A stretch of DNA of 64,000 bases from Candidatus Woesearchaeota archaeon. GTDB taxonomy: Archaea; Nanobdellota; Nanobdellia; Woesearchaeales; GW2011-AR4. Shown piece after piece: positions 1 through 64,000 of this stretch. The DNA is taken from contig JACPMX010000014.1 in the NCBI GenBank assembly GCA_016185755.1, positions 117,868 through 181,867 on the forward strand. Reading direction: 5' to 3'. The notes below the pieces were generated by a model that saw only the letters and a program-made list of their open reading frames with translations, had not been told where the DNA came from and did no database searches. Each line of letters starts with the position of its first letter. Position 1 is the first letter of the stretch. Made by a program: the position numbers and the translations under genes.

Positions 1-44
1 TTGTGCAATTATACCTAAAAACGCTTTGCGTTTTTGGAATTGCG

Positions 45-410
45 ATAGCCTGCCTTAGCATTAAACTAAGCGTCGCTGGAAAAGCCGGTTTGACTCAGCT
101 TCACTGGACTTGCACCGGCCAGGGCTCACCGTTTCACCCATGCTGTAAAAACGTCAATTGGTCAGCTCAATGCCCTCGCAGGCATCTTCGCGAAAATCAT
201 CCTTTGTTACAGCGGTCTCGTTTCTGAGTGGTTGCCTTCTATTGCTGGAACTCACTTGCGTGAGTGGCCGCCTGGGCATTCGCGAAGCAAATGCCACAAA
301 AATGCCAGCCGGTTTCGCGGCTGGGTGGGTGGACTTTCCTCAGCCAATGCATGCGAAACGAAGTTTCGCTCGCTTGCAGCCGGCCGCAGCTAAGTACCAG
401 CCCTGCCTCT
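45..410 (-). ncRNA. rnpB: Putative RNase P RNA, reduced form; ends approximate
   Basis: GC-rich island in an AT-rich genome. On the minus strand, in RNase-P order, it has AGGAAAGTCC (CR-I/P4 5'-like), GGGTGAAACGGTG (CR-II-like), CCGGTGCAAGTCCAG (like the bacterial CCGGAGCAAGGCCA) and AAACCGGCTTTT (CR-V/P4 3'-like). Several hairpins are present, including a GCAA tetraloop. A TTTTATATA box lies about 25 nt upstream (forward 430-438) and a T-rich hairpin follows at the 3' end. The P4 pairing is imperfect (GTCCACCC rather than GTCCGGGC), so confidence is moderate. Confidence 0.4.
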
Positions 411-460
411 GAATAGTATGGAAAGTGTGTATATAAAATTATCGAAATTTTCGGCACAGC

Positions 461-739
461 CTATCTGTTTTTACCCTTTAAAATGGAATCTTTCAGCTGC
501 TTTATCTCGTCAAGCTGCTCAAGAAGGATCCCCTCCTTTATGTCCTCGCCTATTGCAAGGAGAATTATGAAGATGACCATCAAAAGCCAGAGGAAAACTG
601 TCTGCAAAAAGCCCCACGATATCCTGTAGCCTTCCAATGCAAAAACCTTGTTGATGAAGAAATATCCTATAATCAGCACAAGAAACCCAACAACCAGGAG
701 CATCTTTTCAAAGATGCTCGTACGCCTCTTTTTTTCCAT
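461..739 (-). CDS. Small hydrophobic hypothetical protein
   Basis: 92-aa ORF with two predicted TM segments; no recognisable family. Confidence 0.3.
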   Translation of the reverse strand: MEKKRRTSIFEKMLLVVGFLVLIIGYFFINKVFALEGYRISWGFLQTVFLWLLMVIFIILLAIGEDIKEGILLEQLDEIKQLKDSILKGKNR

Positions 740-769
740 GATAAACAGGGATAAACTTCGGCATTATGT

Positions 770-1894
770 TTATATATTTTTCTTTTTGAATAGCAGGATA
801 TTGAGCGGCTGCTCCCCGCTCCATACTTCCGTTTCCTTTGCAATGTAAAAATTGTTCTTTTCAGCGCTTTTTTTGGCCAGCTCCGGCATCTTGGAAATGA
901 CGGCAAGAGTGCCGTTGCCTTTCAGTATGTAAGCGCTCTGGTAAAAAAACTCATTGTAGATTTTATTAAGGTCAGCGCTTTTTGATACCGGCAGGCTTGT
1001 GGCAATCCTGTCAACGCTTTTTTCCTTGAACTTTATGTCAAGCCATTCCAGCTCAACCCTGCTGAAATTGATGTATTTGTCGACCCCGGCAATCTTTGCG
1101 TTCTTCTTTGAATAGCCGACATACTTGAACAGGTGGTCATAGCTGTATATGCCTGCTTTCGGCTTTTTTATTGCCCTGTCTGCTTTTTTGAAAAATTTTT
1201 CAAAGTCAACGCCTATTTTCAGCCTCAAAAACCCGAACTTTTCTTTCTTGTAGTAATTATGCGGGAATCCGCTTGCATAGAAAGCTGCCTCTATCCCGAT
1301 AACCCCGTCCCTTGAGAAAGGGTCAAGCATCACTTCCTTTTTCCCAAACCCGCTTTCCCTCACCAATGCATAGGCTATGGTTCCCCTCAATGAGTTGGGG
1401 TGGAGGAAAATCTTGTATCCCCTCTTGTTCAGCTCCATTCCTGAAAAATCAATTCCAAAGTGGCATTTGCTGTTTACGATATGGGCCATGAAGATCATTT
1501 CATATTCCTTTAAGTCGATTCTGGTGCCTTTCAGCTTTCTTGCAATGATCCTGTTTGCCTTTGCCTCGACATCAACGCTCTTGAAATTGTGGGTCCCGTG
1601 CCTTATGCACTCGACCCTGAATTTTTTGTGCTTCAGGATCCATTCGTCAAAATGCAGCTTCCCGATGAAATTCTCGAAGCCGCTGAAGAAGTCGTCAAAT
1701 TCAAAGCTGCCAAGCAGGTACATGACCCTGTCCGCTGACTGGCATTTGTAGCATAATAAGCACAACTCCTCAAATTTCTTGGCTTCGAATGAAATGCAGC
1801 AGTCTTCAATCTTGCATCCTGCGCCAATCAGCTCCTTTGCATCCTGCGCCGCTGTTTGCTCCAGCCCCCTTGATGTTATCAAAAGCCCCTTCAT
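770..1894 (-). CDS. THUMP-domain SAM-dependent RNA (guanine-N2) methyltransferase, Trm14/TrmN-like
   Basis: 374 aa; N-terminal THUMP-like region followed by a class-I methyltransferase fold typical of archaeal m2G tRNA methyltransferases. Confidence 0.65.
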   Translation of the reverse strand: MKGLLITSRGLEQTAAQDAKELIGAGCKIEDCCISFEAKKFEELCLLCYKCQSADRVMYLLGSFEFDDFFSGFENFIGKLHFDEWILKHKKFRVECIRHGTHNFKSVDVEAKANRIIARKLKGTRIDLKEYEMIFMAHIVNSKCHFGIDFSGMELNKRGYKIFLHPNSLRGTIAYALVRESGFGKKEVMLDPFSRDGVIGIEAAFYASGFPHNYYKKEKFGFLRLKIGVDFEKFFKKADRAIKKPKAGIYSYDHLFKYVGYSKKNAKIAGVDKYINFSRVELEWLDIKFKEKSVDRIATSLPVSKSADLNKIYNEFFYQSAYILKGNGTLAVISKMPELAKKSAEKNNFYIAKETEVWSGEQPLNILLFKKKNI

Positions 1895-1931
1895 CTGGTA
1901 AAAGGCAGCAGCGTCGTTTAAAAAGATTTGT

Positions 1932-2114
1932 TTATTTCTTAAGAAGGGATTTTTTCTTCAGCCCCTTTCTCATTTTTGGGCTCGGCTTCAGCCTTTTGAA
2001 GAACTCAATCTGCCTCAGCCTTTTTTCAGCATCCTCTTTGGAAGTGTAAGTTCCAAATTTCCTTCCGGTCGTTTCAGACAAGACAACATACTTTCCCTTT
2101 ATTTTCTTGATCAT
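1932..2114 (-). CDS. Small basic hypothetical protein
   Basis: 60-aa K/R-rich ORF divergent from the PIN gene. Confidence 0.25.
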   Translation of the reverse strand: MIKKIKGKYVVLSETTGRKFGTYTSKEDAEKRLRQIEFFKRLKPSPKMRKGLKKKSLLKK

Positions 2115-2235
2115 AGTTTTTCAATGCAGGCATAATTTAAATAGCTTTCTTTGCATAATGCATTTACAGAGTTGCATGTCAATTTACAGCAGGATAACAG
2201 AAATGTTTATATCATTTTAACGATACTTTCCATAA

Positions 2236-2628
2236 ATGAAAAGGATAATCATTGACACAAACTTTTTGCTGGTGCCATTCAAGTACAGGGTGGACATTTT
2301 TTCAGAATTCAGCAGGATATGCGATTTCACCTATGGGCTTTTTATTTTCGGGCAGTCCATTGAGGAGCTTGGGAGAATAGTCCAAAGCCAGTCCGGCATG
2401 GACAAAAAGGCAGCGCAATTCGCGTTAAAGCTCGTAAATCTGAAAAATATAGGTATCATAAATTCCCCTGCAAGGGATGTTGATTCACTGATATTGGCTG
2501 ATCTTGATAAAGACACGATCGTTGCAACACAGGACCTTCAGCTGAAAAAAAAGCTCCTTGCAAAAAGCACCACGATCATCGTTCTTAGGCAGAAAAAATA
2601 CCTTCAGCTAATTAAGAAAGCTTTATAA
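2236..2628 (+). CDS. PIN-domain protein
   Basis: 130 aa; N-terminal IIDTNFL motif typical of PIN nucleases; lies upstream of rpoE as in many archaea. Confidence 0.5.
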   Translation: MKRIIIDTNFLLVPFKYRVDIFSEFSRICDFTYGLFIFGQSIEELGRIVQSQSGMDKKAAQFALKLVNLKNIGIINSPARDVDSLILADLDKDTIVATQDLQLKKKLLAKSTTIIVLRQKKYLQLIKKAL

Positions 2629-2688
2629 ATGAAACAGCTCTCCTCTCGGCATTGGCTGGTTGAAGCCATTTAATAATAAAGGTTTAAA

Positions 2689-3300
2689 ATGTTCTATAAA
2701 ATAGAGTTAAAAGACCACATCAGGGTGCCTCCTAACCTGTTCAGCCTTCCGCTTGAGGAAGCTGTGATAAAGAGGATAAAGACCAAGTACAGCGGCTTTA
2801 TCTCAAAGGACCTCGGCATCGTAGTTGACGTGGCCGGAATGAAGGATATAGGGGAAGGTGTCATTATACCGGGAGACGGGGCTTCATACTATGATGTTTC
2901 GTTCGAGCTGCTGACTTTCAAGCCTGAAATGCAGGAAATAGCTATCGGCAGGGTAAAAGACATTGCTGAATTCGGCGCTTTCATAAACATAGGCCCTCTT
3001 GACGGCATGATACACATAAGCCAGACCATGGATGATTTTGTATCGTTCAGCAAGGACAAGACCCTGACCGGGAAGGAATCCAAGAGGGTGCTGAAGGTTG
3101 GCGACGTGTGCAGGGCAAGAATCATAGCAGTCTCGTTCAAGGATGTTTTGAACCCAAAGCTCGGCCTTACAATGAGGCAGCAGGGGCTCGGAAGGCTTGA
3201 CTGGATCAAGGAAGAGCCCGAGGAAAAAGAAGCTCCAAAGAAAGAGGAGAAAGAAGGCAAAGAGCATAAGGAGCACAAGGAAAAAAAGGAAAAGAAATAA
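2689..3300 (+). CDS. rpoE: DNA-directed RNA polymerase subunit E' (Rpo7) with S1 domain and K/E-rich tail
   Basis: 203 aa; Rpb7/RpoE N-domain plus S1 fold; conserved rpoE-spt4-rps24e-rps27ae context. Confidence 0.85.
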   Translation: MFYKIELKDHIRVPPNLFSLPLEEAVIKRIKTKYSGFISKDLGIVVDVAGMKDIGEGVIIPGDGASYYDVSFELLTFKPEMQEIAIGRVKDIAEFGAFINIGPLDGMIHISQTMDDFVSFSKDKTLTGKESKRVLKVGDVCRARIIAVSFKDVLNPKLGLTMRQQGLGRLDWIKEEPEEKEAPKKEEKEGKEHKEHKEKKEKK

Positions 3301-3306
3301 GCGAAA

Positions 3307-3492
3307 ATGAAAAAAAAAGTATGCAAGAGATGCAAGATGCTTGTTGACGGAAATGAATGCCCGGTTTGCAAGACCAACCAGTTCTCTACAAACTGGCAGG
3401 GCAGGCTTTACATTCTTGACTCCGGCAAGTCAATAGTCGCTGAGAAGATAGGCATCAAGGCCAAAGGCGAGTACGCTATAAAGGTAAGATAA
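3307..3492 (+). CDS. spt4: Transcription elongation factor Spt4 (RpoE'')
   Basis: 61 aa; CxxC...CxxC zinc ribbon; ends ...GEYAIKVR like archaeal Spt4. Confidence 0.8.
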   Translation: MKKKVCKRCKMLVDGNECPVCKTNQFSTNWQGRLYILDSGKSIVAEKIGIKAKGEYAIKVR

Positions 3493-3494
3493 TC

Positions 3495-3785
3495 ATGGAA
3501 CTCAATGTTACAAGCACAAAGGAAGAGCCGCTGCTGTCAAGAAGGCTGATCAAGGCTAATTTGGAATTTGAAAAATCCACCCCGTCTTATGCGGAAGTCA
3601 CTGCGCTTCTTGCAGGCAATCTCAAGGCAGACGAGAAACTGATTGCGATAAGGCACATCTACAATTCATTCGGCGCCAAAAAAGCCGATGTTACAGCTTA
3701 TGTATATTCAGACGAGTCCAGGAAGCAGTTCATAGAGCCCAAGAGGAAGGAAAAGAAGGATAAAACAGCTGAAAAGAAAGAGTGA
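3495..3785 (+). CDS. rps24e: 30S ribosomal protein S24e
   Basis: 96 aa; RHIYNSFG motif and gene context. Confidence 0.8.
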   Translation: MELNVTSTKEEPLLSRRLIKANLEFEKSTPSYAEVTALLAGNLKADEKLIAIRHIYNSFGAKKADVTAYVYSDESRKQFIEPKRKEKKDKTAEKKE

Positions 3786-3811
3786 TTTGAAGATTTTATA
3801 ATAAAACTTTA

Positions 3812-3886
3812 AATCCGCCGCTATGCGGCCAAAATTACACTCGGCGAAAATTTTCCTGCCAATAATTTTCGCCTCGGACTATTCAA
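3812..3886 (-). repeat. Interspersed ~70-nt hairpin element, copy 1 (inverted orientation)
   Basis: Reverse complement reads ATAGTCCGAGGCGAA..TGGCAGGAAA..CCGAGTGTAATTTTG-GCCGC ATA GCGGC-GGATTTAAAG; matches the other four copies. Confidence 0.6.
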
Positions 3887-3900
3887 TATAATGAATAAAT

Positions 3901-3972
3901 TGGCGAGGAGTCGCGTGTGGCAGACAGCGACGACGAGCACTAATTATTGTCCGTAGGACAGATTAAGAATCC
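3901..3972 (+). repeat. Interspersed ~70-nt hairpin element, copy 2
   Basis: GGCGAGG..TGGCAGACAG..GAGCACTAATTATTG-GTCC GTA GGAC-AGATTAAGAATCC; forms an inverted pair with copy 1 about 25 nt upstream of rps27ae. Confidence 0.6.
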
Positions 3973-3996
3973 AATTTAACAAAACATAAAACAAAA

Positions 3997-4176
3997 ATGG
4001 CAAAGGAAGCAAAGAAAAAATTGTCTGGGAGATGGAAGCTGTACGAGAAGTCAGGAGACAAGATAACAAGGAAAAACAGGTCATGCCCCAAATGCGGCGA
4101 AGGCACTTTCATGGCAAAGCATGCAAACAGGTGGGCATGCGGCGCTTGCAAATACACTGAATTCCTGCAGAAATAA
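3997..4176 (+). CDS. rps27ae: 30S ribosomal protein S27ae (eS31) zinc-ribbon protein; not in supplied ORF track (59 aa)
   Basis: Translation MAKEAKKKLSGRWKLYEKSGDKITRKNRSCPKCGEGTFMAKHANRWACGACKYTEFLQK; CPKCG...CGAC zinc ribbon; canonical position after rps24e. Confidence 0.7.
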   Translation: MAKEAKKKLSGRWKLYEKSGDKITRKNRSCPKCGEGTFMAKHANRWACGACKYTEFLQK

Positions 4177-5064
4177 CTAATCCTTGCCAAATTTCTGGAA
4201 CACAAGCAAGTCCTCTGTTGTCAGTTTCTGTCTTTTTTTAATCTTCTCGTTGACAGCGTCCTCTTTTGACTTCAAAAACATTTCCTGCTCGTGCTTTCTC
4301 TTCTCTCTTTTGTCAGAATCAATCCTGTCAAGCTCTGCCTTCACGGAGTTCATCAGCTTGAGCTTTTCCTTCAGCTCGCTGTTGGCATCTCCAAATTTCT
4401 TCTTCAGCTCGGAAAATTTCCTGAACGCATCTTCCTCCTCAACCTTCATCTTGTCTATCTCAGCAGATATTTTAAGAATTTCCTCATGAAGCGACTGGCT
4501 TTGTTTCGCCTTTTCCTGTATCAGCTTGTGGGATTCATTCGCATCTTTCTTCATATTCCTTATTTCGTCAGAGGCATCCTTAAGCCTTTTGTTTGACTCG
4601 GCAAGCTCTTTTGCATCCTCGTAGAGATTTTTCAAGCCCTTGATTTTCTTCATCAGCTCTTTCTCTTTTTCAAAAGAAGCAGTGTCTGTCTCTATCTTGA
4701 ATTCGAGCTTTTCAATTGCCTGCTTTATCCTGGAAGGGTTCTCCTTTATCGGCAATGATTTCGCGAGCTGCTCTTTCTCCTTTTTCAGCCTGTCGAAATC
4801 CTTAAGCCTGGAGCTTGCATCCTTGTTTATGCTGTCCCTTCTGGGCTTCAGCCCCTTGACTTCCTGAGTGAGGGAATCTCTCCTGGCTTTGCTGTCCTTT
4901 ATCTTCTGTATCGACTGCCTTATTTTTACGGAGAATTCTTCCTTTTTCCTGTACCAGGATTCTTTCTCACTGTCAAGCTCGTTGAGCACGTTCTTTAATT
5001 TGGATACCTCTATCCTGTGCCTGTTAAGTTCCTCAACTAGCTCTCTTGCAGTCTTTGATGCCAT
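4177..5064 (-). CDS. Coiled-coil hypothetical protein
   Basis: 295 aa, K/E-rich heptad-like sequence throughout. Confidence 0.5.
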   Translation of the reverse strand: MASKTARELVEELNRHRIEVSKLKNVLNELDSEKESWYRKKEEFSVKIRQSIQKIKDSKARRDSLTQEVKGLKPRRDSINKDASSRLKDFDRLKKEKEQLAKSLPIKENPSRIKQAIEKLEFKIETDTASFEKEKELMKKIKGLKNLYEDAKELAESNKRLKDASDEIRNMKKDANESHKLIQEKAKQSQSLHEEILKISAEIDKMKVEEEDAFRKFSELKKKFGDANSELKEKLKLMNSVKAELDRIDSDKREKRKHEQEMFLKSKEDAVNEKIKKRQKLTTEDLLVFQKFGKD

Positions 5065-5085
5065 GAATTTGATTCAACTGCATAT

Positions 5086-5394
5086 TTAGCCGAACAAAGC
5101 GCCCAAGCCTGCAGCTGCCGCCTCTTCTGATTTCTTCTCTTCAGCTGCTTTCTTCTTCTCGTCCACTTTGTGCTCAGCCGGCGCTCCTGCGCTCGGGGCT
5201 GCCGCCGCAACCTGCGCTACAGCTGCCTTCTCAATAGCTTCTTCTATGTTGACTCCTTCCAAGGCTGCGACAAGTGCCTTTGCCCTTGCATCATCCACTT
5301 TCACATGGGCTGATTCCAGCACTTTCTTCACGTTCGCTTCATCTACTTTCTGTCCTGCCTTGTGAAGCAGCATAGCCGCGTACACATATTCCAT
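5086..5394 (-). CDS. rpl12: 50S ribosomal protein P1 (L12e)
   Basis: 102 aa; Ala-rich hinge and acidic C-terminus ending GLGALFG. Confidence 0.9.
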
Positions 5395-5419
5395 TTTTTA
5401 GTCCTCCGTTAAATTTATT

Positions 5420-5450
5420 TTAATTATTCTTTTTATTGGATTATTAGTCA
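5420..5450 (-). promoter_or_regulatory. Shared promoter-like box upstream of rpl12, also upstream of rpl10 at 6640-6672
   Basis: Minus sense AAAACATTGACTAATAATCCAATAA (upstream of rpl12) and AAAACATTAACAAAAAATCCAATAA (upstream of rpl10) are near-identical AT-rich boxes 30-80 nt before the start codons. Confidence 0.35.
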
Positions 5451-5475
5451 ATGTTTTCAATCGTTAATGAGGTTC

Positions 5476-6591
5476 TTAGTTATTGAATTTTTCTTTCTTA
5501 TCCTGTTCTTCAATCTCTTTTTTTTGCAAGTCTCTGGCTATCTTCTCCACTTCCTTTATTTCTCTTTGCTTTTCCCTCATTTTTATGTTTGCTTCCAGCT
5601 CTTCTCTTGTCGGGGCTTTTAAGTCAGATGACTCTTTTGTTTCAGATTTTGGTTCTGTTTCTTGTTTTGGCTCAGATTTTTCATCTGCTTTCTCATGCTT
5701 TGCTTCAAAAACCCGTATATTAGCTGTTCCTGCCAAGCTCTTCATCTGCATCTCTGCCTTTGCCAATAGTGAATCAATTATTCCCTTCTCTAAAATGTTC
5801 TGTGCAATTCCAAGCGCTTTTGCATCATTATGCGCTTTTCCCAGCAACGTGCTTATTGTACTTTTTGTAGGGTATGAGGCGTAGACTGCAAGGTTGAATG
5901 CCCATCTTGAGGCATTTGCCAGCCTCCCCATGTATTCCTTCTCATCAACTGACAAAACATCGCGCCCGTAAATAATCCCGTTCTCATAGACAGCAACCAA
6001 ATCCAGGCCGACTTCCATAGGCTGTATTCCAAGCCTTATCAGGATTTCAGCCACTTTCGGCTTTATTTTTTCCCCTGCCTTTACAACAACAGAGTCTTCC
6101 TTTATTGCAACTTTGCCACCCTCAACTCCCGACTTTATTCCTGCCAGGGCAAGCTCCCCTATAATCGGGCCAGGTGCAAATGAGGTTGCTCCCTTGTTTA
6201 CTATGATGTCTCTTGGAGCAGTCTGGCCGGCTTTCGCAGGAGCTGGCGATTTGCTTTTCTGCAGTGTGTTGCTTAATTTGAATGGGTTTTCCTTTGTGAA
6301 AATTAATGCAGGCATCCCGCCAAGGTGCGCTTCCAGGCTTTCAATTCCCTTCTTTTTTGCCTTTGTGTCCTCGATGGCCAGCTTTATCAGCCTTCTCTTG
6401 GTCATTGTCATGAGGAATTTTCCTCTTAGCTGCGCCCTCATTGTCTGCAGCTGCGGAGCAGGCAGGTTTTCCATGTTTACAACTGCAATTATGGGATTTT
6501 CATTAATCAGCCTGGCAAGCTTTGCTACAATTTCTTTCTTGTAGTCAGCTACATGCGCTTCCCTCTTTGTCTTGGTTATTGCTTCTGCCAT
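5476..6591 (-). CDS. rpl10: 50S ribosomal protein P0 (L10e / uL10)
   Basis: 371 aa; P0 N-domain plus long K/E-rich C-terminal extension; immediately upstream of rpl12. Confidence 0.9.
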   Translation of the reverse strand: MAEAITKTKREAHVADYKKEIVAKLARLINENPIIAVVNMENLPAPQLQTMRAQLRGKFLMTMTKRRLIKLAIEDTKAKKKGIESLEAHLGGMPALIFTKENPFKLSNTLQKSKSPAPAKAGQTAPRDIIVNKGATSFAPGPIIGELALAGIKSGVEGGKVAIKEDSVVVKAGEKIKPKVAEILIRLGIQPMEVGLDLVAVYENGIIYGRDVLSVDEKEYMGRLANASRWAFNLAVYASYPTKSTISTLLGKAHNDAKALGIAQNILEKGIIDSLLAKAEMQMKSLAGTANIRVFEAKHEKADEKSEPKQETEPKSETKESSDLKAPTREELEANIKMREKQREIKEVEKIARDLQKKEIEEQDKKEKFNN

Positions 6592-6686
6592 TTTGATTTT
6601 TTTAAATTTATTTTTCGTTATTGAGTTTTTTGTTGTTTTTAATTGAATTTATTTTATTGGATTTTTTGTTAATGTTTTTAATTTTT

Positions 6687-6733
6687 TAATCCGCCTACGG
6701 CGCATTTTAGGCTCGCTCATTAGCTCGCCTATT
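6687..6733 (-). repeat. Interspersed hairpin element, copy 3 (short form)
   Basis: Reverse complement AAATAGGCGAGCTAATGAGCGAGCCTAAAATG-CGCC GTA GGCG-GATTAAAA; the ATAGGCGAG box overlaps the rpl1 TAG stop codon. Confidence 0.5.
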
Positions 6734-7412
6734 TATTGGCCTCTTTTTCTATCTCCAGCTTTTCCCCTACCTTGACTGGCTTGCCCATTGTCAGCTTCAC
6801 ATAAATGTCCTTTATGTTGTGCTTTTCATTTGGCAGCGCATGGATCACCGAATTGTAGACGGTCAGCGCATTCTCCGCTATGTCGCTTGCATTCATGTCC
6901 TCTGTTCCAATCGGGACCTGTATCAAAGGCGCTGTCTTTGCGTTTGCCCTTACAGTTCTCTGCAGCTTTTCATACAAGGGCCTTAAGTTTGCGTTCGGCG
7001 CCACCACATTTCCAGACTTCGGGTTCGGCATCTTCCCTCTGGTGCCGAATATCCTTCCAAATGATGTTGCAACCTTCGGCATTATGTTTGCCTGCGCAAT
7101 GAAGAAGTCAAAGCTGTTTGCTATCTTTTTTGCCTCTTTCTTACCCTTGTGCCTCTCAAAATCATCAGACATTATCACAGAATCGCACACATTCTTTGCC
7201 TGCTCGGCAAGCTCTGCAGCCACTAAAGCGCATACCTTGACTTTTTTGCCCCTTGAATGCGGCAAAGTCACAAAAACATCCACCTGGTGCTCTGGCTTCT
7301 TCAGGTCAAGCCCCCTTAGGTTTATGATTAAGTCAAATGACTGCCTGAAATTCCTTTTATCAGAAATATCCTTTGCCTTTGCTATTGCAGCATTTATTTG
7401 CTCTTTGTCCAT
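6729..7412 (-). CDS. rpl1: 50S ribosomal protein L1
   Basis: 227 aa, uL1 family; rpl1-rpl10-rpl12 order is conserved. No rpl11 lies upstream. Confidence 0.9.
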   Translation of the reverse strand: MDKEQINAAIAKAKDISDKRNFRQSFDLIINLRGLDLKKPEHQVDVFVTLPHSRGKKVKVCALVAAELAEQAKNVCDSVIMSDDFERHKGKKEAKKIANSFDFFIAQANIMPKVATSFGRIFGTRGKMPNPKSGNVVAPNANLRPLYEKLQRTVRANAKTAPLIQVPIGTEDMNASDIAENALTVYNSVIHALPNEKHNIKDIYVKLTMGKPVKVGEKLEIEKEANK

Positions 7413-7552
7413 TTAAAGCCCTCCTACCGAAGTAGTTTGACGGGTAATGCGGATGGGATAGCTATAGGGTTTTTAAAGGTTACTGTGGTGATTTGGTGAT
7501 GTGTGATAAATGCCCCATAAAATTTATATTCAATTAAAATCATTATTTCAAA

Positions 7553-7819
7553 ATGCCGCACATCCTAGCAAAGCTTAAAGGAGTAAAGATAGAAGATATA
7601 AAGCCGCATTTAAAAAGAGATGCGCCTATCCATGCAAAGGAAGGATTGTTTCTTGAGCATTTATGGCAGAATGCAGACGATTCAAATGAAATCTTGTTTA
7701 TTTTCAAAACTAATGACCTGAACCATGCAAGACAGTTCATACAAAAAGTGCATTCAGAGGCATTGAAGGAAAATCCAAAAGCAAACCTGCCTCATATGAC
7801 TTTTCTGGAAGAGGAATAA
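7553..7819 (+). CDS. Small hypothetical protein, possibly a ferredoxin-like fold
   Basis: 88 aa, no confident family match. Confidence 0.3.
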   Translation: MPHILAKLKGVKIEDIKPHLKRDAPIHAKEGLFLEHLWQNADDSNEILFIFKTNDLNHARQFIQKVHSEALKENPKANLPHMTFLEEE

Positions 7820-7855
7820 ATAATTATTTATATTCACTCTTCAAGTAATTTATAA

Positions 7856-8080
7856 ATGAAAATCCCAAGAAATATTTCCGGAATGGAAGTTATAAAAGTC
7901 TTAGTAAAGCACTACGATTGGGAAGTTTATAGGCGGCAAGGCAGCCATGTTACTTTAAAGAAAAAATCAGAAACTGAAATATTAACGGTGCCACTCCATG
8001 CCAGCCTTGACGTAGGCACTTTTCTTGCTATTTTAAGAAAAGCCAACATCGAGAAAGAAGATTTCCTGAAGAAATTATAA
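7856..8080 (+). CDS. hicA: HicA-family mRNA interferase toxin
   Basis: 74 aa; pattern RRQGSHVTLKK...TVPLH typical of HicA (YcfA-like). Confidence 0.55.
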   Translation: MKIPRNISGMEVIKVLVKHYDWEVYRRQGSHVTLKKKSETEILTVPLHASLDVGTFLAILRKANIEKEDFLKKL

Positions 8081-8377
8081 AATGGGAATTCTGATTGGAG
8101 TCCTGATAATTTCGCTGTCCGGGACTTCCAATTTGTTGTTTTTTCTTACAACTCCCAATTTTTCCAATTCGTTGTCAAGAATTCCCAACTCACTTGCGCT
8201 TTTCATGTGCAAATTAATGGCTTCTGCTATGTTCCCCTTTGCCTCCCTCAAAGTCTTTCCCTGAGTAACAATATTCAAATCCAGGCATTCTGCCATGTAA
8301 CCGCTTTTAGTCTTTTTAACTACAAATGGAACAGACAATTCTAAATTCTCGCTTTTGTAATTGGCATTTCTTTTCAT
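8075..8377 (-). CDS. hicB: HicB-family antitoxin (UPF0150 domain)
   Basis: 100 aa; SGYMAECLDLNIVTQGKTLREAKGNIAEAINLHM resembles the HicB N-domain. Convergent with hicA and overlaps it by 6 nt. Confidence 0.55.
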   Translation of the reverse strand: MKRNANYKSENLELSVPFVVKKTKSGYMAECLDLNIVTQGKTLREAKGNIAEAINLHMKSASELGILDNELEKLGVVRKNNKLEVPDSEIIRTPIRIPIL

Positions 8378-8379
8378 AG

Positions 8380-8511
8380 CTTATCTAAGGTAACTCCTTT
8401 ATATTTAAACTTTGTGGCATTTAATCCCCCTGTAAACAGCCAGTCCATGCCACCATCCTCTCTTGCAATGAATCCGTCAAGGCTGCACGCAATGAATAGC
8501 CTGATTTTTCT
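8380..8511 (-). pseudogene. N-terminal fragment of a RibD-C/dihydrofolate-reductase-family gene
   Basis: Minus-strand translation MRKIRLFIACSLDGFIAREDGGMDWLF... matches the start of DHFR/RibD C-terminal-domain proteins. It ends after about 44 codons, with its stop overlapping the hicB start. Confidence 0.3.
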
Positions 8512-8721
8512 CATGGCATTAGCATGGTAAGGCAGAATAAAAGATTATCGTGGCATATTTCAATAATTCCACAACCAGCGCAAATCTTTAAAGTCCTAAA
8601 AAATGCTTGGTATTTTTGGGAACTTGAACTCTGTTCAAGTATTTGCTGGGCTTTGAAAATTCTTTGAATTTTCAAAACCTTTATAAACATAATTTATCCC
8701 TCTTTCCAAAGGGGGTGTTTT

Positions 8722-10617
8722 GTGGAACAAGCACAATTGCAGGATAACATAAAAAAAGCCGGCATTCTGGACAAGATAGATTCTCCTAAGGACATTAAAC
8801 TTCTCAGCAGAAAGCAGCTCAAAATGCTCGCAAGCGAAATAAGGCAAAGAATCCTGGAAGTAGTCTCAAAGAACGGAGGCCATCTTGGAGGCCCTTTAGG
8901 CGCAGTTGAGCTGACTTTGGCGGTTCATTGCATTTACAATGCCCCCCATGACAAGATAGTCATAGACACAGGCCATCAAAGCTACCCCCACAAGCTGATA
9001 ACAGGAAGAAGGGACAATTTCCATACTTTAAGGCAGTACAAGGGAGTCTGCGGCTTCTGCAATATTGAGGAGTCGGAATACGATGTATTCGGCGCAGGCC
9101 ACGCATCAACTGCAATTTCAGCAGCCTTGGGCATAGCAAAGGCAAGGGACTATAAGAAGGAAAAATACAAGGTAGTCTCAATAATCGGGGACGGGGCATT
9201 GACAGCAGGCCTCGCTTTTGAAGGCTTGAACAACGCAGGCGCATCAAAGACAGACATGCTTATCATACTCAATGACAACAGGATGTCGATTTCTCCAAAT
9301 GTAGGCGCGATATCAAACTATCTGAACAAGATTGTGCTTCATTCAGGCTATTTTGAATTAAGAAAGAAAACTGGAAATTTGCTTAAAAAAATCCCCGGAA
9401 TAGGAAAAGAAGGTGTTGAAAAGCTTAGCAGGGCAGAGGGAAAATTAAGGGTGCTCGGCACAGATGGAATTTTCTTTGAAAGCATGGGATTCCAGTACTT
9501 TGGGCCCATCGATGGGCATAATTTGGATGAATTGATTCCCGCATTGCAGAATGTAAAAAATCTTGAAGGCCCTGTCCTGCTCCATGTAAAGACGGAAAAG
9601 GGAAAAGGCTACTCATTTGCGGAAAAGGACCTTGACAAGTTTCATGGCATGTCGCCCTTTGACCCTGTAAACGGAAGCAAATATGTCACAACAACCAAGA
9701 TGACATGGACTGATGCATTTGCAAACGCATTGATAAGGATTGCGGAAGAAGACGAAAAGATTGTTGCCATAACAGCTGCAATGAAATCAGGCACCGGGCT
9801 GAACAAGTTTGAGAAGCATTTTCCTGAAAGGACGATTGATGTCGGGATTGCAGAGCAGCATGCCGTGACTTTTGCGGCAGGATTGGCAATTGCTGGAATG
9901 AGGCCTGTGTGCGCAATATACTCCACATTTTTGCAGAGGGCATATGACCAAATCATTCATGATGTTTGCCTTCAGAACCTCAATGTAATCTTTGCGCTTG
10001 ACAGGGCTGGCCTAGTAGGAGATGATGGCCCAACCCACAATGGGCCTTTTGACATCGCTTATTTCAGGCCCATACCGAACATAACCATTATGGTTCCAAA
10101 AGACGAGAATGAGCTGCAGCACATGCTTTACACTGCAACTAAAATAAAAGGGCCGAGCGCATTGAGATATCCAAGGGGAAATGGAATCGGCGTTGGCCTT
10201 GATCCTGAATTAAGGAAGCTTGAAGTCGGAAAAGGGGAAATCCTACAGGAAGGAAAAGACCTGCTTATTATAGGAATAGGCCCCATTCTTTACGATGCAA
10301 TGCAGGCAATTGACGAGCTGAAATGCAGCGCAGCAGTAATCAACGCAAGATTTGTCAAGCCTCTTGATGAAAATATGATTTTGAAATATGCGCGAAAGTT
10401 CAGGAATATAATGACCCTTGAGGAAGGGGTTTTGAGCGGAGGGTTTGGCTCTGCTGTTATGGAATTGCTCGAAGGCAGCGGAATAAAATCAAATGTAAAA
10501 AGGATTGGCATTCCCGATAATTTCATCGAGCACGGAAAGCAGGACATACAGAAAAAACTGGCGGGAATTGACAAGGAGAGCGTAAAAATTGCCATTAGCA
10601 GTTTATTGGTCAAATAG
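8722..10617 (+). CDS. dxs: 1-deoxy-D-xylulose-5-phosphate synthase (GTG start)
   Basis: 631 aa; TPP-dependent transketolase-like; GDG...N ThDP motif; first MEP-pathway enzyme. Confidence 0.9.
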   Translation: MEQAQLQDNIKKAGILDKIDSPKDIKLLSRKQLKMLASEIRQRILEVVSKNGGHLGGPLGAVELTLAVHCIYNAPHDKIVIDTGHQSYPHKLITGRRDNFHTLRQYKGVCGFCNIEESEYDVFGAGHASTAISAALGIAKARDYKKEKYKVVSIIGDGALTAGLAFEGLNNAGASKTDMLIILNDNRMSISPNVGAISNYLNKIVLHSGYFELRKKTGNLLKKIPGIGKEGVEKLSRAEGKLRVLGTDGIFFESMGFQYFGPIDGHNLDELIPALQNVKNLEGPVLLHVKTEKGKGYSFAEKDLDKFHGMSPFDPVNGSKYVTTTKMTWTDAFANALIRIAEEDEKIVAITAAMKSGTGLNKFEKHFPERTIDVGIAEQHAVTFAAGLAIAGMRPVCAIYSTFLQRAYDQIIHDVCLQNLNVIFALDRAGLVGDDGPTHNGPFDIAYFRPIPNITIMVPKDENELQHMLYTATKIKGPSALRYPRGNGIGVGLDPELRKLEVGKGEILQEGKDLLIIGIGPILYDAMQAIDELKCSAAVINARFVKPLDENMILKYARKFRNIMTLEEGVLSGGFGSAVMELLEGSGIKSNVKRIGIPDNFIEHGKQDIQKKLAGIDKESVKIAISSLLVK

Positions 10618-10751
10618 TGATTTTTTAAAATTATTTTATTTAATGGCAAAAGAGCTTAATGCGATGGGAAAGATAGAAATAAATCAAATAAAACCTAAAT
10701 TTTACATTAACTAAAACATTCAAAAATTAAATATAGAATAAAAACCAAAAA

Positions 10752-11822
10752 ATGATCCAGAATAACATCGGAAGGAGAAAATCCCGCAAAGTAAAGGTCG
10801 GCAAACTGTTCATTGGCGGAGATGCTCCCATAACCATCCAGTCAATGACCACGACAGACACAACTGATGTAAAGGCAACAATTGAGCAGATTCATGGTTT
10901 GGAGGAAGTTGGATGCGACATCGTAAGGGTATCCGCTCCTACAATGGAGGCTGCAAAGGCGTTAAAGGAAATCAAGGAAAATATAAGCATTCCTCTTGTT
11001 GTTGACATTCATTTTGACTACAGGATTGCCCTTGAGGCTGTCAAGAATGTTGACAAGCTGAGGATTAACCCCGGCAATATTGGAAATCCTGACAAGGTGC
11101 AGCAGGTTGTAAAGGCGTGCAAAGATTTTCAAGTCCCGATGAGGATTGGAGTCAATCTGGGCTCTTTGGAAAGAGATTTGTTTGACAAATACGGCTATTC
11201 TTCGGAGGCAATGGTTGAAAGCGCAATGCGCCATGTGAAAATCCTTGAGGAGCTTGATTTTTATGACACGATCGTTTCTTTGAAAGCATCTGATGTGCCA
11301 AGAATGGTGAAGGCATACAAATTGTTTGCAGAAAAAACTGATTATCCCCTGCACCTTGGTGTTACAGAAGCAGGCTCAAAATTGCCAGGCGCCATAAAAT
11401 CATCTATGGGGATGGGAATGCTTTTGTCAGAAGGGATTGGAGACACTTTAAGGGTTTCATTGTCAGAGGATCCAAAAGAAGAAGTCAAGGTCGGAAAGCA
11501 AATTTTAAGGAGCCTTGGATTGAGGAATGATGGAGTGCAGGTCACATCCTGTCCAACGTGCGCAAGGACAGAGATAGATGTAATCAAGCTGGTCGAGCAG
11601 CTTGAGAACGCAACTGAAAAAATAAAAAAGCCGGTGCATGTCGCAATCATGGGCTGCGCAGTCAACGGGCCGGGGGAGTCAAGAAAATCAGACATCGGAA
11701 TTGTAGGCGCGCCAGGAAACCATCTGCTTTACAAAGACGGCAAGATTGTTAAGAGAATAAATGATGATGAAATTTACGAAGTTCTTTTGAAGGAGATTAA
11801 TGAGAAAGCAAATGAATCGTAA
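10752..11822 (+). CDS. ispG: 4-hydroxy-3-methylbut-2-enyl diphosphate synthase (GcpE)
   Basis: 356 aa; GcpE family with C-terminal Cys ligands (CPTCART, GCAVNGPGE). Confidence 0.9.
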   Translation: MIQNNIGRRKSRKVKVGKLFIGGDAPITIQSMTTTDTTDVKATIEQIHGLEEVGCDIVRVSAPTMEAAKALKEIKENISIPLVVDIHFDYRIALEAVKNVDKLRINPGNIGNPDKVQQVVKACKDFQVPMRIGVNLGSLERDLFDKYGYSSEAMVESAMRHVKILEELDFYDTIVSLKASDVPRMVKAYKLFAEKTDYPLHLGVTEAGSKLPGAIKSSMGMGMLLSEGIGDTLRVSLSEDPKEEVKVGKQILRSLGLRNDGVQVTSCPTCARTEIDVIKLVEQLENATEKIKKPVHVAIMGCAVNGPGESRKSDIGIVGAPGNHLLYKDGKIVKRINDDEIYEVLLKEINEKANES

Positions 11823-12519
11823 AATTATACTTTTTTTGATATTGACTGTTTTTTTGATAAATATTGGAAATTCATTCGCTAAATCAAACGAATATTATAC
11901 TTGCGAATATTTCAATTCTGGTTTATGTATAGAAGTTTGGTTTAATACATCAATAAGTAATTTAACTGATAAACCTAGCGAATATGGGAAATTTCCATAT
12001 TACACCCAACAAGGAGACTATTTGTATATAGAAAAATTCATCGCAATTAATCATGGGGAAAAAATAAATAGCAGCACTACTTATACTTTAGATATATGGC
12101 CATTAGAATACAAGGGCATGGATGAGAGATTAACAAAATATGGACCTTATACCAATAATTATGGTAAAATTGATATCGAAATTCCTCCTTTAGCTAAAGG
12201 AGACAAGTTTGAATTAGATTATTTACAAAATAGTGTTTATATCAAAAAATTAAATGATCAACCAATTGGTAAATATTCTCATTGGTTTATAGAACTTTAT
12301 AAAGAAGGAGAATGGTTCATCGACGAGGATATTGCAGGAGAAATTGGTGGATATACCTCTATTTTTAATGGATTTAGAAGTCGAATCTTTCAAGTCAACC
12401 CTCCATTAGAGTTAGAAACATTTAGCGATGTAAGAAAACAAGTTAAGTATATCCTTCCTACATTTTTAGTTTCTGTAATAAGTTTAATTGTTTCTATATA
12501 TAGTTTAAGAAGAAGATGA
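11800..12519 (+). CDS. Secreted or surface protein with N-terminal signal/TM and C-terminal TM anchor
   Basis: 239 aa; AT-rich codon usage clearly lower in GC than the flanking MEP genes; overlaps ispG by 23 nt. Confidence 0.45.
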   Translation: MRKQMNRKIILFLILTVFLINIGNSFAKSNEYYTCEYFNSGLCIEVWFNTSISNLTDKPSEYGKFPYYTQQGDYLYIEKFIAINHGEKINSSTTYTLDIWPLEYKGMDERLTKYGPYTNNYGKIDIEIPPLAKGDKFELDYLQNSVYIKKLNDQPIGKYSHWFIELYKEGEWFIDEDIAGEIGGYTSIFNGFRSRIFQVNPPLELETFSDVRKQVKYILPTFLVSVISLIVSIYSLRRR

Positions 12520-12521
12520 AA

Positions 12522-12836
12522 TCAATTCCTTACAATAACTTTCTTCCTCTTATTCAGCGGCTCTATAACCAAAGTGTCGAACAAGTCAATCATCTTTCTG
12601 ACGAAAGGGCTTGATGTATTCAGCTTGTATAGCTTTGCATTGCCGATGTTCCTTGTTGGCTTTATTATCCCAAGCTCGACAAAATCGCTCCAAATCCTAA
12701 ATAAAGTGGTTCTTCCGATGCCGGCTCCCTCTGCAATGTCTGAAATAGAATAATCTAGCTCCCTGCCTTCTATCAAAAATTCCAAAACCTTGATTTTTGG
12801 TGTGTTATCAAAAATCTTAACCAATTTTGTCGTCAT
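12522..12836 (-). CDS. Winged-helix DNA-binding transcriptional regulator
   Basis: 104 aa; SISDIAEGAGIGRTTLFRIW helix-turn-helix segment. Confidence 0.5.
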   Translation of the reverse strand: MTTKLVKIFDNTPKIKVLEFLIEGRELDYSISDIAEGAGIGRTTLFRIWSDFVELGIIKPTRNIGNAKLYKLNTSSPFVRKMIDLFDTLVIEPLNKRKKVIVRN

Positions 12837-13043
12837 AGTATTATCTACTATTGGGAATATTCAAATATTTCTATTTTGCAAAGTATATTTCTGAGTATCA
12901 CTGGCCACTGGACATGGCTACGTGAACTATATAAATCAATAGATTTAACGCATTTAAAAAATAAAAGCCGCACAACTTGGCGGTACGGAAGCTTCAGAAC
13001 CTCAATAAATATGCTGGGCTATCAAGTATTTAAATTTTACTAT

Positions 13044-13156
13044 GCCGCGGTCGCATAACTTGGAAGTGCGGGAGCTTCAGAACCTCCTGTCCGAAAGGGC
13101 ATCTGGGTTCAAATCCTAAAAGGATTTGCTTTTGGGTGGAAATCCCAGCCGCGGCG
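13044..13156 (+). tRNA. tRNA-Leu(CAG), class II, with ~29-nt non-canonical intron in the T-loop
   Basis: Acceptor GCCGCGG/CCGCGGC; D arm CGCA/TGCG; anticodon stem-loop GGAGC-TTCAGAA-CCTCC; long variable arm GTCC-GAAA-GGGC. T arm is CTGGG-TTCAAAT...CCCAG, interrupted by TAAAAGGATTTGCTTTTGGGTGGAAATCC, whose own ends are complementary (GGATTT/AAATCC). Confidence 0.6.
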
Positions 13157-13236
13157 CTTATGTTCTACAAAAACTGCCTTTGCATTCAAAGGAAAGATTT
13201 ATAATCCAACTAAATGATACTTGCCTTGGGGGTTAC

Positions 13237-14400
13237 ATGAAACATCTATCCATTTTGGGAAGCACTGGCAGCATTGGCACCCAGACTCTTGATATTGCAA
13301 GGCAATTTCCGAATGAATTCAAGATCGTTGGACTGACTGCAAACAGGAATTCTGAATTGCTGTTAAAGCAGATAAAAGAATTCAAGCCAAAAGCTGTTGC
13401 GATAATGGACAAAAGCAAGGTTGATGATTTATTGAATTTTTCCTCGTGCCAGGTTTATTCAGGAATTGAAGGATTAAACAGGATTGCTTCATTGAGTGAA
13501 GCAGATACTGTTGTAAATGCACTGGTTGGAAGCATAGGAATCGAGCCGACGCACAATGCAATAAAATCAGGAAAAAACATTGCGCTTGCAAACAAGGAAA
13601 CGCTTGTGGCAGCAGGCTCCGTCATTATGGACGAAGTTAAGAAAAATAATGTGAATTTGATGCCGATTGATTCAGAGCATTCCGCAATTTTCCAGTGCCT
13701 CAATGGAGAAAATATAAAGGAAGTCAGCAAAATTACAATAACCTGTTCAGGAGGCCCGTTCAGGAACCATTCAAGAGAGCAAATGGAAAATGTTTCTTTG
13801 AAAGATGCACTGAAGCACCCGACATGGAACATGGGCAGCAAAATAACAATTGACTCTGCAACTTTGATGAACAAGGGATTTGAAGTCATTGAGGCGCATT
13901 GGCTGTATGATATGGACTATGAAAAGATAAAAGTCATAATCCATCCCCAAAGCATAGTCCATTCTTTGGTTGAATTTGTTGACCATTCGGTAATTGCGCA
14001 ATTGGGACTGCCGGACATGAAAATACCGATCCAATACGCATTGACCTATCCAAAGAGATTCCAAAATCTAAGCGCCCCATTGGACTTGGCAAAAATAAAA
14101 GCTCTTGAGTTCAGCGAGCCTGACTTTGAAAAGTTTCCATGCCTGAAATTTGCATATGAAGCCGGAGCAATCGGGGGGACTTTGCCTGCTGTCATGAACG
14201 CAGCAAATGAAATTGCAGTTCATGCATTCCTTGGGAATAAAATAAGGTTTTTGGACATACAAAGGCTTGTAAGAAAGCTGATGGACGGGCACAATTTGAT
14301 AAAAAGCCCCAGCCTTGGCAATATTCTTGAGACTGACAAAAAGACTAAAGAAGAAACATCTAAAATCATTGAAGAGGAGATTAGCATAAAGAATCAATAA
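13237..14400 (+). CDS. dxr: 1-deoxy-D-xylulose-5-phosphate reductoisomerase
   Basis: Starts MKHLSILGSTGSIGTQTLD (NADPH-binding motif); the supplied ORF begins earlier inside the tRNA. Confidence 0.9.
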   Translation: MKHLSILGSTGSIGTQTLDIARQFPNEFKIVGLTANRNSELLLKQIKEFKPKAVAIMDKSKVDDLLNFSSCQVYSGIEGLNRIASLSEADTVVNALVGSIGIEPTHNAIKSGKNIALANKETLVAAGSVIMDEVKKNNVNLMPIDSEHSAIFQCLNGENIKEVSKITITCSGGPFRNHSREQMENVSLKDALKHPTWNMGSKITIDSATLMNKGFEVIEAHWLYDMDYEKIKVIIHPQSIVHSLVEFVDHSVIAQLGLPDMKIPIQYALTYPKRFQNLSAPLDLAKIKALEFSEPDFEKFPCLKFAYEAGAIGGTLPAVMNAANEIAVHAFLGNKIRFLDIQRLVRKLMDGHNLIKSPSLGNILETDKKTKEETSKIIEEEISIKNQ

Positions 14401-14409
14401 TTTCTAAAA

Positions 14410-15591
14410 ATGAACTTTGCAATAATAGTTGCTGCGGGAAAGGGCAGGAGGATGGGAAAAAATGCAAACAAAGTTTTTTTGCCCCTGATGAGCAGGCCGA
14501 TGATTTGGCATGTTCTGGATATTTTCCACAGTTGCGGGAAAATCGATGAGATTATTGTAGTGGCTCAAAAGAGCGATTTTGAAAAAATCAGAGGGATTAA
14601 AAGCGAATACGGATTTGATAAAATAAAAAAAATTGTTGCAGGAGGAGAAGAAAGGCAGGATTCTGTCTATAACGGGCTGATGTCAATAAAGGCAAAAGAA
14701 GATGACATTGTCTTGGTACATAACGGAAGCAACCCTTTAGTCCTTGAAAATGAAATTGATGAATGCATCAATGCCGCAATAAAGTTTGATGCTGCTGTTG
14801 CAGGATTTCCGCTGAAAGACACAATCAAAAAGGCAAGCGGTGATTTTGTGGAAAAGACAGTAGACAGAAAAGACATTTTCCAAGTGCAAACGCCCCAGGC
14901 TGTGAAATACGGATTATTTGCTGAAGCATTCAAAAACGCCAAAAAGAAAAAACTTAAAGCAACCGATGATGTTTCCCTTGTCGAGGCACTTGGCAGGAAA
15001 GTAAAGATTGTCCGATGCTCTTATGAAAATATAAAAGTAACCACGCAGGACGACCTGAGAATTGCAGAGGGAATTTTGATGAGCAGGAATAAAACGAATA
15101 AGGATTCTAAGATTGGATTTGGGCATGACAGCCACAGGTTTTCAGCAAGCAGGAGCAGAAAGCTTGTTTTAGGAGGGTATATCATGCCTAATGAAACCGG
15201 GCTGGAGGCAAACTCTGACGGAGACCTTATTTTGCATGCCTTGTTCAACGCGATAAGCTCTGCAATCGGCATGAAGTCCCTTGGACACTATGCGGACCCT
15301 ATGCTTGAAAAAGGGGTTACTGACAGCAAGGAATATCTTCAGGTTATCCTAAAAAAATTAAACGAAAAAAACATGGGAATAAACAACATAAGCATTTCAA
15401 TTGAGGCAAAAAGGCCGAGGCTTGATGACAGCACTGACAAGATCATTCAATCTTTATCAAAAATACTGGCAATAAGCAAGGAAAGAATAGGGATTACCTG
15501 CACTTCAGGGGAGGGGCTGACGCCTTTTGGAAGAGGCGAAGGAATGCAGTGCTTTGCTGTTGTTTCTTTATGCTCTAGTCCCAATCAATAA
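14410..15591 (+). CDS. ispDF: Bifunctional IspD/IspF (MEP cytidylyltransferase + MEcPP synthase)
   Basis: 393 aa; N-terminal IIVAAGKGRRMG (IspD) and C-terminal GFGHDSHRF (IspF). Confidence 0.9.
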   Translation: MNFAIIVAAGKGRRMGKNANKVFLPLMSRPMIWHVLDIFHSCGKIDEIIVVAQKSDFEKIRGIKSEYGFDKIKKIVAGGEERQDSVYNGLMSIKAKEDDIVLVHNGSNPLVLENEIDECINAAIKFDAAVAGFPLKDTIKKASGDFVEKTVDRKDIFQVQTPQAVKYGLFAEAFKNAKKKKLKATDDVSLVEALGRKVKIVRCSYENIKVTTQDDLRIAEGILMSRNKTNKDSKIGFGHDSHRFSASRSRKLVLGGYIMPNETGLEANSDGDLILHALFNAISSAIGMKSLGHYADPMLEKGVTDSKEYLQVILKKLNEKNMGINNISISIEAKRPRLDDSTDKIIQSLSKILAISKERIGITCTSGEGLTPFGRGEGMQCFAVVSLCSSPNQ

Positions 15592-16419
15592 ATTATTGAA
15601 CGGGGATACATTTGGGTGATAAAGTCTTACAATTCTTGCGTTATAACCCATTGCCTTCAGATTTTCAGCCCTCACATAGTCAATTATTTCCATGGCTTTT
15701 CTTGCTACCGGGCGATATCCATCAGACTGTTGCATATGCCCTACTGCTCTTGCTAAGACGGTAAATAATTTTTCACTTAGCTTTATCCCTGAAGCTAAGG
15801 TCGACATGTCAAAATCCATTTGCCCGTGATGGCATGGTACAACAGCAAATAAATCCGGCAAACTGCTTTGTAATTGGGCGTACCTGCCAATTAAATCGGG
15901 AAGGCTTCCACAGCAATATAAGCCAAGATATGCCACTTTACCATCTGCGCGAAGTATTTCGGGTGATGGTTTTTTGTCTCTTAGTGTTGCCAAATCGAAT
16001 TTGACAAATGGAATATCATATTTCCGAATACATGGGAAGTATCTTTCAAGCAAATAGCTCCTAGGGAACCTAACGTCAACTCTTGTTACAGGTGCCCCAG
16101 CAAGGTGAGCGATTGCATAAGCCAAGAAACTTTTGCCAGAGCACCAATCAACATAATTAACATCAGGCTCCAGAAAACCGGCATTATCGATTTCACTCAG
16201 TAATGGCTTCAATATCCCCAACTTTATTTTATGGACAGTTGTTTTTTGTTCTCTAGCGAGGCTATCCACTCCCTCTTGGAGATGAGAATCCTCAAATAGC
16301 TTTTCTACCCTTTTTGAAGGTTTTGTTTCCTGCAACTCTTCACCAATTTTCCATCTTTCATGCAAACCACTGATTAGCTTGATTCTTTCTTCCAATACTT
16401 GGGATTTAGACATACTCAT
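15568..16419 (-). CDS. Putative SAM-dependent methyltransferase (Methyltransf_32-like)
   Basis: 283 aa; VDWCSGKSFLAYAIA motif-I-like segment and conserved Cys/His cluster. Antisense to the MEP genes and overlaps the ispDF 3' end by 24 nt. Confidence 0.45.
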   Translation of the reverse strand: MSMSKSQVLEERIKLISGLHERWKIGEELQETKPSKRVEKLFEDSHLQEGVDSLAREQKTTVHKIKLGILKPLLSEIDNAGFLEPDVNYVDWCSGKSFLAYAIAHLAGAPVTRVDVRFPRSYLLERYFPCIRKYDIPFVKFDLATLRDKKPSPEILRADGKVAYLGLYCCGSLPDLIGRYAQLQSSLPDLFAVVPCHHGQMDFDMSTLASGIKLSEKLFTVLARAVGHMQQSDGYRPVARKAMEIIDYVRAENLKAMGYNARIVRLYHPNVSPFNNLLIGTRA

Positions 16420-16499
16420 AAGAACTATGAGTCATTTAAAAAGTTTATGAACCCCAAAAATTAGCAAAGATTATATATGAAAATAATAATCTATATGTT

Positions 16500-17348
16500 A
16501 TGGCAATAAGCTCATACGCAAAAGTCAACCTTTACCTGAAGATAGGCAAGAAGCTCGGCTCAGGCTACCACAACATACAGTCAGTTATGCAGAAGATAGA
16601 GCTGAGCGACAGCATATCCATAGAGCCGATAAACGAGGATAAAATAATAGTGGAATCCACAAACAAGGAGCTTGAAAACGAGAACAATCTCGCCTACAAG
16701 GTTGCCATGCTTCTCAAGAAGAAATTCAAGGTAAGGCACGGAGTCAAAATTTTCATAGAGAAAAACGTGCCTCTTGAAGCAGGCTTAGGAGGGGGCTCAA
16801 GCAATGCAGCAACTGTCCTGATGAGCCTCAACAAGCTGTGGGGCCTTAAGCTCAAGGAAAAGCAGCTTATAGGGCTTGCTGCCCAGATTGGCTCTGACGT
16901 GCCTTTCTTCATTGGCGATAACGCAGCTCTCGTGGAGGGAATCGGCGACAGGATAAAGCGCATAAGGAAGTCGTTCAGCATCAATATAGTCCTCATAAAC
17001 CCGGGCTTCAGGGTCTCGACAAAATGGGCATATTCAGCTTTTGACAGGCAAAAACCAAAGATAAAGGCAAATGCCGATATTAAAAATCTGGTGAAGGCCA
17101 TAGAAAAAAAAGACATAAAAGAGATAGCAAGCAACCTGCACAATGATTTTGAGACTATTGTGACCAAAAAATACAAGGTGATAAACGACATCAGGACAAA
17201 TCTCCTCAGAAACGATGCCCTGAATGCCTGCGTCTCTGGCTCCGGTCCCACTGTCTTCGGCATCTTCAACAGCATCTATGAGGCAAGAGAAGCCTTTTTC
17301 AAGATTCAGTATGATTACCCGTTCGTGTTTTTGACAAAGACTATATAA
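16500..17348 (+). CDS. ispE: 4-diphosphocytidyl-2-C-methyl-D-erythritol kinase
   Basis: 282 aa; GHMP kinase motif PLEAGLGGGSSNAA. Confidence 0.85.
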   Translation: MAISSYAKVNLYLKIGKKLGSGYHNIQSVMQKIELSDSISIEPINEDKIIVESTNKELENENNLAYKVAMLLKKKFKVRHGVKIFIEKNVPLEAGLGGGSSNAATVLMSLNKLWGLKLKEKQLIGLAAQIGSDVPFFIGDNAALVEGIGDRIKRIRKSFSINIVLINPGFRVSTKWAYSAFDRQKPKIKANADIKNLVKAIEKKDIKEIASNLHNDFETIVTKKYKVINDIRTNLLRNDALNACVSGSGPTVFGIFNSIYEAREAFFKIQYDYPFVFLTKTI

Positions 17349-17454
17349 AGAAAATAAGCCATGATTATATGGGGGCTGTTCATTTTTTTTGGTTTGAAAT
17401 ATTTTTATTGGGCATGCCCTACTGGTCAAGGCAAGAATAACAAAAACATAAAAA

Positions 17455-18378
17455 ATGGTCGACATAAAAGTTGCAAGGCACGCAGGCTTCTGCTTTGGAG
17501 TGAAGAAAGCCATAGAGATTGCAGAGGAAGTGGCGCAAAGCAATCCTGAAAGCACATACGTGCTGGGCCAGCTTGTGCACAACGAGAAAGTCATAAAGAC
17601 GCTTGAAGGCAAGGGGATCATTTTTGTAGAGGATATTCATGAAATTCCGCAGAATGCAATAACTGTTTTAAGGGCCCATGGAGAGCCCGGAACAACTTAC
17701 GAAATTCTTGGGCAAAAGTCAATAACAAAAGGCAAAAACCTGAACGATGCGACATGCCCCCTTGTCACTTTGGTGCATAATGTTGCAATCAAACTGAAGA
17801 GCAATGGCTATGAAGTCATAATCTTCGGCAAGCACAACCATCCCGAGGCAATAGGCACAAGCTACCATCTCAGGGGAAATGGAACTTTCATTGTAGAGCA
17901 TGAGGATGACTACCGGCAGGTCATTGACCACATCAAAAACAATAATTTTGGAAAAATAGCAATAATCTCCCAGACAACAATGTCAGTTCTTGGATATAAA
18001 AAGCTGATTGAAAATATAAATTCTAATTTTGGCAATAAATTTATTGAAATCCCGCTTGCGCTGAAAAACCTTGATGTGAAGTACGGCTTTGTGGATACAA
18101 TCTGCAACCCCACAAAGCAGCGCCAATCCGATATTGACGAGCTTGCCGGTGACCGCGACATGATCATAGTCATTGGGGGCAAAAACTCAAGCAACTCAAA
18201 GGAGCTTTATGCAAAGGCAAAAGAATACGGGATAGACTCATATTTCATCCAGTCGGCAGAGCAGATCCAAAAAGAATGGCTTAATGGAAAGCAAAGGATT
18301 GGAGTGACAGCGGGAGCCTCAACTCCTGATTACCTGATTGATGAGGCTGTTGAAAGGATAAAAGAAATCACTCGCTGA
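17455..18378 (+). CDS. ispH: 4-hydroxy-3-methylbut-2-enyl diphosphate reductase (LytB)
   Basis: 307 aa; LytB family with conserved Cys near N-terminus, middle and C-terminus. Confidence 0.9.
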   Translation: MVDIKVARHAGFCFGVKKAIEIAEEVAQSNPESTYVLGQLVHNEKVIKTLEGKGIIFVEDIHEIPQNAITVLRAHGEPGTTYEILGQKSITKGKNLNDATCPLVTLVHNVAIKLKSNGYEVIIFGKHNHPEAIGTSYHLRGNGTFIVEHEDDYRQVIDHIKNNNFGKIAIISQTTMSVLGYKKLIENINSNFGNKFIEIPLALKNLDVKYGFVDTICNPTKQRQSDIDELAGDRDMIIVIGGKNSSNSKELYAKAKEYGIDSYFIQSAEQIQKEWLNGKQRIGVTAGASTPDYLIDEAVERIKEITR

Positions 18379-18823
18379 AGAATCCGGCAGTTTTTGTGTC
18401 GAACTTCCAGTCTTCTGATACTCTTCCGCTCCTTTTGTAGTATTTTGTAAGCCGGTTTATCTTTGACTCTGTAAGCATAAGGCCTCTTGCAGCAGTCTCG
18501 TCATGCCTGTTTGCCTCGATGTGCTTCATTATGGCTGCATACCTCCTGAACAACGCAACCAAATCCTCCGGTATCTCCGGCATAATCTTTTTTTCCTTCA
18601 GTATTGCGCTTATTGATTTGCCGCAAAGGGCGAGAACGCTCGGAATGCCATAGACATCCCTCAGCATGATGCCTATCTGTGAGTTGTTTTTGCCGTCTTT
18701 TGCAAGCTTCGCTATCAGAAGCTCGACTTCTTTTGCCTTGTACCTTATCCATGAAGGCGAGGTCTTCTTTGCAGGCTTCTTGGAGCCGTGCTTTCCCCTC
18801 TTCCTGGAGTGCATTCGTGCCAT
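18368..18823 (-). CDS. rps15: 30S ribosomal protein S15 (uS15/S13e)
   Basis: Real start MARMHSRKRGKHGS...; archaeal uS15. The supplied ORF extends upstream into the leader. Confidence 0.8.
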   Translation of the reverse strand: MARMHSRKRGKHGSKKPAKKTSPSWIRYKAKEVELLIAKLAKDGKNNSQIGIMLRDVYGIPSVLALCGKSISAILKEKKIMPEIPEDLVALFRRYAAIMKHIEANRHDETAARGLMLTESKINRLTKYYKRSGRVSEDWKFDTKTAGFFSE

Positions 18824-18854
18824 TTTTGTTATTTTATTTTGATTTTTATTTAAT

Positions 18855-18927
18855 TTCAATCTGTTGCTTCGCAACATTAATTTGTGCTCGGGCTCACTTT
18901 CCTGCCATATCGTTCGCCCTCGCCTAT
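18855..18927 (-). repeat. Interspersed ~70-nt hairpin element, copy 4 (in rps15 5' leader region)
   Basis: Reverse complement ATAGGCGAGGGCGAACGATATGGCAGGAAAGTGAGCCCGAGCACAAATTAATG-GTTGC GAA GCAAC-AGATTGAAATT; ends about 40 nt before the rps15 ATG. Confidence 0.6.
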
Positions 18928-19028
18928 ACATTAAAAACTGGAAGAACAAAGTTTGTCATCCAGCATAGCCAAGCTGTTATACCGGGCTATCTTTCAATTA
19001 AATGGAATATTGGATGATTTATAAATCT

Positions 19029-19319
19029 TTACTTTGCATCCTCAATTCGTATAATGTGGTAGCCGAACTGCGTCTTTACAGGACCTAGTATGGCTCCCTT
19101 GCTGCCGTTAAAGCATGCATTCTCAAACTCCCTGACCATTTGGCCTTTCCTGAACCATCCCAAATTCCCTCCTTTTTTCCGGGAAGGGCACAATGATTTT
19201 TCCATGGCCACATCTTCAAATTTCTTTCCATGGGTTACATCATAGAGCGCCACGTTGGCATCCTGCTCTGTCTTCAGCAGAATATGCGATGCATTCACTT
19301 GGCTTGGCATTTTTGACAT
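19029..19319 (-). CDS. Parvulin-type peptidyl-prolyl cis-trans isomerase (PpiC)
   Basis: 97 aa from MSKMPSQVNASHILL...GGNLGWFRKGQMV...GYHIIRIE. The supplied 150-aa ORF runs upstream through a tRNA gene and is over-extended. Confidence 0.75.
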   Translation of the reverse strand: MSKMPSQVNASHILLKTEQDANVALYDVTHGKKFEDVAMEKSLCPSRKKGGNLGWFRKGQMVREFENACFNGSKGAILGPVKTQFGYHIIRIEDAK

Positions 19320-19324
19320 TCCTC

Positions 19325-19355
19325 GGAACGATGAAAAATAGCCCCGGGCAGATTC
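19325..19355 (-). repeat. 31-bp direct repeat duplicating the 3' end plus trailer of tRNA-Gln
   Basis: ggaacgatgaaaaatagccccgggcagattc at 19325-19355 is identical to 19413-19443, which spans the tRNA-Gln T-arm/acceptor 3' strand and 14 nt of trailer. Confidence 0.7.
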
Positions 19356-19426
19356 CCACCAGCCTTTTAGGAAAAGCCTGGGGAAAACTATGCAATGTGG
19401 CATAAATGCCACGGAACGATGAAAAA

Positions 19427-19515
19427 TAGCCCCGGGCAGATTCGAACTGCCGTCAGAGCCTTTCCATTGCACTGCAACCAAAGGGCCCTATGCTTGACCG
19501 CTACACCACGGGGCT
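19427..19515 (-). tRNA. tRNA-Gln(UUG) with 16-nt canonical (37/38) intron
   Basis: Minus-strand acceptor AGCCCCG/CGGGGCT; anticodon stem-loop GGGCC-CUUUGG[intron TTGCAGTGCAATGGAA]A-GGCTC; T arm GGCAG-TTCGAAT-CTGCC; discriminator A. Confidence 0.6.
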
Positions 19516-19610
19516 GCATTCAGGGAATTCCCTGTTTTGTATATAAAAGTTGTTGTTGAAGTAAATAAAAAAATTAATAAATAACACCCAACCCCAAAAA
19601 TGGGATTAAT

Positions 19611-20168
19611 TTGGATAAGCTTTTTTTGATTGGTTCTGGTGCCAGGATAATGAATGCAAGCCCACAGGAGCTCGCAGTAAAAGTTGAAGAAAATTTCGGC
19701 AGAAAGGCAGGATTCTCAGGACCAATAAACCCCTATGGCAACGGGTTTGTGAATGGCAATCCATACGTCTATGCCATAAATCATAAAAGGTTTAAGGCAT
19801 CGGTCAGGGTATATCCTGATTCAGGTCCAAGTAATGGAAATCAGCATTCAAGGTATTGTGGAGTTTATGTAAGCAGCGGCGACGAAGGCAGGAATCTAAG
19901 GATTTTATATGCAATTGCTGATGCCTTGCTATTTGATGATTTATACAGGACATTTGGTGAAGGAGTTATGGTCAGGCCCTTAACTGATGATTCTTTTCCA
20001 GAAGCATATATTTTAAATGGCGGAAGCTCTAATGGACAATTTCCAAATAATGCTGTGCCCTTAGGCGTATTTGCAGCTTCCCTGGAAGATATTGCAAGAT
20101 TCCATAAATTTATAAGAGAAGGAAGAACCAATTCTACTTCCAAACCCCCAATCCCTCTTCCTCCATGA
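19611..20168 (+). CDS. Hypothetical G/N/P-rich protein
   Basis: 185 aa, no recognisable domain; 3' end overlaps the convergent dph5 by 35 nt. Confidence 0.35.
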   Translation: MDKLFLIGSGARIMNASPQELAVKVEENFGRKAGFSGPINPYGNGFVNGNPYVYAINHKRFKASVRVYPDSGPSNGNQHSRYCGVYVSSGDEGRNLRILYAIADALLFDDLYRTFGEGVMVRPLTDDSFPEAYILNGGSSNGQFPNNAVPLGVFAASLEDIARFHKFIREGRTNSTSKPPIPLPP

Positions 20169-20886
20169 AATGCATCTTGCCAGGAACAATCAGGCAATGA
20201 ACCGGCTTGCCAAAATCAAATTTCAATAAATCCTTTGCAGCACCTGCCTTTATAATCTGATTTTCACTTCCAATCCTCGCGCATCCAACACAAATTGTTT
20301 TTTCAGAAAAAGCCCTTTCATTTCTCTTCAGTTCAGCTTTGAGCAAATACCTTATAGCATCATTAACCGACAAAAATTTTTCTTCATCTGGATTCAAATC
20401 CAGCAAAAACAATGTGTGCAGCCCAAGGCTTGAATTATCTTTCAAAACATCATATGGGGCTTCAATATTCTCATTTTCCAGCGGAATGCTTGTTGTCTTG
20501 CCGAATTTATATACTTGCAGCCCAGTAGCTCCAACAGCGGAAATTATGGATGAATTATGGATAATATAGCATTTTACGCCTTCCTTTTTGGCCCGCAAGA
20601 ACAAGTCTATGTGTGTTGTCGCAGCCAATGGATCCCCGGCAACAAGGAAAGCCACATTTCTTGCCTTTGCATTTTCAATGATTTCATTGTCATCAGCTTC
20701 AACAAGGCTTCTCCTTGCCAAAGTAATCTTTTTGCCGTAAAACTTCTCCAAAGCCTCTTTTGAGCAGTTCAAAACAGAAGTATAGTTTTCCAGATAGACA
20801 ACATCGCATTTTTTAACAGCTTCAAGCCCATTGACTGTGATGTCTTTCTCATTTCCAAGGCCCAAACCGATGAAGTAGAGTGGCAT
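20134..20886 (-). CDS. dph5: Diphthine synthase (diphthamide biosynthesis methyltransferase)
   Basis: 250 aa; MPLYFIGLGLG start; tetrapyrrole-methylase fold typical of DphB. Confidence 0.85.
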   Translation of the reverse strand: MPLYFIGLGLGNEKDITVNGLEAVKKCDVVYLENYTSVLNCSKEALEKFYGKKITLARRSLVEADDNEIIENAKARNVAFLVAGDPLAATTHIDLFLRAKKEGVKCYIIHNSSIISAVGATGLQVYKFGKTTSIPLENENIEAPYDVLKDNSSLGLHTLFLLDLNPDEEKFLSVNDAIRYLLKAELKRNERAFSEKTICVGCARIGSENQIIKAGAAKDLLKFDFGKPVHCLIVPGKMHFMEEEGLGVWK

Positions 20887-20890
20887 TTGT

Positions 20891-21223
20891 TTACCCCAAT
20901 TCTGGAAAATTCACCCCATATTTAGATGGAAAGCATTGAACTCCCATCATGTACGGGAATCCTTCAGTGTTGCTAAAATAATCTTCAAGATTTCCAGGAC
21001 CCAAGACTCTTTCAACAACCTGTCCGCTAGAATCAAATTCTTTTTTAAGCAGTTCGCCAGTCGCGTTTCTCATGCCAGCTATCCATCTGACTTGGGCTTT
21101 TACTACATGTTCAATACCATCTTCTTTCAGTTTTATGGTTACTTCCTTACCGACTGGCACTTCTACATTAACCTTCAAAGACAAACCAGTCAAAACTGAA
21201 GGATCAAAAGGGATTTTTGACAT
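20891..21223 (-). CDS. Hypothetical protein co-oriented with dph5
   Basis: 110 aa; ends 5 nt before dph5 start. Confidence 0.35.
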   Translation of the reverse strand: MSKIPFDPSVLTGLSLKVNVEVPVGKEVTIKLKEDGIEHVVKAQVRWIAGMRNATGELLKKEFDSSGQVVERVLGPGNLEDYFSNTEGFPYMMGVQCFPSKYGVNFPELG

Positions 21224-21614
21224 ATGTTATAGCAATTCAATATACTTTAAAAACTAATTGTAATTTTAAACTGTTTTCCTTTATAAACTATATAAGCTAA
21301 CCTATATTTTTAAATCAAGAAATCTTTATAAATACCTTTACTCATTAAATTAAAATTAAGAAAAGATTAATTATGAGTTTTTTTGGCGAAAAACTCATCT
21401 AAAGCAGCTTTTTTGGCGAAAAGCGGCTTGAAATCGTCTTGTTTTGGAAATTCTAGTTTTTTTGTACGCAAAAAACTATAAAACGGTATCAAATCAACCT
21501 GTTGGCACAAGCTAATTCTAAAAGGGTAACTGAAGAAGAGCAATATAAACATTTCGGTAATCGAAAATTTATATTGTAAAATATAAATGAGCCACAAAGC
21601 TGGGGAGAAGGGGA

Positions 21615-22673
21615 GTGAAAATGGATTTTGTAGCTGAAAGTGCAAACGCAGACGTTGGATTGGTTGGACAGGCAAACATAAAGGTTATAGGGTGCGGCGG
21701 AGCCGGCAACAACATGGTTGGCTGGCTTTACAAGAAAGGCATCAAGGGCGCTGAAATAATAGCATGCAACACAGACAAGCAGCATCTTGGAATAATTGAT
21801 GCTGACAGAAAATTCTTGATTGGAAAAGGCATCACAAGAGGACTTGGCTGCGGAGGCTTTCCTGAAAAGGGCGCAGAGGCAGCAAAGGAATCTCTAAACG
21901 AGCTTAAAGAATCCCTCAAAGGCGCTGACATGGTTTTTATATGCGCTGGCATGGGCGGCGGAACAGGAACAGGCTCTGCTCCGGTTGTTGCCCATCTTGC
22001 AAAAGACATAGGTGCAATCGTAATCGGCACAGTCACGATGCCATTCAAGATTGAAAGGGCCCGTGTTGACAAGGCTGAATTTGGCCTGCAGCAGCTTAGG
22101 CAGACAAGCGACACAGTCATAGTGATTGACAATAACCGCTTGGTTCAGATTGCAGGAAACCTGCCGATACAGCAGGCTTTTGCAGTGGCAAACGAGCTTG
22201 TTGCAACAATGATAAAAGGCATTGTCGAGACAATCGCAGTCCCATCATTGGTCAACCTGGATTATGCTGATGTAAAAGCAATAATGCAGAATGGAGGGGT
22301 TGCAGTCATTGGAGTAGGCTCAAGCGACACAAACAGCAGGGTAGAAGAGGCTGCAAAAGGAGCATTAAGCAACCCTCTGCTTGAAGTTGACTATCACGGC
22401 GCAACAGGCGCCTTGATCCATATTGTCGGGGGGCCTGACATGACGCTTGACGACATCAACAAGGTCGGTGAATTAGTCACAGAAAGCCTTGACCAGGATG
22501 CAAACGTAATCTGGGGCGCAAGAGTTGTTGATGACATGAAAGGCCGCATCACAGTCATGACCATCATCACAGGGGTCAAGAGCCCCTGGGTGCTAGGCAA
22601 AGTCGACCATTCAAGGCCCTCTGCAGATGCAGTCGCTGTTTCACATGAGCTAGGAATAGAGCTGGTGAACTAG
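21615..22673 (+). CDS. ftsZ: Cell division GTPase FtsZ
   Basis: 352 aa; GCGGAGNN and GMGGGTGTG tubulin signature motifs. Confidence 0.9.
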   Translation: MKMDFVAESANADVGLVGQANIKVIGCGGAGNNMVGWLYKKGIKGAEIIACNTDKQHLGIIDADRKFLIGKGITRGLGCGGFPEKGAEAAKESLNELKESLKGADMVFICAGMGGGTGTGSAPVVAHLAKDIGAIVIGTVTMPFKIERARVDKAEFGLQQLRQTSDTVIVIDNNRLVQIAGNLPIQQAFAVANELVATMIKGIVETIAVPSLVNLDYADVKAIMQNGGVAVIGVGSSDTNSRVEEAAKGALSNPLLEVDYHGATGALIHIVGGPDMTLDDINKVGELVTESLDQDANVIWGARVVDDMKGRITVMTIITGVKSPWVLGKVDHSRPSADAVAVSHELGIELVN

Positions 22674-22829
22674 GCAAAACTCACAATCACCCCTTTAGTC
22701 TTTGTGGTGAGATTGTTTCTTTGCCTTCATTAGAAAACCACCCCCAACGTTTTTCATTATGAAGGCAAGCGGTGGCTCAGCAATGAGCCACATTTTTTTA
22801 TTTTGAAATAGTTAGAAATCTACGAATTT

Positions 22830-22900
22830 TTCAATCCGTCGCTTCGCGACATAATCTTGTGCTCAGCAAAATTGATTTCCACTAATTTTGCCTCGCCTAT
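22830..22900 (-). repeat. Interspersed ~70-nt hairpin element, copy 5
   Basis: Reverse complement ATAGGCGAGGCAAAATTAGTGGAAATCAATTTTGCTGAGCACAAGATTATG-GTCGC GAA GCGAC-GGATTGAAAAATT; lies between the convergent ftsZ and nitroreductase genes. Confidence 0.6.
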
Positions 22901-23010
22901 TGATTCAATAAAAATATAAAAAGCGGATTACTTTCTTCTCGTTCCACATCCAAAAGTCGCTTGCCGGAAGTTTTTGAAAATGTTATTCGTATTGAACTTA
23001 GAATTGGATT

Positions 23011-23700
23011 TTACTTCTTCCTGAGCTTCTCCTTGACCTTTTCAGCAAGTTTCTTGCCGTGCTTCTTGATGTGGGCATGGGTTCTTTTTACAGCGCTTTC
23101 AATGTAAGGGCTCCAGTAGCCAAGCCCTGTCTTCGGCCCTTCAATCCTGCCCCACCACTTCTCGAAGAACATGACATGCTCTATCCTGTATTTTGGGGGC
23201 GGTGTCGGAGTTTCGTCAGCATAGCCTATGGTTATAATGCCCTGCACGTTGACATGCTCAGGCAGGCTGCAAAGCCTTCTTATCTCTTCCTCGTCAAAAG
23301 CCCCTACCCAGCAGCTTCCAAGCCCAAGGGAATGCGCTGTCAGAAGCATGTTTTCAATTGCAGCAGCCGCACCCTGTATGGTGTAAAGCCTTGTGCCTCT
23401 TGTCCCGTAATATCTTTCAGCTTTTTCAGGCTCGCCCACCACAACAATATGTATCGGGGCATCCTGCATCCAGTACTGCTGCACGCACGCCTCTGCAATG
23501 GCTTTTCTCTTGGCATCATTCTTTACGACAATGAACTTTATATTGAAAATATTGCCGGCAAAAGGCGCGTACTTTCCGGCCTGGAGAATCTCGACAACAT
23601 TGTCCCAGGGTATGTCCTGCTCCTTGTATTTCCTTATCGACCTTCTTGTCCTGATGCAGTCAAAAACCCCCATGTGCCTGCGCTCAGCATGATGTGCCAT
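23011..23700 (-). CDS. Nitroreductase-family protein
   Basis: 229 aa; RRSIRKY motif and nitroreductase fold. Confidence 0.75.
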   Translation of the reverse strand: MAHHAERRHMGVFDCIRTRRSIRKYKEQDIPWDNVVEILQAGKYAPFAGNIFNIKFIVVKNDAKRKAIAEACVQQYWMQDAPIHIVVVGEPEKAERYYGTRGTRLYTIQGAAAAIENMLLTAHSLGLGSCWVGAFDEEEIRRLCSLPEHVNVQGIITIGYADETPTPPPKYRIEHVMFFEKWWGRIEGPKTGLGYWSPYIESAVKRTHAHIKKHGKKLAEKVKEKLRKK

Positions 23701-23778
23701 GCAGATGCCTTGGAAAAGGGTATTTAAATAGTTAACTGATTGATAAAATTAATATACACTCAGGTAAAACAAACTCTT

Positions 23779-25539
23779 ATGGAATATTCAAAACTTGTAG
23801 AGGTTTACGAGCAGCTTAACAAGACAACCAAAAGGCTGGAAAAAACCAGCATTATTTCTGAATTTTTGAAGGAAATAAGTGCAGACGAGACTGAGCATGT
23901 CATGCTGCTTCTTGAAGGAAGGGTTTTTCCAAGCTATGATGCAAGGGATATAGGGATTGCCGCAAGAACAATGCTCAAGGCGCTAAGCGCGGCAACCGGA
24001 ATAAGCGGAGATAAAATAGAAAATGAATGGAAAAGGCAGGGTGATCTGGGCCTGGTTGCAGAAATCATTGTCAAGACAAAAAAGCAGTCGACTTTGCATT
24101 CGGCAAAATTAAGCGTAAAAAAGGTTTTTGAAAATATAAGGAAGCTGGCAGAGCTTGAAGGTGAAGGCACTGTCGAGAGAAAAGTGCAGCTGATAGCAGA
24201 GCTTCTTACCTCAGCAAAGCCCGCTGAGTCAAAATACATTGTAAAGACAATCCTTGGCGAGATGCGGATTGGAGTTGGCGAAGGCGCGATGCGCGATGCC
24301 ATAGTATGGGCGTTCTTCGGGGACAAGATAGGCATCAAATATGTGAAAGAGGGAAACGATGTCCAGATAGAGGATAGGGAAACTTACGCAAAATACGCGG
24401 ATGCAGTCCAGTCCGCTTACGATGTGACAAATGAATTTGCCTTGGCTGCAAAGGCTGCCAAATCAAGAGGGCTTGACGGCCTAGGCAATATTGAAATGAA
24501 AGCCGGCATTCCAATCAAGGTTATGCTTTCTTTGAAGGTTGACACAATTGAGGATGGCTTTGAGACTGTGGGAAAGCCTGCAGCTGTTGAGTTCAAGTAT
24601 GACGGCTTCAGGATACAGGCGCACAAGGATGAAAAAGGGAACATAAAATTGTTCACAAGAAGGCTTGAAAATGTCACAAACCAGTTTCCGGATGTTGTCG
24701 AATTCATAAGAAATAATGTCAGGGGAAAAAGCTTTATCATAGATTCCGAGGCAGTCGGCTATGACAGGAAAACAGGAAAATACCTTCCGTTCCAGAGCAT
24801 ATCCCAAAGGATAAAGAGAAAATATGACATTGAGAAAATTGCAGCTGATTTTCCTGTTGAAGTCAATGTTTTTGATGTGATATACCATGATGGCAAGACG
24901 TTAATTAATGAAGAATTCCAGAGCAGGAGAAAGCTGCTTGAAAAGATAATAAGGCAGGAGCGTAAAAAGATAGTCATTTCAAAATTCCTAAAAACATCTG
25001 ACAAGAAGCATGTTGAAGATTTCTTCAAAGAGGCTTTTGAGGCAGGAAATGAAGGCCTGATGTTCAAGGCATTAAATGCCCCTTACAAGCCAGGCGCAAG
25101 GGTTGGGCACATGGTCAAGTTCAAGACAATGATGGAAACGCTTGATTTGGTCATTACAGGCGCGGAATGGGGCGAGGGCAAAAGGTCAAAATGGCTGAGC
25201 AGCTACCAGATAGCGTGCATTGATGAAGACGGAAATTTCCTTGAAATCGGCAGGGCAAGCACTGGGCTGAAGGAAAAAGAAAAAGAAGGGTTAAGCTTCA
25301 TGGAACTGACAAAATTGCTGAAGCCGCTGATTATTTCTGAGAAAGGAAAAGAAGCAAAGGTCAAGCCCAAGCTTGTGATTGAAGTCGGCTACGAGGAAAT
25401 ACAGAAATCACCGACTTACACTTCAGGATTTGCGCTCAGATTTCCGAGAATAATCAAGATAAGGGAGGACAAAGGCCCGGATGAGGCTTCTCCGATTGAT
25501 TATGTCAAAAAATTATATGCCGGGCAGAAGAAGATTTAG
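23779..25539 (+). CDS. lig: ATP-dependent DNA ligase
   Basis: Starts MEYSKLVEVYEQL; KYDGFR adenylation lysine motif; OB and DBD domains. The supplied ORF starts with TTG 39 nt upstream. Confidence 0.85.
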   Translation: MEYSKLVEVYEQLNKTTKRLEKTSIISEFLKEISADETEHVMLLLEGRVFPSYDARDIGIAARTMLKALSAATGISGDKIENEWKRQGDLGLVAEIIVKTKKQSTLHSAKLSVKKVFENIRKLAELEGEGTVERKVQLIAELLTSAKPAESKYIVKTILGEMRIGVGEGAMRDAIVWAFFGDKIGIKYVKEGNDVQIEDRETYAKYADAVQSAYDVTNEFALAAKAAKSRGLDGLGNIEMKAGIPIKVMLSLKVDTIEDGFETVGKPAAVEFKYDGFRIQAHKDEKGNIKLFTRRLENVTNQFPDVVEFIRNNVRGKSFIIDSEAVGYDRKTGKYLPFQSISQRIKRKYDIEKIAADFPVEVNVFDVIYHDGKTLINEEFQSRRKLLEKIIRQERKKIVISKFLKTSDKKHVEDFFKEAFEAGNEGLMFKALNAPYKPGARVGHMVKFKTMMETLDLVITGAEWGEGKRSKWLSSYQIACIDEDGNFLEIGRASTGLKEKEKEGLSFMELTKLLKPLIISEKGKEAKVKPKLVIEVGYEEIQKSPTYTSGFALRFPRIIKIREDKGPDEASPIDYVKKLYAGQKKI

Positions 25540-25580
25540 TTTCAATAACTTTAAATACAGAGTATTAATACATTCTACAA

Positions 25581-26009
25581 ATGATAGTCGGCTTTGGATT
25601 CACAAAACTGAGCGCTGAAAGGAAGGAAGCGGCAAAAGGCAAGATAGACATAAACAACAATGTCACGATAAAGAATGTTGAGGAGTCGGACCTGGCTTTA
25701 GGAAAGGACAAGCAGAATGTCCTGAGATTTTTGTTCGAGTTCACCTCAAAATACGAGCCTTCTGTGGGAACAATACTCTTTGAAGGCGAGCTTCTCTTTC
25801 TTGAAGAGCCTAAGAAGGCAAAGGAAATCCTTAGCAGCTGGAAAAAGGACAAGAAAATCCCCAAAGAGCTCATGGCAGGCTTGCTGAACACAATCCTCAA
25901 CAAATGCAATGTGCAGGCCTTGATTTTGAGCCAGGAAATAAATTTGCCGTCTCCCATACCCCTGCCGAAAGTGCAGATGCAGGCTCCTGACAAGAACTAT
26001 ATTGGATGA
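25581..26009 (+). CDS. Hypothetical protein
   Basis: 142 aa, no confident assignment. Confidence 0.35.
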   Translation: MIVGFGFTKLSAERKEAAKGKIDINNNVTIKNVEESDLALGKDKQNVLRFLFEFTSKYEPSVGTILFEGELLFLEEPKKAKEILSSWKKDKKIPKELMAGLLNTILNKCNVQALILSQEINLPSPIPLPKVQMQAPDKNYIG

Positions 26010-26122
26010 TTCTTTGGCTTTTGGCTGTAAATAATGGCATTATGGTCCTAGATAGCTTTATAAATTTTAAAAAGTAACGATATAGCATGAAAACAGAATC
26101 CCGGAGAGCCTGATGATGAAAA

Positions 26123-27013
26123 ATGGCAAAACAAAAAATATCACCTTGTTTGTGGTTTGATGATAATGCAGAAGAAGCTGCTAAGTTTTACACTTCTATT
26201 TTCCCAAATTCAAAAATCCTTGAAGTTGTCCCTTACACTGTTGAAACCCCTTCAAACAAGCCAATAGGAAGTGTCATGACAGTTTATTTTGAGCTTGATG
26301 GCCACAGTTTTTTGGGGCTGAACGGAGGGGATTTCTTCAAACTCAACCCATCCATATCTTTTTTGGTTGTCTCTAAGTCCAAGAATGAAGTGGATGAGCT
26401 ATGGGTAAAGCTTTCAGAGGGAGGGAAAGTGCTCATGGAAATTGGAGAATATCCTTTCAGCCAAAGATTCGGCTGGACTGCCGATAAATTCGGGCTTTCA
26501 TGGCAGATTATGCTTGCTGATGACCATTACCCCTTTAAGCACAAGATAACTCCAACATTGATGTTTGTGGGCAAAGTATGCGGAAAGGCGGAAGAGGCAA
26601 TGAAGTTTTATGCCTCCATATTCCCAGATAGCAGGGTAGGCGATATTGCCAGATACCCAAAAGGGACGGAGCCCGAAAAAGAAGGAACAGTTATGCACGG
26701 GGCAGTCATTTTGGGCGGACAGGAATTTTTCGCGATGGACAGCGCCCGTGAACATAATTTTACTTTCAACGAAGCAGTTTCATTAATGATAACTTGTTCT
26801 GGCCAGGAGGAAATCGATTACTTTTATGATAAACTATCTGCTCAGCCTAAAGCGGAAATGTGCGGCTGGCTCAAGGATAAATATGGGGTCTCATGGCAGC
26901 TTATAACTCCCGACTTTGTAAAGTTAGACAAAAATAAAAAAGTCATGGAAGCCATTTTGAAAATGAAAAGGCTTGATTTGGCAAAATTAAGGGAAGCATA
27001 CAAAGGGAAATAA
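26123..27013 (+). CDS. VOC-superfamily protein with two tandem PhnB/3-demethylubiquinone-methyltransferase-like domains
   Basis: 296 aa; repeated CLWFDDNAEEAAKFY... / LMFVGKVCGKAEEAMKFY... modules. Confidence 0.65.
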   Translation: MAKQKISPCLWFDDNAEEAAKFYTSIFPNSKILEVVPYTVETPSNKPIGSVMTVYFELDGHSFLGLNGGDFFKLNPSISFLVVSKSKNEVDELWVKLSEGGKVLMEIGEYPFSQRFGWTADKFGLSWQIMLADDHYPFKHKITPTLMFVGKVCGKAEEAMKFYASIFPDSRVGDIARYPKGTEPEKEGTVMHGAVILGGQEFFAMDSAREHNFTFNEAVSLMITCSGQEEIDYFYDKLSAQPKAEMCGWLKDKYGVSWQLITPDFVKLDKNKKVMEAILKMKRLDLAKLREAYKGK

Positions 27014-27049
27014 TTTGCGCCATAGAAAAGCCTGAAATTAATAAAAACA

Positions 27050-27493
27050 ATGTTAAGGTTTGAAAATATGAAAAAAGCCACCAATAATGAGAATTCAATG
27101 ACGTTTGAATCTAGGCATATCGGCGTTTCGATTGATTGCCGGGCTGATGAAGTTTACGAATTTTCCTCAAATCCTGAGAACCTGCCAAAATGGGCTGCTG
27201 GATTAAGCGGCTCCATAAAGAAAGTCAATGGCGACTGGATAGCAGAATCCCCAATGGGGAGAATCAAAATTAAATTTGCCGGCAAAAACAAATTTGGCAT
27301 TCTGGATCATGATGTGACTCTGCCAAATGGCGAGAAAACCTACAACCCAATGCGCGTATTTCCTAACGGCAGTGGCAGCGAACTAATCTTTACGCTGTAT
27401 CATCGCCCCGGCATGTCAGGCAAGATGTTTGCTGAGGATGCTAAGCTGGTTAAAGGAGATTTGGAAAAGTTAAAGTCATTGCTTGAAAAATAG
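27050..27493 (+). CDS. SRPBCC (AHSA1/START-like) domain protein
   Basis: 147 aa with helix-grip fold features. Confidence 0.5.
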   Translation: MLRFENMKKATNNENSMTFESRHIGVSIDCRADEVYEFSSNPENLPKWAAGLSGSIKKVNGDWIAESPMGRIKIKFAGKNKFGILDHDVTLPNGEKTYNPMRVFPNGSGSELIFTLYHRPGMSGKMFAEDAKLVKGDLEKLKSLLEK

Positions 27494-27653
27494 CAGGGCA
27501 CATGATTAAGGAGATGATGGAAACTCCTCTGCTGGTTCAAAGCGGATGCGCTACGCGTGTTTTGGACGATTGTGAATGTTTAAGCCAATTTGTTTACCAC
27601 TAACATTTATATAAGCAGTCAGTAATCCTAACATACACGGAGGCAGAGCAATC

Positions 27654-28058
27654 ATGGCTTATCTCGAAACAAAATACGGGGATTATCTGTATGTGGTTTT
27701 TCGCATGGGTGTTGGAGCATTATTCCTGATGCTTGGCATTCAAAAACTGCTTGGATTGTGGGGCATGCCCGGTGGCCCAGCTGCTTTTGGAACATTGATT
27801 TGGTACGCTGGCATTTTTGAAATCATGATTGGCTTATCATTGGCCACAGGCGTCCTGACACGGCTTGCATCTTTTTTTGGAGTCATAATGATGATTGTGG
27901 CTTACATATTGGGGCACGTTTCAGTAGGGGGCTGGAATCCTGCAGTCAATATGGGAATGCCTGCCTTGGCGTTCATGCTTGCATTCCTAGCCACTTTGGC
28001 ATTTGGCGCGAGAAGAGCCAGCCTGGAAAAAGCGGTCTTTGGGAAAGAAATCTTCTGA
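27654..28058 (+). CDS. DoxX-family membrane protein
   Basis: 134 aa, four TM segments, DoxX-like. Confidence 0.65.
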   Translation: MAYLETKYGDYLYVVFRMGVGALFLMLGIQKLLGLWGMPGGPAAFGTLIWYAGIFEIMIGLSLATGVLTRLASFFGVIMMIVAYILGHVSVGGWNPAVNMGMPALAFMLAFLATLAFGARRASLEKAVFGKEIF

Positions 28059-28108
28059 AACTTTTTCCGCAACATTTATAAAACACTATGCTATAATTAA
28101 GCAGCAAA

Positions 28109-30718
28109 ATGGCAGACAAGGAACTGAAATTAAAGGTTGCAGAGGCTATCCAGGATGATGTAAACAAAGGCATTGTTAGAATAGACTCCGGATATTTAAG
28201 CGAAGTGGATATAAAATCAGGCGACATAGTCGAGATAGAAGGCGAAAGAAAGACAGTTGCCATTGCAGACAGGTCATACCCCGGAGATATAGGATTGAAC
28301 ATCATCAGGATGGACGGAATAATTAGAAAAAATGCCAAGACCGGGATCGGAGAGATAGCAAAGATAAGAAAAGCCGTTGTAAAGGAGGCAAAAAAAGTCA
28401 TCATAGCTCCTGCAAGGAAGGGCATTGTCATAAGGGCGTCTTCTGAGATATTCAAGCAGGGGCTTCTGGGAAGGGCCGTTGTAAGGGGGGATATAGTTTC
28501 CTTGGGAGGGGCAAGAAGAAGAAAAACAACCATGATGAACAACCCTTTCTTTGACGAGGACATTTTCAGCATTCTTGATGAGAGCATGATGGGCATCGGC
28601 TTTGGGGACATCAAGTTTGTCGTTGTCGACACAAACCCGAAGCAGGCTGTCATCATCCTTGACCAGACTGAAATTGAGTTCAGGTCAGAGGCAGTTGAAA
28701 TAGAGGAGGAAAGAGTTCCCGACATAAGCTATGAAGACGTAGGCGGGCTTGAAGATGAGATAAAAAAAGTCAGGGAAATGGTTGAGCTGCCATTGAAGCA
28801 CCCTGAAATATTCGAAAGGCTTGGGATTGAAGCGCCAAAGGGTGTTTTATTGCATGGGCCTCCGGGAACCGGAAAGACTTTGCTTGCAAAGGCAGTTGCA
28901 AATGAGACAAATTCGCATTTTATCCTGATCAACGGGCCGGAAATCATGTCAAAATATTATGGACAAAGCGAGGAAAACTTAAGAAAGAAATTTGAGGAAG
29001 CCGAGAAAAACGCCCCTTCAATAATTTTCATTGACGAAATTGATGCGATTGCATCAAAGAGGGAAGATACAAGGGGCGAAGTTGAAAGAAGGGTAGTTGC
29101 CCAGCTGCTTGCCTTGATGGACGGCCTTCAGTCAAGAGGCAAGGTTGTTGTGATTGCAGCAACCAATGTTCCGAACATACTTGACCCTGCATTGAGAAGG
29201 CCGGGAAGGTTTGACAGGGAGATAGAGATTGGAGTTCCCGGCAAGGAAGGCAGGCTTAACATTTTAAAAATCCACACAAGAAACATGCCCATGTACACAA
29301 GGGAAAACATTGTCAAGGAAAGCAATTTCGAGCCCGAATACAAGGAAGCAATTTTGAATATTTTAAGGTACAAGGATGCAAACCCAAGAAGCCTTGAAAG
29401 GACAATAAGCAAATATCTTGTCGAGAACCCTGAAAAAAATGAGCTGTTCAAGAAGATAGACGTGTCAAAGCTCAGGAAATGCCTTGATAAGATAAACTAC
29501 GATGCAAAAATAGTCACCCTTAAGGAGCTTGCGGAAATAACCCATGGTTTTGTAGGCGCTGACCTTGCTTCATTGGCAAAAGAAGCAGCCATGATAGTCC
29601 TGAGAAAAGTGTTGCCTGACATCAAGCTTAAGGAAGATGAGCCGTTGCCGAAGGAGCTGCTTGAAAAGCTTGTTTTGACACAAACTGATTTTAAGGAAGC
29701 TTTGAAGGTTGTAAGGCCGTCTGCATTGAGGGAAGTGCTTGTTGAAATCCCAAATATCAAGTGGAGCGATATTGGCGGCTTGGCAAATGTCAAGCAGGAA
29801 TTGGTGGAAGCTGTTGAATGGCCATTAAAGCATCCTGAGGCTTTCAAAAGGCTTGGGGTAAGGCCGCCAAGAGGCATTTTACTGTTTGGAGCGCCCGGAA
29901 CCGGAAAGACCTTGCTTGCAAAGGCAGTTGCAAATGAGAGCGAAGCAAACTTTATTTTAGTAAAAGGCCCTGAATTGCTGAGCAAATGGGTTGGCGAAAG
30001 CGAAAAGGCCGTAAGGGAAGTGTTCAAGAAAGCCCGTCAAGTCAGTCCATGCATCATTTTCTTTGATGAGATAGACGCTTTGGCCCCAAGAAGAGGCCTG
30101 AGCTCGGACAGCCATGTAAGCGAAAGGGTTGTCAACCAGTTATTGACGGAGATTGACGGGCTTGAGGACTTGCATGATGTTGTTGTCATAGCAGCAACAA
30201 ACAGGCCCGACATTGTCGATACTGCTTTATTGAGGCCCGGACGATTTGACAGGATGATTTTGACCCCGATACCGGAGGAGCAGACAAGGCTTGAAATCTT
30301 TAAAGTCCATACAAAAGGAATGCCCATAAGCGTTGAGGAGCAGCCGATAAGGAAAAAGATGGTTGCTGCCAAGACAATAGGAAAAGGAGCTGCCCAGGTT
30401 GAATACGAAAATGAAAAATCTGCATTTGACAGGGAAGACATAAAAAGCAGGGAAGACATTTTGATGGCATTGGCAAAGAAGACAGAAGGTTATGTCGGGG
30501 CTGACATTGAGTCAGTGTGCAGGGAAGCCGCAATCCTCGCTTTGAGGGAAGACATTAATTCCAAGGAAATCTACAAGAAGCACTTTGAAAAAGCACTTGA
30601 GAAAGTAAGGCCTTCTGTCACAAAGGATGTTGAAAAAGCATACGAGGAATTGCAGGAGCACTTCACAGCTGCAAGGGCAAAGCAGATGCTGGATGAAAAG
30701 CCGGGTTATATGGGGTAA
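28109..30718 (+). CDS. cdc48: AAA+ ATPase Cdc48/VCP with extra insertions (869 aa)
   Basis: N domain plus two Walker A/B modules (GPPGTGKT twice). Each helical lid subdomain carries a 60-90-aa insertion. Confidence 0.9.
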
Positions 30719-30787
30719 GCTGTTGCATTAATTTTGATTCCTTTAATTCCATAAATTATTTATAGACAAAACAAAATACTTAATAAA

Positions 30788-31048
30788 ATGCCAAAATTAA
30801 AGCCTTTACAGGTTGGATTGAGCTTGGGGATAACGCTTGTAGTCATCTACACTTTGCGCACACTTGTATATTGGCTGTTTCCCGGATTTGTCGTCACTTT
30901 AGCTCAAAAACTGCCTGCCGATATTGCTTCAATGCAGCCTTCGGCTGTTCTTATGCCTGCATATTTGGCTGGAATAATATTATTGTTTATCGCAGGATTC
31001 ATCTGGGGCGCTGTTTTTTCATATATCTATAATTGGATTGTAAAATAA
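30788..31048 (+). CDS. Small membrane protein
   Basis: 86 aa, two TM segments. Confidence 0.35.
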   Translation: MPKLKPLQVGLSLGITLVVIYTLRTLVYWLFPGFVVTLAQKLPADIASMQPSAVLMPAYLAGIILLFIAGFIWGAVFSYIYNWIVK

Positions 31049-31086
31049 TCCATAAACTTTAAATAAACTCGTTCTAATTTTTGCTT

Positions 31087-32382
31087 ATGAAACCGGAATC
31101 AGGAGATGTTGTAAAAGTCCATACTGCAGGGCAGGATTATGAAGGGATTCTGATGCCAAGGCCTGATATTTTCGAGAGAGACCATACCATAATCAAATTG
31201 GACAACGGCTATAACATTGGCATTGATAACAGCAAAATAAAGAAAATTGAAGTCGTTAAAAAATATGAAAAGAAAAAGGAAGAAACGCGCAAGCTGAGCC
31301 ATAAAAAAGGGTTGCCTACAATTTCTATACTCTCATTTGGAGGCACTATTTCTTCAAAAGTGGATTACAGGACTGGGGGAGTTTATGCTGACTACACTGC
31401 AGAGGATTTTGTGCAGATGCTGCCTGAGCTTGAGAATGTTGCTAACTTGAAGGCAGAGAAAGTAATGGGCATAATGAGCGAGGATTTTGATGCGGAAGTG
31501 TGGAAGCTTATGGCCAAAAGGATAGCAAAAGAGCTTAATGATGATGGAATTTCCGGGGTTATTGTGACTCAAGGGACCGACACTCTGCATTTTTCTACAG
31601 CAGCAATGTCCTTTTTTTTAAAGGACCTGAACAAGCCTGTTATATTTACAGCCAGCCAGAGAAGCATTGACAGAGGAAGCTCTGATGCATTTTCCAACCT
31701 GCTTTGTGCAGTTCATGCAGCGGCAAAGTTTGACGGGGCTGCTGTTGTAACTTGCATGCACGGAACAAGCAATGACGGGTTTTGCATATTAAATAGGGGG
31801 AGTAAGACCCGTAAAATGCACACCAGCAGACGAGATGCTTTCCGCCCAATTAATGAGCTGCCTCTTGCAAAAGTCTTTGAAGACGGAAAGATTGAGATTT
31901 TGAACAGGAATTACAACAAGAGGAATGAAAATAAAACTGAAGTTGTTGACAATTTTGAGCACAAGACTGCGCTTATTTACGTTTATCCCGGCATGGATCC
32001 TGAAATTCTTGATTATTACAGGAAAGAAAAGTATAAGGGAATTGTGATTGCAGGAACAGGGTTGGGGCATGTTTCAACATTAAACCCAAAACACTCATTA
32101 ATCAAAAAAATAAAAGAGTTAACTGATAATGGAATTCCAGTCATTATCACAAGCCAAACACTTTACGGCAGAGTGCATCCTTTTGTCTATTCTCCATTAA
32201 GGAAACTGTCAATTGAGCTAAACTGCATCTTTGCAGAAGACATGCTGCCTGAAGTTGCTTACATCAAGTTAGGATGGGTTCTGCCGCAGGCAAAGAATAC
32301 AGGGGAAGTAAAGGAAATGATGCTCACAAATTATGCTGGGGAGATAAGCGAGAGAAGCGATGAGGAAAGTTTTTTGTATTAA
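31087..32382 (+). CDS. gatD: Glu-tRNA(Gln) amidotransferase subunit D
   Basis: N-terminal GatD-specific domain plus asparaginase domain (SFGGTISS, GTDT motifs). Confidence 0.85.
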   Translation: MKPESGDVVKVHTAGQDYEGILMPRPDIFERDHTIIKLDNGYNIGIDNSKIKKIEVVKKYEKKKEETRKLSHKKGLPTISILSFGGTISSKVDYRTGGVYADYTAEDFVQMLPELENVANLKAEKVMGIMSEDFDAEVWKLMAKRIAKELNDDGISGVIVTQGTDTLHFSTAAMSFFLKDLNKPVIFTASQRSIDRGSSDAFSNLLCAVHAAAKFDGAAVVTCMHGTSNDGFCILNRGSKTRKMHTSRRDAFRPINELPLAKVFEDGKIEILNRNYNKRNENKTEVVDNFEHKTALIYVYPGMDPEILDYYRKEKYKGIVIAGTGLGHVSTLNPKHSLIKKIKELTDNGIPVIITSQTLYGRVHPFVYSPLRKLSIELNCIFAEDMLPEVAYIKLGWVLPQAKNTGEVKEMMLTNYAGEISERSDEESFLY

Positions 32383-32424
32383 CTAACAAAAACTTTATTA
32401 ACTCAAATTTAAAAGTTCAAAATA

Positions 32425-32913
32425 ATGTCGATAAAAATTTTAGTTACTGGCGGGACATTCGATAAAGAGTATAATGAGTTAGATGGGACTTTATTCTTTA
32501 AGGAAACGCATTTGGATTCAATGTTGAAAACTGCTAGAGCTAAACTTGATGTTAAAATAAGAACCGTAATGCTTATTGACAGTTTAGACATGACGGATTC
32601 TGATAGGAAACTTATTTTAGAAACTTGTAAAAAATCCATAGAAGACAAAATTCTAATAACACATGGAACCGATACTATGGTAGAAACTGCGCAAATTTTA
32701 GGAAAAAATATTGTGGACAAGACAATTGTACTAACAGGAGCTATGGTACCTTACATATTTAGAAGTTCTGATGGCTTATTTAATTTAGGCTGTGCATTGG
32801 CTTTTGTTCAGTCTTTGCCCAATGGTGTTTATATATCAATGAATGGAAAATATTTCCATTGGGATAATGTTAAAAAAATAAAAGAAATTGGAGAATTCAA
32901 AACAATTAAATAA
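32425..32913 (+). CDS. Stand-alone asparaginase N-domain-like protein
   Basis: 162 aa; LVTGGTFD and ITHGTDTM catalytic threonine motifs, no C-domain; AT-rich. Confidence 0.55.
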   Translation: MSIKILVTGGTFDKEYNELDGTLFFKETHLDSMLKTARAKLDVKIRTVMLIDSLDMTDSDRKLILETCKKSIEDKILITHGTDTMVETAQILGKNIVDKTIVLTGAMVPYIFRSSDGLFNLGCALAFVQSLPNGVYISMNGKYFHWDNVKKIKEIGEFKTIK

Positions 32914-32934
32914 AATCAAAAGATACTTTTTCTT

Positions 32935-33174
32935 ATGCTCCCCATCCACCAGCTATTAAATAAAATCAAGTGGGACAAAAGGGAAAATCCAGAAGAATAC
33001 TCAATTCTTTACCTTGACAGGATTTTAAACAAGCTGATTCAGATTCCTTACACAAGTATTAAAAAGATTGAGGGTTCTTTCATGGTTTTAGAGAATGTGG
33101 ATGAGACAAATATCCCTTTGCACAGGATTAAAAAAGTGATGAAAAACAATGTTGTTGTTTGGGAGAGAAGATGA
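32935..33174 (+). CDS. UPF0248/DUF504-family small protein
   Basis: 79 aa; KIKWDKRENPEEYSILYLDR...IPLHRIKKV pattern typical of the archaeal UPF0248 family. Confidence 0.45.
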   Translation: MLPIHQLLNKIKWDKRENPEEYSILYLDRILNKLIQIPYTSIKKIEGSFMVLENVDETNIPLHRIKKVMKNNVVVWERR

Positions 33175-33395
33175 GAATATACTACAAAATTCCGATAGCA
33201 GAAGTGGCAATGTTTCTTAGTGCTGTCACTGGTTCGATTGCAGGTTACTATGCAAATGACATCTTTAAATTACTTGGAGTTATTCCACCGAGTGAAAGCA
33301 GGAGAATGGATGCGGAGATAGGAGGACTAAGCGGCCTTATTAGTGGTATTTTGGTGGCATCAACTTTGGAGTCAAAAAGAAGAATAAATCAATAA
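33159..33395 (+). CDS. Small membrane protein
   Basis: 78 aa, two hydrophobic segments. Confidence 0.3.
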   Translation: MGEKMRIYYKIPIAEVAMFLSAVTGSIAGYYANDIFKLLGVIPPSESRRMDAEIGGLSGLISGILVASTLESKRRINQ

Positions 33396-33396
33396 A

Positions 33397-34803
33397 ATGT
33401 CCATTAACTATCAATCTTTAGGCTTCAGGTGCGGCCTCGAAGTCCACCAGCAGCTTGAAGGGAAAAAGCTGTTCTGCAGCTGCCCTACCTTGAATTCTGA
33501 CAGGGAGCCTGATATAAGGATAGAAAGAAGATTAAGGGCTGTTGCAGGAGAAACAGGCGATGTCGACGTTGCCGCTGAATTCGAGATGTCAAAAAAAAGG
33601 AAGTTCATTTACGAGGCTGATTCTGCTGATGTCTGCCTAGTCGAGACAGACGAGGAGCCGCCGCACGAGATAAATAAGACAGCTCTTGAAACAGCGCTCA
33701 AAATTTCTCTTTTATTGAATGCCAAGATTGTCGATGAAATCCAGGTGATGAGAAAAACAGTTGTTGACGGCAGCAATGTAAGCGGATTTCAAAGGACAGC
33801 TTTGGTGGCAATGGACGGCTTTATAGAAACTGCAAATGGCAAAGTAGGCATACCAACAATATGCCTGGAGGAAGAGGCAGCCCAAAAGCTGGAAGAAGGC
33901 AAAGATTTTGTGAAATACAGGCTGGACAGGCTCGGCATTCCCTTGATAGAAATAGCGACCGATGCAGGCATAAAAAGCGCGGAGCATGCAAAAGAGGCTG
34001 CAGCACATATTGGGATGATACTGAGAAGCGTTGAAAATGTAAAAAGAGGCCTTGGCACCATACGGCAGGATGTCAACATTTCAATAGAAAAAGGCGCAAG
34101 AACCGAGATAAAAGGCTTTCAGGATTTGAAAAGCATTCCAAAGGTGATAGAATACGAAGTCAAAAGGCAGCTTGATGCAATCAATCAGGGAAAAAAAATA
34201 AGCAAGGAAGTCAGGAAGGCAGAGCAGAATTTCACAACATCTTTCCTGAGGCCCTTGCCCGGGGCTGCAAGGCTCTATCCAGAGACAGACTGCATGCCTG
34301 TCAGAATAGGCAAAGATTACATTGAAAATCTGGAAAAATCGCTCCCAAAATTGCTGACTGAAAAAATCGAGGATTTTGAAAGAAAATATGAGCTTCAGAA
34401 AGGAATGGGCAAAGACCTGATTGGCACGGATTTCGAGCAGCTTGTGGAGAAATCAAAGCTGGAGCCCCTGATAGTGGCAAGGACAATCATCAACACTCCA
34501 AATGAGGTAAAGAAAAAACTGCAAACCAAGGATTTCGAGGAAATTTTGTCATATTATTCACAGGGAAGGATAGCAAAGGAAGCCATAGCAGACTTGCTTG
34601 AGAAAAGAGCTTCAGGCCAGGAAATTGACCTAAGCAAATTCCAGTCCATTTCCAGCGATGACTTGGAAAAAGAAATCAAGAAAACAATAGAGGAAAAACC
34701 GGGGCTTAACTTAAGCGCTTATATGGGGCTTGTGATGGCAAGGCACAGGGGAAAAGTGGATGGAAAGATTGTGATGGAGATATTAAAAAGAATTCTGAAA
34801 TAA
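33397..34803 (+). CDS. gatE: Glu-tRNA(Gln) amidotransferase subunit E
   Basis: 468 aa; GatE N-terminus MSINYQSLGFRCGLEVHQQL. Confidence 0.9.
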   Translation: MSINYQSLGFRCGLEVHQQLEGKKLFCSCPTLNSDREPDIRIERRLRAVAGETGDVDVAAEFEMSKKRKFIYEADSADVCLVETDEEPPHEINKTALETALKISLLLNAKIVDEIQVMRKTVVDGSNVSGFQRTALVAMDGFIETANGKVGIPTICLEEEAAQKLEEGKDFVKYRLDRLGIPLIEIATDAGIKSAEHAKEAAAHIGMILRSVENVKRGLGTIRQDVNISIEKGARTEIKGFQDLKSIPKVIEYEVKRQLDAINQGKKISKEVRKAEQNFTTSFLRPLPGAARLYPETDCMPVRIGKDYIENLEKSLPKLLTEKIEDFERKYELQKGMGKDLIGTDFEQLVEKSKLEPLIVARTIINTPNEVKKKLQTKDFEEILSYYSQGRIAKEAIADLLEKRASGQEIDLSKFQSISSDDLEKEIKKTIEEKPGLNLSAYMGLVMARHRGKVDGKIVMEILKRILK

Positions 34804-34842
34804 ATTAAATAAATTTTTAAATAAATTGATTATTCTTTTTTT

Positions 34843-35109
34843 ATGCAAAAAACAGCAAAACCGAATAGGGAATTTTTAGATATTAATTATCTAATTCCTA
34901 GTAGGAGGGATCTTGAAGGAAGGCTTGGGAGGTTTAGAATAATTTTAGATGACCAAGGCTATCCAATAAGAATAGAAAAAAGACACTCAACTTTAAAACC
35001 TGTTGGAGCTCCATTTTCTGAAGTCTCTATTCTGGGCCATCTTGTCGGCGATGGGGTTAGTGAAGAGGATTATCAAAAATACGTAAAGCCACATATAAGA
35101 TATCCATAG
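34843..35109 (+). CDS. Hypothetical protein (AT-rich islet)
   Basis: 88-aa ORF, lower GC than neighbours. Confidence 0.3.
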   Translation: MQKTAKPNREFLDINYLIPSRRDLEGRLGRFRIILDDQGYPIRIEKRHSTLKPVGAPFSEVSILGHLVGDGVSEEDYQKYVKPHIRYP

Positions 35110-35171
35110 AAACTCATTTTATAGGAAGTATTTAAAACAAACAAAAATTACATTTAATTGGTGAACTAAAA

Positions 35172-35414
35172 ATGGCATTCGGAAAGTTTGACAAGAGCCT
35201 GGACAAGGAATTGTTCTCGGAAACTATAAATTTTGAGACGTCAAGGATAACTGTGGGAGTGTTCTCATACAATGATGGCGAAAAGAAGATGCAGGTTTCA
35301 AGGGAGAACATGAACCAGGATGGTGAATGGTCCTTTGCAAAGCTAGGCAGGATGTTCAAGGACGAGGCAGAAAAAGTCATTCCGGTGATGGAAAAAGCGC
35401 TGAAGCATATGTGA
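35172..35414 (+). CDS. Possible PC4/YdbC-like ssDNA-binding protein
   Basis: 80 aa; pattern FSETINFETSRITVGVFSYNDGEKKMQVSRENMNQDGEWSFAKLGRMFKDE resembles the bacterial/phage PC4-like fold. Confidence 0.35.
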   Translation: MAFGKFDKSLDKELFSETINFETSRITVGVFSYNDGEKKMQVSRENMNQDGEWSFAKLGRMFKDEAEKVIPVMEKALKHM

Positions 35415-35481
35415 TAGTTCTAACTTTATAGTGGTAAAAAATAGAAATATTTAAAAAGATTAGTTACTTTGTAATATATAA

Positions 35482-36507
35482 ATGGGAAATTTTACAATAG
35501 ACGAGGCAACAGAGCAAATTCGAGAAATCCTAGATGAAAATGTGAGTATCATCCGCTCTTCTAGGCCTACACCTATGCTTCCAGAGTTAGTTCTTCAGAC
35601 AATTAAAAATTACCACTTGAAAATGAGGGTTGTTGAAAATTCCCGAAACGGCCAAACACTTGACATTTATTTTAGACTTAAGAAAGCCAAGGGATATGGC
35701 GATGATCCGGGTGTTGTTACGCCTTCCCAAATCTGGAATTTTGAATGGATTAATGCGTTAAATGACCAAGCTCACGAAGAAATAATATGTGCTTCCAGAG
35801 AAAAATACAAAACTAAAGTAAAACTTGTAGAAGGGCTCAGGACAGCAGAAGTAGAAAAAAGAGATAAACTAGCCGAAGCTGTAAAAGCAAATTATGGGGA
35901 CGAATCTCTTCAAGCAGCAGGTTTAACTTTTAGACAATCTGTTGAAGATAAATTTCCCTTACCCAGATATAAAGAACCTGCAAAAGCCAAAATTCCATAT
36001 CATGAAGGTGTTCTTGTGAAGGATGGAGATGAAAAATTTAAGACAGCTTACATCGAAGATTCATTAATCGTTAATACTTATGATTTAACTACGCCTCACC
36101 ACATTAAGGTAATATGGATAAATCATGGACATCATCCTAGCTTTCAAGTTTACTTAGATAATACCGCTAAAACTGTTAGAAGCAAAATTCCCCTCATCAA
36201 AATGCAAAGAGGCGTTTTATCTTACGGCAATTTCGGAAGTCTTGGAGATATTTGTAATACTCTCTCCGGTTCCCCCGATGGAGTTCCTCCAAGGGTACCT
36301 TCTGTACTTGACGAAATACGCAGAGAAAATTTTCAGGTATATGGTACCTATTCAAGACCAGGGCCATCTTTTTTTTACCAAACAGCTAGCGGTTTTCATC
36401 AGTTTAGGAGTGCATTAAAACGAGTAGTCGAATCAGGCAAGGATTTTCACAGAGAACTAAAAGATCCAATTCCAGAACCTTCGATAGCCAGTCTTTTGAC
36501 CACTTAA
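35482..36507 (+). CDS. Hypothetical protein (341 aa), no recognisable domain
   Basis: Long ORF with coding-like composition; contains an HGHHP motif. Confidence 0.45.
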   Translation: MGNFTIDEATEQIREILDENVSIIRSSRPTPMLPELVLQTIKNYHLKMRVVENSRNGQTLDIYFRLKKAKGYGDDPGVVTPSQIWNFEWINALNDQAHEEIICASREKYKTKVKLVEGLRTAEVEKRDKLAEAVKANYGDESLQAAGLTFRQSVEDKFPLPRYKEPAKAKIPYHEGVLVKDGDEKFKTAYIEDSLIVNTYDLTTPHHIKVIWINHGHHPSFQVYLDNTAKTVRSKIPLIKMQRGVLSYGNFGSLGDICNTLSGSPDGVPPRVPSVLDEIRRENFQVYGTYSRPGPSFFYQTASGFHQFRSALKRVVESGKDFHRELKDPIPEPSIASLLTT

Positions 36508-36534
36508 GAGTTTTCTGCTTTTTTCAAAAAAAAA

Positions 36535-36640
36535 CGCGCCGGGGAGGATTCGAATTCGGGATGAAAGAGCAGTTACTCGATCATGCCCCCGGCCTAGAGG
36601 TTAGGAACCTCTCGCTCTATCCAAGCTGAGCTACCGGCGC
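36535..36640 (-). tRNA. tRNA-Arg(CCU) with ~31-nt non-canonical intron in the T-arm
   Basis: Minus-strand acceptor GCGCCGG/CCGGCGC; D arm GCTC/GAGC; anticodon stem-loop AGAGG-TTCCTAA-CCTCT. T stem GGGGG/CCTCC is interrupted by CATGATCGAGTAACTGCTCTTTCATCCCGAA before TTCGAAT; discriminator G. Confidence 0.6.
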
Positions 36641-36763
36641 ATATAATAATAGAAAACACGGCATTTTAAAAAGCTTGTTTTTATGTTCAGCATTCTAAGG
36701 TGTTATGTTTATATCAAATTCCTGCAAAAACATTTATATATACTGACTAAATAGTCCCTATAT

Positions 36764-37636
36764 ATGGAAATAAGGAACATCCAGAAGACTGGCGACATGC
36801 ATTATCTTTACCTTCCCACTTCTTGGTGCAGGGAGCACAAAATCGGCTCAAGGTCAAAAGTCAGCATAGGGCAGAGCAGCGATGGCTCGCTTGTCATCTC
36901 CCCCCAGATAGTCGAGGCCAAGCCGAAGCACCTGAAGCTGAGCATATCAGAGGATGACGAGGATGTCATACACAAGCTTGCAGTTGCCTGCTACATAAAC
37001 CCTGCAGGCTCCTTCGAGATAAACTTCGAGAAGGAAATGGACTTCACAAGGCTTCTTAACCAAAAAAGGCTTATAAGCCTGGAATCTGTCGAGATAGACA
37101 AGAAGCAGATAAGCTGCCACGGCGCAGTCTCTGTCGCTGACCCTGAATCATTGATAAAGACAATGACCAAGAAAATCAAGAACATGATAACCGTCATGCA
37201 GAAGGCCTACGACAAGGAGCTCATAGACAGGTACGAAGACGAGATTGACAGGAGCAAGATGCTCATTGACAAGTCAATAATAAGCTCCCTCACCTTTGAA
37301 AGAGCCACAAAATCAAAGACTATAGATTTATATTATATCTCCCTCATATCAAAGGATTTGGAAAGGATGGTCGACCATCTCATATGCGTGAGCAGCAAGG
37401 AGTCTGAATTCCTGACCATTGTCCATGACATAATAGACCAGCTTCATAATATAATGGAGAATACCCCGAGCCTTAATTGCAAGACAGCGCTTCAGTTTGT
37501 CAAGAAGGTAACAAAGATAGGCGGCTTCGAGGTCAAGGACATAAAAAGCTATGACAAGGAAAGAATCAGGCTTTCATTGGTTACAATTGCGGAGATTGTA
37601 ACGGACTGGGCCATAACAAAGGAGATAGAAAAATGA
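36764..37636 (+). CDS. PhoU-like regulator with N-terminal SpoVT/AbrB swapped-hairpin domain
   Basis: 290 aa; N-terminus MEIRNIQKTGDMHYLYLP (AbrB-like) followed by PhoU-like helical repeats. Confidence 0.5.
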   Translation: MEIRNIQKTGDMHYLYLPTSWCREHKIGSRSKVSIGQSSDGSLVISPQIVEAKPKHLKLSISEDDEDVIHKLAVACYINPAGSFEINFEKEMDFTRLLNQKRLISLESVEIDKKQISCHGAVSVADPESLIKTMTKKIKNMITVMQKAYDKELIDRYEDEIDRSKMLIDKSIISSLTFERATKSKTIDLYYISLISKDLERMVDHLICVSSKESEFLTIVHDIIDQLHNIMENTPSLNCKTALQFVKKVTKIGGFEVKDIKSYDKERIRLSLVTIAEIVTDWAITKEIEK

Positions 37637-37711
37637 TTATTTTAAACATACAAATGTTTTTCATATAACATTTAGGTGCTTTTATTAAGATAACATCCAA
37701 TACTTTTCCAA

Positions 37712-38050
37712 ATGGAAGCTGCAGCAGAATCAAGGGAAGCTGAAATCCTTACAGAGATAAGAGAATCGGAAAAAAGGGCCGTGGAGATCATTGAAAAGGC
37801 CGGAAGGGAAAGCGAGTCGATAATGCAGGAAGCTGCAAGAAACTCGTCAAAATTATTGCCAGAAAAAGAAGCGGAAATAAGGAAATCCCAGGAAAAAAAG
37901 ATTATGGACTTCAGGGAAAAGGCCAGGCTCATAAGGGAAGAAAAACTGGCAGAGGGAAGGCTCGGCGTGAAGCAGCTGAAGGCAAAGGCCGAAAAAAACA
38001 TTCCAAAATCTGTTGAATTTATAATGAAAAAATTCGAGGAAGCGGTTTAA
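37712..38050 (+). CDS. atpH: A-type ATPase subunit H
   Basis: 112-aa coiled-coil protein heading the ATPase operon. Confidence 0.55.
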   Translation: MEAAAESREAEILTEIRESEKRAVEIIEKAGRESESIMQEAARNSSKLLPEKEAEIRKSQEKKIMDFREKARLIREEKLAEGRLGVKQLKAKAEKNIPKSVEFIMKKFEEAV

Positions 38051-38051
38051 A

Positions 38052-39887
38052 ATGCTGAAGCCCCAGGAGATGAGCAGTGTCATAATAACCGGCTCCAAAG
38101 CCATGCAGGAAGCTGTCATCAGGGAGCTCCACAGCATGAAAATAATCCATATTGTCGAGCACTCAAAAAGCGGGCTTGCCGATATAGGGGTTCCTCTTGA
38201 GAATGCAGCAAAACTCTCGGAAATTTTGGTCAGGATAAGGGCATTGTCAGCTGCATTGGGCATAAAAGGCGATAAAACAATGCTGGAAGCAAAAAGCATT
38301 CCTGAAATAGACTCAACGGCAAAAAAGATTGCCGAAGAGCTGGGCATATATACTGATGAATTGAAGAAAATTGATGAATTCTTATCCAAAAGCCAGGCAT
38401 CAAGGCGTGAGCTGGAAATCCTGAAAGGGATAAGCATTCCTCTCGAGTCTTTTGCAAGCTACAGGGCTCTGGCTTATTTTACAGGCTACATAAAATCCAG
38501 GGAAATAGGCTCCCTCAAGAAAGAGCTGCAGAAAACAACCCAAAAATTCATGCTGTTCGAAAGTGCAGATGGGGGCAAGGCGTTCATTGCACTGTTCATT
38601 GACGCAAAAAATAAAGAGGATGCAAACGGCACTTTGCAAAAACTCAATTTTTCAAGCGTCAGCTTTTCAAGCATACAGGGCCAAAAAGGAACTGCAGCCA
38701 AAAACCTGGAAAAGCTTGAGCAGGAAAGCACAAGGCTCCTCAAAAGGAAGGGTGAAATAAGAAAAAAAATCGAAAAGCTTGCAAAAGAGCACAGGGCATT
38801 TTTGGCAGCATCAGACGAATTTCTTGGCGAGCAGCTTGAAAAGGCAGAGGCCCCCTTGAAATTTGCATCAACGCCAAGCAGCTTTCTGATTAAAGGGTGG
38901 ATTCCCAGCAATGATATTAACAAGTCAATAGACAGGCTGAATAAAGCCGCAAAGAACAGGATTTTTGTCCATTTCGAGCCTGCAAAAAAGCATGACAAAG
39001 TGCCTGTCAAGCTGAAGAATCCCGCATACGCAAAGCCTTTTGAGTTCTTCCTTGACCTTTACAGCATACCCTCTTACAGGGAGATCGATCCTACTTTTTT
39101 TATATTCTTAACATTCCCGATTTTCTTTGGCATAATGCTCGGGGACATGGGGTACGGGGTTGTAAGCCTGGCAGCGTTCCTGCTCCTGAGGAGAAAAATG
39201 CCATCCACGAAAAATTTTTTCAACATATTGATTTTGGCGTCTCTTGTCACGGTATTGTTCGGCCTTTTCTTTGGGGAATTTTTCGGCTACGAATTCATGC
39301 ATCCTGTCATAAGCAGGGAGCATGAGATGTTCAAGCTGCTTTACTTTTCGATCGCAATTGGCGCAATACATGTAAATATCGGGCTTGTGCTTGGCTTCAT
39401 AAACGAGCTAAGGTCGCATGGATTTATGCATGCAATCTATGCCAAGGGAAGCTGGATTGTGCTTGAACTCGGGATAGCGCTTCTTGCGCTGGCGTATTTC
39501 AGGATAATATTAATTTCCCCGTTCATAGGGGCTGCATTCCTTGGGCTTTCAATTTTAATGCTGCTCAAGGGAGAAGGAGTGAAGGGGCTTATAGAGCTGC
39601 CAAGCATCCTGACCAATATAATGTCCTATGCAAGGCTGATGGCCATAGGCCTGTCATCTGTCATACTTGCCGTCATTGTAAACGAGCAGGCCGGCGAATT
39701 TTTCCACAAGGGCGGCTTCTTTGTTTTAATAGGGATAATCATACTGGTTACAGGACATGCGATAAACATAATGCTGGGGCTGCTGGGGGGCTTTTTGCAC
39801 TCGCTGAGGCTTCATTATGTTGAGTTTTTTTCAAAATTTTTCCATGGCGGTGCAAAGAAATACCTGCCGTTCGGATCAAAAGAATAA
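38052..39887 (+). CDS. atpI: A-type ATPase subunit I (a-subunit homologue)
   Basis: 611 aa; cytosolic N-domain plus C-terminal multi-TM domain. Confidence 0.85.
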   Translation: MLKPQEMSSVIITGSKAMQEAVIRELHSMKIIHIVEHSKSGLADIGVPLENAAKLSEILVRIRALSAALGIKGDKTMLEAKSIPEIDSTAKKIAEELGIYTDELKKIDEFLSKSQASRRELEILKGISIPLESFASYRALAYFTGYIKSREIGSLKKELQKTTQKFMLFESADGGKAFIALFIDAKNKEDANGTLQKLNFSSVSFSSIQGQKGTAAKNLEKLEQESTRLLKRKGEIRKKIEKLAKEHRAFLAASDEFLGEQLEKAEAPLKFASTPSSFLIKGWIPSNDINKSIDRLNKAAKNRIFVHFEPAKKHDKVPVKLKNPAYAKPFEFFLDLYSIPSYREIDPTFFIFLTFPIFFGIMLGDMGYGVVSLAAFLLLRRKMPSTKNFFNILILASLVTVLFGLFFGEFFGYEFMHPVISREHEMFKLLYFSIAIGAIHVNIGLVLGFINELRSHGFMHAIYAKGSWIVLELGIALLALAYFRIILISPFIGAAFLGLSILMLLKGEGVKGLIELPSILTNIMSYARLMAIGLSSVILAVIVNEQAGEFFHKGGFFVLIGIIILVTGHAINIMLGLLGGFLHSLRLHYVEFFSKFFHGGAKKYLPFGSKE

Positions 39888-39923
39888 CAAAACAAATTCA
39901 GGACATATTCAAAATAAAAAAAT

Positions 39924-40163
39924 TTGAAGGAGGAAAAAATGGCAATTGAGACTGGATTGATAGCGATTGGCTCTGGCCTTGCAATAGGCTTGAGCGCGAT
40001 AGCAGCGGCTATTGCTGAAAAGGAAATCGGAACAGCTGCTGTGGGTGCAATGGCTGAAAAGGAAGAACTGTTTGGAAAAGGGCTTATCCTTACGGTCATC
40101 CCCGAAACAATAGTCATATTCGGGCTGGTGGTCGCTATACTGATATTGAATTTGGCAAAATAA
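39924..40163 (+). CDS. atpK: A-type ATPase proteolipid subunit K (c)
   Basis: 79 aa, two TM hairpin with conserved Glu (IPETIVIFGL). Confidence 0.8.
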   Translation: MKEEKMAIETGLIAIGSGLAIGLSAIAAAIAEKEIGTAAVGAMAEKEELFGKGLILTVIPETIVIFGLVVAILILNLAK

Positions 40164-40174
40164 ATCAAGTCAAA

Positions 40175-40720
40175 ATGGGACTGGAAGCAGTAAAGGAGGA
40201 GATATTGGACAGTGCACGGGAGCAGGCGAACTCCATCCTTGCAGAGGCCCGTAAAGAGGCCAATAAAATATCGAAGGAAGCTGAAAAGAAAATCGATGGC
40301 ATGCAGCAGAAAGCCGATGCAGAGGAAAAGCGGATGATGGATGCAATAAAAAGGCAGGAGCTTGCATCCGCAGAGCTTGAAAACAAGAAGCTGCTTCTTG
40401 AGGCAAAGAAGCAGGTCATAGAAATTGCATTTGAAGAAGCAAGAAAAAGGCTGGAATCGCTTGACGACAAAAAAAGGGAGGAATATCTGAAAAAGCTGCT
40501 TGAAAAGGCAAAAAATGAGATTGAAGTTGCAAAGGTATACTGCAATAAAAAAGATGCAAAATTCGCAAAAGGGCTTGGCAACCAAGCAGCTGGCATGATC
40601 GGGGGCTTAATTGCCGAAAACAATGAAGGGACTATAAGGATTGACTACAGTTTCGAGACCATGCTGGATAGCATCAAGGAGACTGAATTGCAAAATATAA
40701 GCAAAATATTGTTTGGTTAA
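40175..40720 (+). CDS. atpE: A-type ATPase subunit E
   Basis: 181 aa; long N-terminal helix plus C-terminal globular domain. Confidence 0.75.
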   Translation: MGLEAVKEEILDSAREQANSILAEARKEANKISKEAEKKIDGMQQKADAEEKRMMDAIKRQELASAELENKKLLLEAKKQVIEIAFEEARKRLESLDDKKREEYLKKLLEKAKNEIEVAKVYCNKKDAKFAKGLGNQAAGMIGGLIAENNEGTIRIDYSFETMLDSIKETELQNISKILFG

Positions 40721-41792
40721 AATGATGAAGCTTGAAGAGCCGAAAAAACTGAAGCTTGGGACTTACCCTTACACTTATGTAAGGACTGCTGTAATGAAAT
40801 CCCTGCTCTTCAGAAGAGAAGACTACCACAAGATGCTGAAGATGGGCTTCAGCGAAATTGCAAAATTTTTGCAGGAATCAAATTACAGGAAGGAAATCAA
40901 TGAGCTTGCAAACGAGCATTCCGGAGCTGATCTGATTGAGCTTGCTCTCAACAAAAATCTTGCAGAATCATTCAAAAAGCTGCTGAGGATATCCCCGAAT
41001 GAGCTTTCATTGCTTATCCGGGAATATGTCAAGAGGAAGGACATAGAGGACATCAAGACCATAATAAGGGGCAGGTTCACAGGCACAGATAAAAAGATTG
41101 TTGCCGGGTCATTGACCGGTGCGGGCACTTTAAGCATGGAATTTCTTATGTCGCTTCTGGAAAAGGAATCTGTCGAGGAAATTTTGAAAGCCAGCAGGAT
41201 TGCTGATTTTTCCTTGTTCAGGAACCCTATAAAGGATTTCAATGAGAAAAAAAGCCTGGCAGGCATAGAAAATGCGCTTGACAAGTCCTATTACAGCCAT
41301 ATCATGCAGTTTTCAGGAATTTTGCCCAGGGAAGTGGCAATGTTCAAGAAATTCCTCCTGAAAGAAGTTGAAATACTTAACATGCTTACCCTGTTGAGGC
41401 TAAAAAAAGCAGGGCTCGGAAGGGAAGTTGCACTTAATCTTATAATACCCTCGGGAAACAAGCTGAAAGATGCAAAGATAGCCTCGCTGGCAGGCGCTAA
41501 TGGCATTGAAGAGATGTCAAAGCTGCTGCAAAGAACAGAATACAGGGGCATATTTTCAAGAGGCTTTGAAGAATTCAATAAAAGCAATTCCCTGATAGCG
41601 CTTGAGACGGAGCTTTACAAGCACCTGCTCAGGCAGTCCATCCTGCTGATGCACCAGCACCCATTGTCGGTTGATGTCATACTGGGATACATGTTTGCAA
41701 AAGAGACTGAAGCCAGGAACTTGAAAATAATTTTGAAGGGAAAGCAGCTTGGATTGGCCGAGGAGTTTATTGAAAGACAGCTGGTATTTTAA
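40713..41792 (+). CDS. atpC: A-type ATPase subunit C
   Basis: 359 aa helical protein; 8-nt overlap with atpE. Confidence 0.75.
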   Translation: MVKMMKLEEPKKLKLGTYPYTYVRTAVMKSLLFRREDYHKMLKMGFSEIAKFLQESNYRKEINELANEHSGADLIELALNKNLAESFKKLLRISPNELSLLIREYVKRKDIEDIKTIIRGRFTGTDKKIVAGSLTGAGTLSMEFLMSLLEKESVEEILKASRIADFSLFRNPIKDFNEKKSLAGIENALDKSYYSHIMQFSGILPREVAMFKKFLLKEVEILNMLTLLRLKKAGLGREVALNLIIPSGNKLKDAKIASLAGANGIEEMSKLLQRTEYRGIFSRGFEEFNKSNSLIALETELYKHLLRQSILLMHQHPLSVDVILGYMFAKETEARNLKIILKGKQLGLAEEFIERQLVF

Positions 41793-41896
41793 AACAAAGC
41801 AAGATAACAATAGACCATTAACAATGAACATTGGCAAAAAATCCAGTAATTAAAGCTTAAAAATAAAAATAAAATAAAAAAATTTAAAAAAACAAA

Positions 41897-42196
41897 ATGG
41901 TGAAAATTGCAGTAGCGGGCTCGAATGAATTTGTCGTGGGATTCCAATTGGCAGGCATAAGGGACATCCTGGAGCTGAAAGGGGATTATTTCAATGAGCT
42001 TAAGGGCATGAAAAGCAGGAAGGATATCGGCGTTGTGGTTGTTGATGAAAAGATGATGGAAAGCCTTGAAACCCACCAGAGGCTTGAGATAGAGGATTCT
42101 GTGGATCCGGTTTTCATACCGGTATCTACAAAAACAGAGCAGGACAGCCTGAAAAGGCTCATCAAAAAATCAATAGGTGTTGATTTGTGGAAGTGA
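41897..42196 (+). CDS. atpF: A-type ATPase subunit F
   Basis: 99 aa, [21 protein letters not shown]. Confidence 0.75.
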
Positions 42197-43926
42197 ACAA
42201 AATGGAAAAAGGAGTTTTATTCAGGATTGCAGGGCCTGTTGTAGTTGCAAAAGGCATCAAGCCCAGAATGTATGATGTCTGCAGGGTTGGTAATGAAAGC
42301 CTCATGGGGGAAGTTATACAGCTTGATGGCGACAAAGTCATAATACAGGTTTATGAGGACACTTCAGGAATAAAGCCGGGTGAGCCGGTTGTCAACACAG
42401 GAGAGCCGCTGAAAGTGGAGCTTGGCCCCGGAATGCTCGGAAGCATTTATGACGGGATCCAAAGGCCTTTGCCTGTCCTGATAAAGCAGATGGGCGATTT
42501 CATCAAGAGGGGAGTTGACGCTCCCGGCCTTGACCAGGCAAAAAAATGGGACTTCAAGGCTATTGTAAAAAATGGAGAAAATGTTTCTGCCGGCCAGGCT
42601 ATTGGGGAAGTCGAGGAAAACCCGGGAATTATCCACAGGATAATGATTCCGCCCAATCAAAAAGGAAAAATAGCGGAAATAAAATCCGGCAAGTTCACAG
42701 TCAATGATACCATAGGAAAGCTGGACAACGGCTTTGAATTAAGGCTGAAGCACAATTGGCCTGTCAGGATTGCACGGCCTGTTAATGCAAAACTGAAGCC
42801 TGAAGCCCCGCTGATCACCGGCCAGAGAATTTTTGATGCATTGTTTCCTTTGGCCAAAGGGGGAGTTGCTGCAATCCCTGGCCCCTTCGGAGCAGGAAAA
42901 ACAGTCTCGCAGCAGCAGCTTGCAAAATGGTCGGACGCTGACATAATCGTATATGTCGGCTGCGGGGAAAGGGGCAATGAAATGACAGAAGTGCTTACAG
43001 AATTTCCGCAGCTTACAGACCCAAGAAGCGGCAAGCCGCTCATGAACCGGACTGTGCTGATTGCAAACACATCAAACATGCCAGTGGCTGCAAGGGAAGC
43101 CAGCATCTACACTGGAATTACAATTGCAGAATATTACAGGGACATGGGCTACTCAGTTGCCTTGATGGCTGATTCCACATCAAGATGGGCAGAAGCGATG
43201 AGGGAAATATCCTCAAGGCTGGAAGAAATGCCGGGCGAAGAAGGCTATCCTGCTTACCTGTCGACAAGGCTTGCGCAATTTTATGAAAGGGCAGGCAGGG
43301 TCATTCCGCTTGGGACAAAGAAGGAAGCCAGCATAAGCGTGATTGGCGCAGTAAGCCCTCCCGGGGGAGACATATCCGAGCCTGTATCCCAGTCTACTTT
43401 AAGGGTGACAAAGGTTTACTGGAAGCTTGATGCCAAATTAGCCCAAAGAAGGCATTTTCCGTCAATAAACTGGCTTGATTCATATTCCAACTATTTGGAG
43501 ATATTGGAGCCGTGGTACTCAAAGAATGTTGCTCCTGACTGGAACAATTTGGTGAAAGAGATTATGTCAATCCTTCAGGAGGAGGACAAGCTGCTTGAGA
43601 TCGTCCAGCTTGTCGGCTCCGACGCGCTGGCGGAAAGGCAGCAGGTCACCCTGCAGACCGCAAGGCTCATAAGGGAAGTTTTATTGCAGCAGAATGCATT
43701 CCACGAGATAGACACTTTCTGCGAGTCAAAGAAAACTTATGCCATAATGAAGGCAATACTGCAATTTTCAAGGCTTGCAAATTCCGCCCTTGACAGCGGT
43801 GCGAGGGTGCAGCAGATCCTCTCAACAAAGGCAAAGGACAGGCTCAGCGAGGTCAAATTCGTGAAGGAGTATGAAAAGCTGCTTGGCGACATAACAGGGC
43901 AGATGGAAAAGGAGATGAAGGTTTAA
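42187..43926 (+). CDS. atpA: A-type ATPase catalytic subunit A
   Basis: 579 aa; P-loop GPFGAGKT and non-homologous region typical of A subunits. Confidence 0.9.
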
Positions 43927-43927
43927 A

Positions 43928-44644
43928 ATGAAAGATAAAAAAGTTTTGATTGTTCAGAATGTTTCCCATGAAAGTCCCGGCTTAATTGGAGAGATTTTAA
44001 ATGACAATGGAATTGATTTTGAGGCTGTTGACTTAAACAACGAAGACGATTTTCCAAATCCCATAAATTATTCTGCAGTTTTCGTTTTTGGAGGTCCAAA
44101 TAGCGCTAATGATCCAACATCCAAAATGAAAAATGAATTGGAAATAATAAAACAGGCTTTAGCTAACAACATTCCTTATTTTGGAATTTGCTTAGGGATG
44201 CAAACTGTAGTAAAAGCGGCAGGCGGCGAGGTGCATAGGAATAACGTCAAGGAAATAGGTTTTAAGGATCCTGAGGGGAAAATTTTTGAAATAGAACTAA
44301 CAAGTGAAGGGAGTAAAGATGCCCTATTCAATGGAATTAAATCGCCAATGAAAATATTTCATCTGCATGGAGAAACTGTTAAATTAACTCCAAAAATGAG
44401 ATTATTGGCAACAGGAAAATATTGTCAAAATCAGGTTGTAAAAGTTGGAGACGATGCATACGGATTTCAAGGGCACCTTGAAGTGACGGAGTCATTACTA
44501 AAGGAATGGGTAAAAAAAGATAATGATTTGAAATTAATGGATTCAAATTCTTTGATAAAAGATTACGGAACATTAAAATCAGAATATCAACAAAACAGTA
44601 AAACAATAATAAATAATTTTTTGCAAATTGCAGGACTAATATAA
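43928..44644 (+). CDS. Class I glutamine amidotransferase-like protein, inserted between atpA and atpB
   Basis: 238 aa; GICLGMQ nucleophile elbow, downstream His (FQGHLE). Start lies 1 nt after the atpA stop and its stop 1 nt before atpB; more AT-rich than neighbours. Confidence 0.7.
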
Positions 44645-44645
44645 A

Positions 44646-46013
44646 ATGAAGGAATACAAGACAATAACAAGGGTCGCCGGGCCTCTGATTTTCGTCGAGA
44701 AGACGGAACCCATAGGATATGCCGACATTGTAAGGATAGCTATGCCGAACGGCGATGTTAAAAACGGGCAGGTTCTGGACACTAGCAACGACATAGTGGT
44801 TGTGCAGGTGTTTGAAGGGACAGCCGGAATTGATGTTGATACAAGAGTCAAGTTCCTGGGCGACACATTAAAGCTGAATGTCTCAAAAGACATGCTCGGC
44901 AGGATTTTAAGCGGATCAGGAAAGCCCATAGACAAGGGGCCGGAAATCATCCCGGAAAAAAGGTTGGATATTATCGGTGCTGCAATCAACCCGTTCGCAA
45001 GAGCTTCTCCGCATGATTTCATACAGACAGGAATATCAACGATAGACGCGATGAATACCCTTGTCCGCGGGCAGAAGCTTCCATTGTTTTCCGGCTCAGG
45101 CTTGCCGCATAATGAAATTGCTCTGCAGATAGCTCGTCAGGCAAAAGTCATTGGAAAGCAGGAAAACTTTGTTGTTGTTTTTGCTGCAATGGGCATAACA
45201 AATGAAGAGGCGCAGTACTTCATCAGTGATTTTGAGCAGACAGGCGCATTGGAAAGAAGCGTCGTTTTCCTCAATCTTGCAAATGACCCTGCAGTTGAAA
45301 GGCTTGTCACTCCAAGGATGGCATTGACAGCTGCCGAATATTTCGCATACGAGCATGACGCCCATGTTCTTGTTATTTTGACGGACATGACAAACTATTG
45401 CGAGTCGCTGAGGGAGATAGGCGCTGCAAGGGAAGAGATCCCGGGAAGAAGAGGGTATCCCGGCTACATGTACACTGACCTTGCAATGATTTATGAAAGG
45501 GCCGGAGTCATAAAAGGAAAGAAGGGAAGCGTCACCCAGATCCCAATTTTAACAATGGTAGGCGATGACATAACCCATCCAATCCCGGATTTGACGGGCT
45601 ACATTACAGAGGGCCAGATTGTCCTGGCAAGGGAACTGCACAGAAAAGGAATCTATCCTAGCATTGATGTACTTCCCTCATTGTCAAGGCTGATGAACCT
45701 TGGCATAGGGCCGGCAAGGACAAGGGACGATCACAAGCAAGTCTCGGACCAGATGTACGCAGCTTATGCAGAAGGCCGTGACTTGAGAGGGCTTGTCGCA
45801 ATTGTAGGGGAAGAGGCGCTGAGCGAGCGCGACAAGAGGCTTCTGAAATTCGCCGCAGAATTCGAGGACAAGTTTGTAAGGCAGAAAAAAGATGAGAACA
45901 GGAGCATTGCAGAGACTCTCGATCTTTGCTGGAGCCTGCTTGGATTGCTGCCGTCAAATGAGCTGACAAGGATAAGCCCGGAACTCAGGCAGAAATATCA
46001 CAGGCAGAAATAA
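44646..46013 (+). CDS. atpB: A-type ATPase subunit B
   Basis: 455 aa regulatory subunit. Confidence 0.9.
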
Positions 46014-46062
46014 ATTTTTTAGCTGTTTTAAATTAATATAAATGTTAATGCAATAAATAAAA

Positions 46063-46680
46063 ATGCCCCAAGACATAAAGCCCACAAGAAGCGAATTGCT
46101 GAAGGTCAAGAAGCAGATAAAGTTGGCTAAAAGCGGGTACAGCCTGCTGAAGAAGAAAAGAGACGGCTTGATCCTGGAATTCTTTGAAATCCTGAAGAAG
46201 GCAAAAACTTTGAGGGAAGAGATTGTCAGTGAGTACAAAACTGCGCTTGAAAAAATCAATATTGCAAGGGCGCTTGAAGGGGACTTGAAAATAAGGTCAT
46301 TGGCAATGGCCATAAGGGAAATTCCTGACCTTAAAATGGCCACAAAAAACATAATGGGCGTAAAAGTCCCTAAGATAGAGCCCGCTGAAATAAAAAAGGC
46401 GTTCATGGAAAGGGGCTACAGCGTCTACAGCCCCTCTTCAATTGACGAGGCTGCCGCGGCATACGAGAAAGTCGTGGAAAAGGTGCTGATTGCAGCAGAG
46501 GTAGAGACATCAATGAGGAAGCTGCTCAACGAGATAGAGAAGACAAAAAGAAGGGTCAATGCTTTGGAATTTGTCGTCATCCCGAATCTTGACAAGGTGA
46601 GGTCATTTATCCAGCTGAGGCTGGAGGAGATCGAAAGGGAAAACATCTTCAGGATGAAGAGGATAAAGGCCAAGGCATGA
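46063..46680 (+). CDS. atpD: A-type ATPase subunit D (central stalk)
   Basis: 205 aa, MPQDIKPTRSELLKVKKQIKLAKSGYSLLKKKRD. Confidence 0.85.
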   Translation: MPQDIKPTRSELLKVKKQIKLAKSGYSLLKKKRDGLILEFFEILKKAKTLREEIVSEYKTALEKINIARALEGDLKIRSLAMAIREIPDLKMATKNIMGVKVPKIEPAEIKKAFMERGYSVYSPSSIDEAAAAYEKVVEKVLIAAEVETSMRKLLNEIEKTKRRVNALEFVVIPNLDKVRSFIQLRLEEIERENIFRMKRIKAKA

Positions 46681-46796
46681 ATAAAGTCACAAAGCAAAAA
46701 ACGATTTTGTGGACTGCAATAATACTGACGGCCGTTAACTTCCTCCTGATTATCTCTTTTCTGGTTTATCTCTATTTCTGGTTCAGCAACAAATAA
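46677..46796 (+). CDS. Possible 39-aa single-TM micro-protein overlapping the atpD stop (ATGA)
   Basis: Translation MNKVTKQKTILWTAIILTAVNFLLIISFLVYLYFWFSNK; not in the ORF track (<60 aa). Confidence 0.25.
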   Translation: MNKVTKQKTILWTAIILTAVNFLLIISFLVYLYFWFSNK

Positions 46797-46827
46797 ATTT
46801 TTAAACTTGTGATTAAATAAAAACCAA

Positions 46828-48780
46828 ATGCTTGAATATGTTATTGGAGTCGGCATATCTTCCTTGCTTGCTGCAGTGTTGTTTTCATTCTATATCCTTA
46901 AAAAGCCAACTGGAACAGCCAAAATGCAGGAAATTTCCGAGGCAATACACAAGGGTGCACTTACCTTCTTAAGAAAAGAGTATGAAGTCATAGCAGTTTT
47001 TATTGCTGTTGTGGCATTGATAATGTATGTATTCCTTGAGAACGGCCACAGGCTTGCGGTATCTTTCATCATGGGCGGATTTGCGTCTGCGCTGGCCGGC
47101 AACCTTGGAATGAGGATATCAACAAAATCGAATGCAAGGGCGGCAGAGGCAACAAAATCCCATATAGGGGATGGCCTGAAAGTTGCCTTCTATTCCGGCG
47201 CCGTAATGGGCTTAAGCGTTGTAGGAATAGGCTTGCTCGGAGTTTCAATTTTGTATTTGGTTTTTGACGATCCGAGTATAATATACGGCTTTGGGTTCGG
47301 GGCCTCCTCAATTGCCCTGTTTGCAAGGGTTGGCGGCGGAATTTATACAAAAGCAGCCGATGTCGGAAGTGATTTGGTCGGCAAGGTTGAAAAAGGAATT
47401 CCCGAAGACGACCCAAGAAACCCTGCAGTCATAGCAGACAATGTAGGCGACAATGTGGGGGATGTTGCAGGCATGGGCGCCGACCTCTTTGAAAGCTATG
47501 TGAACAGCATAATAGCGGCAATGGTGATCGGGCTTGTCTTAAGCCAAGGCCACTTAATTTTTCCGCTGGGCCTTGCAGCGTCAGGTATTTTGGCGTCAAT
47601 AATCGGCATGTTTTTTGTAAAGGCAAAGGATGAGAAACATCTTTTTAGGGCATTGAACACAGGTCTGTATACAAGCACAGTTTTGGCTGCGATATTCGCA
47701 TTTATTCTTGTCAAGCACCAGGATCTTGGCATCGGAGTTTTCTACGCAACCTTGTCCGGGTTGATTGTAGGTGTTGTAATAGGCTGGATTACGGAATATT
47801 ACACATCGAACCGCAACAGGCCGACACAAAGCATAGCAATAGCTGCAAAAACAGGGGCTGGAACAAATGTGATACAGGGGCTTGCTGTCGGCATGCTTTC
47901 TACATTAATTCCGGTTGTTTCGGTTTCGATGGCGGTTCTTGTCGCTTACAAGTTTGCTGGTCTTTACGGGATTGCAATTGCAGGAGTGGGCATGCTCACA
48001 ACCCTTGGATTTACTTTGGCAATTGAAACTTATGGCGCTGTTGCCGACAATGCGGCAGGAATTTCGGAAATGGCCGACGTTGGAAAAGATGTGAGGAAAA
48101 AAACCGAAATGCTTGATGCAGTAGGCAACACGACAGCTGCAATAGGGAAAGGATTTGCAATGGGCAGCGCTGCATTGACTGCTCTTGCTCTTTTTGCCAG
48201 CTTCACCCAGATCACGAAAATTGAGGTCATAAGCATTTCAGACCCCAATGTAATTTTTGGGTTATTCATAGGCGGAATGCTTCCTTTCCTGTTCAGCTCT
48301 TTTGCAATGCAGGCTGTCGGAAAAGCGGCGTCAGAGATAGTTGAGGAAGTAAGAAGGCAGTGGAAATCCATAAAAGGATTGGCGCAGGGAAAAGCAAAGC
48401 CTGACTATGAGAAATGCATCGCAATAAGCACCAGAAGCGCCTTGAAGCAGATGACAATTCCTTCCATTCTTGCAATTCTTGCTCCGATACTGATTGGATA
48501 TTTATTCGGTCTCGAAGCCCTTGGAGGCCTGCTTGTCGGCTCGATTGTATCGGGATTTTCGCTTGCGGTTTTCATGGCCAACTCCGGAGGAGCATGGGAC
48601 AATGCGAAGAAATACATAGAGGCTGGAAACCTTGGTGGCAAAGGAAGTTACGCCCACAAGGCCGCTGTTGTAGGAGACACAGTTGGGGACCCGTTCAAGG
48701 ACACAGCAGGGCCTTCATTGAACATATTAATCAAGCTGATGTCCATTGTTGCGATTGTGTTTGTGCCGCTGATTTTATAA
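46828..48780 (+). CDS. hppA: Membrane-bound H+/Na+-translocating pyrophosphatase, predicted K+-dependent type
   Basis: 650 aa; [10 protein letters not shown] motif (Ala at the K+-dependence position); DVGADL and DNVGDNVGD motifs. Confidence 0.9.
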
Positions 48781-48816
48781 CTAAACCTTTAAAAATCCAG
48801 ATAACTTACACTGATT

Positions 48817-50001
48817 ATGCACAAGTTCTTCACCCTCAAGGATTTGGACGTTTCTGGCAAAAGGGTTCTTGTAAGGGTTGATTTTAATGTTCCATTGGAC
48901 AAGAAGACAAATGATGTTGCAGATGACAAGAGAATAAGGGAAAGCCTGCCCACTATAAACTACCTTATTGAAAATCATGCAAAAATAATTCTCTGCTCTC
49001 ATCTTGGCAGGCCTGATGGGAAAGTTGTTGAATCATTGAAGATGGATAAAGTTGCGGAAAGGCTGGGCAGGCTATTGAACAAAAAAATTAAAAAACTGGA
49101 TGACTGCGTTGGAGAAGAAGTTAAAAAAGAGATTATGAGAATGAAAGAAACCGATGTTATCCTTCTTGAGAACTTGAGGTTTCATCCTGAAGAGGAAGCA
49201 AACGATGAAAACTTCTCAAAACAATTGGCTGATTTGGCCGACCTGTATGTAAATGACGCATTTGGAACATGCCATCGTGCCCATGCATCAACATATGGAG
49301 CTGCAAAATACCTGAAATCAGCTGCAGGCTTCCTTGTGGAAAAGGAGATCAGGATAATGGGCAAGGCTATGGAATCTCCTGAAAGGCCTTTTGTCGGCAT
49401 TCTTGGAGGGGTGAAAATTTCGGACAAGATAAAAGTTATAGAGAATCTGCTGTCAAAAGTCGATTTCCTGCTTTTAGGCGGCGCAATGATTTTCACCTTC
49501 TACAAGGCCCAGGGAAAAAATATCGGAGCTTCAAAATTCGACGAGCATGGCATTGATCTTGCGAAAAAACTGCTGCAAAACAAAAAAATAATTCTGCCGG
49601 TTGACATAGTCATTGCAGACAAGTTTGAGGCCAACGCCGAGTCAAAGATCACCGATGTCGATGGCATGCCGGATGATTGGCTTGGGCTTGACATAGGCCC
49701 TAGAACAATCGAGAATTATAAAAAAATCCTGAAGAATGCAAAGACAGTTGTGTGGAACGGCCCCATGGGCGTTTTTGAATTTGACAAATTTGCTAATGGA
49801 ACAAGAGAGACAGCAAAATTTTTATCCGCTTTAAATGCAACAGTAATTATCGGAGGAGGCGATTCTGCGGCAGCTGTCGAGAAATTCGGATACGCAGGCA
49901 AATTAACCCATGTAAGCACGGGAGGGGGAGCATCTTTGGAATTCTTTGAAGGGAAAAAATTGCCGGGTATAGCGGCCTTGGAAGAGAGCTTTAAGCGGTA
50001 A
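48817..50001 (+). CDS. pgk: Phosphoglycerate kinase
   Basis: 394 aa; N-terminus RVDFNVP and C-terminus GGGAS motifs. Confidence 0.9.
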   Translation: MHKFFTLKDLDVSGKRVLVRVDFNVPLDKKTNDVADDKRIRESLPTINYLIENHAKIILCSHLGRPDGKVVESLKMDKVAERLGRLLNKKIKKLDDCVGEEVKKEIMRMKETDVILLENLRFHPEEEANDENFSKQLADLADLYVNDAFGTCHRAHASTYGAAKYLKSAAGFLVEKEIRIMGKAMESPERPFVGILGGVKISDKIKVIENLLSKVDFLLLGGAMIFTFYKAQGKNIGASKFDEHGIDLAKKLLQNKKIILPVDIVIADKFEANAESKITDVDGMPDDWLGLDIGPRTIENYKKILKNAKTVVWNGPMGVFEFDKFANGTRETAKFLSALNATVIIGGGDSAAAVEKFGYAGKLTHVSTGGGASLEFFEGKKLPGIAALEESFKR

Positions 50002-51280
50002 TCTCAATTTCATCACCTGATATCTGCAGCACAGCCTCCTTTATCTCGCCTTTAAGGCCTGAAATTGCATTGCTTATCTTGGCATCTTCGCTCTTCAGCT
50101 TGGCCAGCTCTTCATTGTTCTTCTCTATCCTGATATTGAGCTCTTCAAGCTGCCTGTTGAAATTCCTGAATTTTTCAGGCACCCCGGAAGATTTTATTTT
50201 GGATTCTATCTCTTCCATCCCTGACTTGTGCGAAAAATATTTTTTAAGGAACTGCTCCAGGAACTCCTTGCTTAATTTCCTGATTTCCTCTATTGATCTT
50301 TCCTTTTTCTTCTCGTCAATCTGCAGCTGGTTATCGTTCAGCGCCTTTTCAAGGTTTTTCAATATGTCTGCTATTGCAAGGTTCTTGTCATCCGCAAGAG
50401 TCTCTATGGGGTGCTTCAGGTAATCCAGTACAATTTCCTCGTGCTCAAAAGCAATATGGGAATATTTCCTCAGTGGCCTTTCAAGAACCGAAAAGCTCTG
50501 CAGAATCTGGTTTTCATCATTGTAGAATTCCGTTTCCTTGTTCTTCCTTTCCTCAATGAGCATGGCAAAATTGCCGTGCTCTCCGCTTTTGGTGAAGCTC
50601 TCTATGCCGGCCATTATGGAATCTTTTTCTTTTATTGCAAGGATCACTGACGCTTCAGCGCTTTTTAGGTCCATATCCAGGTTTATCCTCTGCTTTTCCT
50701 TTGCCTTCAGGCTTTGTATTTTAGCTCTTGTGCTGTTGACAGATACCATTTTTTCATCATTCAATGCAGACTTGAGCTCGGCAAAAAGCCTGTCAAAATT
50801 CCTTAAATTCTGCGCTATATTCCCGGTTTCATTGGCGAAAAATTCCTGCAGTATGGTATAGCTTCTCAATGTCCCCTTGTTAAGGTCGTTGAGCAGCTCG
50901 TCAAACTGCTTTGTGAAGTCAAGAAGGTAAAAATAATCTTTGTTGTTTATCTCCATGTGCCCCAGGAACGAATTGACAGCCCTTATGTACGCTTTCCTGT
51001 TGCCTTCCATGTACTGCTTTGCCTTGAAAGGTATGTTTGGGTTCTGCAGCTTCGCATTTTCCAAAGCTTCGATGTTGAACCTCGCCCTTTGAAGCTCCTC
51101 GCCAACCTTCATGAGGATCTCTCCAGTATGCTGCTTTACATCTTCCATCATGGGCTTTGCCTTCTCATTGAGCCACTCCTCGAGGTTCTGCAGGCTTACA
51201 TCTGTTGATTTCTTCATCTCCTGCTCCCCATTTTTGAATATTTTTTTGATGAACTCAAGCATTTTAATCGTATTTGACAC
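49991..51280 (-). CDS. Coiled-coil hypothetical protein
   Basis: 429 aa, heptad-rich throughout. Confidence 0.5.
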   Translation of the reverse strand: MSNTIKMLEFIKKIFKNGEQEMKKSTDVSLQNLEEWLNEKAKPMMEDVKQHTGEILMKVGEELQRARFNIEALENAKLQNPNIPFKAKQYMEGNRKAYIRAVNSFLGHMEINNKDYFYLLDFTKQFDELLNDLNKGTLRSYTILQEFFANETGNIAQNLRNFDRLFAELKSALNDEKMVSVNSTRAKIQSLKAKEKQRINLDMDLKSAEASVILAIKEKDSIMAGIESFTKSGEHGNFAMLIEERKNKETEFYNDENQILQSFSVLERPLRKYSHIAFEHEEIVLDYLKHPIETLADDKNLAIADILKNLEKALNDNQLQIDEKKKERSIEEIRKLSKEFLEQFLKKYFSHKSGMEEIESKIKSSGVPEKFRNFNRQLEELNIRIEKNNEELAKLKSEDAKISNAISGLKGEIKEAVLQISGDEIEITA

Positions 51281-51358
51281 TTAATGCATATAATTTTTAC
51301 TATTTTGGAGGGCTAAAAGCCGCATACAAAAACCTTTATAAACCACCTGATTTTCCCA

Positions 51359-53437
51359 TTGTTGATGTTCCTAAGCATTGTTATTGTTATAAGTGTTTTG
51401 GCATTGCTGTTTGCAGGCTATCTGGCAAGAGGAGTTCTTAGGAGAGATACCGGAACAGCTGCAATGCAGGAAGTTTCTAATGCAATCAAGATAGGCGCAG
51501 AGGCATTCCTGAAAAGGCAGTACACCACAATAGCGATAATGTCGGCAGCCCTTGCTGTCATCATATATGCCGCTTATGCGTTATTTGGCAATCCGGGCCT
51601 TGGATGGCGCACATCAGTCTCATTTGTCTTTGGAGCAATCAGCTCGGGAATCGCAGGCATTGTGGGCATGTGGATTTCAATAAGGACAAACATCAGGACT
51701 GCAAGCGCTGCAAGAAAAAGCATGAATGACGCTTTTGTAACAGCGTTCAGGGGAGGGGCGGTTTCCGGCATCGTGATAGTTGCGATGTCATTGCTTGGAG
51801 TCGCGCTGATATATTATGTGTTCAGCATCGGCGTTGATCCTAAGGAAGTTCCTTTCCTGATTGTAGGATATGGATTTGGAGCTTCATTTGTAGCTTTGTT
51901 CGCCCAGCTTGGCGGCGGAATTTATACAAAAGCAGCCGATGTCGGAAGTGATTTAGTCGGCAAGATTGAAAAAGGAATTCCCGAAGACGACCCAAGAAAC
52001 CCGGCAGTCATAGCAGACCTTGTCGGAGACAATGTGGGGGATTGTGCTGGCAGGGGCGCTGACCTATTCGAAAGCACAGCTGCTGAAAATATAGGTGCAA
52101 TGATACTTGGTGTTGCCCTCTATCCCATTTTCGGAGTAAAAGGAGTTATGTTCCCTCTTGTTGTAAGGGCATTTGGGCTTGTAGCAACAATAATCGGAAT
52201 AATGACCGTCAAGCTCAGAAACGAAAATGAAAACCCGATGACAGCATTGAACAGGGGATACTACATAACCAGCTTCCTTGCAGCAATTGTATTTTACTTC
52301 ACTACAAAATGGCTTCTCCCAGGCACGGGAAACTGGTTTTTCTTTGCCGGCTTGGTTGGGCTGGCAACGAGCATTTTGATTGTGTGGATAACAGTTTATT
52401 ATACTGAATCAGACCCGTTCTTTTTTAAAAACAGCCCTGTAAGAAAAATTGCAAAAGCATCATTGACAGGTCATGCAACCAACATAATTTCAGGATTTGC
52501 AGTAGCAATGGAAGCAACTGTGCTGCCCGTGATTGTCTTATCATTGGCGCTTCTTTCCTCGTACAAGCTCGGATTGATGAGCGGCGTTGCGCATGGCGGC
52601 TTATACGGAACTGCAATCGCAACAATGGGAATGCTTGCAACAGCAGCTTACATCCTTGCAATGGACAATTTCGGCCCGATAACAGACAATGCCGGCGGAA
52701 TTGCCGTTATGGGCGGGGCTCCAAATGAGGTAAGGAAAAGAACAGACAAGCTTGATGCTGTCGGCAACACAACAAAGGCATTGACAAAAGGCTATGCCAT
52801 AGGAAGCGCCGCATTAGCTGCATTCCTGCTGTTCTCAGCCTATCTTGATGACGTTGCAAAGCATATTGGGGTAAAGGTTGTTTCAGTTGACATTGCAAAA
52901 ATTGATGTATTTGTAGGGGCTTTGATAGGCGCAATGCTTATTTTCCTTTTCAGCGCGTTTGCCATAAGGGCTGTGGGAGACACAGCTTACTCAATAGTAA
53001 ATGAAGTAAGAAGGCAGTGGAAAGCCAAAAAAGGGATAATGACCGGCAAGGAAAAGCCCGACTATGCAAGAGTTGTTGACATTTGCGTCAAGGCTTCTCT
53101 CAAGGAGATGGTTTTGCCCGGATTGGTTGTTGTTGCGGTCACAGTAATTGTTGGAGTTGTCTTGGGATATGAAGCTGCAGCTGCATTTTTGATGGTTGCC
53201 ACAATCACAGGCATTTTGATGGCCCTTCTTCTTAACACAGGCGGAGGAGCATGGGACAATGCGAAGAAGCTCATTGAGGAAGGCGAGCACGGCGGAAAAG
53301 GTTCAGATGCGCACAAGGCAGCTGTCACAGGCGACACAATCGGAGACCCTTTCAAGGACACTGCAGGGCCTTCATTGCACGTTTTGATTAAGCTGTTGAG
53401 CACTATAACTTTGGTTCTTGTGCCGCTGTTTGTGTGA
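51359..53437 (+). CDS. hppA: Membrane-bound pyrophosphatase paralogue, predicted K+-independent type
   Basis: 692 aa; GNTTKALTKG (Lys at the K+-dependence position). Confidence 0.9.
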   Translation: MLMFLSIVIVISVLALLFAGYLARGVLRRDTGTAAMQEVSNAIKIGAEAFLKRQYTTIAIMSAALAVIIYAAYALFGNPGLGWRTSVSFVFGAISSGIAGIVGMWISIRTNIRTASAARKSMNDAFVTAFRGGAVSGIVIVAMSLLGVALIYYVFSIGVDPKEVPFLIVGYGFGASFVALFAQLGGGIYTKAADVGSDLVGKIEKGIPEDDPRNPAVIADLVGDNVGDCAGRGADLFESTAAENIGAMILGVALYPIFGVKGVMFPLVVRAFGLVATIIGIMTVKLRNENENPMTALNRGYYITSFLAAIVFYFTTKWLLPGTGNWFFFAGLVGLATSILIVWITVYYTESDPFFFKNSPVRKIAKASLTGHATNIISGFAVAMEATVLPVIVLSLALLSSYKLGLMSGVAHGGLYGTAIATMGMLATAAYILAMDNFGPITDNAGGIAVMGGAPNEVRKRTDKLDAVGNTTKALTKGYAIGSAALAAFLLFSAYLDDVAKHIGVKVVSVDIAKIDVFVGALIGAMLIFLFSAFAIRAVGDTAYSIVNEVRRQWKAKKGIMTGKEKPDYARVVDICVKASLKEMVLPGLVVVAVTVIVGVVLGYEAAAAFLMVATITGILMALLLNTGGGAWDNAKKLIEEGEHGGKGSDAHKAAVTGDTIGDPFKDTAGPSLHVLIKLLSTITLVLVPLFV

Positions 53438-53696
53438 TTTCTATTAATTTACAAACGGGTTACAACTTGAGCTACGCTCAAGTGTACAGTTGGAATATGT
53501 CCAACTTGTACCTCTTTCACTTTTACTTCTAGAGGTCGTTCCCGGGATTGAATTTGTGGTTTTCATCAATTGATCAAAATTAAATATTAAAAATTCAAAA
53601 ACTGAAGACCCATGCTATGTAAAATAAAATGGGTGCCCATCATTCATCTGTGTTTCTAGTAAAGTTTTATAATCAGGCTGTTCCTTAATCATCAAA

Positions 53697-54008
53697 ATGC
53701 CAAGAAAATACAGTAAAAAGCCCGCGCAGCAGGAAAGGATTGCAAAGAACAGGATAAAATTCCTGTTCCAGCATGCCAAGGAAGTCTTTAAGGAAGACAG
53801 CAAGCTTGCCGACAAATACGTGAAGCTTGCAAGAAGGATAGCGATGAAATACAAGATAAGGCTTCCTTCTTCTCTCAAGAAAAAATTCTGCAAGCACTGC
53901 CACAGATACCTTGTGCCTGGTGTAAATTCAAGGGTCAGGCTGCACAAGCACAGGCTGATTTACTATTGCATGAGCTGCAGGCATTATACAAGATATCCTG
54001 TTAAGTAA
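53697..54008 (+). CDS. rnp4: RNase P protein component Rpp21 (Rpr2)
   Basis: 103 aa; CKHC...CMSC zinc ribbon and basic N-terminal helices. Confidence 0.75.
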   Translation: MPRKYSKKPAQQERIAKNRIKFLFQHAKEVFKEDSKLADKYVKLARRIAMKYKIRLPSSLKKKFCKHCHRYLVPGVNSRVRLHKHRLIYYCMSCRHYTRYPVK

Positions 54009-54204
54009 ATTATTTTCTATAATGAAAATAAATCTATTAATATATCCCAAGCGAAAGCTTTATATATAAGTTATATCACTGCATAGTAACAACTTTGGGG
54101 GAACATGATATGTGTCTAGCGTGTGCGATAGCAGAGGGAAATCCCAATGCGAAAAACGAGAAGAATGTCGAGTATATTAATCAGGAGTATTCAGCCCAGT
54201 AAAA

Positions 54205-54396
54205 ATGGCACGCAATCTAGGCGCAATTGTAGGGGCTTTGGCCGGAGGCGCATTGTCGTTTTTGGCCGCAAAAAAATATGAAATCCCCCTCATGGCTGCA
54301 TTAGGGCCGGCTTATTACCCACTGGCGCTGGCAACAGGAACAATAGCTGGCTGCATCGTGGGCAAGAGATTTTTACAATTCAAAATAATGAGCTAA
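54205..54396 (+). CDS. Small membrane protein
   Basis: 63 aa, Gly/Ala-rich TM. Confidence 0.3.
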   Translation: MARNLGAIVGALAGGALSFLAAKKYEIPLMAALGPAYYPLALATGTIAGCIVGKRFLQFKIMS

Positions 54397-54397
54397 A

Positions 54398-54547
54398 ATG
54401 GAAGTAGACGAGCTGTTTTTGGACGAGGACATGGAGCAGATAGAGACCATGAGGGAATCAAGGAAGAAGATGAAGGACAAGGACTTTGCAAAGCTGATCA
54501 ACAAGAGGGATATTTCTGAATTCGAGATGGACGAGATGTTTTTGTGA
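54398..54547 (+). CDS. Possible 49-aa acidic micro-protein with DELFL/DEMFL termini
   Basis: Translation MEVDELFLDEDMEQIETMRESRKKMKDKDFAKLINKRDISEFEMDEMFL; not in ORF track. Confidence 0.2.
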   Translation: MEVDELFLDEDMEQIETMRESRKKMKDKDFAKLINKRDISEFEMDEMFL

Positions 54548-54555
54548 GTAAGAAA

Positions 54556-55095
54556 ATGGTAAGTGGCAGAGTTACATTAGGGGGTCGGGGTGTGGACAAT
54601 TCACGTAGAAATTTTCTTTTGGGCTTAAGCGCACTGGCAGGATTCGGTGCAATAATGTATGGCAATAAGGGACTTGAATTTTTAGATGAAATTTCCAGAC
54701 CAGCGGAAGAATTGCGTGCTCTGCAAGCTACGGAGCAAATTCCTAAACAAGATGGCCATTATAGAGTTTCAAGAAAATATGTTGAGTTTAGAGGCACGGT
54801 TTTTGAAATTCATCCTACGATGCCAGAAGACGGCGACGGGCCTGAAAGGTTGGTTCGCAAGGCAAATTTGCAATACAATGGCGGTGCGCCAATCAGAGGC
54901 GACCTAGGAGATAGGGCTTTGGACCTTTTTAATATATTGCAGAAAAATAAATTGCAACTTGAAGAAGGTCAAATTAAAAATTTCAAATTTAAGACTCCTT
55001 CAACACCTACAATTTTAAGAGGCAGACAATATTTGGTGCCAACTGTTACTGCTTATGGTTCTTTGAACGATGTACTTACTACTTATAAGCGTTAG
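54556..55095 (+). CDS. Secreted protein with twin-arginine (Tat) signal peptide
   Basis: SRRNFLLGLSALAGFGA Tat motif near the N-terminus. Confidence 0.5.
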   Translation: MVSGRVTLGGRGVDNSRRNFLLGLSALAGFGAIMYGNKGLEFLDEISRPAEELRALQATEQIPKQDGHYRVSRKYVEFRGTVFEIHPTMPEDGDGPERLVRKANLQYNGGAPIRGDLGDRALDLFNILQKNKLQLEEGQIKNFKFKTPSTPTILRGRQYLVPTVTAYGSLNDVLTTYKR

Positions 55096-55133
55096 CAAAA
55101 CTTTTATAAAATATAATCCATTTCTAATTTATT

Positions 55134-55400
55134 ATGTCAAGCTACGACCTGGAGCTTTCCAAAGTAATCGAAAGAATCAATAAAGATAATGCCAAGCTAG
55201 TCTGCATCCAGCTGCCTGATGGATTAAAGCCAAGGGCAAATGAGATACAGCATGCCATAGAGGAAAATACAGATGCAAATGCAGTCATTTGGATGGGATC
55301 CTGCTTCGGGGCTTGCGATGTACCGCTGCAGGTTGAAAGGCTTGGCGTTGATTTGCTCATCCAGTGGGGCCATTCCACCTGGCGCGGAACGTGGTATTAA
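55134..55400 (+). pseudogene. dph2: N-terminal fragment (88 aa) of the diphthamide synthesis radical-SAM enzyme Dph2
   Basis: AKLVCIQLPDGLK...GSCFGACDVPLQVERLGVDLLIQWGHS matches the Dph2 N-terminus, then terminates. About 250 aa are missing, and a Nudix gene starts 33 nt downstream. Confidence 0.55.
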
Positions 55401-55432
55401 TATTTAAATACCCAAACTTATTCTGGCCTGCA

Positions 55433-55831
55433 ATGAAAACTTATTTTGCAGTTACAAGCATTGTCATGCACAAAGGAAAAATCCTGATTCTCAAAAAGTC
55501 GCCAACAGACTACAATTACCCAAACAAGTGGAGCTTCTGCTCCGGCTATGCAAAGGAATTCGAGGCTGCAGAAGACACTGCCGTCAGAGAGATAAAGGAA
55601 GAAACAGGATTGAGCGCAAAAATCGTTAAAAAAGGAAAGATATTTGAAACAAAAGACAGCAAAAACAAGAAAACATGGATAGTTGCCCCTTTCCTCTGCA
55701 GAGTAAAGGCAACAAATGTAAGGCTTGACCACGAGAATGTCGAGTTCAGGTGGATAAGCTGCAAGGATATTAAAAAATTTGACACAGTTCCGGGCCTGCA
55801 GAAAGATTTAAAAGTATCCGGGTTGATTTAG
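55433..55831 (+). CDS. NUDIX hydrolase
   Basis: Nudix box REIKEETGL. Confidence 0.7.
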   Translation: MKTYFAVTSIVMHKGKILILKKSPTDYNYPNKWSFCSGYAKEFEAAEDTAVREIKEETGLSAKIVKKGKIFETKDSKNKKTWIVAPFLCRVKATNVRLDHENVEFRWISCKDIKKFDTVPGLQKDLKVSGLI

Positions 55832-55836
55832 CTGCC

Positions 55837-56289
55837 ATGAAAATAAAAAGGATATTTCTGGGAGCGGACCATGCAGGCTTTGAGCTCAAGGAGCATGTCA
55901 GGAAATACCTTCAGAAAGAAGGATTTGAAGTGGTAGACAAGGGAGCTTTCAAATTCGATGCAAACGATGACTACCCTGATTTTATTGTTCCTGCTGCCAA
56001 AGAAGTCGCCAAAAATAAAGGAAGCAGGGGCATAGTCTTTGGAGGCTCGGGCCAGGGTGAGGCAATCGCAGCCAACAGGGTAAAAGGCATAAGGGCTGCA
56101 TTATATTACGGCAGCAAAATGGATATTGTAAAGCTCTCAAGAACGCATAATGATGCAAACATCCTGTCCCTTGGCGCAAGGTTTCTCACAAAAGAACAGG
56201 CGATAGAAGCAGTTAAAATATGGATTAATACGGATTTCAGCAATGAGGAAAGGCACATAAGAAGAATTAAAAAAATAGATAAAACTTAG
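55837..56289 (+). CDS. rpiB: Ribose-5-phosphate isomerase B (RpiB/LacAB family)
   Basis: 150 aa, IFLGADHAGFELKE start. Confidence 0.8.
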   Translation: MKIKRIFLGADHAGFELKEHVRKYLQKEGFEVVDKGAFKFDANDDYPDFIVPAAKEVAKNKGSRGIVFGGSGQGEAIAANRVKGIRAALYYGSKMDIVKLSRTHNDANILSLGARFLTKEQAIEAVKIWINTDFSNEERHIRRIKKIDKT

Positions 56290-56290
56290 A

Positions 56291-56752
56291 ATGCAATTCA
56301 TAAATTATTTTTTTGCCTCTGCAGTTTCTTTCTCGGGGCTGATTATCGGAATGCTGCTTATAAGGATAGCTCCGGAGGAGCAGAAGCCGCTGGGAAAATA
56401 TTTTGAAATTGCGAGAAAGATATTGCTGCTTCTTATTTTCGCTTTTCTTGCATTTTACCTTTACAATGACAGCCTTAACTTTTTGGTGCTTCTCGGCTAT
56501 TTCGCATTTGCGGTGCTCATTGAATACAGTCTGCATGACCTGCCCAGGAAGACCATGGTGACATACACCCTTTTAGGAATTCTTTTTTTCCTCAGCTCAA
56601 AGAACGCAAACCTTTTTGTTATAGAGTCGGGCCTTGTACTTCTTTACGGGATTCCCACAGCGTCTTTGATGCATAAGAAAAAGGAAGAGAAGAGGATAAT
56701 TTTTTACAACCTTGGATTCATGGTAGTCGCAAACCTTCTTTTTTTCCTATGA
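56291..56752 (+). CDS. Membrane protein, hypothetical
   Basis: 153 aa, four TM segments. Confidence 0.4.
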   Translation: MQFINYFFASAVSFSGLIIGMLLIRIAPEEQKPLGKYFEIARKILLLLIFAFLAFYLYNDSLNFLVLLGYFAFAVLIEYSLHDLPRKTMVTYTLLGILFFLSSKNANLFVIESGLVLLYGIPTASLMHKKKEEKRIIFYNLGFMVVANLLFFL

Positions 56753-57778
56753 CTACCATTTCTCATTTCTTATTTTCAGATAGAAGGCTATATGGTTCAC
56801 AGCAATATGGAGCACGAAGCTAAGCAAAAGCGAAGCTGAAAAAATTTTCAAATCAAGCCTGAAAACCGGCAGCATGAAAACCAATGCCCCCATTACAAAA
56901 TCCGTCTGGTCAAAGGGCACAAATTTTGCCCCCGGCGCTATGCCAAGCCTTCGCTTGAAGAAGCTTTTCACCAAATCACCGGTCAATGCGCCCAATCCCA
57001 TCAGAAAGCCGAGCAAAAGCCAGTTTTTATAGTTCATGAACGAGATATCCCTGAAAAATTCAATGCCATAAAGAGAATACTGGATGTATGCGGCAATAAC
57101 GGCAAAAACAACCCCGAAAACAATGCCCCTGAAAGTCTTGTGCTTTCCGAATAGGGGCTTTTTGCCAAGCTCTTTGCCAAAATCCACAGGAAAATTAAGA
57201 AAATCTATCTTTTTGACTATTACAGGAGCCATGTTGGCAAAATAAGCAGGCAGCATGAGGTAAAAGCATTTTAACAGGAAAAAGCTGAAACCGGCCATGG
57301 CAAAAAAATTTAAATTGAAGTTTAAATAATTTTGTGCAGGCAGCACTGCAGCGCTTACTATTGCTCCAATTGCAAATCCTCCAAGCACGTCTGTAAAATA
57401 ATGCTTCTTAAGGTATATCCTTGAATAGCCGACAAGCCCTATCGCCAGCAAAGCGGCTAAAATGAATGCCTTGCTTGCGTAAAATTGGGCAATAGGAACT
57501 AAAAATGCCGTAATTCTTGCAGTGTGTATGCTGGGGAAGCTTCCTGCCATGTATTTTTGAATCAGTGTCTTATCAGGCATAGGTATTGGACGGGATTTTG
57601 GGTAGATGAACTTTACAGCCGTGCAGATAATCTGCGTTGATGCAATTGAATAAATAACGATTATCGCAAGGGCTTTGTTAAGGCTGAGAAGGTATATTGT
57701 TGCAGGGATGAAAAAGAAAGGGGTTCCGAATAGGCTGATTATCTGGAATATCATCATCAATAAATCTCTCCTTGCCAT
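56753..57778 (-). CDS. carS: Fusion protein: PAP2 phosphatase domain + CDP-archaeol synthase (CarS)
   Basis: N-terminal half has PAP2 motifs KFIYPKSRP / PSIHT / SRIYLKKHYFTDVLGG. C-terminal half has CarS/DUF46 motifs FGKHKTFRG and DLVKSFFKRRLGI. Confidence 0.7.
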   Translation of the reverse strand: MARRDLLMMIFQIISLFGTPFFFIPATIYLLSLNKALAIIVIYSIASTQIICTAVKFIYPKSRPIPMPDKTLIQKYMAGSFPSIHTARITAFLVPIAQFYASKAFILAALLAIGLVGYSRIYLKKHYFTDVLGGFAIGAIVSAAVLPAQNYLNFNLNFFAMAGFSFFLLKCFYLMLPAYFANMAPVIVKKIDFLNFPVDFGKELGKKPLFGKHKTFRGIVFGVVFAVIAAYIQYSLYGIEFFRDISFMNYKNWLLLGFLMGLGALTGDLVKSFFKRRLGIAPGAKFVPFDQTDFVMGALVFMLPVFRLDLKIFSASLLLSFVLHIAVNHIAFYLKIRNEKW

Positions 57779-57828
57779 ATTGTATTTTTAACAAAAGTTA
57801 TTTAAGCAGTTATAAATCTTATGCCAAA

Positions 57829-58884
57829 ATGAAATTCAAATTCAACATACCCAATAAAATCACAATCATAAGGGTTGCGCTTATTCCTTTGTTTGCAGCA
57901 GTTCTCCTGGCCGATATTCCGTACAAGAGCATACTGTCTGCATTCATCTTCGGCATGCTCTCAGTTTCCGATTTCCTTGACGGCTACTTTGCAAGGAAAA
58001 AAAGGCAGGTTACCGAATTCGGCAAGCTCATAGACCCCATAGCTGACAAGCTTCTCATCTCGACAGCCTTGATTTTTCTTATTGGAAAAGGCGTTGAATT
58101 GTGGATGGCCCTTGCAATCATAGCAAGGGAAATAATAATAACCGCAATAAGGATTTACCTTGTACCGAGCAAAATTGTCGTGCCTGCAAGCAATTTCGGG
58201 AAGGCCAAGACGGTTGTGCAGAGCCTTGCGATAGTATTTGCACTTTTGCAGCTGCCGCTGAGCTATTATTTCATGCTTGCTGCCGTGTTTTTAACTGTTG
58301 CATCAGGGCTTGAATACCTCATAAGGATAAGAAAGCTGACCGGCAAGAAAATAATAAACCTTCCCAACCTCATAACCCTGTGCAGGCTCCTCCTTATAAT
58401 CCCTTTCGTCTATTTTTTCCTGAAATCAGAGATGCAGCTTTCATTGCTGATTTTTGCCGCTATAACGCTTACAGACAAGCTGGACGGCATTTCAGCAAGG
58501 CTCATGAACCAGAAGACGGAGCTTGGAAGCGGCTTGGACTCATTCACTGACTGGACAGTCATATTTGTTACACTAGTGCTTTTTGTAATTAAAAATTATA
58601 TTAATGTACTCTGGGTGGCATTATTAATAATTCCATCCATCATAAGCGGCGTGATGAAAATGACATATGCAAAGAGGCAGAAAGTAGTGCCAGTAACCTT
58701 TGTTGCAAGGCTGAGTGTGGGGCTGACTTACATAACAATAATCTCATTTTTAATAAATTTCAGGTATACCTTTTATTTCCTGGTATCTGCTATTCTGATT
58801 ACCTACATTTCAATGGCAGTATACATACTCAAAACTTTTGCCCTGCCAAAAGCCCCGGTCAGCAAGAAAAAAGCAGCTGCTTAA
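57829..58884 (+). CDS. CDP-alcohol phosphatidyltransferase with two tandem catalytic domains
   Basis: DGYFARKK...GKLIDPIADK and DKLDGISARL...GSGLDSFTDW: two D-G-x2-A-R...G-x3-D-x3-D signatures. Confidence 0.75.
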   Translation: MKFKFNIPNKITIIRVALIPLFAAVLLADIPYKSILSAFIFGMLSVSDFLDGYFARKKRQVTEFGKLIDPIADKLLISTALIFLIGKGVELWMALAIIAREIIITAIRIYLVPSKIVVPASNFGKAKTVVQSLAIVFALLQLPLSYYFMLAAVFLTVASGLEYLIRIRKLTGKKIINLPNLITLCRLLLIIPFVYFFLKSEMQLSLLIFAAITLTDKLDGISARLMNQKTELGSGLDSFTDWTVIFVTLVLFVIKNYINVLWVALLIIPSIISGVMKMTYAKRQKVVPVTFVARLSVGLTYITIISFLINFRYTFYFLVSAILITYISMAVYILKTFALPKAPVSKKKAAA

Positions 58885-59951
58885 GCTAATTTTTTGACTC
58901 TAAAAGATGACACCATCAGTATTCCAAGAATAAGATAGATGTAAGGGTACAATTGTATCGGTGTGTTCAGGAAATACGCCAATGGTATTATTATCCCGTT
59001 CAATGTTATCGGCATTCCCTGGAACGCCCCTTTCAGCTCCATTATGTTGTACCTTGCAAGCCTAAGTATTCCGCAAAAGAGGAAAATAGTGAAAGAGACT
59101 ATCCCGAAAGTCACCTGGAACTGCTTTATTCCTGAAGCAAACTGCATGAGGCTGAAGCCGAAGATTGCAGGCGCAACGCCAAATGAAACAGTGTCAGCCA
59201 GCGAGTCAAGCTCTTTCCCAAAAACATTCTGCTGCTGCAGGGACTTTGCAATCTTGCCGTCAAGGTAGTCAAAAACGACAGAAGCAAGCAGCAGAATGGC
59301 TGCATAATTGAAGCTGTTGTTGATTGAAAACACTATGCTTGCAAGCCCAAGCGCCACGTTCATAAGCGTAAACAGGTCAGCGAACTTAAGCAGGCTGAAA
59401 ATCCTGAATTCATCAAGCTCTGCTTTCCTTCTCATGAGCCTGAACTCTGATTTCCTGAGCGCATATACGCCGGAAGCTATTGTAAGGACTAATGCAGCGG
59501 ACATCACATACCAGTCAATCTGCAGGCTTATCATCGGGGCAAGCAATGCCATGAGCTGGAAGAAGTAGCTTACCTTACCAAGCACGGTCGGCTTGAATTC
59601 CCTTCTCAAGTCCCTGTAAAAAAGTATTATGCCGCACGTTATTGTAAGCATGTCCCTCCCCACAATTATCAAGGCAACCCATATGGGGGTTATCCCCTTT
59701 ATCGTGAGGATTATCGCAGTTAAATTGACAAGCAGCTTGTCTGCAAAGAAGTCGATTATAGGGCGCAGCTGCGAAGGGTATTTTCTTGATACAAATTTTT
59801 CCAGGAACCCGACAAGCGCGGTCAGGATGAAAATGAAAACCGCTATGCTTCTCCTGTCAAACAGGAGGGAAATCGCAATAATTACCGCGAGTATGCACCT
59901 AAGCCATGTCACTGCAAAGAATAATTTTTCCCCCTTTATTCTTAATCTCAT
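58881..59951 (-). CDS. Second tandem-domain CDP-alcohol phosphatidyltransferase (archaetidylserine/inositol-phosphate synthase-like)
   Basis: FFADKLLVNL and DYLDGKIAKS...GKELDSLADT signatures; start taken at MRLRIKGE. Confidence 0.7.
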   Translation of the reverse strand: MRLRIKGEKLFFAVTWLRCILAVIIAISLLFDRRSIAVFIFILTALVGFLEKFVSRKYPSQLRPIIDFFADKLLVNLTAIILTIKGITPIWVALIIVGRDMLTITCGIILFYRDLRREFKPTVLGKVSYFFQLMALLAPMISLQIDWYVMSAALVLTIASGVYALRKSEFRLMRRKAELDEFRIFSLLKFADLFTLMNVALGLASIVFSINNSFNYAAILLLASVVFDYLDGKIAKSLQQQNVFGKELDSLADTVSFGVAPAIFGFSLMQFASGIKQFQVTFGIVSFTIFLFCGILRLARYNIMELKGAFQGMPITLNGIIIPLAYFLNTPIQLYPYIYLILGILMVSSFRVKKLA

Positions 59952-59955
59952 TTCC

Positions 59956-60513
59956 CTATTTCCCGCATATGTATACGACACAAGGTGGTATGTTAAGGGC
60001 CACAAATTTGGTGGAAATGTTTGAAAAATACTCGTAAAGGTATTTCCTGAAATCCTTGAAGTACTGGTATATCACGAACCTTCCATCCCTATTCAGGGTT
60101 TTTTCAGTCTCGCTTATTATAGTGATTTTCTTTTTGTAGGAGAGGTTTGAAAAAGGCAGGCTCGAGATGGCGTAATCAATCTTGGGTATGCCGAGCCTTT
60201 TAAGGTGCCTGATTATATTCTCGGCGCTGTCGTTTATTATGGTAACTCGCTTGTCTTTTATGCTCCTCTTGAGATAATTATAAAGCCTTTTGTTGGTTTC
60301 AAAGCACAGTATCCTGGCTCCGGGGCTTGCCCTTTTGAGAATCTCTCTTGTTATGCGGCCGGTGCCTGAGCCGTATTCCACTATGTATTTTGCGCTTTTA
60401 AAATCCACGCACTTCAAAAGCTCGTTTACAAGGAATTTCGAGCTCGGAACAACCGAGCCTATCTCCTTGGGATTTTTCAAAAAAGTTGAAAAAAACAATA
60501 ATTTTTCATCCAT
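59956..60513 (-). CDS. Phospholipid N-methyltransferase-like (PmtA family) SAM-dependent methyltransferase
   Basis: N-terminus FLKNPKEIGSVVPSS and motif I VEYGSGTGRIT resemble bacterial phosphatidylethanolamine N-methyltransferase. Confidence 0.5.
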   Translation of the reverse strand: MDEKLLFFSTFLKNPKEIGSVVPSSKFLVNELLKCVDFKSAKYIVEYGSGTGRITREILKRASPGARILCFETNKRLYNYLKRSIKDKRVTIINDSAENIIRHLKRLGIPKIDYAISSLPFSNLSYKKKITIISETEKTLNRDGRFVIYQYFKDFRKYLYEYFSNISTKFVALNIPPCVVYICGK

Positions 60514-61126
60514 TGTATTTCCTCAGGTAAGCTATTATGCTTTCACCAGCCTTAACCTTGTCGTTTGCTTTTACCCTTAAATCCACCCCTGCTGGAAGCA
60601 CGATTGTTGTCTGGCTAGACAAGGCTATCATGCCTATTTTATCACCTTTATTAACCTTTTGATTTTTCTTGGCATAGCATTTTATCCTTCTGGCAAGAAA
60701 TCCCGCAACCTGTATCACCTTGACTTTTATTCCCTTGTTTTCTATTATTATCTCGTTTTTCTCGTTCTCAAGGCTTTTTTCCAGCTCATATGCCCTGAAG
60801 AATTTGCCTTTAGCATGCCTTATTGATTTTATTGTTCCTTCTATTGGAGACCTGTTTATATGCACGTCCAAGGGCGACATGAAGATGGAGATGACATAGC
60901 ATTCATCTGCAATGTCTTTTGTCAATGTCCTTATTTTGCCAAGCAGGCCCTTTTTTATACTGATACTTTTATCATTTGTCTTTATTATGCTGATGACCCT
61001 TCCGTCTGCCGGAGCCACTATGATGTTGCCTTTCGGTATTTCCCTTTTTGGGTCCCTGTAGAAATTAAACAGGAACAATACTATTAAGAATGCGATTACA
61101 GCAAGTATCCCGATTATCCACCCCAT
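60506..61126 (-). CDS. psd: Phosphatidyl-/archaetidylserine decarboxylase
   Basis: FMSPLDVHINRSPIEG motif; 206 aa with N-terminal TM. Confidence 0.75.
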   Translation of the reverse strand: MGWIIGILAVIAFLIVLFLFNFYRDPKREIPKGNIIVAPADGRVISIIKTNDKSISIKKGLLGKIRTLTKDIADECYVISIFMSPLDVHINRSPIEGTIKSIRHAKGKFFRAYELEKSLENEKNEIIIENKGIKVKVIQVAGFLARRIKCYAKKNQKVNKGDKIGMIALSSQTTIVLPAGVDLRVKANDKVKAGESIIAYLRKYNG

Positions 61127-61395
61127 AGAATAATGTTTTTATTGCGGATTTAAATGCCTTTGCATCTACTTGGCGCGCATCAGCTTATACACTTTGTAGA
61201 AGCTGACAAAGCTTATTATCAGAAGCACGCATCCTGCTAATATCAGGTCGTTATGCCTTATCCTGTGGCCCAAAATGTCGATGTCAAGCAAGAGAAATTC
61301 TGACATGGATTTGATTGTTTTTCTTGGAACAAATTCATAAAAAGAGCCAATTGCGCCTGTTATGATGCCCTGTATAAGCCAGCCTCTCTTTTCCA

Positions 61396-62124
61396 TCATG
61401 CCCCGCTTCCAAGCCCTTTTTTGAAGGTATGCGCCATGTAATATGCTGCAAGCACAAATGCCAATGCAAAAATGCCTGTTGAAATTTCCCCTGTGAAGTA
61501 CCAGACAGCAGCCGCCGCCGCCAAACAAGCGGATGAGACATCAGCAAGCCTTTTGCCGGAAAGCCTTTCAGCAACAATCCCTATGACCGCTCCTGCGGCG
61601 TATGAAATTGCAGGGAATATCATAATTCCCAATGTCATAAGCGTTGTCGCTTCTTCTTCCTCAATTCCCTGGAGCCTCATCCTAACCATGACCAATAAGG
61701 CGTGAAGCGCGATTGAGATAAAGGAGACTGTGACAACAAATCCGGGGGTGGCAAGCCATTTTTTTTCCGATTTAAGAAAGCTCAGCGCGGCAAAATATGC
61801 TATGAGCATAAGGGCAAAGTGCAGGAAAAAGAACCAGAACTGCTCATCTATCTTAAAAACATCCCTGTTCAGTGTTGCGCCGGCAAACACATAATATATG
61901 TAAAAAATAAAAGGGCCGAAGATGCTTGCAACAATACCCTCCTCTTTTCCAATCCCTATGAACTGGGTAATCATCCATGTAGAAAGGAAAATTACTGTAA
62001 GCTTTATTGCAACATAGTTCAGATGGACAGCCCACCCTGTTGAAAGATGGTACATCATGTCAAGGGCATTCATGACTGCAGTGACAGCAATTGAAAAAAG
62101 AAGATTTGAGTAAAACTTGCTCAT
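61396..62124 (-). CDS. Polytopic membrane protein, hypothetical
   Basis: 242 aa, about seven TM segments. Confidence 0.45.
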   Translation of the reverse strand: MSKFYSNLLFSIAVTAVMNALDMMYHLSTGWAVHLNYVAIKLTVIFLSTWMITQFIGIGKEEGIVASIFGPFIFYIYYVFAGATLNRDVFKIDEQFWFFFLHFALMLIAYFAALSFLKSEKKWLATPGFVVTVSFISIALHALLVMVRMRLQGIEEEEATTLMTLGIMIFPAISYAAGAVIGIVAERLSGKRLADVSSACLAAAAAVWYFTGEISTGIFALAFVLAAYYMAHTFKKGLGSGA

Positions 62125-62583
62125 CTACTGCACCGTTACAGAGCCTTTCATTCCAGGATGGATGCCGCAAATGTAATTGTACTTTCCGGCCTTTGTGAAC
62201 TTGAATGAAAATGAATCGCCTTTGGATAATTCGTCAGACCTCAAAGTGCCGTCAGAGCTTTCAACAGTGTGGGGTGCGCTGTCCTCGTTTGTCCAAACAA
62301 CTATGTCGCCTACATTAACAGCAACATCTGCCGGGGTGAATTTGAAGCTCTTGATCGAGACTTGAACAGTCTTTGCAGTTTGCTCAGGAGCTGCTGGCGT
62401 GGTTTGGGTGGGTGCAGGAGCCTGTGGAGCCGGAGCTGCTGGCTGAACTGGAGTAGATGGAACTGTCTCTAAAGGCTCAGGAGGTCCTGGAGTAACAGGC
62501 TGCTGCCCGCATGCAACAGCAAAAATCATTAGCATTGACAGAATCGCAATAATCAATCTTGAAATTTTCATAAAATAATCCAA
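62125..62583 (-). CDS. Blue-copper (plastocyanin/halocyanin-like) lipoprotein
   Basis: Signal peptide with lipobox AVACG, Pro/Thr/Ala-rich linker, cupredoxin ligands H...C..H..M (YICGIHPGMKG). Confidence 0.75.
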   Translation of the reverse strand: MDYFMKISRLIIAILSMLMIFAVACGQQPVTPGPPEPLETVPSTPVQPAAPAPQAPAPTQTTPAAPEQTAKTVQVSIKSFKFTPADVAVNVGDIVVWTNEDSAPHTVESSDGTLRSDELSKGDSFSFKFTKAGKYNYICGIHPGMKGSVTVQ

Positions 62584-62607
62584 ATAATAGGATATATATA
62601 AATTTTT

Positions 62608-62817
62608 TTATTTTCTATTCAGAATTTTTAAAGCCTTGTTGTTGTATACAAGGATTCCAAGCCCTAGCACAATCAAGAGCACTCCTGAAACCACATGCGT
62701 TATGTGGGTGTCTTCGACAAGCCCCGCTTTTGCGTGAAATGCATGGGGAAGAAAGGCAAAGAATGCCCCTATCGCAAGAATTATTGTTCCGGCAATGTCT
62801 ATTAATTTATTATTCAT
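62608..62817 (-). CDS. Small membrane protein
   Basis: 69 aa, two TM segments. Confidence 0.35.
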   Translation of the reverse strand: MNNKLIDIAGTIILAIGAFFAFLPHAFHAKAGLVEDTHITHVVSGVLLIVLGLGILVYNNKALKILNRK

Positions 62818-62841
62818 AAAAAAATAAAAAAAAGAAAAAGC

Positions 62842-63207
62842 TCACTGCTTAACGCCGTAAGCAACTCCCAAGGAAACAACTGCGATTGCTGCGTGCAAAT
62901 AAGTTATTGCCATGTTTATGGCAAAAATGCTTGCAAGCAAAGTATTCGCGCCCGGCACAAAACCAAGCACTGCAACAACAGCTGATATGATTCCCAAAGT
63001 CTGGTTGGCTGTCTTGCCGCTTCCCTTGTTCCCGTAATATAACATCAATGCTCCTCCTACGAGGTGCAACAAGTTCTGCGCAGTATTTACTCCGAAAATT
63101 CCGAGTATTGGCGCGTTGACGAAGCCGATAAGCCCGACAAGCACTAAAACTGCACCGATAACCATTGCATATGTCTTTTGTACATCCGCGATATTCACCA
63201 CCTCCAT
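62842..63207 (-). CDS. Small membrane protein (DUF4383-like)
   Basis: 121 aa, four TM segments. Confidence 0.4.
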   Translation of the reverse strand: MEVVNIADVQKTYAMVIGAVLVLVGLIGFVNAPILGIFGVNTAQNLLHLVGGALMLYYGNKGSGKTANQTLGIISAVVAVLGFVPGANTLLASIFAINMAITYLHAAIAVVSLGVAYGVKQ

Positions 63208-63285
63208 GGTTTACTATTCTTTTCGATATAGTATATTTAAGCTTTTCGCAGAAATTGAAGTTTAAAATATATTTTGTAGAATATG

Positions 63286-63648
63286 TTAATGAACTAAATA
63301 AGTGTGGGTGTAACCAATTCCGGGTACAAATCTAAAAGAGATTCTTGCTTGCTCATTTCTGAAAAGCGGCTTCCAATACATTGTAATTGTGACTACTCTA
63401 TCAAAACTTTCAGGAATTCTTCTTTCTAAAGGCAAATCCGGATCATTCAATGCGTGAGGCTCAATCAGAGTTTCATCACTTTTTTTTGATGTGTAGTCTG
63501 GTTTATGCTGTAAAGCAAGTTCCCGTAACTGAGCAGCATCTAGGACTTTTCCATGAACGCTGTGGACAAGAGAATTAATTCTACCTTTCACTTCATTTGT
63601 GCTTCTCAATAATCCCCCTAACATATTTTCCAAGTAAGGTATAACCAA
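63286..63648 (-). CDS. Hypothetical protein
   Basis: 120-aa ORF. Confidence 0.3.
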   Translation of the reverse strand: MVIPYLENMLGGLLRSTNEVKGRINSLVHSVHGKVLDAAQLRELALQHKPDYTSKKSDETLIEPHALNDPDLPLERRIPESFDRVVTITMYWKPLFRNEQARISFRFVPGIGYTHTYLVH

Positions 63649-63726
63649 ATAAAAATCTATTTATTTTCTATATAGAATATATTTACTTTAGCACAAGCTT
63701 TTTATTGCTCTTTGAAACACTTTTCA

Positions 63727-64000
63727 ATATGAAATACACAATACTTGACTGCTACACAGACGAACCAGCCGGGCTGGGAGTTCCTCCTTATCTTGGGACT
63801 TATCCAAGGTATGTTGCAGGCTATCTTGGTGGAGATTCAGCTTATGTTACGATTGATGATTTAAGGCTGTGGAAAAAGAATAACGGAATTGTGCATGAAA
63901 CAAGAAAATCCCAGAAAACTGACATTACAACATATAATCTGACAAACAATTGCAAGAACATTCCGCAAATTCTTTCTGAAACAGAAACCTTGATTGTTGT
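63727..64000 (+). CDS. Hypothetical protein, 5' partial (runs off window)
   Basis: ORF MKYTILDCYTDEPAGLGVPPYLG... continues to the window end. Confidence 0.35.

Follow-up and report, generated by a model that had tools for sequence, protein, structure and literature searches.

Protein-spliced tRNA introns are normal in Archaea, and the archaeal splicing endonuclease EndA cleaves after the second nucleotide of each bulge of the BHB motif. Besides the canonical site, introns at non-canonical positions, including 20/21, 45/46, 53/54, 56/57, 59/60 and others, have been catalogued in the Thermoproteales, in other Crenarchaeota and in the Nanoarchaeota (PMC4090602). In the DPANN superphylum, a survey that included a Woesearchaeota genome found increased disruption of tRNA genes and incomplete predicted tRNA sets, together with linked variants of EndA (PMC5829648). 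The EndA variants of this superphylum include the epsilon2 enzyme of ARMAN and alpha4 enzymes with an L3 loop (PMC3239211, PMC5829648).

Here we describe an interrupted tRNA gene at positions 13044-13156 (plus strand) of a stretch of DNA of 64,000 nucleotides, which is referred to as the window throughout. The host is a Woesearchaeota (DPANN) archaeon. The window encodes a number of archaeal hallmarks, i.e. GatD/GatE, subunits of the A-type ATP synthase, CDC48 and an ATP-dependent DNA ligase, and the Dxr encoded beside the tRNA matches, with 100% identity, an NCBI protein that bears the name 'Candidatus Woesearchaeota archaeon', as do its relatives at about 80% identity. Since the host is archaeal, an endonuclease-spliced tRNA intron is expected rather than surprising. 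The gene encodes a class II tRNA with the anticodon CAG, the T-loop of which is interrupted by 29 extra bases. In our assessment it is highly probable that this is a functional intron-containing Woesearchaeota tRNA gene, spliced through a BHB motif at tRNA position 59/60 and most probably serving as a reader of CUG as leucine.

An initial annotation of the locus had proposed a tRNA-Leu(CAG) with a BHB-like intron in the T-loop, bounded by a GGATTT/AAATCC pairing and representing a genuine trait of the lineage. The kind of feature proposed there, a BHB intron at about 59/60 that is characteristic of the lineage, is borne out by the present analysis, whereas the helix that was thought to define the intron is not, and the leucine label has to be qualified. 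As archaeal introns go, this one is ordinary, a new example of a documented site. By itself it teaches little new, and the residual interest of the locus lies in a tRNA that combines a leucine anticodon with G73 and A37, and in the apparently co-evolving half-copy beside it. Two orthologues of the gene, referred to below as L081 and L082, were used for comparison.

The interrupted gene and its predicted splice structure

The interrupted tRNA gene is confirmed, and its parts are listed in Table 1. Read from 5' to 3', the gene is laid out as GCCGCGG TC GCAT AACTTGGAA GTGC G GGAGC TTCAGAA CCTCC TGTCCGAAAGGGCAT CTGGG TTCAAATCC TAAAAGGATTTGCTTTTGGGTGGAAATCC CAG CCGCGGC G. It carries the universal tRNA nucleotides U8, A14, G18G19, A21, U33, U54U55C56 and A58 as well as the pair G53-C61, and its long variable arm assigns it to class II. 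The interruption of about 29 nt inside the T-loop reads as it was first described. The initial annotation had staked its intron on an excision that leaves a 5-bp T stem with a 7-nt loop, and removal of the 29 nt gives precisely this arrangement, CTGGG-TTCAAAT-CCCAG, with the loop TTCAAAT and the G53-C61 pair. When applied to the spliced sequence, ARAGORN reports a tRNA-Leu(cag) of 85 nt. The raw gene, on the other hand, was detected neither by ARAGORN in a search of the whole window nor by Rfam at the gathering and E-value thresholds. With the gene missed by standard finders, genomes of this clade would appear to be without a CUG reader; recognition of the intron at 59/60 fixes the annotation.

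Table 1. Coordinates of the interrupted tRNA gene, its predicted splice structure and the elements upstream of it (positions in the window)
Feature	Position	Strand	Evidence or remark
Degenerate copy of the tRNA 5' half, about tRNA nt 9-43	12966-13004	+	35-nt direct repeat; a function may or may not exist
TATA-like box TATTTAAAT, -17 to -9 from the tRNA 5' end	13027-13035	.	sequence
5' exon (tRNA positions 1-59), from the acceptor 5' strand through the D, anticodon and variable arms and the T-stem 5' strand to T-loop nt 54-59 (TTCAAA)	13044-13113	+	sequence, ARAGORN cloverleaf of spliced gene, BHB
Acceptor stem GCCGCGG / CCGCGGC	13044-13050 / 13149-13155	+	
D arm with A14, G18, G19, A21	13053-13069	+	
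Anticodon arm	13071-13087	+	
Anticodon-stem closing positions C31 and C39, unpaired	13075, 13083	+	mismatch kept in L081 and L082
Anticodon CAG in loop TTCAGAA; A37 at 13081	13078-13080	+	sequence, ARAGORN
Variable arm, 15 nt: U, 4-bp stem GTCC/GGGC, GAAA loop, AU	13088-13102	+	ARAGORN
T-stem 5' strand CTGGG, the BHB outer helix (h); partner 13144-13148	13103-13107	+	
Central 4-bp helix, 5' strand TTCA, T-loop nt 54-57; partner 13137-13140	13108-13111	+	
5' bulge AA/T; predicted cut 13113/13114	13112-13114	+	BHB geometry
BHB intron, 29 nt, tRNA position 59/60, TCCTAAAAGGATTTGCTTTTGGGTGGAAA	13114-13142	+	strict hBHBh' scan, orthologues, shuffles
Inner hairpin (h') CCTAAAAG / CTTTTGGG, 8 bp, loop GATTTG	13115-13136	+	
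Central 4-bp helix, 3' strand TGGA, intronic	13137-13140	+	
3' bulge AA/T; predicted cut 13142/13143	13141-13143	+	BHB geometry
3' exon, tRNA positions 60-73: T60, CCCAG, CCGCGGC, discriminator G; CCA not encoded	13143-13156	+	
T-stem 3' strand CCCAG, the outer helix partner	13144-13148	+	
Discriminator G73, atypical for a leucine tRNA	13156	+	identical in L081 and L082

The exact boundaries of the intron require some care. The hexamer AAATCC is present twice, on either side of the insert (13111-13116 and 13140-13145), and therefore seven excision registers (56/57 to 62/63) yield an identical mature sequence, the register given initially, 13117-13145, being one of the seven. ARAGORN is a weak test of exact boundaries, as it accepted many alternative excisions of the Arg and Gln tRNA genes in the window (see below); hence, we relied on BHB geometry and the canonical T loop instead.

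A strict hBHBh' motif is present at the gene, with an outer helix of 5 bp, a central helix of 4 bp (one of them a G·U pair), two bulges of the sequence AAT and an inner helix of 8 bp, and it places at 59/60 the intron that had first been located near 58-60. The two strands of the inner helix (13115-13122 and 13129-13136) are paired in both the MFE and the centroid folds of the pre-tRNA, the fold of which beats all 200 shuffles (z = -3.96), and a BHB as good as the observed one arose in 12 of 200,000 shuffles of the 29 nt. When both strands of the whole window were scanned for strict BHB geometry, 6679 candidates were found, and only at this locus did a tRNA span the junction after excision. 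There are two excision candidates at the locus, the 29-nt intron and a weaker 23-nt variant that leaves a 13-nt T loop.

It had been suggested that the splice structure is the pairing of GGATTT with AAATCC. If this helix set the splice sites, the intron would be 13117-13145, at position 62/63; its GGATTT (13122-13127) is complementary to both copies of AAATCC, the hairpin CAAATCC-TAAAA-GGATTTG turns up in a terminator-like scan and in sub-threshold Rfam matches, and the register yields the same mature sequence. We nevertheless regard this reading as extremely improbable, because the pairing does not flank the junctions with 3-nt bulges spaced by 4 bp, appears in neither the MFE nor the centroid fold, both of which contain CCTAAAAG/CTTTTGGG instead, and is not conserved, L082 having TTCAAATTTCAGG... 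without GGATTT and the intron of L081 being different. Furthermore, the pairing cannot coexist with the BHB, which covaries across the orthologues. Within the BHB, GGATTTG (13122-13128) sits at the top of the inner hairpin, where it contributes to the closing pair and makes up the apical loop, while the 3' copy of AAATCC runs from the last part of the central helix through the 3' bulge into the T stem. The AAATCC...AAATCC repeat, which had been taken for part of a flanking helix, reflects the two-fold pseudo-symmetry of the BHB instead.

We attach a negligible probability to the insert being a group I or group II self-splicing intron, a CRISPR repeat or a terminator. Although group I introns occur in tRNA genes of archaea and Patescibacteria (PMC6125680, PMC13011429), 29 nt is far below the size of a ribozyme intron. 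CRISPR-DR63 is matched weakly in Rfam (23.6 bits, the gathering threshold being 37; E = 0.4), but the 36-nt stretch is single-copy in the window, where no repeat array is present. A terminator-like hairpin was called at 13110-13128; the insert lies within a tRNA cloverleaf. The Rfam matches to CRISPR-DR63 and mir-4520 are both sub-threshold and fall on the alternative hairpin; they were rejected, the sequence being single-copy.

Given a BHB intron at 59/60, established knowledge of archaeal tRNA splicing predicts how the transcript would be processed. In the primary transcript, three helices, i.e. the T stem, the 4-bp helix between T-loop and intron and the 8-bp hairpin of the intron, would be stacked on one another, with the two 3-nt bulges (AAT and AAT) lying on opposite strands between them. 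EndA would cut at the two sites given in Table 1, after the second nucleotide of each bulge, thereby releasing the 29-nt intron and leaving ends with a 2',3'-cyclic phosphate and a 5'-OH; the exon ends would be sealed by the ligase RtcB, and CCA, which is not encoded, would be added after ligation. The predicted product is a class II tRNA of 84 nt with the canonical T arm and the anticodon CAG. Judging from splicing systems already understood, a strict hBHBh' motif should suit any type of EndA. Of the 30 ORFs scanned in the 64-kb window, none was recognised as encoding EndA or RtcB.

Other tRNA genes in the window are interrupted as well. The gene for tRNA-Arg(CCT) at 36535-36640 (minus strand; Rfam 42.4 bits) has a 31-nt insert where the T stem meets the T-loop, between positions 53 and 54, with a central helix CGGG/CCCG, an inner helix ATGA/TCAT and no outer helix, which amounts to a relaxed BHB; to judge from this structure, its removal would need a broad-specificity endonuclease. 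The tRNA gene at 19427-19516 (minus strand), with A1-U72, A73 and an insert of about 16 nt in the anticodon loop, is reported by ARAGORN with a 4-base anticodon, and is best read as an archaeal tRNA-Gln(UUG) gene with an intron at the canonical position. In relatives, the Gln gene adjoins a LAGLIDADG endonuclease ORF (L094, about 17286-17400).

Conservation in other lineages and genomic setting

A pattern scan of JGI metagenomes returned the two orthologues L081 and L082, plus a chance match, L083, which lies inside a coding region; scans of viral contigs gave no match. The two orthologues come from unrelated metagenomes and independent assemblies. Their exons are 88% (L081) and 85% (L082) identical to those of the window gene, the range across the three lineages being 81-88%, and their introns, of 32 and 35 nt, occupy the same 59/60 site as the 29-nt intron of the window. 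The central helix and both AAT bulges are common to all three genes and the inner helices differ; outside the motif the three introns are unalignable, and the geometry of helices and bulges is kept.

On the three-way alignment, the combined cloverleaf and BHB structure is 99% paired, and displacing the partners by 1-3 columns lowers this figure to 43-50%. In four pairs both partners change; one of these belongs to the D stem, two to the stem of the variable arm and one to the intron helix. In addition, the U·G pair of the central helix becomes U-A in L081, and all six comparable pairs of the inner helix vary among the three genes and all six stay paired. This covariation comes from three sequences only, and its statistics are weak; 6-7 of 500 shuffles reach the observed values, so that the shuffles are no more than a moderately strong control. 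RNAalifold alone favours another pairing for the anticodon-arm region. Even so, structure that is kept across unalignable introns is what one expects to see when selection acts on a BHB intron. The earlier view that the interruption is a lineage trait and not an artefact accords with the orthologues in two other assemblies and with the 53/54 insert of the tRNA-Arg gene at 36535-36640. In L081 (3383-3499), the BHB register gives G53·U61 rather than the near-universal G53-C61, and a register two bases further restores C61 but misfits the bulges.

These data also bear on the question of whether the locus could be a dead tRNA-Leu pseudogene from which the 29-nt insertion is never removed. A dead gene would fit with the standard finders making no call, with the atypical identity positions, with the decayed partial copy that adjoins the gene, and with the location of the gene in an insertion that relatives lack. 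We consider it very improbable, however, in view of the exon identity across three lineages with its compensatory stem changes, of the perfect BHB that is kept despite differing intron sequences and lengths, and of the heavy use of CUG codons (see below).

The context of the gene differs in each genome, since it lies between ispG and dxr in the window, between purE and purC in L082, and between prs and proS in L081. In the window, the tRNA gene and a 239-aa ORF make up a 1.4-kb insertion between ispG and dxr (11823-13236) that is absent from most relatives; the ORF (11800-12519) has a signal peptide or TM segment and no Pfam match. The genes ispG and dxr abut or nearly so in most related loci (L001, L006, L007, L009 and L094), and other insertions are found at the junction in L004, L008 and L013. 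No tRNA-Leu was found beside dxr, either in 13 loci of Woesearchaeota or in the P0027 neighbourhoods, and the purE-purC spacer is empty in relatives, as seen in a synteny search via PurC of L082.

Several other features of the window are worth recording. At 8722-18378, this archaeon encodes the whole of a bacterial-type MEP pathway for isoprenoids (dxs, ispG, dxr, ispDF, ispE and ispH); the pathway has already been described for DPANN and Woesearchaeota (PMC8204110, PMC8421398). Within the MEP cluster, on the opposite strand, a 283-aa ORF (15568-16419, minus strand) resembles TRM13, a family of tRNA 2'-O-methyltransferases, at a score of 23.9 bits, which is below the cut-off of 26. Moreover, two paralogous membrane-bound pyrophosphatases, of the sodium- or proton-translocating types, are encoded within 5 kb of each other (46828-48780 and 51359-53437, plus strand), beside the A-type ATP synthase operon.

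Probable leucine identity and the decoding of CUG

Readers of CUN codons usually have G37. In the window gene, L081 and L082, position 37 is A, the discriminator is G73, and positions 31 and 39 are unpaired, with C·C in the window gene and L081 and U·C in L082. As these three peculiarities are common to the three genes, they are under selection and are not errors. G73 is the discriminator typical of serine tRNAs. According to a review of tRNA identity, recognition as leucine depends chiefly on A73 in Bacteria, Archaea and Eukarya; in Haloferax, the G73 of tRNASer acts as an antideterminant that blocks LeuRS, and the change of A73 to G73 alone makes human tRNALeu a serine acceptor (PMC9976931). 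Of the features that mark a leucine acceptor, the gene has the anticodon CAG and the class II arm and lacks A73, and for want of the latter it cannot be filed as a standard tRNA-Leu. The label given initially thus derives from the anticodon only, and G73 and A37 run counter to the known rule for leucine identity.

The use of CTG codons points clearly to leucine. In dxr, each of the eight CTG codons occupies a column of leucine or of hydrophobic residues, and at two of these sites leucine is present in all 67 bacterial and all 13 Woesearchaeota homologues, the latter encoding it by TTA, CTA, CTT or TTG. Likewise, the CTG codons in purC of L082 stand at conserved leucine positions. In 21 genes of the window, CTG accounts for 222 of 924 leucine codons (24%), and CTA for 21 of 924. 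CUG is a major leucine codon that needs a dedicated reader. Reassignment of CUG to serine was considered and was discarded on the strength of the codon positions in dxr and purC. No other class II tRNAs of the clade were found in the approximately 250 kb of Woesearchaeota DNA searched. The simplest reading of these sequences is that the tRNA(CAG) serves as the CUG-leucine reader and would be leucylated by a LeuRS of this clade that accepts G73.

It is unlikely, in our view, that SerRS charges the same spliced tRNA, alone or alongside LeuRS, so that CUG would be ambiguous or the tRNA would have a role outside bulk translation, with CUG being read by another tRNA, either a UAG tRNA or a second CAG gene with A73. 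Charging by SerRS would agree with the G73, A37, G1-C72 and G30-C40 of the tRNA, with the conservation of G73, A37 and the 31·39 mismatch in three orthologues, and with the fact that only 64 kb of the genome is visible and a second CUG reader may be encoded elsewhere. It would also agree with the switch from leucine to serine identity that A73-to-G73 causes in several systems, and with the block of the Haloferax LeuRS (PMC9976931). However, serine would be harmful at the invariant leucines of dxr and purC where CTG, with its 24% share of leucine codons, is used, and the rarity of CTA argues against a dominant UAG reader. Among class II tRNAs, a short variable arm ending in U and an A15:U48 pair are the more leucine-like state, and the tRNA has a short variable arm (15 nt with a 4-bp stem) that ends in U, and A15:U48. 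Returning to the tRNA as a reader of CUG as leucine, a tRNA with G73 and A37 in this role would, if true, be a natural exception to the A73 rule and of interest for the study of tRNA identity.

The upstream half-copy and comparison with known systems

The gene is preceded, at a distance of 40 nt, by a degenerate copy of its own 5' half, which forms with it a direct repeat of 35 nt at 86% identity (12969-13003 versus 13052-13086) and includes an exact 14-nt copy of the anticodon arm, AGCTTCAGAACCTC. The same arrangement is found in L082 (6151-6245). The upstream copies match the tRNA of their own lineage better than that of the other (scores of 50 versus 30, and 54 versus 34), and the distal parts of the upstream elements of the window and L082 are homologous to each other; taken together, these two observations suggest that half-copy and tRNA gene co-evolve, by gene conversion or by selection for matching. 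A search for further tRNA fragments in 12520-12965 gave nothing above shuffles. Origin of the upstream repeat as an att site is unlikely, as the repeats are imperfect and 83 nt apart and no integrase is nearby.

The TATA-like box is too close to the gene to serve the tRNA, and judging from its sequence may drive a divergent short transcript. Read on the minus strand, it matches the archaeal TATA consensus perfectly, as TTTAAATA in both the window and L082 and as TTTATATA in L081. On the minus strand of all three loci, an A-rich stretch and the TATA box stand beside the tRNA 5' end, pointing away from it, and are followed by about 45 nt, a GC hairpin with compensatory changes and a T-run (the hairpin is at 12967-12984 in the window; the L081 element is at 3300-3382). 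This unit may encode a divergent RNA of about 50 nt. At two of the loci, those of the window and L082 but not that of L081, such a transcript would be antisense to the D and anticodon arms of the tRNA (nt 10-42 or so).

A broader reading of the locus is possible and is offered tentatively, as we hold it to be somewhat improbable in its entirety. An essential CUG-leucine reader with G73, A37 and an open 31·39 pair would imply that the LeuRS of this clade dropped an A73 rule that is universal elsewhere or that the tRNA is dually charged; in addition, the gene would move from one genomic context to another together with a co-evolving half-copy element and a minus-strand unit of about 50 nt laid out from promoter to terminator.

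Sequence resembling a tRNA 5' half near a tRNA gene brings to mind the split and tri-split tRNAs of Caldivirga and of Nanoarchaeum equitans, a relative within the DPANN. Unlike split tRNAs, the window gene is contiguous and complete. Nor is the half-copy one half of a split gene, being without a usable acceptor strand or a complementary leader.

The tRNA further shares its class II structure, its anticodon CAG and its discriminator G73 with the tRNA-Ser(CAG) of the CTG-clade yeasts. In those yeasts, however, CUG was purged from conserved leucine sites and is read as serine, whereas in the window CUG is abundant at invariant leucines; the resemblance is a lead only.

As regards the disrupted tRNA genes of other DPANN archaea, the present gene belongs to the same superphylum, but its strict BHB would need no broad-specificity enzyme. 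The closest match is to the catalogued archaeal BHB introns, with which the intron shares the hBHBh' motif, the 59/60 position, a similar size and, by inference, processing by EndA and RtcB, and which likewise cause ordinary tRNA finders to miss genes. The window thus provides a mesophilic DPANN example, supported in three lineages, of a phenomenon described mostly in Crenarchaeota. The intron differs from the catalogued ones in that its host is a mesophilic member of the Woesearchaeota and not a crenarchaeon, and in that its motif is strict and not relaxed; the mechanism expected for it is no different.

Follow-up and report, generated by a model that had tools for sequence, protein, structure and literature searches.

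The question raised by this locus of a Woesearchaeota genome (DPANN archaea) is whether the three small ORFs that separate gatE from a tRNA-Arg gene, on the side of the tRNA 3′ end, constitute one accessory unit, e.g., a decayed integrated element or a defense module, or a chance assembly of genes with separate histories. A sequence-only reading of the region had favored an "AT-rich three-gene islet", and its description of three co-oriented ORFs of 88, 80 and 341 aa between gatE and tRNA-Arg was confirmed, coordinates included (Table 1). Low GC content together with a tRNA neighbor did suggest a single mobile or defense islet, a plausible misreading that comparison with relatives corrects. 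Throughout, the window refers to the whole stretch of DNA that was analyzed (64,000 nt), and L numbers denote loci retrieved for comparison. Sequencing runs of the source groundwater samples (SRR121134xx) contain identical copies.

Table 1. Features of the gatE to A-ATPase region, in window coordinates.
Feature	Position	Strand	Remarks
gatE	33397-34803	+	Conserved left anchor; GatB_N and GatB_Yqey (Pfam) in homologues at related loci
88-aa ORF	34843-35109	+	Accessory, between gatE and the 80-aa gene
80-aa gene	35172-35414	+	Woesearchaeota core gene
341-aa ORF	35482-36507	+	Accessory; 80-aa gene on its left, tRNA 3′ end on its right
tRNA cassette (gene and flanks)	36529-36683		Strand not assigned; blastn against relatives; inverted relative to L015, L006 and L016
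tRNA-Arg(CCU)	36535-36640	−	Rfam; non-canonical intron of ~31 nt in the T-arm
290-aa gene	36764-37636	+	Weak PhoU-like match; variable right-hand neighbor
A-ATPase operon	from 37712		Conserved, after the 290-aa gene

Shadow ORFs aside, the three genes are the only ORFs of at least 50 aa in this stretch; they are closely spaced, with gatE upstream and A-type ATPase genes downstream. A TATA-like AT-rich box, identified by eye only, precedes the ATG of each by ~25 to 35 nt, so that the 88-aa, 80-aa and 341-aa ORFs each probably form a separate transcription unit. A scan for sigma-70 promoters and intrinsic terminators, models that are not applicable to an archaeon, returned nothing above expectation. 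The 290-aa gene beyond the tRNA, whose match to the PhoU domain (E = 0.0012) falls under the Pfam cut-off, recurs in 11 of the 30 loci from close species.

The tRNA gene was identified as tRNA-Arg(CCU), with its 3′ end facing the ORFs as proposed, by an Rfam RF00005 match on the minus strand (42.4 bits versus a gathering score of 29). ARAGORN missed the gene because of the T-arm intron (about 36555-36585), and called tRNA-Arg(CCT) once the intron had been removed in silico; the pre-tRNA fold retains the acceptor, D and anticodon arms. The stop codon of the 341-aa gene faces the tRNA 3′ end across a gap of 27 to 28 nt. By blastn, the tRNA cassette of the window matches positions 849-678 of the metagenome contig L015 on the reverse strand (80% identity); the corresponding segment is reversed in L006 and L016 as well, while L010 has the orientation of the window. 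Across 30 species loci, the window and four metagenome contigs, 16 loci have a plus-strand tRNA-Arg and 18 a minus-strand one. L023 has apparent tRNA copies in head-to-head arrangement. Intron patterns vary between loci as well, relatives carrying introns in the D-loop and/or the T-arm. In close species, one and the same orthologous tRNA-Arg gene varies in intron position as well as in orientation.

Base composition divides the trio. Relative to the window's 38 long ORFs (mean GC3 of 0.477, SD of 0.095), the 88-aa ORF (GC of 0.363, GC3 of 0.236) and the 341-aa ORF (GC of 0.380, GC3 of 0.266) are AT-rich, as had been noted, but the 80-aa gene between them (GC of 0.44, GC3 of 0.593) is of normal composition. 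The span 34843-36507 as a whole falls within the lowest 5% of equal-sized windows, and equally low GC occurs elsewhere in the window (e.g., 32425-32913, 11800-12519 and 43928-44644).

The distribution of the 80-aa gene sets it apart further. Its product has relatives in 666 clusters of the protein database, with the best 120 of these at 83 to 96% identity, and the gene was recovered in 60 GTDB species loci (56 to 99% identity), with 77-aa forms at 56 to 79% identity in L047-L076. Among the 30 close species loci, 28 have gatE directly upstream of the gene and 25 have atpH and atpI downstream; in close relatives, tRNA-Arg and the A-ATPase operon come after it, as in the window. With a dN/dS of 0.015 against L015, the 80-aa gene is, on the sequence comparisons made here, a strongly constrained and highly conserved Woesearchaeota core gene. 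Our best guess is that it encodes an abundant housekeeping protein, for which a role in nucleic acid binding would be possible. The AF2 model, built on an alignment at 83 to 96% identity, shows three strands and a C-terminal helix at a pLDDT of 50, and this low-confidence model had no significant fold match. A Pfam search at E-values up to 1 returned a sub-threshold DUF1348 hit alone, a profile search of PDB sequences gave nothing relevant, and a search for viral relatives found none. Widespread and very conserved in sampled Woesearchaeota/Nanoarchaeota, and without annotation, the protein may deserve attention from structural biology or biochemistry, since the small genomes of DPANN archaea contain few conserved unknowns.

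The 88-aa ORF has a far narrower range. It encodes a basic protein (pI of 9.3) with no match in Pfam or NCBIfam and no relatives in IMG/VR, and homologous loci numbered only two, both with the gene at the same position: L015 (78% identity) and L033 (38% identity). Specifically, tblastn detected the gene in L033 alone among 60 species loci, in addition to the metagenome contig L015; a locus re-found in the metagenome scan (L083) has the same sequence as L033, and an HMM search of all retrieved loci added no family members. Where the window carries this gene, relatives have only about 27 to 60 nt between gatE and the 80-aa gene. Against L015, the 88-aa ORF has a dN/dS of 0.21 at a dS of 0.65.

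The 341-aa protein matched only itself among 5.8 billion clusters, and an exhaustive phmmer search retrieved four distant homologues (E-values of 1e-25 to 2e-4). The resulting family, i.e., four full-length sequences and one C-terminal fragment at 25 to 35% identity, has 17 invariant positions and the motifs AKGYG..VTPSQ, PYHEG.LV, DLT.P and PS.FY; the His, Glu, Asp, Ser and Tyr residues among the invariant positions may be the sign of an enzyme. Each of the four homologues sits in a different genomic context (neighbors include rpoL, LysE and a weak RHH-like ORF), with neither the 88-aa nor the 80-aa gene alongside, on contigs with a GC of 0.36 and with a GC3 of 0.22 to 0.24 in the gene itself. 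The gene was absent from all 60 species loci by tblastn, and relatives were found neither in IMG/VR, the JGI metagenome contigs and the INPHARED phages nor among the ORFs of all retrieved loci and the rest of the window. That the protein lacks a recognizable domain, as previously stated, holds: it had no match in Pfam, NCBIfam, PHROGs or PADLOC, a profile of the family retrieved no PDB sequence, and Pfam and PHROG matches across the five family members were at chance level, each in a single member. A single-sequence AF2 model reached a pLDDT of 32, too low to be of use.

Two small ORFs at loci of this family were also considered. As to a type II toxin-antitoxin module, only L012 has a candidate antitoxin, a 48-aa RHH-like ORF in overlap with the beginning of the homologue; its Pfam matches (RHH_1 and VapB, E-values of 0.03 to 0.04) are below the cut-offs, NCBIfam returned nothing for it, and the window, L013 and L014 have no antitoxin-type ORF beside the 341-aa gene. 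A 65-aa ORF in L014 that appeared Gp49/RelE-like by eye was not confirmed by Pfam or NCBIfam. In L001, the 80-aa gene shows 15 differences and the 341-aa gene is free of them; this pattern was not used as evidence of transfer, as it may be an assembly chimera.

Taken together, these observations are best explained by a composite region, consisting of the core 80-aa gene and two independently gained AT-rich accessory genes in variable spacers, a reading to which we assign a probability of roughly 0.78. The gene order in L015 is gatE-88-80-tRNA-290, without the 341-aa gene, which points to independent insertion of the two accessory genes; L033 likewise has an 88-aa homologue and no 341-aa gene. 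As far as the retrieved sequences reach, the 341-aa gene is unique to this genome at this site, and the 88-aa gene is common to two relatives only. The earlier description of an accessory islet by the tRNA thus holds for the 88-aa and 341-aa genes, which are lineage-specific, compositionally atypical and located where relatives have almost no DNA, but not for the trio as one unit. Their products are probably dispensable, strain-specific cytoplasmic proteins.

The relatives show how variable this part of the locus is. Anything from ~0.2 to >3 kb separates the 80-aa gene from the next conserved gene, and the cargo found elsewhere includes LAGLIDADG, TrmB, AsnC-type, FMN-binding, DUF4258 plus MazE-like and orphan ORFs, as well as ABC-transporter-like ORFs (recognized by eye); no relics of other loci's cargo genes were found in the window region. 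Extra DNA lies on the 3′ side of tRNA-Arg in 11 loci (the window included) and is coding except in L026, with a LAGLIDADG ORF overlapping the tRNA 3′ end in L035 and L038. Since cargo also lies on the 5′ side in seven loci, the pattern can be explained without invoking integration at the tRNA 3′ end. In addition, dS against L006 is 0.225 for the 290-aa gene and 0.94 for the 80-aa gene, a contrast that points to recent exchange at the locus.

Several other explanations were weighed against the composite reading. That the trio is one functional accessory module, such as a defense or DNA-transaction system, is very improbable: beyond the co-orientation and close spacing of the ORFs, it can draw on weak PADLOC matches in one distant homologue among the five 341-aa family members (PDC-S05 and LmuB, E-values of 0.0016 to 0.0095, with PDC-S05 at 0.0016) and on the weak RHH-like ORF of L012, but the 341-aa protein of the window matches nothing in PADLOC, Pfam or PHROGs, and each ORF has its own spacer and TATA-like box (by eye). 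The trio never occurs together elsewhere, the 88-aa and 341-aa genes occurring independently, and the 80-aa gene belongs to the core, is normal in composition and is syntenic in dozens of relatives, the finding named beforehand as speaking against a single module. The suggested defense system found no convincing match in a PADLOC scan that covered the 341-aa family, and viral homologues, for which a search had been suggested, did not appear in scans of IMG/VR (88-aa and 341-aa proteins) and INPHARED (341-aa protein) or in the search with the 80-aa protein. Close to untenable is the idea that the 88-aa and 341-aa ORFs are chance open frames in AT-rich spacer DNA that codes for nothing; low GC, the lack of a domain match in either ORF and the poor AF2 model of the 341-aa protein would fit, but the 88-aa ORF keeps frame and length in L015 at the identity and dN/dS given above, and the 341-aa family shows homology down to 1e-25 and its 17 invariant positions. 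By these marks of selection and homology, both ORFs are real genes. We also regard as unlikely a functional pair of the 88-aa and 80-aa genes (e.g., with the former as a fast-evolving partner or regulator), to which the 341-aa gene would be unrelated cargo. All three known members of the 88-aa family lie between gatE and the 80-aa gene, and small ORFs adjoining the 80-aa gene in L021, L039 and L045 have a C-terminal motif in common with the 88-aa ORF (E = 1e-6 for L039 versus L045 and E = 0.012 for the window ORF versus L021); this motif similarity is weak, however, and 27 of the 30 close species lack an 88-aa-like ORF by tblastn or HMM, so that the 80-aa protein evidently works without such a partner.

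The tRNA neighbor invites a different explanation, namely that an element once integrated site-specifically in the 3′ end of tRNA-Arg(CCU), has since lost its integrase and att repeats and survives only as the 341-aa gene, with inversion of the tRNA cassette as a by-product of att-site recombination. The 341-aa gene combines atypical composition, absence from relatives and a position within 27 nt of the 3′ end of the tRNA, the side classically used for attachment, whereas the 88-aa gene is atypical and absent from relatives without being tRNA-adjacent and the 80-aa gene has neither of the first two traits. The inversion relative to L015, the 11 loci with extra DNA 3′ of the tRNA and the LAGLIDADG overlaps in two of the relatives would also agree with such a remnant. 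We nevertheless consider it quite unlikely, given that the insert is a single gene, that seven loci have their cargo 5′ of the tRNA and that no viral or plasmid-like homologues were found. No integrase was seen in the window region or in ten Pfam-scanned gap ORFs, other gap ORFs being judged by eye; the 20-nt tRNA 3′ exon occurs once in the 64 kb, even with 3 mismatches allowed; and direct repeats were limited to short AT-rich two-copy matches, none of them convincing. The statement in the sequence-only reading that no integrase or att repeat is visible was thus borne out by the family searches of the three ORFs and the repeat searches across the window. Rather improbable, too, is the more far-reaching proposal that the tRNA-Arg(CCU) spacer is an actively maintained recombination hotspot and, separately, that the 80-aa protein is a new DPANN-specific nucleic-acid-binding housekeeping protein. 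Under this proposal, the LAGLIDADG homing endonucleases of two species could cut at or near tRNA-Arg, with repair then inverting the tRNA cassette, reshuffling its introns and importing cargo such as the 341-aa orphan family.

Under the composite reading, each spacer beside the 80-aa gene has independently received one small AT-rich gene, the 88-aa gene upstream and the 341-aa gene downstream. The latter was probably acquired horizontally from a lower-GC archaeal donor (~36%, a value taken from three short contigs) and would have entered by recombination in the hotspot, the likeliest route being recombination, either homologous or illegitimate, with the conserved flanks as anchors; an integrase-bearing element that later decayed is the less likely route. 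Compared with the closest relative without the 341-aa gene, the tRNA cassette lies in the opposite orientation.

Comparison with known systems places the parts of the locus as follows. The PC4/YdbC-like ssDNA-binding signature that had been attributed to the 80-aa protein was not recovered. PC4-like domains have a beta-beta-beta-beta-alpha topology (PMC7549692), with which the predicted strands and C-terminal helix of the 80-aa protein are compatible, and the protein is of similar size, with a motif order that looks alike by eye. Unlike PC4 and YdbC, it matches neither PC4 nor DUF2128 (PF09901) in Pfam, and hhalign against the PC4 C-terminal domain gave a probability of 0.2%. Archaeal pre-tRNAs with non-canonical bulge-helix-bulge introns are known in Thermoproteales and DPANN/ARMAN. 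The intron of tRNA-Arg(CCU), likened to these by its position, also lies outside position 37/38; splicing endonuclease types that cut non-canonical pre-tRNA introns have been described (PMC5829648). With tRNA-targeted elements of the SSV and pNOB8 types, the 341-aa gene has in common its place beside a tRNA 3′ end and its foreign-looking composition, but an integrase (intact or partitioned), a duplicated tRNA 3′ segment and viral or plasmid genes are all missing.

The other comparison is with the flexible islets and hotspots between conserved anchor genes, which often adjoin tRNA genes in prokaryotes. Here, the anchors are gatE and the 80-aa gene on the left and tRNA-Arg and the ATPase operon on the right, and the content is likewise species-variable and atypical in composition, with orphan and toxin-antitoxin-like genes. 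In contrast to such islets, this one is very small, with one gene per slot, and lacks an att site as well as any integrase or transposase; cargo is placed both 5′ and 3′ of the tRNA, whose own orientation changes from one species to another. The locus is an ordinary flexible-genome hotspot and not a new system, and its composite nature leaves current concepts unchanged; as a small hypervariable site at tRNA-Arg(CCU), it could help to track strain-level gene flow among the DPANN archaea of groundwater.

Analysis of the spacer between gatE and the A-type ATPase operon in this DPANN genome (Candidatus Woesearchaeota, assembled from a metagenome) revealed a conserved small core gene with an accessory gene inserted independently on either side, in a stretch next to a tRNA that is hypervariable among Woesearchaeota. 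The sequence-only reading had described the three co-oriented ORFs as one AT-rich islet. What it observed proved largely right, whereas its view of the trio as one islet or system found no support, and the compositional part holds for two of the three genes: judged against a mean GC3 of 0.477 (sd 0.095) for the window's 38 long ORFs, the 88-aa and 341-aa ORFs are AT-rich and the 80-aa middle gene is not. Upstream, the 162-aa ORF is a stand-alone asparaginase N-terminal domain and very AT-rich (GC 0.309, GC3 0.252); since the only loci with a homologue at this place are the species loci L018, L026 and L043, this gene cluster holds a further insertion of patchy distribution. Downstream, a 238-aa class-I glutamine amidotransferase ORF (43928-44644; Pfam GATase, E 6e-22) of low GC3 (0.255) is squeezed with almost no spacer between two large ORFs (42202-43926 and 44646-46013), presumably the ATPase A and B subunits by their place in the operon. 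Elsewhere, a 239-aa ORF at 11800-12519 without a Pfam match has the lowest GC3 of the window (0.196; GC 0.281), and ARAGORN lists a "tRNA-???", its anticodon four bases long, at 19427-19515 (−), where the Rfam gathering threshold gives no tRNA.

Features of the window and cargo genes of the corresponding spacer in related loci
Feature	Locus	Position	Strand	Remarks
gatD	window	31081-32382		
162-aa asparaginase-like ORF	window	32425-32913		directly after gatD
MJ1316-domain ORF	window			after the 162-aa ORF
78-aa ORF	window			between MJ1316-domain ORF and gatE
gatE	window	33397-34803		GC3 0.478
88-aa ORF	window	34843-35109		GC3 0.236
80-aa gene	window	35172-35414		GC3 0.593
341-aa ORF	window	35482-36507		NCBI protein HYX08_06050; GC3 0.266
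tRNA-Arg	window	36535-36640	minus	Rfam 42.4 bits
290-aa ORF	window	36764-37636		weak PhoU-like match; GC3 0.612
A-type ATPase operon	window	from 37712		atpI GC3 0.520
LAGLIDADG-type homing endonuclease ORF	L035	6666-7436	minus	Pfam LAGLIDADG_3, E 1e-7
LAGLIDADG-type homing endonuclease ORF	L038	4426-5202	minus	Pfam LAGLIDADG_3, E 1e-5
DUF4258 + MazE/MqsA-like pair	L037			
TrmB-type regulators	L036, L020			L036 Pfam-confirmed; L020 ORF similar by eye
AsnC-type regulator	L028			
FMN-binding protein	L031			
ABC-transporter-like genes	L020			by eye
several orphan ORFs				

The 80-aa protein belongs to a family of 666 homologous clusters, the best 120 of which are 83–96% identical to it, with the named clusters among these 120 assigned to Woesearchaeota or Nanoarchaeota. 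Scanning a single genome for each GTDB species yielded 60 loci with the gene (56–99% identity). Among the 30 closest species loci (L017-L046), 28 have gatE immediately upstream and 25 have atpH and atpI downstream, the loci without these neighbours being mostly contig ends, and precomputed gene calls give the same order on the metagenome contigs L006-L011. Compared with metagenome contig L015, dN/dS is 0.015 at dS 0.68. More distant 77-aa forms occur in other contexts, with no constant partner. The 80-aa gene is thus a conserved small core gene; being core, syntenic in relatives and of normal composition, it shows what the sequence-only reading had named as refuting its proposal. The 88-aa and 341-aa genes are separate additions restricted to the lineage.

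In relatives, gatE and the 80-aa gene are spaced by about 27–60 nt. A homologue of the 88-aa ORF was found by tblastn in only one of the 60 species loci (L033, 38% identity) and, in addition, on L015 (78% identity), where the length is kept and dN/dS is 0.21 at dS 0.65, so that the ORF is a real gene. Because L015 has the order gatE-88-80-tRNA-290 without the 341-aa gene, the two additions are independent. Small orphan ORFs adjoin the 80-aa gene in other species (L021 4727-4993, L039 4595-4918, L045 5280-5708) and share with the 88-aa protein a C-terminal motif, ~[FW]SE...GV[ST]...[FY]...P (pairwise, L039 versus L045, E 1e-6; window ORF versus L021, E 0.012); these ORFs may be members of one rapidly evolving family bound to the site.

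The 341-aa gene was found by tblastn in none of the 60 species loci, and a word-indexed search of 5.8 billion clusters returned only the protein itself. Exhaustive phmmer uncovered four distant homologues (E 1e-25, 6e-22, 1e-8 and 2e-4) sharing the motifs AKGYG..VTPSQ, PYHEG.LV, DLT.P and PS.FY and 17 invariant positions. It is a real, if very rare, gene: its conserved motifs speak against a lack of coding signal, as dN/dS does for the 88-aa gene. The homologues lie on short contigs in unrelated contexts: one adjoins the RNA polymerase subunit L gene (L013), one a LysE gene and small ORFs (L014), and one is preceded by a 48-aa ORF that overlaps it and whose RHH-like match stays below the threshold (L012). 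Their contigs have a GC of ~0.36 and the genes a GC3 of 0.22–0.24, which the window copy matches instead of the host genome (GC 0.42); this would be in keeping with acquisition from a donor of lower GC. The 341-aa gene recurs unchanged on five Logan contigs, which all end at window position 36558 within the tRNA. In one (L001, window 35178-36558), all 15 differences from the window fall at 35210-35333, in the 80-aa gene, the mark of a mosaic of strains or else of a chimeric assembly.

The tRNA-Arg(CCU), whose 3′ end indeed faces the 341-aa ORF (27 nt to the stop codon), was overlooked by ARAGORN; a ~31-nt insert in the T-arm brings its length to 106 nt, and with the insert removed in silico ARAGORN calls tRNA-Arg(cct). 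ARAGORN and Rfam at its gathering threshold overlook several orthologues. No syntenic locus lacks the tRNA, which lies downstream of the 80-aa gene; 16 loci have it on the plus and 18 on the minus strand (window, four metagenome contigs and 30 species loci, L006, L010 and L015-L046 among them), and compared with L015, L006 and L016 the window cassette 36529-36683 points the other way. Close species differ in their introns, with none, one in the D-loop, one in the T-arm, both of these, or a ~108-nt insert (L017). In L023 (1980-2111), a plus-strand copy truncated in the T-loop lies head to head with a minus-strand partial copy carrying a D-loop intron, either a genuine intermediate of inversion or a chimeric assembly that joins two strains differing in the direction of the tRNA.

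The 341-aa gene by itself could conceivably be a decayed integrated element at the tRNA, next to whose 3′ end it lies. As the sequence-only reading had stated, no integrase was found among the ORFs of the region and no att repeat: the tRNA 3′ exon has no second copy in the window with up to 3 mismatches, and a search for direct repeats gave none that was convincing. Signs of a virus or of a defence system were likewise lacking: IMG/VR holds no relative of the 88-aa, 80-aa or 341-aa protein; for the last, INPHARED phages likewise yielded no relative and PADLOC, PHROG and PDB sequences no match. Among syntenic loci, the next conserved gene after the 80-aa gene is about 0.2 kb to >3 kb away, with only 15–26 nt from its stop codon to the tRNA in cargo-free relatives with the window's tRNA orientation. 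The extra DNA, whose cargo genes are unrelated to one another, is found 3′ of the tRNA in 11 loci and 5′ of it in 7. The two homing endonuclease ORFs converge on the tRNA and run antisense into its 3′ exon, so that the complement of the tRNA 3′ end codes for their last residues. The 290-aa gene occurs in 11 of the 30 close species loci; with its upstream sequence (36678-37642), it is 93.8% identical in DNA to L006, versus 80–86% for the flanking genes, and this patchy presence and its dS of 0.225, versus 0.94 for the 80-aa gene, suggest recent exchange between lineages. Because cargo varies on both sides of the tRNA, the tRNA flips and differs in introns, and the 290-aa gene seems to have been exchanged, recombination in a hotspot between conserved anchor genes is favoured here, rather than one integration event at the tRNA.

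The PC4/YdbC-like signature ascribed to the 80-aa protein gained no support from any test run: a Pfam scan gave no PC4 or YdbC family match, the sole Pfam signal of the family being a sub-threshold DUF1348 in 18 of 42 members; a PDB sequence profile search returned nothing relevant; and hhalign against the human PC4 C-terminal domain gave a probability of 0.2%. A structure model from a shallow alignment (pLDDT 50) has three strands and a C-terminal helix, a predicted topology consistent with the beta-beta-beta-beta-alpha arrangement in domains of the PC4 type (PMC7549692; for YdbC, PMC3575825). The region as a whole is a fresh example of an already known kind of genome plasticity; of more note, though secondary to the question, are the conserved 80-aa protein and a tRNA-Arg that varies in orientation and introns.

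Follow-up and report, generated by a model that had tools for sequence, protein, structure and literature searches.

The gene described here occupies positions 36535–36640 on the minus strand of a 64,000-nucleotide stretch of DNA (the ‘window’) from Candidatus Woesearchaeota archaeon (DPANN), and corresponds to a 106-nt precursor of tRNA-Arg(CCU). Of the two flanking open reading frames, one ends at 36507 and the other starts at 36764, thus placing the tRNA gene in intergenic DNA. The Rfam tRNA model (RF00005) matches the gene from end to end (model positions 1–71 of 71; 42.4 bits against a gathering score of 29), with 38 nt taking the place of the 7-nt T-loop in the alignment. The gene does not encode its CCA, and the discriminator base is G73. 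The arms of the tRNA, the exons and intron, the putative transcription signals and the elements of the proposed splicing motif are collected in Table 1.

Table 1. Features of the tRNA-Arg(CCU) gene and of its intron, with positions given in the numbering of the window
Feature	Positions	Strand	Sequence or remark
Acceptor stem		minus	GCGCCGG/CCGGCGC; 5′ strand followed by U8 A9
D arm		minus	GCUC-AGCUUGGAUA-GAGC, then G26
Anticodon arm		minus	AGAGG-UUCCUAA-CCUCU
Anticodon	36603–36605	minus	CCU (reads AGG); from the sequence
Variable loop and T-stem 5′ strand		minus	AGGCC; GGGGG
5′ exon	36586–36640	minus	tRNA positions 1–53, acceptor 5′ strand to T-stem GGGGG
Intron	36555–36585	minus	CAUGAUCGAGUAACUGCUCUUUCAUCCCGAA, 31 nt, position 53/54 (between G53 and U54)
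3′ exon	36535–36554	minus	T-loop UUCGAAU, T-stem 3′ strand CCUCC, acceptor 3′ strand, G73
TATA-box-like element	36664–36672	minus	TTTTTAAAA, −32 to −24 from the first tRNA base; putative archaeal promoter
Nine-T run	36526–36534	minus	directly after G73; putative archaeal transcription stop
Central helix (H), exon strand	36588–36591	minus	C48 G49 G50 G51, pairs with CCCG (36557–36560)
Central helix (H), intron strand	36557–36560	minus	CCCG, intron nt 26–29; invariant in 17/17 distinct introns
5′ bulge	36585–36587	minus	3 nt, G52 G53|C; 5′ splice site after G53; geometry drawn by hand
Inner helix (h′), 5′ strand	36581–36584	minus	AUGA, intron nt 2–5, pairs with UCAU
Inner helix (h′), 3′ strand	36561–36564	minus	UCAU, intron nt 22–25
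Distal intron hairpin	36567–36578	minus	GAGU, loop AACU, GCUC
3′ splice region	36554–36556	minus	A A|U54, without a closing outer helix; drawn by hand

Removal of the 31 nt leaves a 75-mer whose MFE fold is a perfect cloverleaf (−34.1 kcal/mol), with a predicted spliced junction at G53–U54 that reads ...GGCCGGGGG|UUCGAAUCC...; reading along the sequence, we find that no other 31-nt deletion restores the UUCGAAU T-loop beside GGGGG. An intronless gene from a metagenome, with identical exons from the anticodon loop to the 3′ end, scores 65.4 bits against the Rfam tRNA model. The locus is confirmed as a genuine tRNA-Arg gene once the 31-nt insert is removed. In a preliminary description of this DNA, a tRNA-Arg(CCU) gene had been placed at coordinates that prove exact and that the full-length Rfam match bears out, although its strand (minus) was left unstated and is added here; the 31-nt insert had been located between GGGGG and TTCGAAT, at about 53/54, and that exact string is present at the intron positions of Table 1. 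The further claims, that a complete cloverleaf is obtained only on removal of the insert and that standard tRNA finders often miss such genes, agree with the folding and deletion results above and with ARAGORN, which, when run on the window, makes no call for the tRNA-Arg gene at 36535–36640.

NCBI taxonomy places Candidatus Woesearchaeota in the kingdom Nanobdellati (DPANN group)—one of the lineage groups to which introns of this sort had been ascribed beforehand. The window, with a GC content of ~42%, encodes GatD, a GatE-like protein, Cdc48, an archaeal-type V-ATPase and CDP-archaeol synthase, as well as ribosomal proteins L1, L10 and S15, an RNA polymerase subunit E-like Rpb7 and FtsZ. Two further features of its gene content are recorded here in their own right: a bacterial-type MEP/DOXP cluster at 8722–18378 (Dxs, IspG (GcpE), Dxr, a fused IspD-IspF, an IspE-like GHMP kinase and IspH (LytB)), a pathway mentioned in passages of two DPANN/Woesearchaeota genomics papers (PMC8204110, PMC8421398); and a pair of full-length membrane H+-pyrophosphatase genes (46828–48780 and 51359–53437; Pfam H_PPase E-values of 1e-267 and 2e-256), lying less than 5 kb apart beside the V-type ATPase operon.

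Both of the tRNA genes in the window are interrupted. The second, tRNA-Gln(UUG), lies on the minus strand at 19427–19515 and has a 16-nt intron (19462–19477) at the canonical 37/38 site, where drawing by hand gives a BHB motif that is near-strict, its central helix containing a single U-U mismatch. It scores 46.6 bits in a local Rfam scan but is missed by the whole-window scan at the gathering threshold; ARAGORN reports it as ‘tRNA-???’ with a 4-base anticodon.

Codon usage bears directly on whether tRNA-Arg(CCU) is required. Of the 427 arginine codons counted in 26 ORFs of the window with Pfam support, 268 (63%) are AGG and 119 are AGA, whilst the four CGN codons together contribute 40. As AGG is the main arginine codon of the window, a tRNA that reads it directly is unlikely to be dispensable; tRNA-Arg(CCU) is therefore very likely needed, and its intron very likely spliced.

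In a canonical 37/38 intron, each cut falls after the second base of the 3-nt bulge found 3′ of each strand of a 4-bp helix—a geometry that follows because the anticodon stem ends at pair 31–39—and, drawn by hand, the same geometry is seen at the tRNA-Gln gene of the window. In our model of the tRNA-Arg precursor, the splice sites likewise fall 2 nt 3′ of each strand of the 4-bp central helix, that is, directly behind G53 and intron nt 31. On the 5′ side, AUGA:UCAU provides the flanking helix that closes the 3-nt bulge GG|C. On the exon side, C47 and U55 are unable to pair, and the only pair that can be drawn by hand for an outer helix (h) is an isolated G46-C56. A strict hBHBh′ motif is ruled out for the T-arm intron, since C47 and U55 cannot pair; the 3′ bulge is left unclosed, and the motif is therefore of the relaxed HBh′ form. 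The presence of a BHB or hBH motif at the junctions had been set beforehand as the test on which the intron should stand or fall, and it is this relaxed form that was found.

Shuffling the intron 200,000 times, whilst holding fixed the geometry and the splice sites (which are set independently by the cloverleaf), gave central and inner helices that were both 4/4 paired in 0.034% of cases (3.4e-4); the pairing at the junctions exceeds chance. The cloverleaf body combined with the BHB register has a predicted free energy of −38.2 kcal/mol, 3.4 kcal/mol above the MFE fold of the precursor (−41.6 kcal/mol), in which the pairing of the G-run is shifted by one to two bases. A third fold, in which a closed T-stem encloses the intron hairpin, comes to −36.1 kcal/mol.

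This last fold lends itself to a different reading of the gene, namely that the 31 nt are never removed and that the mature tRNA is an unusual structural variant, with an enlarged T-loop and an extra hairpin. Conserved contacts between the T-loop and D-loop shape every tRNA; an insert that parts G53 from U54-U55-C56 would break them. We return to this possibility below, where the relatives of the gene bear upon it.

Relatives were gathered with DNA patterns of the tRNA gene itself, because the neighbouring 341-aa protein is an orphan. This protein, HYX08_06050, is encoded on the plus strand at 35482–36507, with a block of GatE and small ORFs on one side and the 3′ end of the tRNA gene on the other. 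NCBI annotates it as hypothetical and assigns it to a Candidatus Woesearchaeota archaeon; no Pfam domain is recognised in it, and among 5.8 billion clustered proteins it matched only itself. Its gene is also carried by the samples behind SRR12113431, SRR12113420 and SRR12113430. A counterpart is absent from this position in the relatives (in one of these, L010, the gap from GatE to the tRNA is ~60 nt), and HYX08_06050 may be a recent insertion beside the tRNA gene.

A loose exon-anchored pattern, scanned against one genome per GTDB species, returned 14 matches. Half of these (L006, L008, L011, L013, L014, L018 and L019) arose by chance and have no tRNA upstream; the other half share the architecture of the gene, each with exactly 31 nt inserted, and come from six Woesearchaeota metagenome-assembled genomes and one contig labelled as Methanosarcinales. 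The latter (L009; CAZSIU010000022.1, ‘uncultured Methanosarcinales archaeon’) is a contig of ~8.5 kb that follows the Woesearchaeota gene order, carrying a Woesearchaeota-type two-intron tRNA-Arg gene with GatE and V-ATPase subunit I as neighbours, and is probably misbinned. A stricter pattern, allowing 0–40 nt at the insert site, was used to search JGI and ENA metagenomes and gave 23 contigs, with the 31-nt insert present in 16 and no insert in seven. In sum, the 31-nt insert is seen at the same place in 23 further contigs (the six genomes, the Methanosarcinales-labelled contig and 16 from metagenomes).

The seven genes of the other class lack exactly the 31 nt: their exons are identical from the anticodon loop to the acceptor 3′ strand, and most are syntenic with the gene in the window. 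The boundaries of the intron are therefore independently confirmed. Gene order in most loci runs GatE - tRNA - PhoU-like - V-ATPase subunit I, as it does in the window, and the neighbouring proteins of these loci share ~55–97% identity; given this conserved synteny, we take the genes to be positional orthologues.

A second intron site lies in the D-loop, following G19 or A20, where many of the orthologues have an intron of 17–109 nt (L007, L009, L012, L015, L017, L020, L021, L024, L026, L029, L033, L036, L037, L041 and L042). These D-loop introns fall into several sequence families, with the 73- and 109-nt versions resembling a 34-nt version plus inserted sequence; for the family of 34–36 nt, a relaxed motif can be drawn by hand (GCUU:GUGC, bulge GG|A, GAAGC:GCUUC, AA|A). 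At its gathering threshold, Rfam found none of the D-loop-intron tRNA-Arg genes among the relatives. All four states of the orthologous gene occur: intronless, T-arm intron only, D-loop intron only, and both.

The locus also varies in its arrangement. In the window, the tRNA cassette (promoter, gene and T-run; 36526–36690) is inverted with respect to the flanking GatE and PhoU-like genes, and the same is true of L012, whilst in L020 (3150–3300), L010 (1350–1500), L007 and others the cassette is co-oriented with its neighbours. In L020, which is the closest relative and whose PhoU-like protein is 97% identical, the situation in the window is reversed: the D-loop carries an intron and the T-arm none. 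Such a pattern suggests a recent rearrangement or allele replacement at the tRNA-Arg locus.

Across 17 distinct sequences, the proposed structure shows standard pairs in 100% of cells. The central helix retains 4/4 pairs in all 17, but the search patterns fixed its exon strand, and because of this it falls outside the covariation test; its intron strand, CCCG, is invariant in 17/17 even though the search pattern left it free. Elsewhere the helices have changed in step. The first pair of h′ is A-U in ten sequences, G-C in five and G-U in two, and, in the distal hairpin, one pair changes from A-U to G-C and another from U-G to C-G or U-A. Double changes are seen at four pairs, divided equally between the intron helices and the anticodon stem. 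As a control, the 3′ partners were slid by 1–3 columns, upon which pairing stood at 39–52% and the double changes at 0. The intron CCCG and AA are invariant, whereas the bases of the apical and internal loops vary freely; column identity within the intron is nonetheless 95% across these diverged relatives, and its length is always 31 nt. Outside the transcribed region, the TTTTTAAAA box recurs at about −32 to −24 in nearly all loci with enough upstream sequence, and T-rich 3′ flanks are found in nearly all relatives.

These data allow the two readings in which no intron is spliced to be weighed. According to the first, an old tRNA-Arg gene was disabled by insertion of the 31 nt into its T-arm and persists as a non-functional pseudogene, with AGG read by another tRNA; the fall in Rfam score from the 65.4 bits of the intronless orthologue to 42.4 bits, and the absence of an ARAGORN call, are what this would predict. 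A disabling insertion sits badly, however, with an insert fixed in length and position over 24 contigs whose neighbouring proteins have diverged to ~55–97% identity, with exons that remain intact and an anticodon stem that has undergone compensatory change, with covarying intron helices, with a conserved promoter box and T-run, with the dominance of AGG amongst arginine codons, and with junctions that match a splicing motif. We consider it highly improbable.

The second is the permanently enlarged T-arm introduced above. Covariation in the hairpin does show that a structure is maintained, as this reading would have it, and the T-stem-closed fold is available to the precursor. Against this, and in addition to the broken T-loop/D-loop contacts, a splicing motif accounts for the invariant CCCG and AA, which an extra arm does not; relatives with identical exons manage without the 31 nt; and a similar insert at 53/54 in ARMAN-2 has been treated as an intron (PMC3239211). 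Retention of the insert in the mature tRNA thus strikes us as extremely unlikely. Our preferred interpretation, which we hold with high confidence, is that this is a functional Woesearchaeota tRNA-Arg(CCU) gene interrupted by a 31-nt protein-spliced intron at position 53/54.

Other classes of intervening or embedded RNA were also looked for. A self-splicing group I or group II intron is rejected, the insert being 31 nt long, whereas the ribozyme core of such introns runs to hundreds of nucleotides; Rfam, run permissively over 36450–36750, returned tRNA only. In archaeal pre-tRNA-Trp, the intron encodes a C/D box guide RNA, with a C box of RUGAUGA and a D box of CUGA. A guide of this kind is likewise rejected here: intron nt 2–6 offer a partial RUGAU, but there is no conserved CUGA, 31 nt is too short and Rfam gives no match.

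A more general possibility is that the intron is spliced but has been kept for a function of its own—as a stable circular small RNA, as a checkpoint on tRNA-Arg supply, or as protection of the T-arm/3′ end from integrating elements. Its constancy might be read in this way, with a length that is invariant and a column identity of 95% in a gene whose D-loop intron ranges from 17 to 109 nt, as might the preservation by covariation of a distal hairpin that the endonuclease motif does not need. Yet the apical- and internal-loop bases vary freely, Rfam matches only tRNA, conserved C/D boxes are absent when looked for by eye, and several relatives, the closest among them, have lost the intron but kept the gene. 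As for integrating elements, the T-arm, with or without its intron, has no match in viral contigs, and in none of them does this end of the tRNA occur in surroundings like those of Woesearchaeota. A dedicated role for the intron therefore seems distinctly unlikely to us. The single viral-contig match to the 3′ exon (L043) is set aside as unrelated: it is a GC-rich fragment ending in GCGCCA, without a 5′ half, and is probably a bacterial att-like tRNA remnant.

For the spliced tRNA-Arg gene, we infer the remaining steps—transcription signals, removal of the intron by EndA, ligation and order of processing—from established knowledge of archaeal tRNA splicing. Transcription would proceed from the TATA-box promoter and stop at the T-run. 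In the precursor, the 5′ strand of the T-stem would pair with the intron rather than with its usual partner, C48–G51 forming the 4-bp central helix with CCCG; G52, G53 and C would then make up the 3-nt bulge closed by AUGA:UCAU, and the 3′ site, AA|U54, would lie open 2 nt past the central helix. EndA is expected to cut after G53 and after the final A of the intron, and an RtcB-type ligase to join the exons. Only then would the T-arm form, to be followed by end-processing, CCA addition and modification.

The enzymes themselves are not encoded nearby. Pfam finds no EndA domain in the 46 ORFs of the window, tblastn with Methanocaldococcus jannaschii EndA (a query checked against PDB 1A79) detects no EndA in the window or in any of the fetched loci, and there is no RtcB gene in the window. 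A database search with the same query retrieved a 211-aa EndA that bears the label Candidatus Woesearchaeota (P0097), as well as several of 170–206 aa with the label Nanoarchaeota. All consist of a single alpha unit, made up of an N-terminal and a catalytic EndA domain, and are collinear with the alpha4 enzyme of M. jannaschii, with the Tyr-His-Lys triad intact and no internal insertion; their extra length is due to a Lys-rich N-terminal tail and not to an internal loop. Because they belong to other genomes and were picked up by similarity to an alpha4 enzyme, they do not fix the type used by the host itself.

Published work links the architecture of EndA to its substrates: the alpha4 and alpha′2 forms require the strict motif, whilst the (alpha-beta)2 and epsilon2 forms cut relaxed ones (PMC3239211). 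A survey that included one Woesearchaeota genome describes, for several DPANN lineages, an alpha4-type EndA bearing an ‘L3’ loop, alongside an increase in disrupted tRNA genes (PMC5829648). The retrieved proteins raise the idea that Woesearchaeota might remove T-arm and D-loop introns of the relaxed HBh′ kind with a single-subunit, M. jannaschii-like alpha4 EndA that lacks the specificity loops known so far (CSL/ASL), the T-arm intron being old, vertically inherited, held to length by selection and repeatedly lost by precise deletion. We offer this combined scenario tentatively, and on balance doubt it; were it true, either the broad substrate range would be achieved by an undescribed route, or there would be an unrecognised partner subunit.

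The intron type is already known in archaea, and both the 53/54 site and DPANN hosts appear in the literature (PMC4090602, PMC3239211, PMC5829648), with 53/54 included in a published list of non-canonical intron sites (PMC4090602); our searches of the literature found no paper detailing this intron or Woesearchaeota tRNA introns. The T-arm intron of tRNA-Arg leaves the current picture of archaeal tRNA splicing unchanged. For its intron models, tRNAscan-SE 2.0 drew on Crenarchaeota/Euryarchaeota and Thaumarchaeota as training data, and it has no such models for DPANN (PMC8450103). ARAGORN misses the gene and Rfam misses its two-intron relatives, with the result that Woesearchaeota tRNA sets may look wrongly incomplete; with the relatives collected here, intron models for DPANN could readily be trained and tested. 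One orthologous gene in four intron states also makes a natural series for the gain and loss of tRNA introns, and the tRNA-Arg with its T-arm intron a concrete substrate for testing the range of a DPANN splicing endonuclease.

Amongst known systems, the tRNA-Pro of ARMAN-2 shares with our tRNA-Arg a DPANN host and a protein-spliced BHB-type intron at 53/54, on the border between T-stem and T-loop. It has introns at both 53/54 and 59/60 (PMC3239211), and so differs in amino acid identity, in its motif, reported as strict hBHBh′, and in the second intron within the T-loop, where the tRNA-Arg of the window has a single T-arm intron of the relaxed HBh′ form. The enzymes differ too: ARMAN-2 has a three-unit epsilon2 EndA, whereas the Woesearchaeota-labelled EndAs that we retrieved, from other genomes, are single alpha units. 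DPANN variants of EndA have been linked to more disrupted tRNA genes (PMC5829648).

Thermoproteales and other Crenarchaeota resemble the present case in having short introns away from 37/38 (at 20/21 and 53/54, for instance) with relaxed HBh′ or hBH motifs and, as in this gene family, several introns per gene that may be present or absent between close relatives (PMC4090602, PMC4033280). They are hyperthermophilic, however, whereas the host here is a mesophilic-type DPANN archaeon of ~42% GC; and they use an (alpha-beta)2 EndA with a Crenarchaea-specific loop that is absent from DPANN (PMC5829648). A relaxed HBh′ motif outside the anticodon loop is also found in the pre-tRNA-Glu(UUC) of Methanopyrus kandleri (Kaneta et al. 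2018, PMC5829648), in this case at 20b/21 in the D-loop—the site of the second intron in our relatives—as opposed to the T-arm, and alongside an EndA that is an (alpha-beta)2 heterotetramer without the specific loop (PMC5829648). Closest to hand is the 37/38 intron of tRNA-Gln(UUG) in the window: it has the same bulge geometry and the same final AA as the T-arm intron, and the same chemistry would be expected of it, but it sits in the anticodon loop, draws on the anticodon stem as its outer helix and thereby approaches the strict hBHBh′ form.

Follow-up and report, generated by a model that had tools for sequence, protein, structure and literature searches.

The canonical operon of the archaeal A1AO ATPase has the order H-I-K-E-C-F-A-B-D. 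In the Candidatus Woesearchaeota archaeon studied here, the full set of nine subunit genes follows this usual order, but an extra gene, which codes for an enzyme, lies between those for subunits A and B. What is this enzyme, how did its gene come to lie there, and does it take part in the work of the ATPase? We examined these questions in a 64-kb stretch of DNA, which we call the window. A preliminary description had reported a 238-aa gene resembling class I glutamine amidotransferases (GATases) between atpA and atpB, 1 nt away from each, and the open reading frame (ORF), its match to PF00117, and the sequence of the junctions bear this out.

Results

The GATase gene and its borders

The features of the operon are collected in Table 1, where the H, K, and E genes were assigned by comparison with the annotated relatives L007 and L010. 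A phosphoglycerate kinase gene also lies 3' of the operon, together with that of the H+-pyrophosphatase. The GATase protein is found in exactly this form as the NCBI entry [quoted passage not shown].

Table 1 Features of the atp operon in the window and contents of the gap between atpA and atpB (A-B gap) in related loci
Feature	Position	Strand	Basis or remarks
Whole atp operon, order H-I-K-E-C-F-A-[GATase]-B-D	37712..46680	+	ORFs; Pfam for I, C, F, A, B, and D
atp gene starts	H 37712, I 38052, K 39924, E 40175, C 40713, F 41897	+	ORFs
atpA, catalytic subunit A of A/V-type ATPase, 579 aa, without intein	42187..43926	+	PF00006, PF16886, PF22919, PF02874
atpA stop / 1 nt / GATase start (TAA-A-ATG)	43924..43930	+	GAAGGT just 5' of the stop
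GATase ORF (stand-alone class I triad glutamine amidotransferase fold)	43928..44644	+	ATG start, TAA stop, 238 aa; PF00117, AlphaFold (AF2) model, and Foldseek
Cys88 (nucleophile) codon, inside GICLGMQ (residues 86-92)	44189..44191	+	Sequence and invariance in 41 homologues
His183-Leu184-Glu185 codons, rest of the triad, motif GHLE	44474..44482	+	His183 44474-44476, Glu185 44480-44482
GATase stop / 1 nt / atpB start (TAA-A-ATG)	44642..44648	+	Sequence
atpB, subunit B of A/V-type ATPase, 455 aa	44646..46013	+	PF00006, PF22919, PF02874
atpD	46063-46680	+	Pfam
H+-pyrophosphatase, directly 3' of atpD	46828..48780	+	PF03030, E 1e-267
A-B gap of L008			HEPN gene, then GATase
A-B gap of L007			GATase, then HepT and MNT
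A-B gap of L016 and L155			HepT and MNT, then GATase
A-B gap of L113			HepT and MNT, GATase, then a second pair, HEPN and nucleotidyltransferase
A-B gap of L141 and L159			HepT fragment, MNT, small membrane protein, GATase, then a 310-aa unknown

At both borders of the GATase gene, a single A separates the stop codon from the next ATG, and each border reads TAA-A-ATGAA. The same style of border, TAA-A-ATG, directly joins atpA to atpB in L094 and L121, which are free of the GATase. The HEPN, atpB, and GATase genes of these gaps all start with ATGAA(A/G)GA after a stop codon. The sequence TAAAATGAA, found at both borders, was considered as a target-site duplication and rejected, as the shared junction style explains the repeat equally well. 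Across carriers, the GATase gene either overlaps atpB by ATGA or is separated from it by 0, 1, 2, or 6 nt, and the placement of the gene in the operon with coupling-type borders holds for every carrier examined. The further claim of the preliminary description, that the protein is co-translated in stoichiometric amounts with the ATPase head, does not follow, since close spacing is no proof of it. A promoter and terminator scan gave no enrichment over shuffled sequences with a bacterial consensus, which is ill suited to archaea.

The atpA-GATase-atpB junction is identical in six sequencing-run assemblies (L001-L006), each made independently, and several Woesearchaeota MAGs have the same gene order. 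An assembly artefact or a duplication is ruled out by the identity of these six assemblies over both borders and by the single GATase copy in the window. The preliminary description had named an assembly error as one outcome that would count against it; the other, that the gene lies elsewhere in relatives, is what we found outside the clade (see below).

Protein family, catalytic triad, and fold

The GATase matched the Pfam profile PF00117 with an E value of 5.7e-22 and 78.8 bits (cut-off 22.8) over residues 30-190. The Pfam scan gave one other match, to PF07722 (Peptidase C26), with 31.3 bits (cut-off 20.5), which is confined to residues 69-110, around the nucleophile, and to positions 93-134 of the 219 in the profile. 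In an alignment of 41 homologues that are 50-92% identical, C88, H183, and E185 are invariant in all 41, and the Cys-His-Glu triad, whose completeness the preliminary description had left to be checked, is thus intact. Also invariant are G86, G90, and Q92 of the nucleophile elbow (G86-I-C88-L-G90-M-Q92), G55-G56 and S59-A-N-D62 of a GGP...SAND motif, C166, and part of HLHGET.

The AlphaFold model of the protein (pLDDT 95.5, pTM 0.92) has the triad GATase fold. Foldseek returned 182 PDB matches at E values of at most 1e-3 (top 3.7e-20), the best 50 of which were either GATases or gamma-glutamyl hydrolases related to them. The top matches were 3m3p, TM1158 (1o1y), SMU.1228c (3l7n), and DnfC (8khs), all with a TMq of 0.84, followed by MsGATase and plant GGP1; a profile search of PDB sequences gave the same order, with 1o1y at E 7.5e-30. 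By profile, elbow, His-x-Glu pair, and fold, the protein belongs to the class I (triad) glutamine amidotransferase superfamily. The DJ-1/PfpI-like chaperone or protease that had been suggested found no match, either among Pfam profiles or among the best 50 of the 182 fold matches.

Its place within the superfamily is only loosely defined. The protein is related to the NCBIfam equivalogs PRK06490, PRK07053, and PRK08250 without membership in them, as it scored 127.9 against a cut-off of 339, 107.3 against 250, and 103.3 against 301, respectively. None of the PADLOC defence models matched it. A helical extension at the C-terminus, at about residues 188-234, is shared with the stand-alone group of TM1158, 3m3p, and DnfC.

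The fold family has been known since 2003. TM1158 (1o1y), 3m3p, and SMU.1228c (3l7n; structural genomics) are about 230-250 aa long, have the same fold as the GATase (rmsd 2.3-2.7), and likewise lack a fused synthase domain. The 1o1y alignment covers GATase residues 4-200, including the nucleophile and His-x-Glu motifs, and the fold alignments to all three span 240-247 columns and reach through the C-terminal region. However, they share only 23-24% identity with the GATase and have no known function or operon tie to an ATPase; Cys166, invariant in the homologues studied here, is absent from TM1158.

DnfC, from the dirammox cluster of Alcaligenes, shares the fold with 26% identity, and hydrolase activity towards both glutamine and gamma-glutamyl hydroxamate has been reported for it (PMC11440038). 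It acts inside the dnfABC nitrogen-oxidation cluster, whereas nothing like dnfA or dnfB is found close to the GATase gene. Plant GGP1 (9k7i-l) and PuuD/SpuA (Peptidase C26) use the triad GATase fold as pure gamma-glutamyl hydrolases, GGP1 cleaving gamma-glutamyl bonds in glutathione and its conjugates (PMC12958103), but this group is only 17-19% identical to the GATase, with lower TM-scores of 0.58-0.79. Archaeal GuaAA proteins (for example, 2lxn and 1wl8) have the class I core in common with the GATase; their chains are about 188 aa long compared with 238 aa here, and no guaAB gene adjoins the GATase gene.

Carriers and non-carriers among related atp operons

The closest homologues tested are all encoded between atpA and atpB in other Woesearchaeota assemblies (P0002, 92% identical; P0003, 86%; P0004, 75%; P0010, 71%; P0009, 70%; P0021, 61%). 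A GATase gene was found in the A-B gap of loci L007, L008, L010, L014-L016, L024, L027, L092, L113, L141, L155, L159, and L172-L175. The reverse survey started from the atpB of the window and found 80 metagenome loci with 81-96% identical atpB. The 59 distinct operons that include atpA, atpB, and atpD comprise six with the GATase in the A-B gap and 53 from which it is absent. The survey of other atp operons proposed in the preliminary description thus shows an insertion that recurs in Woesearchaeota relatives, but in a minority of them.

In more distant relatives, atpA and atpB overlap by 4 nt or lie 1-16 nt apart (in L094 and L121, ...TTTAA-A-ATGAA(A/G)GAATA). This contiguity indicates that direct adjacency is ancestral and that the GATase gene is an insertion, as had been proposed. 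The gene can also be lost, as seen in L130, which retains a 103-aa relic without roughly the first 48 residues and without residues 110-198, hence with neither the His nor the Glu of the triad. In non-carriers, the atpA-atpB spacers of 50-480 nt were searched with separate HMMs for the N-terminal, middle, and C-terminal parts of the GATase, and no relic was detected. The best score was 4.9 bits and shuffled spacers reached 7.7-13.8, so that these spacers cannot be termed deletion scars and L130 is the sole real relic.

Homologues across genomes

When 185,579 species genomes were scanned with the alignment of the family, 80 GATase loci were found. Only six of these (L012, L014, L015, L016, L024, and L027) have atp genes beside the homologue; in the other 74 it lies away from them. 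The hosts of the atp-free loci include Methanolobus, Methanomethylovorans, Methanofastidiosum, Aenigmatarchaeota, Iainarchaeum, and other Woesearchaeota, and also Chlorobi, Ignavibacteria, Omnitrophota, Peribacteria, and others. The family is patchy over both domains, yet its archaeal and bacterial members are about 50% identical, a pattern that fits the horizontal transfer of a self-sufficient enzyme.

Clustering of the neighbours in the 80 loci revealed lineage-specific synteny and no common partner. Read from their sequences, the atp-free neighbours appear to be dipeptidase, macro-domain, GNAT, photolyase, RidA-like, and Trk-type proteins. Further DPANN contexts, read in the same way, suggest unrelated neighbours that resemble undecaprenyl-diphosphate synthase, methyltransferase, phosphomannomutase, and dehydrogenase. 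Apparent Trk-type potassium-uptake genes lie beside the homologue in the group of L030, L033, L044, and L059.

Selection, composition, and age

The GATase protein is under purifying selection. Compared with the 92% and 86% identical relatives, dN/dS was 0.115 and 0.173 (dS 0.33 and 0.43), and it ranged from 0.09 to 0.27 over all 21 GATase pairs compared. The GC content of the gene is 0.331 and its GC3 0.256, whereas atpA and atpB have a GC of 0.486 and a GC3 of 0.53-0.54; the mean GC3 of the 61 ORFs in the window is 0.467 (sd 0.094). In 14 of 16 carrier loci, the GATase gene has a lower GC3 than the flanking atp genes regardless of the GC content of the genome; the two exceptions include the relic in L130. 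The low GC3 thus persists as a trait of this gene and is no sign of recent arrival, and it probably stems from weaker codon selection than that acting on atpA and atpB. When the main carrier lineages are compared with each other, dS exceeds 1 (saturated), third positions of atpB are just 45-61% identical, and the GATases are 55-92% identical; the saturated dS and the range of GATase identities show that the insertion is old. The gene is indeed more AT-rich than the atp genes, as the preliminary description noted, but its reading of this as a sign of late insertion does not hold.

The atp-linked GATases group together in the neighbour-joining (NJ) tree of the family, which suggests that they are of one origin. 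In the weakly resolved NJ tree of atpA and atpB, carriers are interspersed with non-carriers. GATase identity is not significantly correlated with atpA or atpB identity (Spearman 0.17-0.19); between the window and L092, for example, identity is 96% for atpB, 92% for atpA, and 55% for the GATase. The gene may have been lost repeatedly, it may have been exchanged when the conserved flanks recombined, or both processes may have acted, and in trees of this resolution a single gain followed by losses would look the same as exchange between lineages.

Variable A-B and B-D junctions

Gaps of at least 300 nt were counted per locus, duplicates included. They are present in the A-B junction of 30 of 91 loci and in the B-D junction of 20 of 72, and almost never in the other atp junctions. 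Relatives of the window, unlike the canonical operon, have further genes in these two junctions, and in this group of Woesearchaeota the atpA-atpB junction tolerates insertions unusually readily. In several carriers, HEPN/MNT toxin-antitoxin genes share the A-B gap with the GATase gene (Table 1). Locus L007 has a decayed copy of the 5' end of atpB (MKEFKIINLP, then a stop) 3' of its GATase gene, and its MNT matches PADLOC candidate-system models (PDC-S09, E 8e-12); L016 has a truncated HEPN start 3' of atpA.

The B-D inserts of relatives mostly resemble LCIB-type beta-carbonic anhydrases, with a strong match to PF18599 in L015 (E 4e-53) and weak ones in L092 and L144. Other B-D inserts, which have no Pfam match, seem by eye to contain a similar Cys...His-x-x-Cys motif. 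The B-D gap holds a Na+/H+ exchanger in L097 (E 7e-73) and an ion channel in L010.

Discussion

The GATase is of an ordinary type that databases already annotate, and the ATPase itself is not rewritten. This known type has an unusual, locally conserved position here; full-text searches of the literature gave no account of such an arrangement, nor of variability in the atp junctions of Woesearchaeota or the DPANN. The best explanation, to which we give a probability of roughly 60%, is that the GATase acts alone as a glutaminase or gamma-glutamyl hydrolase, that its gene was acquired horizontally, and that it is presumably co-expressed with the ATPase and is not one of its subunits. As a putative member of the TM1158/DnfC-like branch of class I GATases, it would be expected to react as its family does. 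Cys88 on the elbow, activated by His183 and Glu185, would attack the gamma-amide of glutamine or of another gamma-glutamyl compound, ammonia or an amine would depart, and the gamma-glutamyl thioester would be hydrolysed to give glutamate. The ancestor of one Woesearchaeota subclade would have gained the gene horizontally, and the gene would have landed in the permissive atpA-atpB junction. It shows no evident separate promoter and, judging from the spacing, would be transcribed as part of the atp operon, and its borders would keep atpB translationally coupled. Purifying selection, which implies that the enzyme is useful to the cell, maintains the gene, probably for the salvage of glutamine or gamma-glutamyl compounds together with ammonia release. 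Most close relatives would have lost the gene or never gained it, and the enzyme would be neither a subunit nor an obligate partner of the ATPase. Two observations run counter to a purely incidental location. The GATase has been kept at the same site in lineages whose GATases are only 55-75% identical, perhaps because its co-expression with the ATPase is selected for and not merely tolerated, and the LCIB-like, Na+/H+ exchanger, and ion channel inserts hint at a functional theme and not at random cargo.

These inserts are also the starting point of another explanation, in which the GATase belongs to a module for pH or ion homeostasis: ammonia from a glutaminase would take up cytoplasmic protons, and the gene would be purposely co-expressed with the proton-pumping ATPase and the H+-pyrophosphatase. 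In addition to the inserts in the B-D gaps of L015, L092, L144, L097, and L010, this idea draws on the pyrophosphatase gene, which follows atpD in 28 of the 41 related loci with enough sequence, and on the presence of two pyrophosphatases in the window. Acid resistance through a glutaminase (YbaS/GlsA) is also known in E. coli. However, the GATase is not associated with the B-D inserts, which are present in 3 of 6 carriers and 14 of 53 non-carriers (Fisher p 0.34), and the toxin-antitoxin genes that occupy the same A-B gap are irrelevant to pH. Outside the clade, no link to ion transport is seen, except for the one group with apparent Trk-type genes. We therefore consider such a module unlikely, and we are just as doubtful of its extended form. 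In that form, the atp operon would have grown into a pH/ion super-operon with the GATase at A-B, a carbonic-anhydrase-like protein, exchanger, or channel at B-D, and the H+-pyrophosphatase on the 3' side, and the position of the GATase gene would itself be under selection. If true, such a super-operon would let fermentative, respiration-less cells buffer their cytoplasm and hold their membrane energised. Alternatively, the GATase could be the glutaminase subunit of a two-part amidotransferase whose synthase, for example GMP synthase subunit B, is encoded elsewhere, the atp site then being incidental. Many class I GATases are functional only with a partner, several homologues are named "GMP synthase-like glutamine amidotransferase" by their sources, and NCBIfam gave weak matches to guaA_Nterm (E 3e-17) and GMP synthase subunit A (E 2e-14). 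Yet the scores against the GuaA models fall far below their cut-offs (PRK00758, 53.5 against 198; TIGR00888, 62.5 against 172), and neither the window nor any of the 80 genome loci has a conserved synthase-like neighbour. The protein also has the C-terminal extension of the stand-alone group, whereas GuaA subunit A has about 188 residues. A two-part enzyme is thus quite unlikely.

The preliminary description had proposed a role tied to the ATPase head. A regulator or assembly factor that binds or modifies the A3B3 head would account for the exact position of the GATase gene, tightly spaced between the genes of both head subunits in more than 12 lineages. However, the 53 operons without it have an atpB that is 81-96% identical, the L130 copy is decaying, and the gap also takes toxin-antitoxin genes. 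In Methanolobus, Methanomethylovorans, Chlorobi, Omnitrophota, Peribacteria, and others, moreover, the family exists apart from atp genes, as it mostly does elsewhere. The fold is that of an ordinary triad GATase and not of DJ-1/PfpI, and the divergence of the GATase shows no significant correlation with that of atpA and atpB. This makes a head factor hardly credible. At the other extreme, the gene could be selfish or neutral cargo, with no function for the host, that persists since its excision risks upsetting the expression of atpB. The toxin-antitoxin modules in the same gap, the patchy presence among close relatives, and the atypically low GC3 would agree with this. Against it stand the strong purifying selection and a triad that has stayed invariant over more than 40% divergence, and the clean atpA-atpB junctions of interspersed relatives imply that the absence of the gene is tolerated. 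We regard cargo of this kind as very improbable, and a useful, horizontally acquired stand-alone enzyme remains the preferred reading.

From a biological perspective, the otherwise rigid A-B and B-D junctions of one DPANN lineage repeatedly take up genes for an enzyme, toxin-antitoxin systems, carbonic-anhydrase-like proteins, and transporters, a clear case of a core, highly expressed operon that serves as a landing and expression site. For the family, stand-alone GATases of the TM1158 type are widespread and strongly conserved, and no function has been assigned to them. A clade in which such a GATase is locked to an energy-conserving operon offers a physiological context for the family, namely, ammonia release and proton balance.

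Gene insertions in related atp operons

Among the operon junctions measured, nearly all of gene size (300 nt or more) are atpA-atpB or atpB-atpD. We observed HEPN/HepT and MNT (nucleotidyltransferase) genes of toxin-antitoxin type sharing the atpA-atpB gap with the class I glutamine amidotransferase-type gene (GATase) in the related loci tabulated below, on its upstream or downstream side depending on the lineage.

The atpB-atpD gap of several related Woesearchaeota operons is occupied by LCIB-type beta-carbonic-anhydrase-like genes (PF18599), and in two relatives by genes for an ion channel or a Na+/H+ exchanger. The inserts of three loci (L093, L100, and L123) gave no Pfam match, and a Cys...His-x-x-Cys-Gly-Ala motif, judged by eye, seems common to them. 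In L015, which has the c/K proteolipid subunit gene (K) in its normal place, the second copy is 84% identical to the K of the window.

Features in the window and in related loci (L handles; coordinates are those of each locus)
Feature	Locus	Position	Details
LCIB-type beta-carbonic-anhydrase-like gene	L015	7692-8441	B-D gap; PF18599, E 4e-53
LCIB-type beta-carbonic-anhydrase-like gene	L111	6371-7114	B-D gap; PF18599
LCIB-type beta-carbonic-anhydrase-like gene	L157	6382-7155	B-D gap; PF18599
LCIB-type beta-carbonic-anhydrase-like gene	L092	6392-7303	B-D gap; weaker
LCIB-type beta-carbonic-anhydrase-like gene	L096	6389-7186	B-D gap; weaker
LCIB-type beta-carbonic-anhydrase-like gene	L144	6464-7624	B-D gap; weaker
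Na+/H+ exchanger gene	L097	6387-7544	B-D gap; PF00999, E 7e-73
Ion-channel gene	L010	8593-9387	B-D gap; PF00520/PF07885
Second K copy	L015	7109-7336	between atpB and carbonic-anhydrase-like gene
HEPN/HepT-MNT-type genes	L007	6755-7556	A-B gap
HEPN/HepT-MNT-type genes	L008	5211-5534	A-B gap
HEPN/HepT-MNT-type genes	L016	about 4164-4995	A-B gap
HEPN/HepT-MNT-type genes	L113	about 2785-3598 and 4308-4963	A-B gap
HEPN/HepT-MNT-type genes	L141	1651-2300	A-B gap
Decayed GATase gene	L130	about 2394-2771	A-B gap
Mini-ORF MKEFKIINLP*	L007	6714-6746	overlaps GATase stop
H+-pyrophosphatase paralogue 1	window	46828-48780	directly after atp operon
H+-pyrophosphatase paralogue 2	window	51359-53437	
239-aa ORF	window	11800-12519	lowest GC3 of window (0.20)
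162-aa ORF	window	32425-32913	N-terminal asparaginase domain only (PF00710, E 7e-26)
429-aa lysine-/glutamate-rich ORF	window	49991-51280 (-)	between phosphoglycerate kinase gene and second H+-pyrophosphatase

Other genes of the window

The two H+-pyrophosphatase paralogues are 47% identical and lie within 5 kb of each other; linkage of an H+-pyrophosphatase to the atp operon was found in 28 of 41 related loci. Neither the 429-aa nor the 239-aa ORF matched a Pfam family. The latter, whose sequence overlaps the last 20 nt or so of GcpE (ispG), weakly matches the L144 carbonic-anhydrase-like protein in tblastn (27% over 107 aa, E 4e-5). The asparaginase-domain ORF has a GC3 of 0.25, very low as in the GATase.

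Interrupted and decayed genes

Extra sequence splits atpA in L098, L099, L117, and L129 (about 1.4 kb) and in L120 and L130 (about 0.4-0.5 kb), and likewise in L024, whose atpA ORF is 772 aa long. In window atpA numbering, one flanking part aligns as far as about residues 241-268, the other from about residues 211-233 onward. These sequences look like inteins of different sizes; the window atpA carries no intein-like interruption.

Remnants were also found between atpA and atpB. The L130 GATase survives as an ORF of 103 aa in which the Cys elbow is retained but the N-terminus is missing, as are residues about 110-198 with the His/Glu. The L007 mini-ORF resembles the start of atpB (MKEYKTIT...) and appears to be a duplicated, decayed atpB 5' end left by the HepT-MNT insertion.
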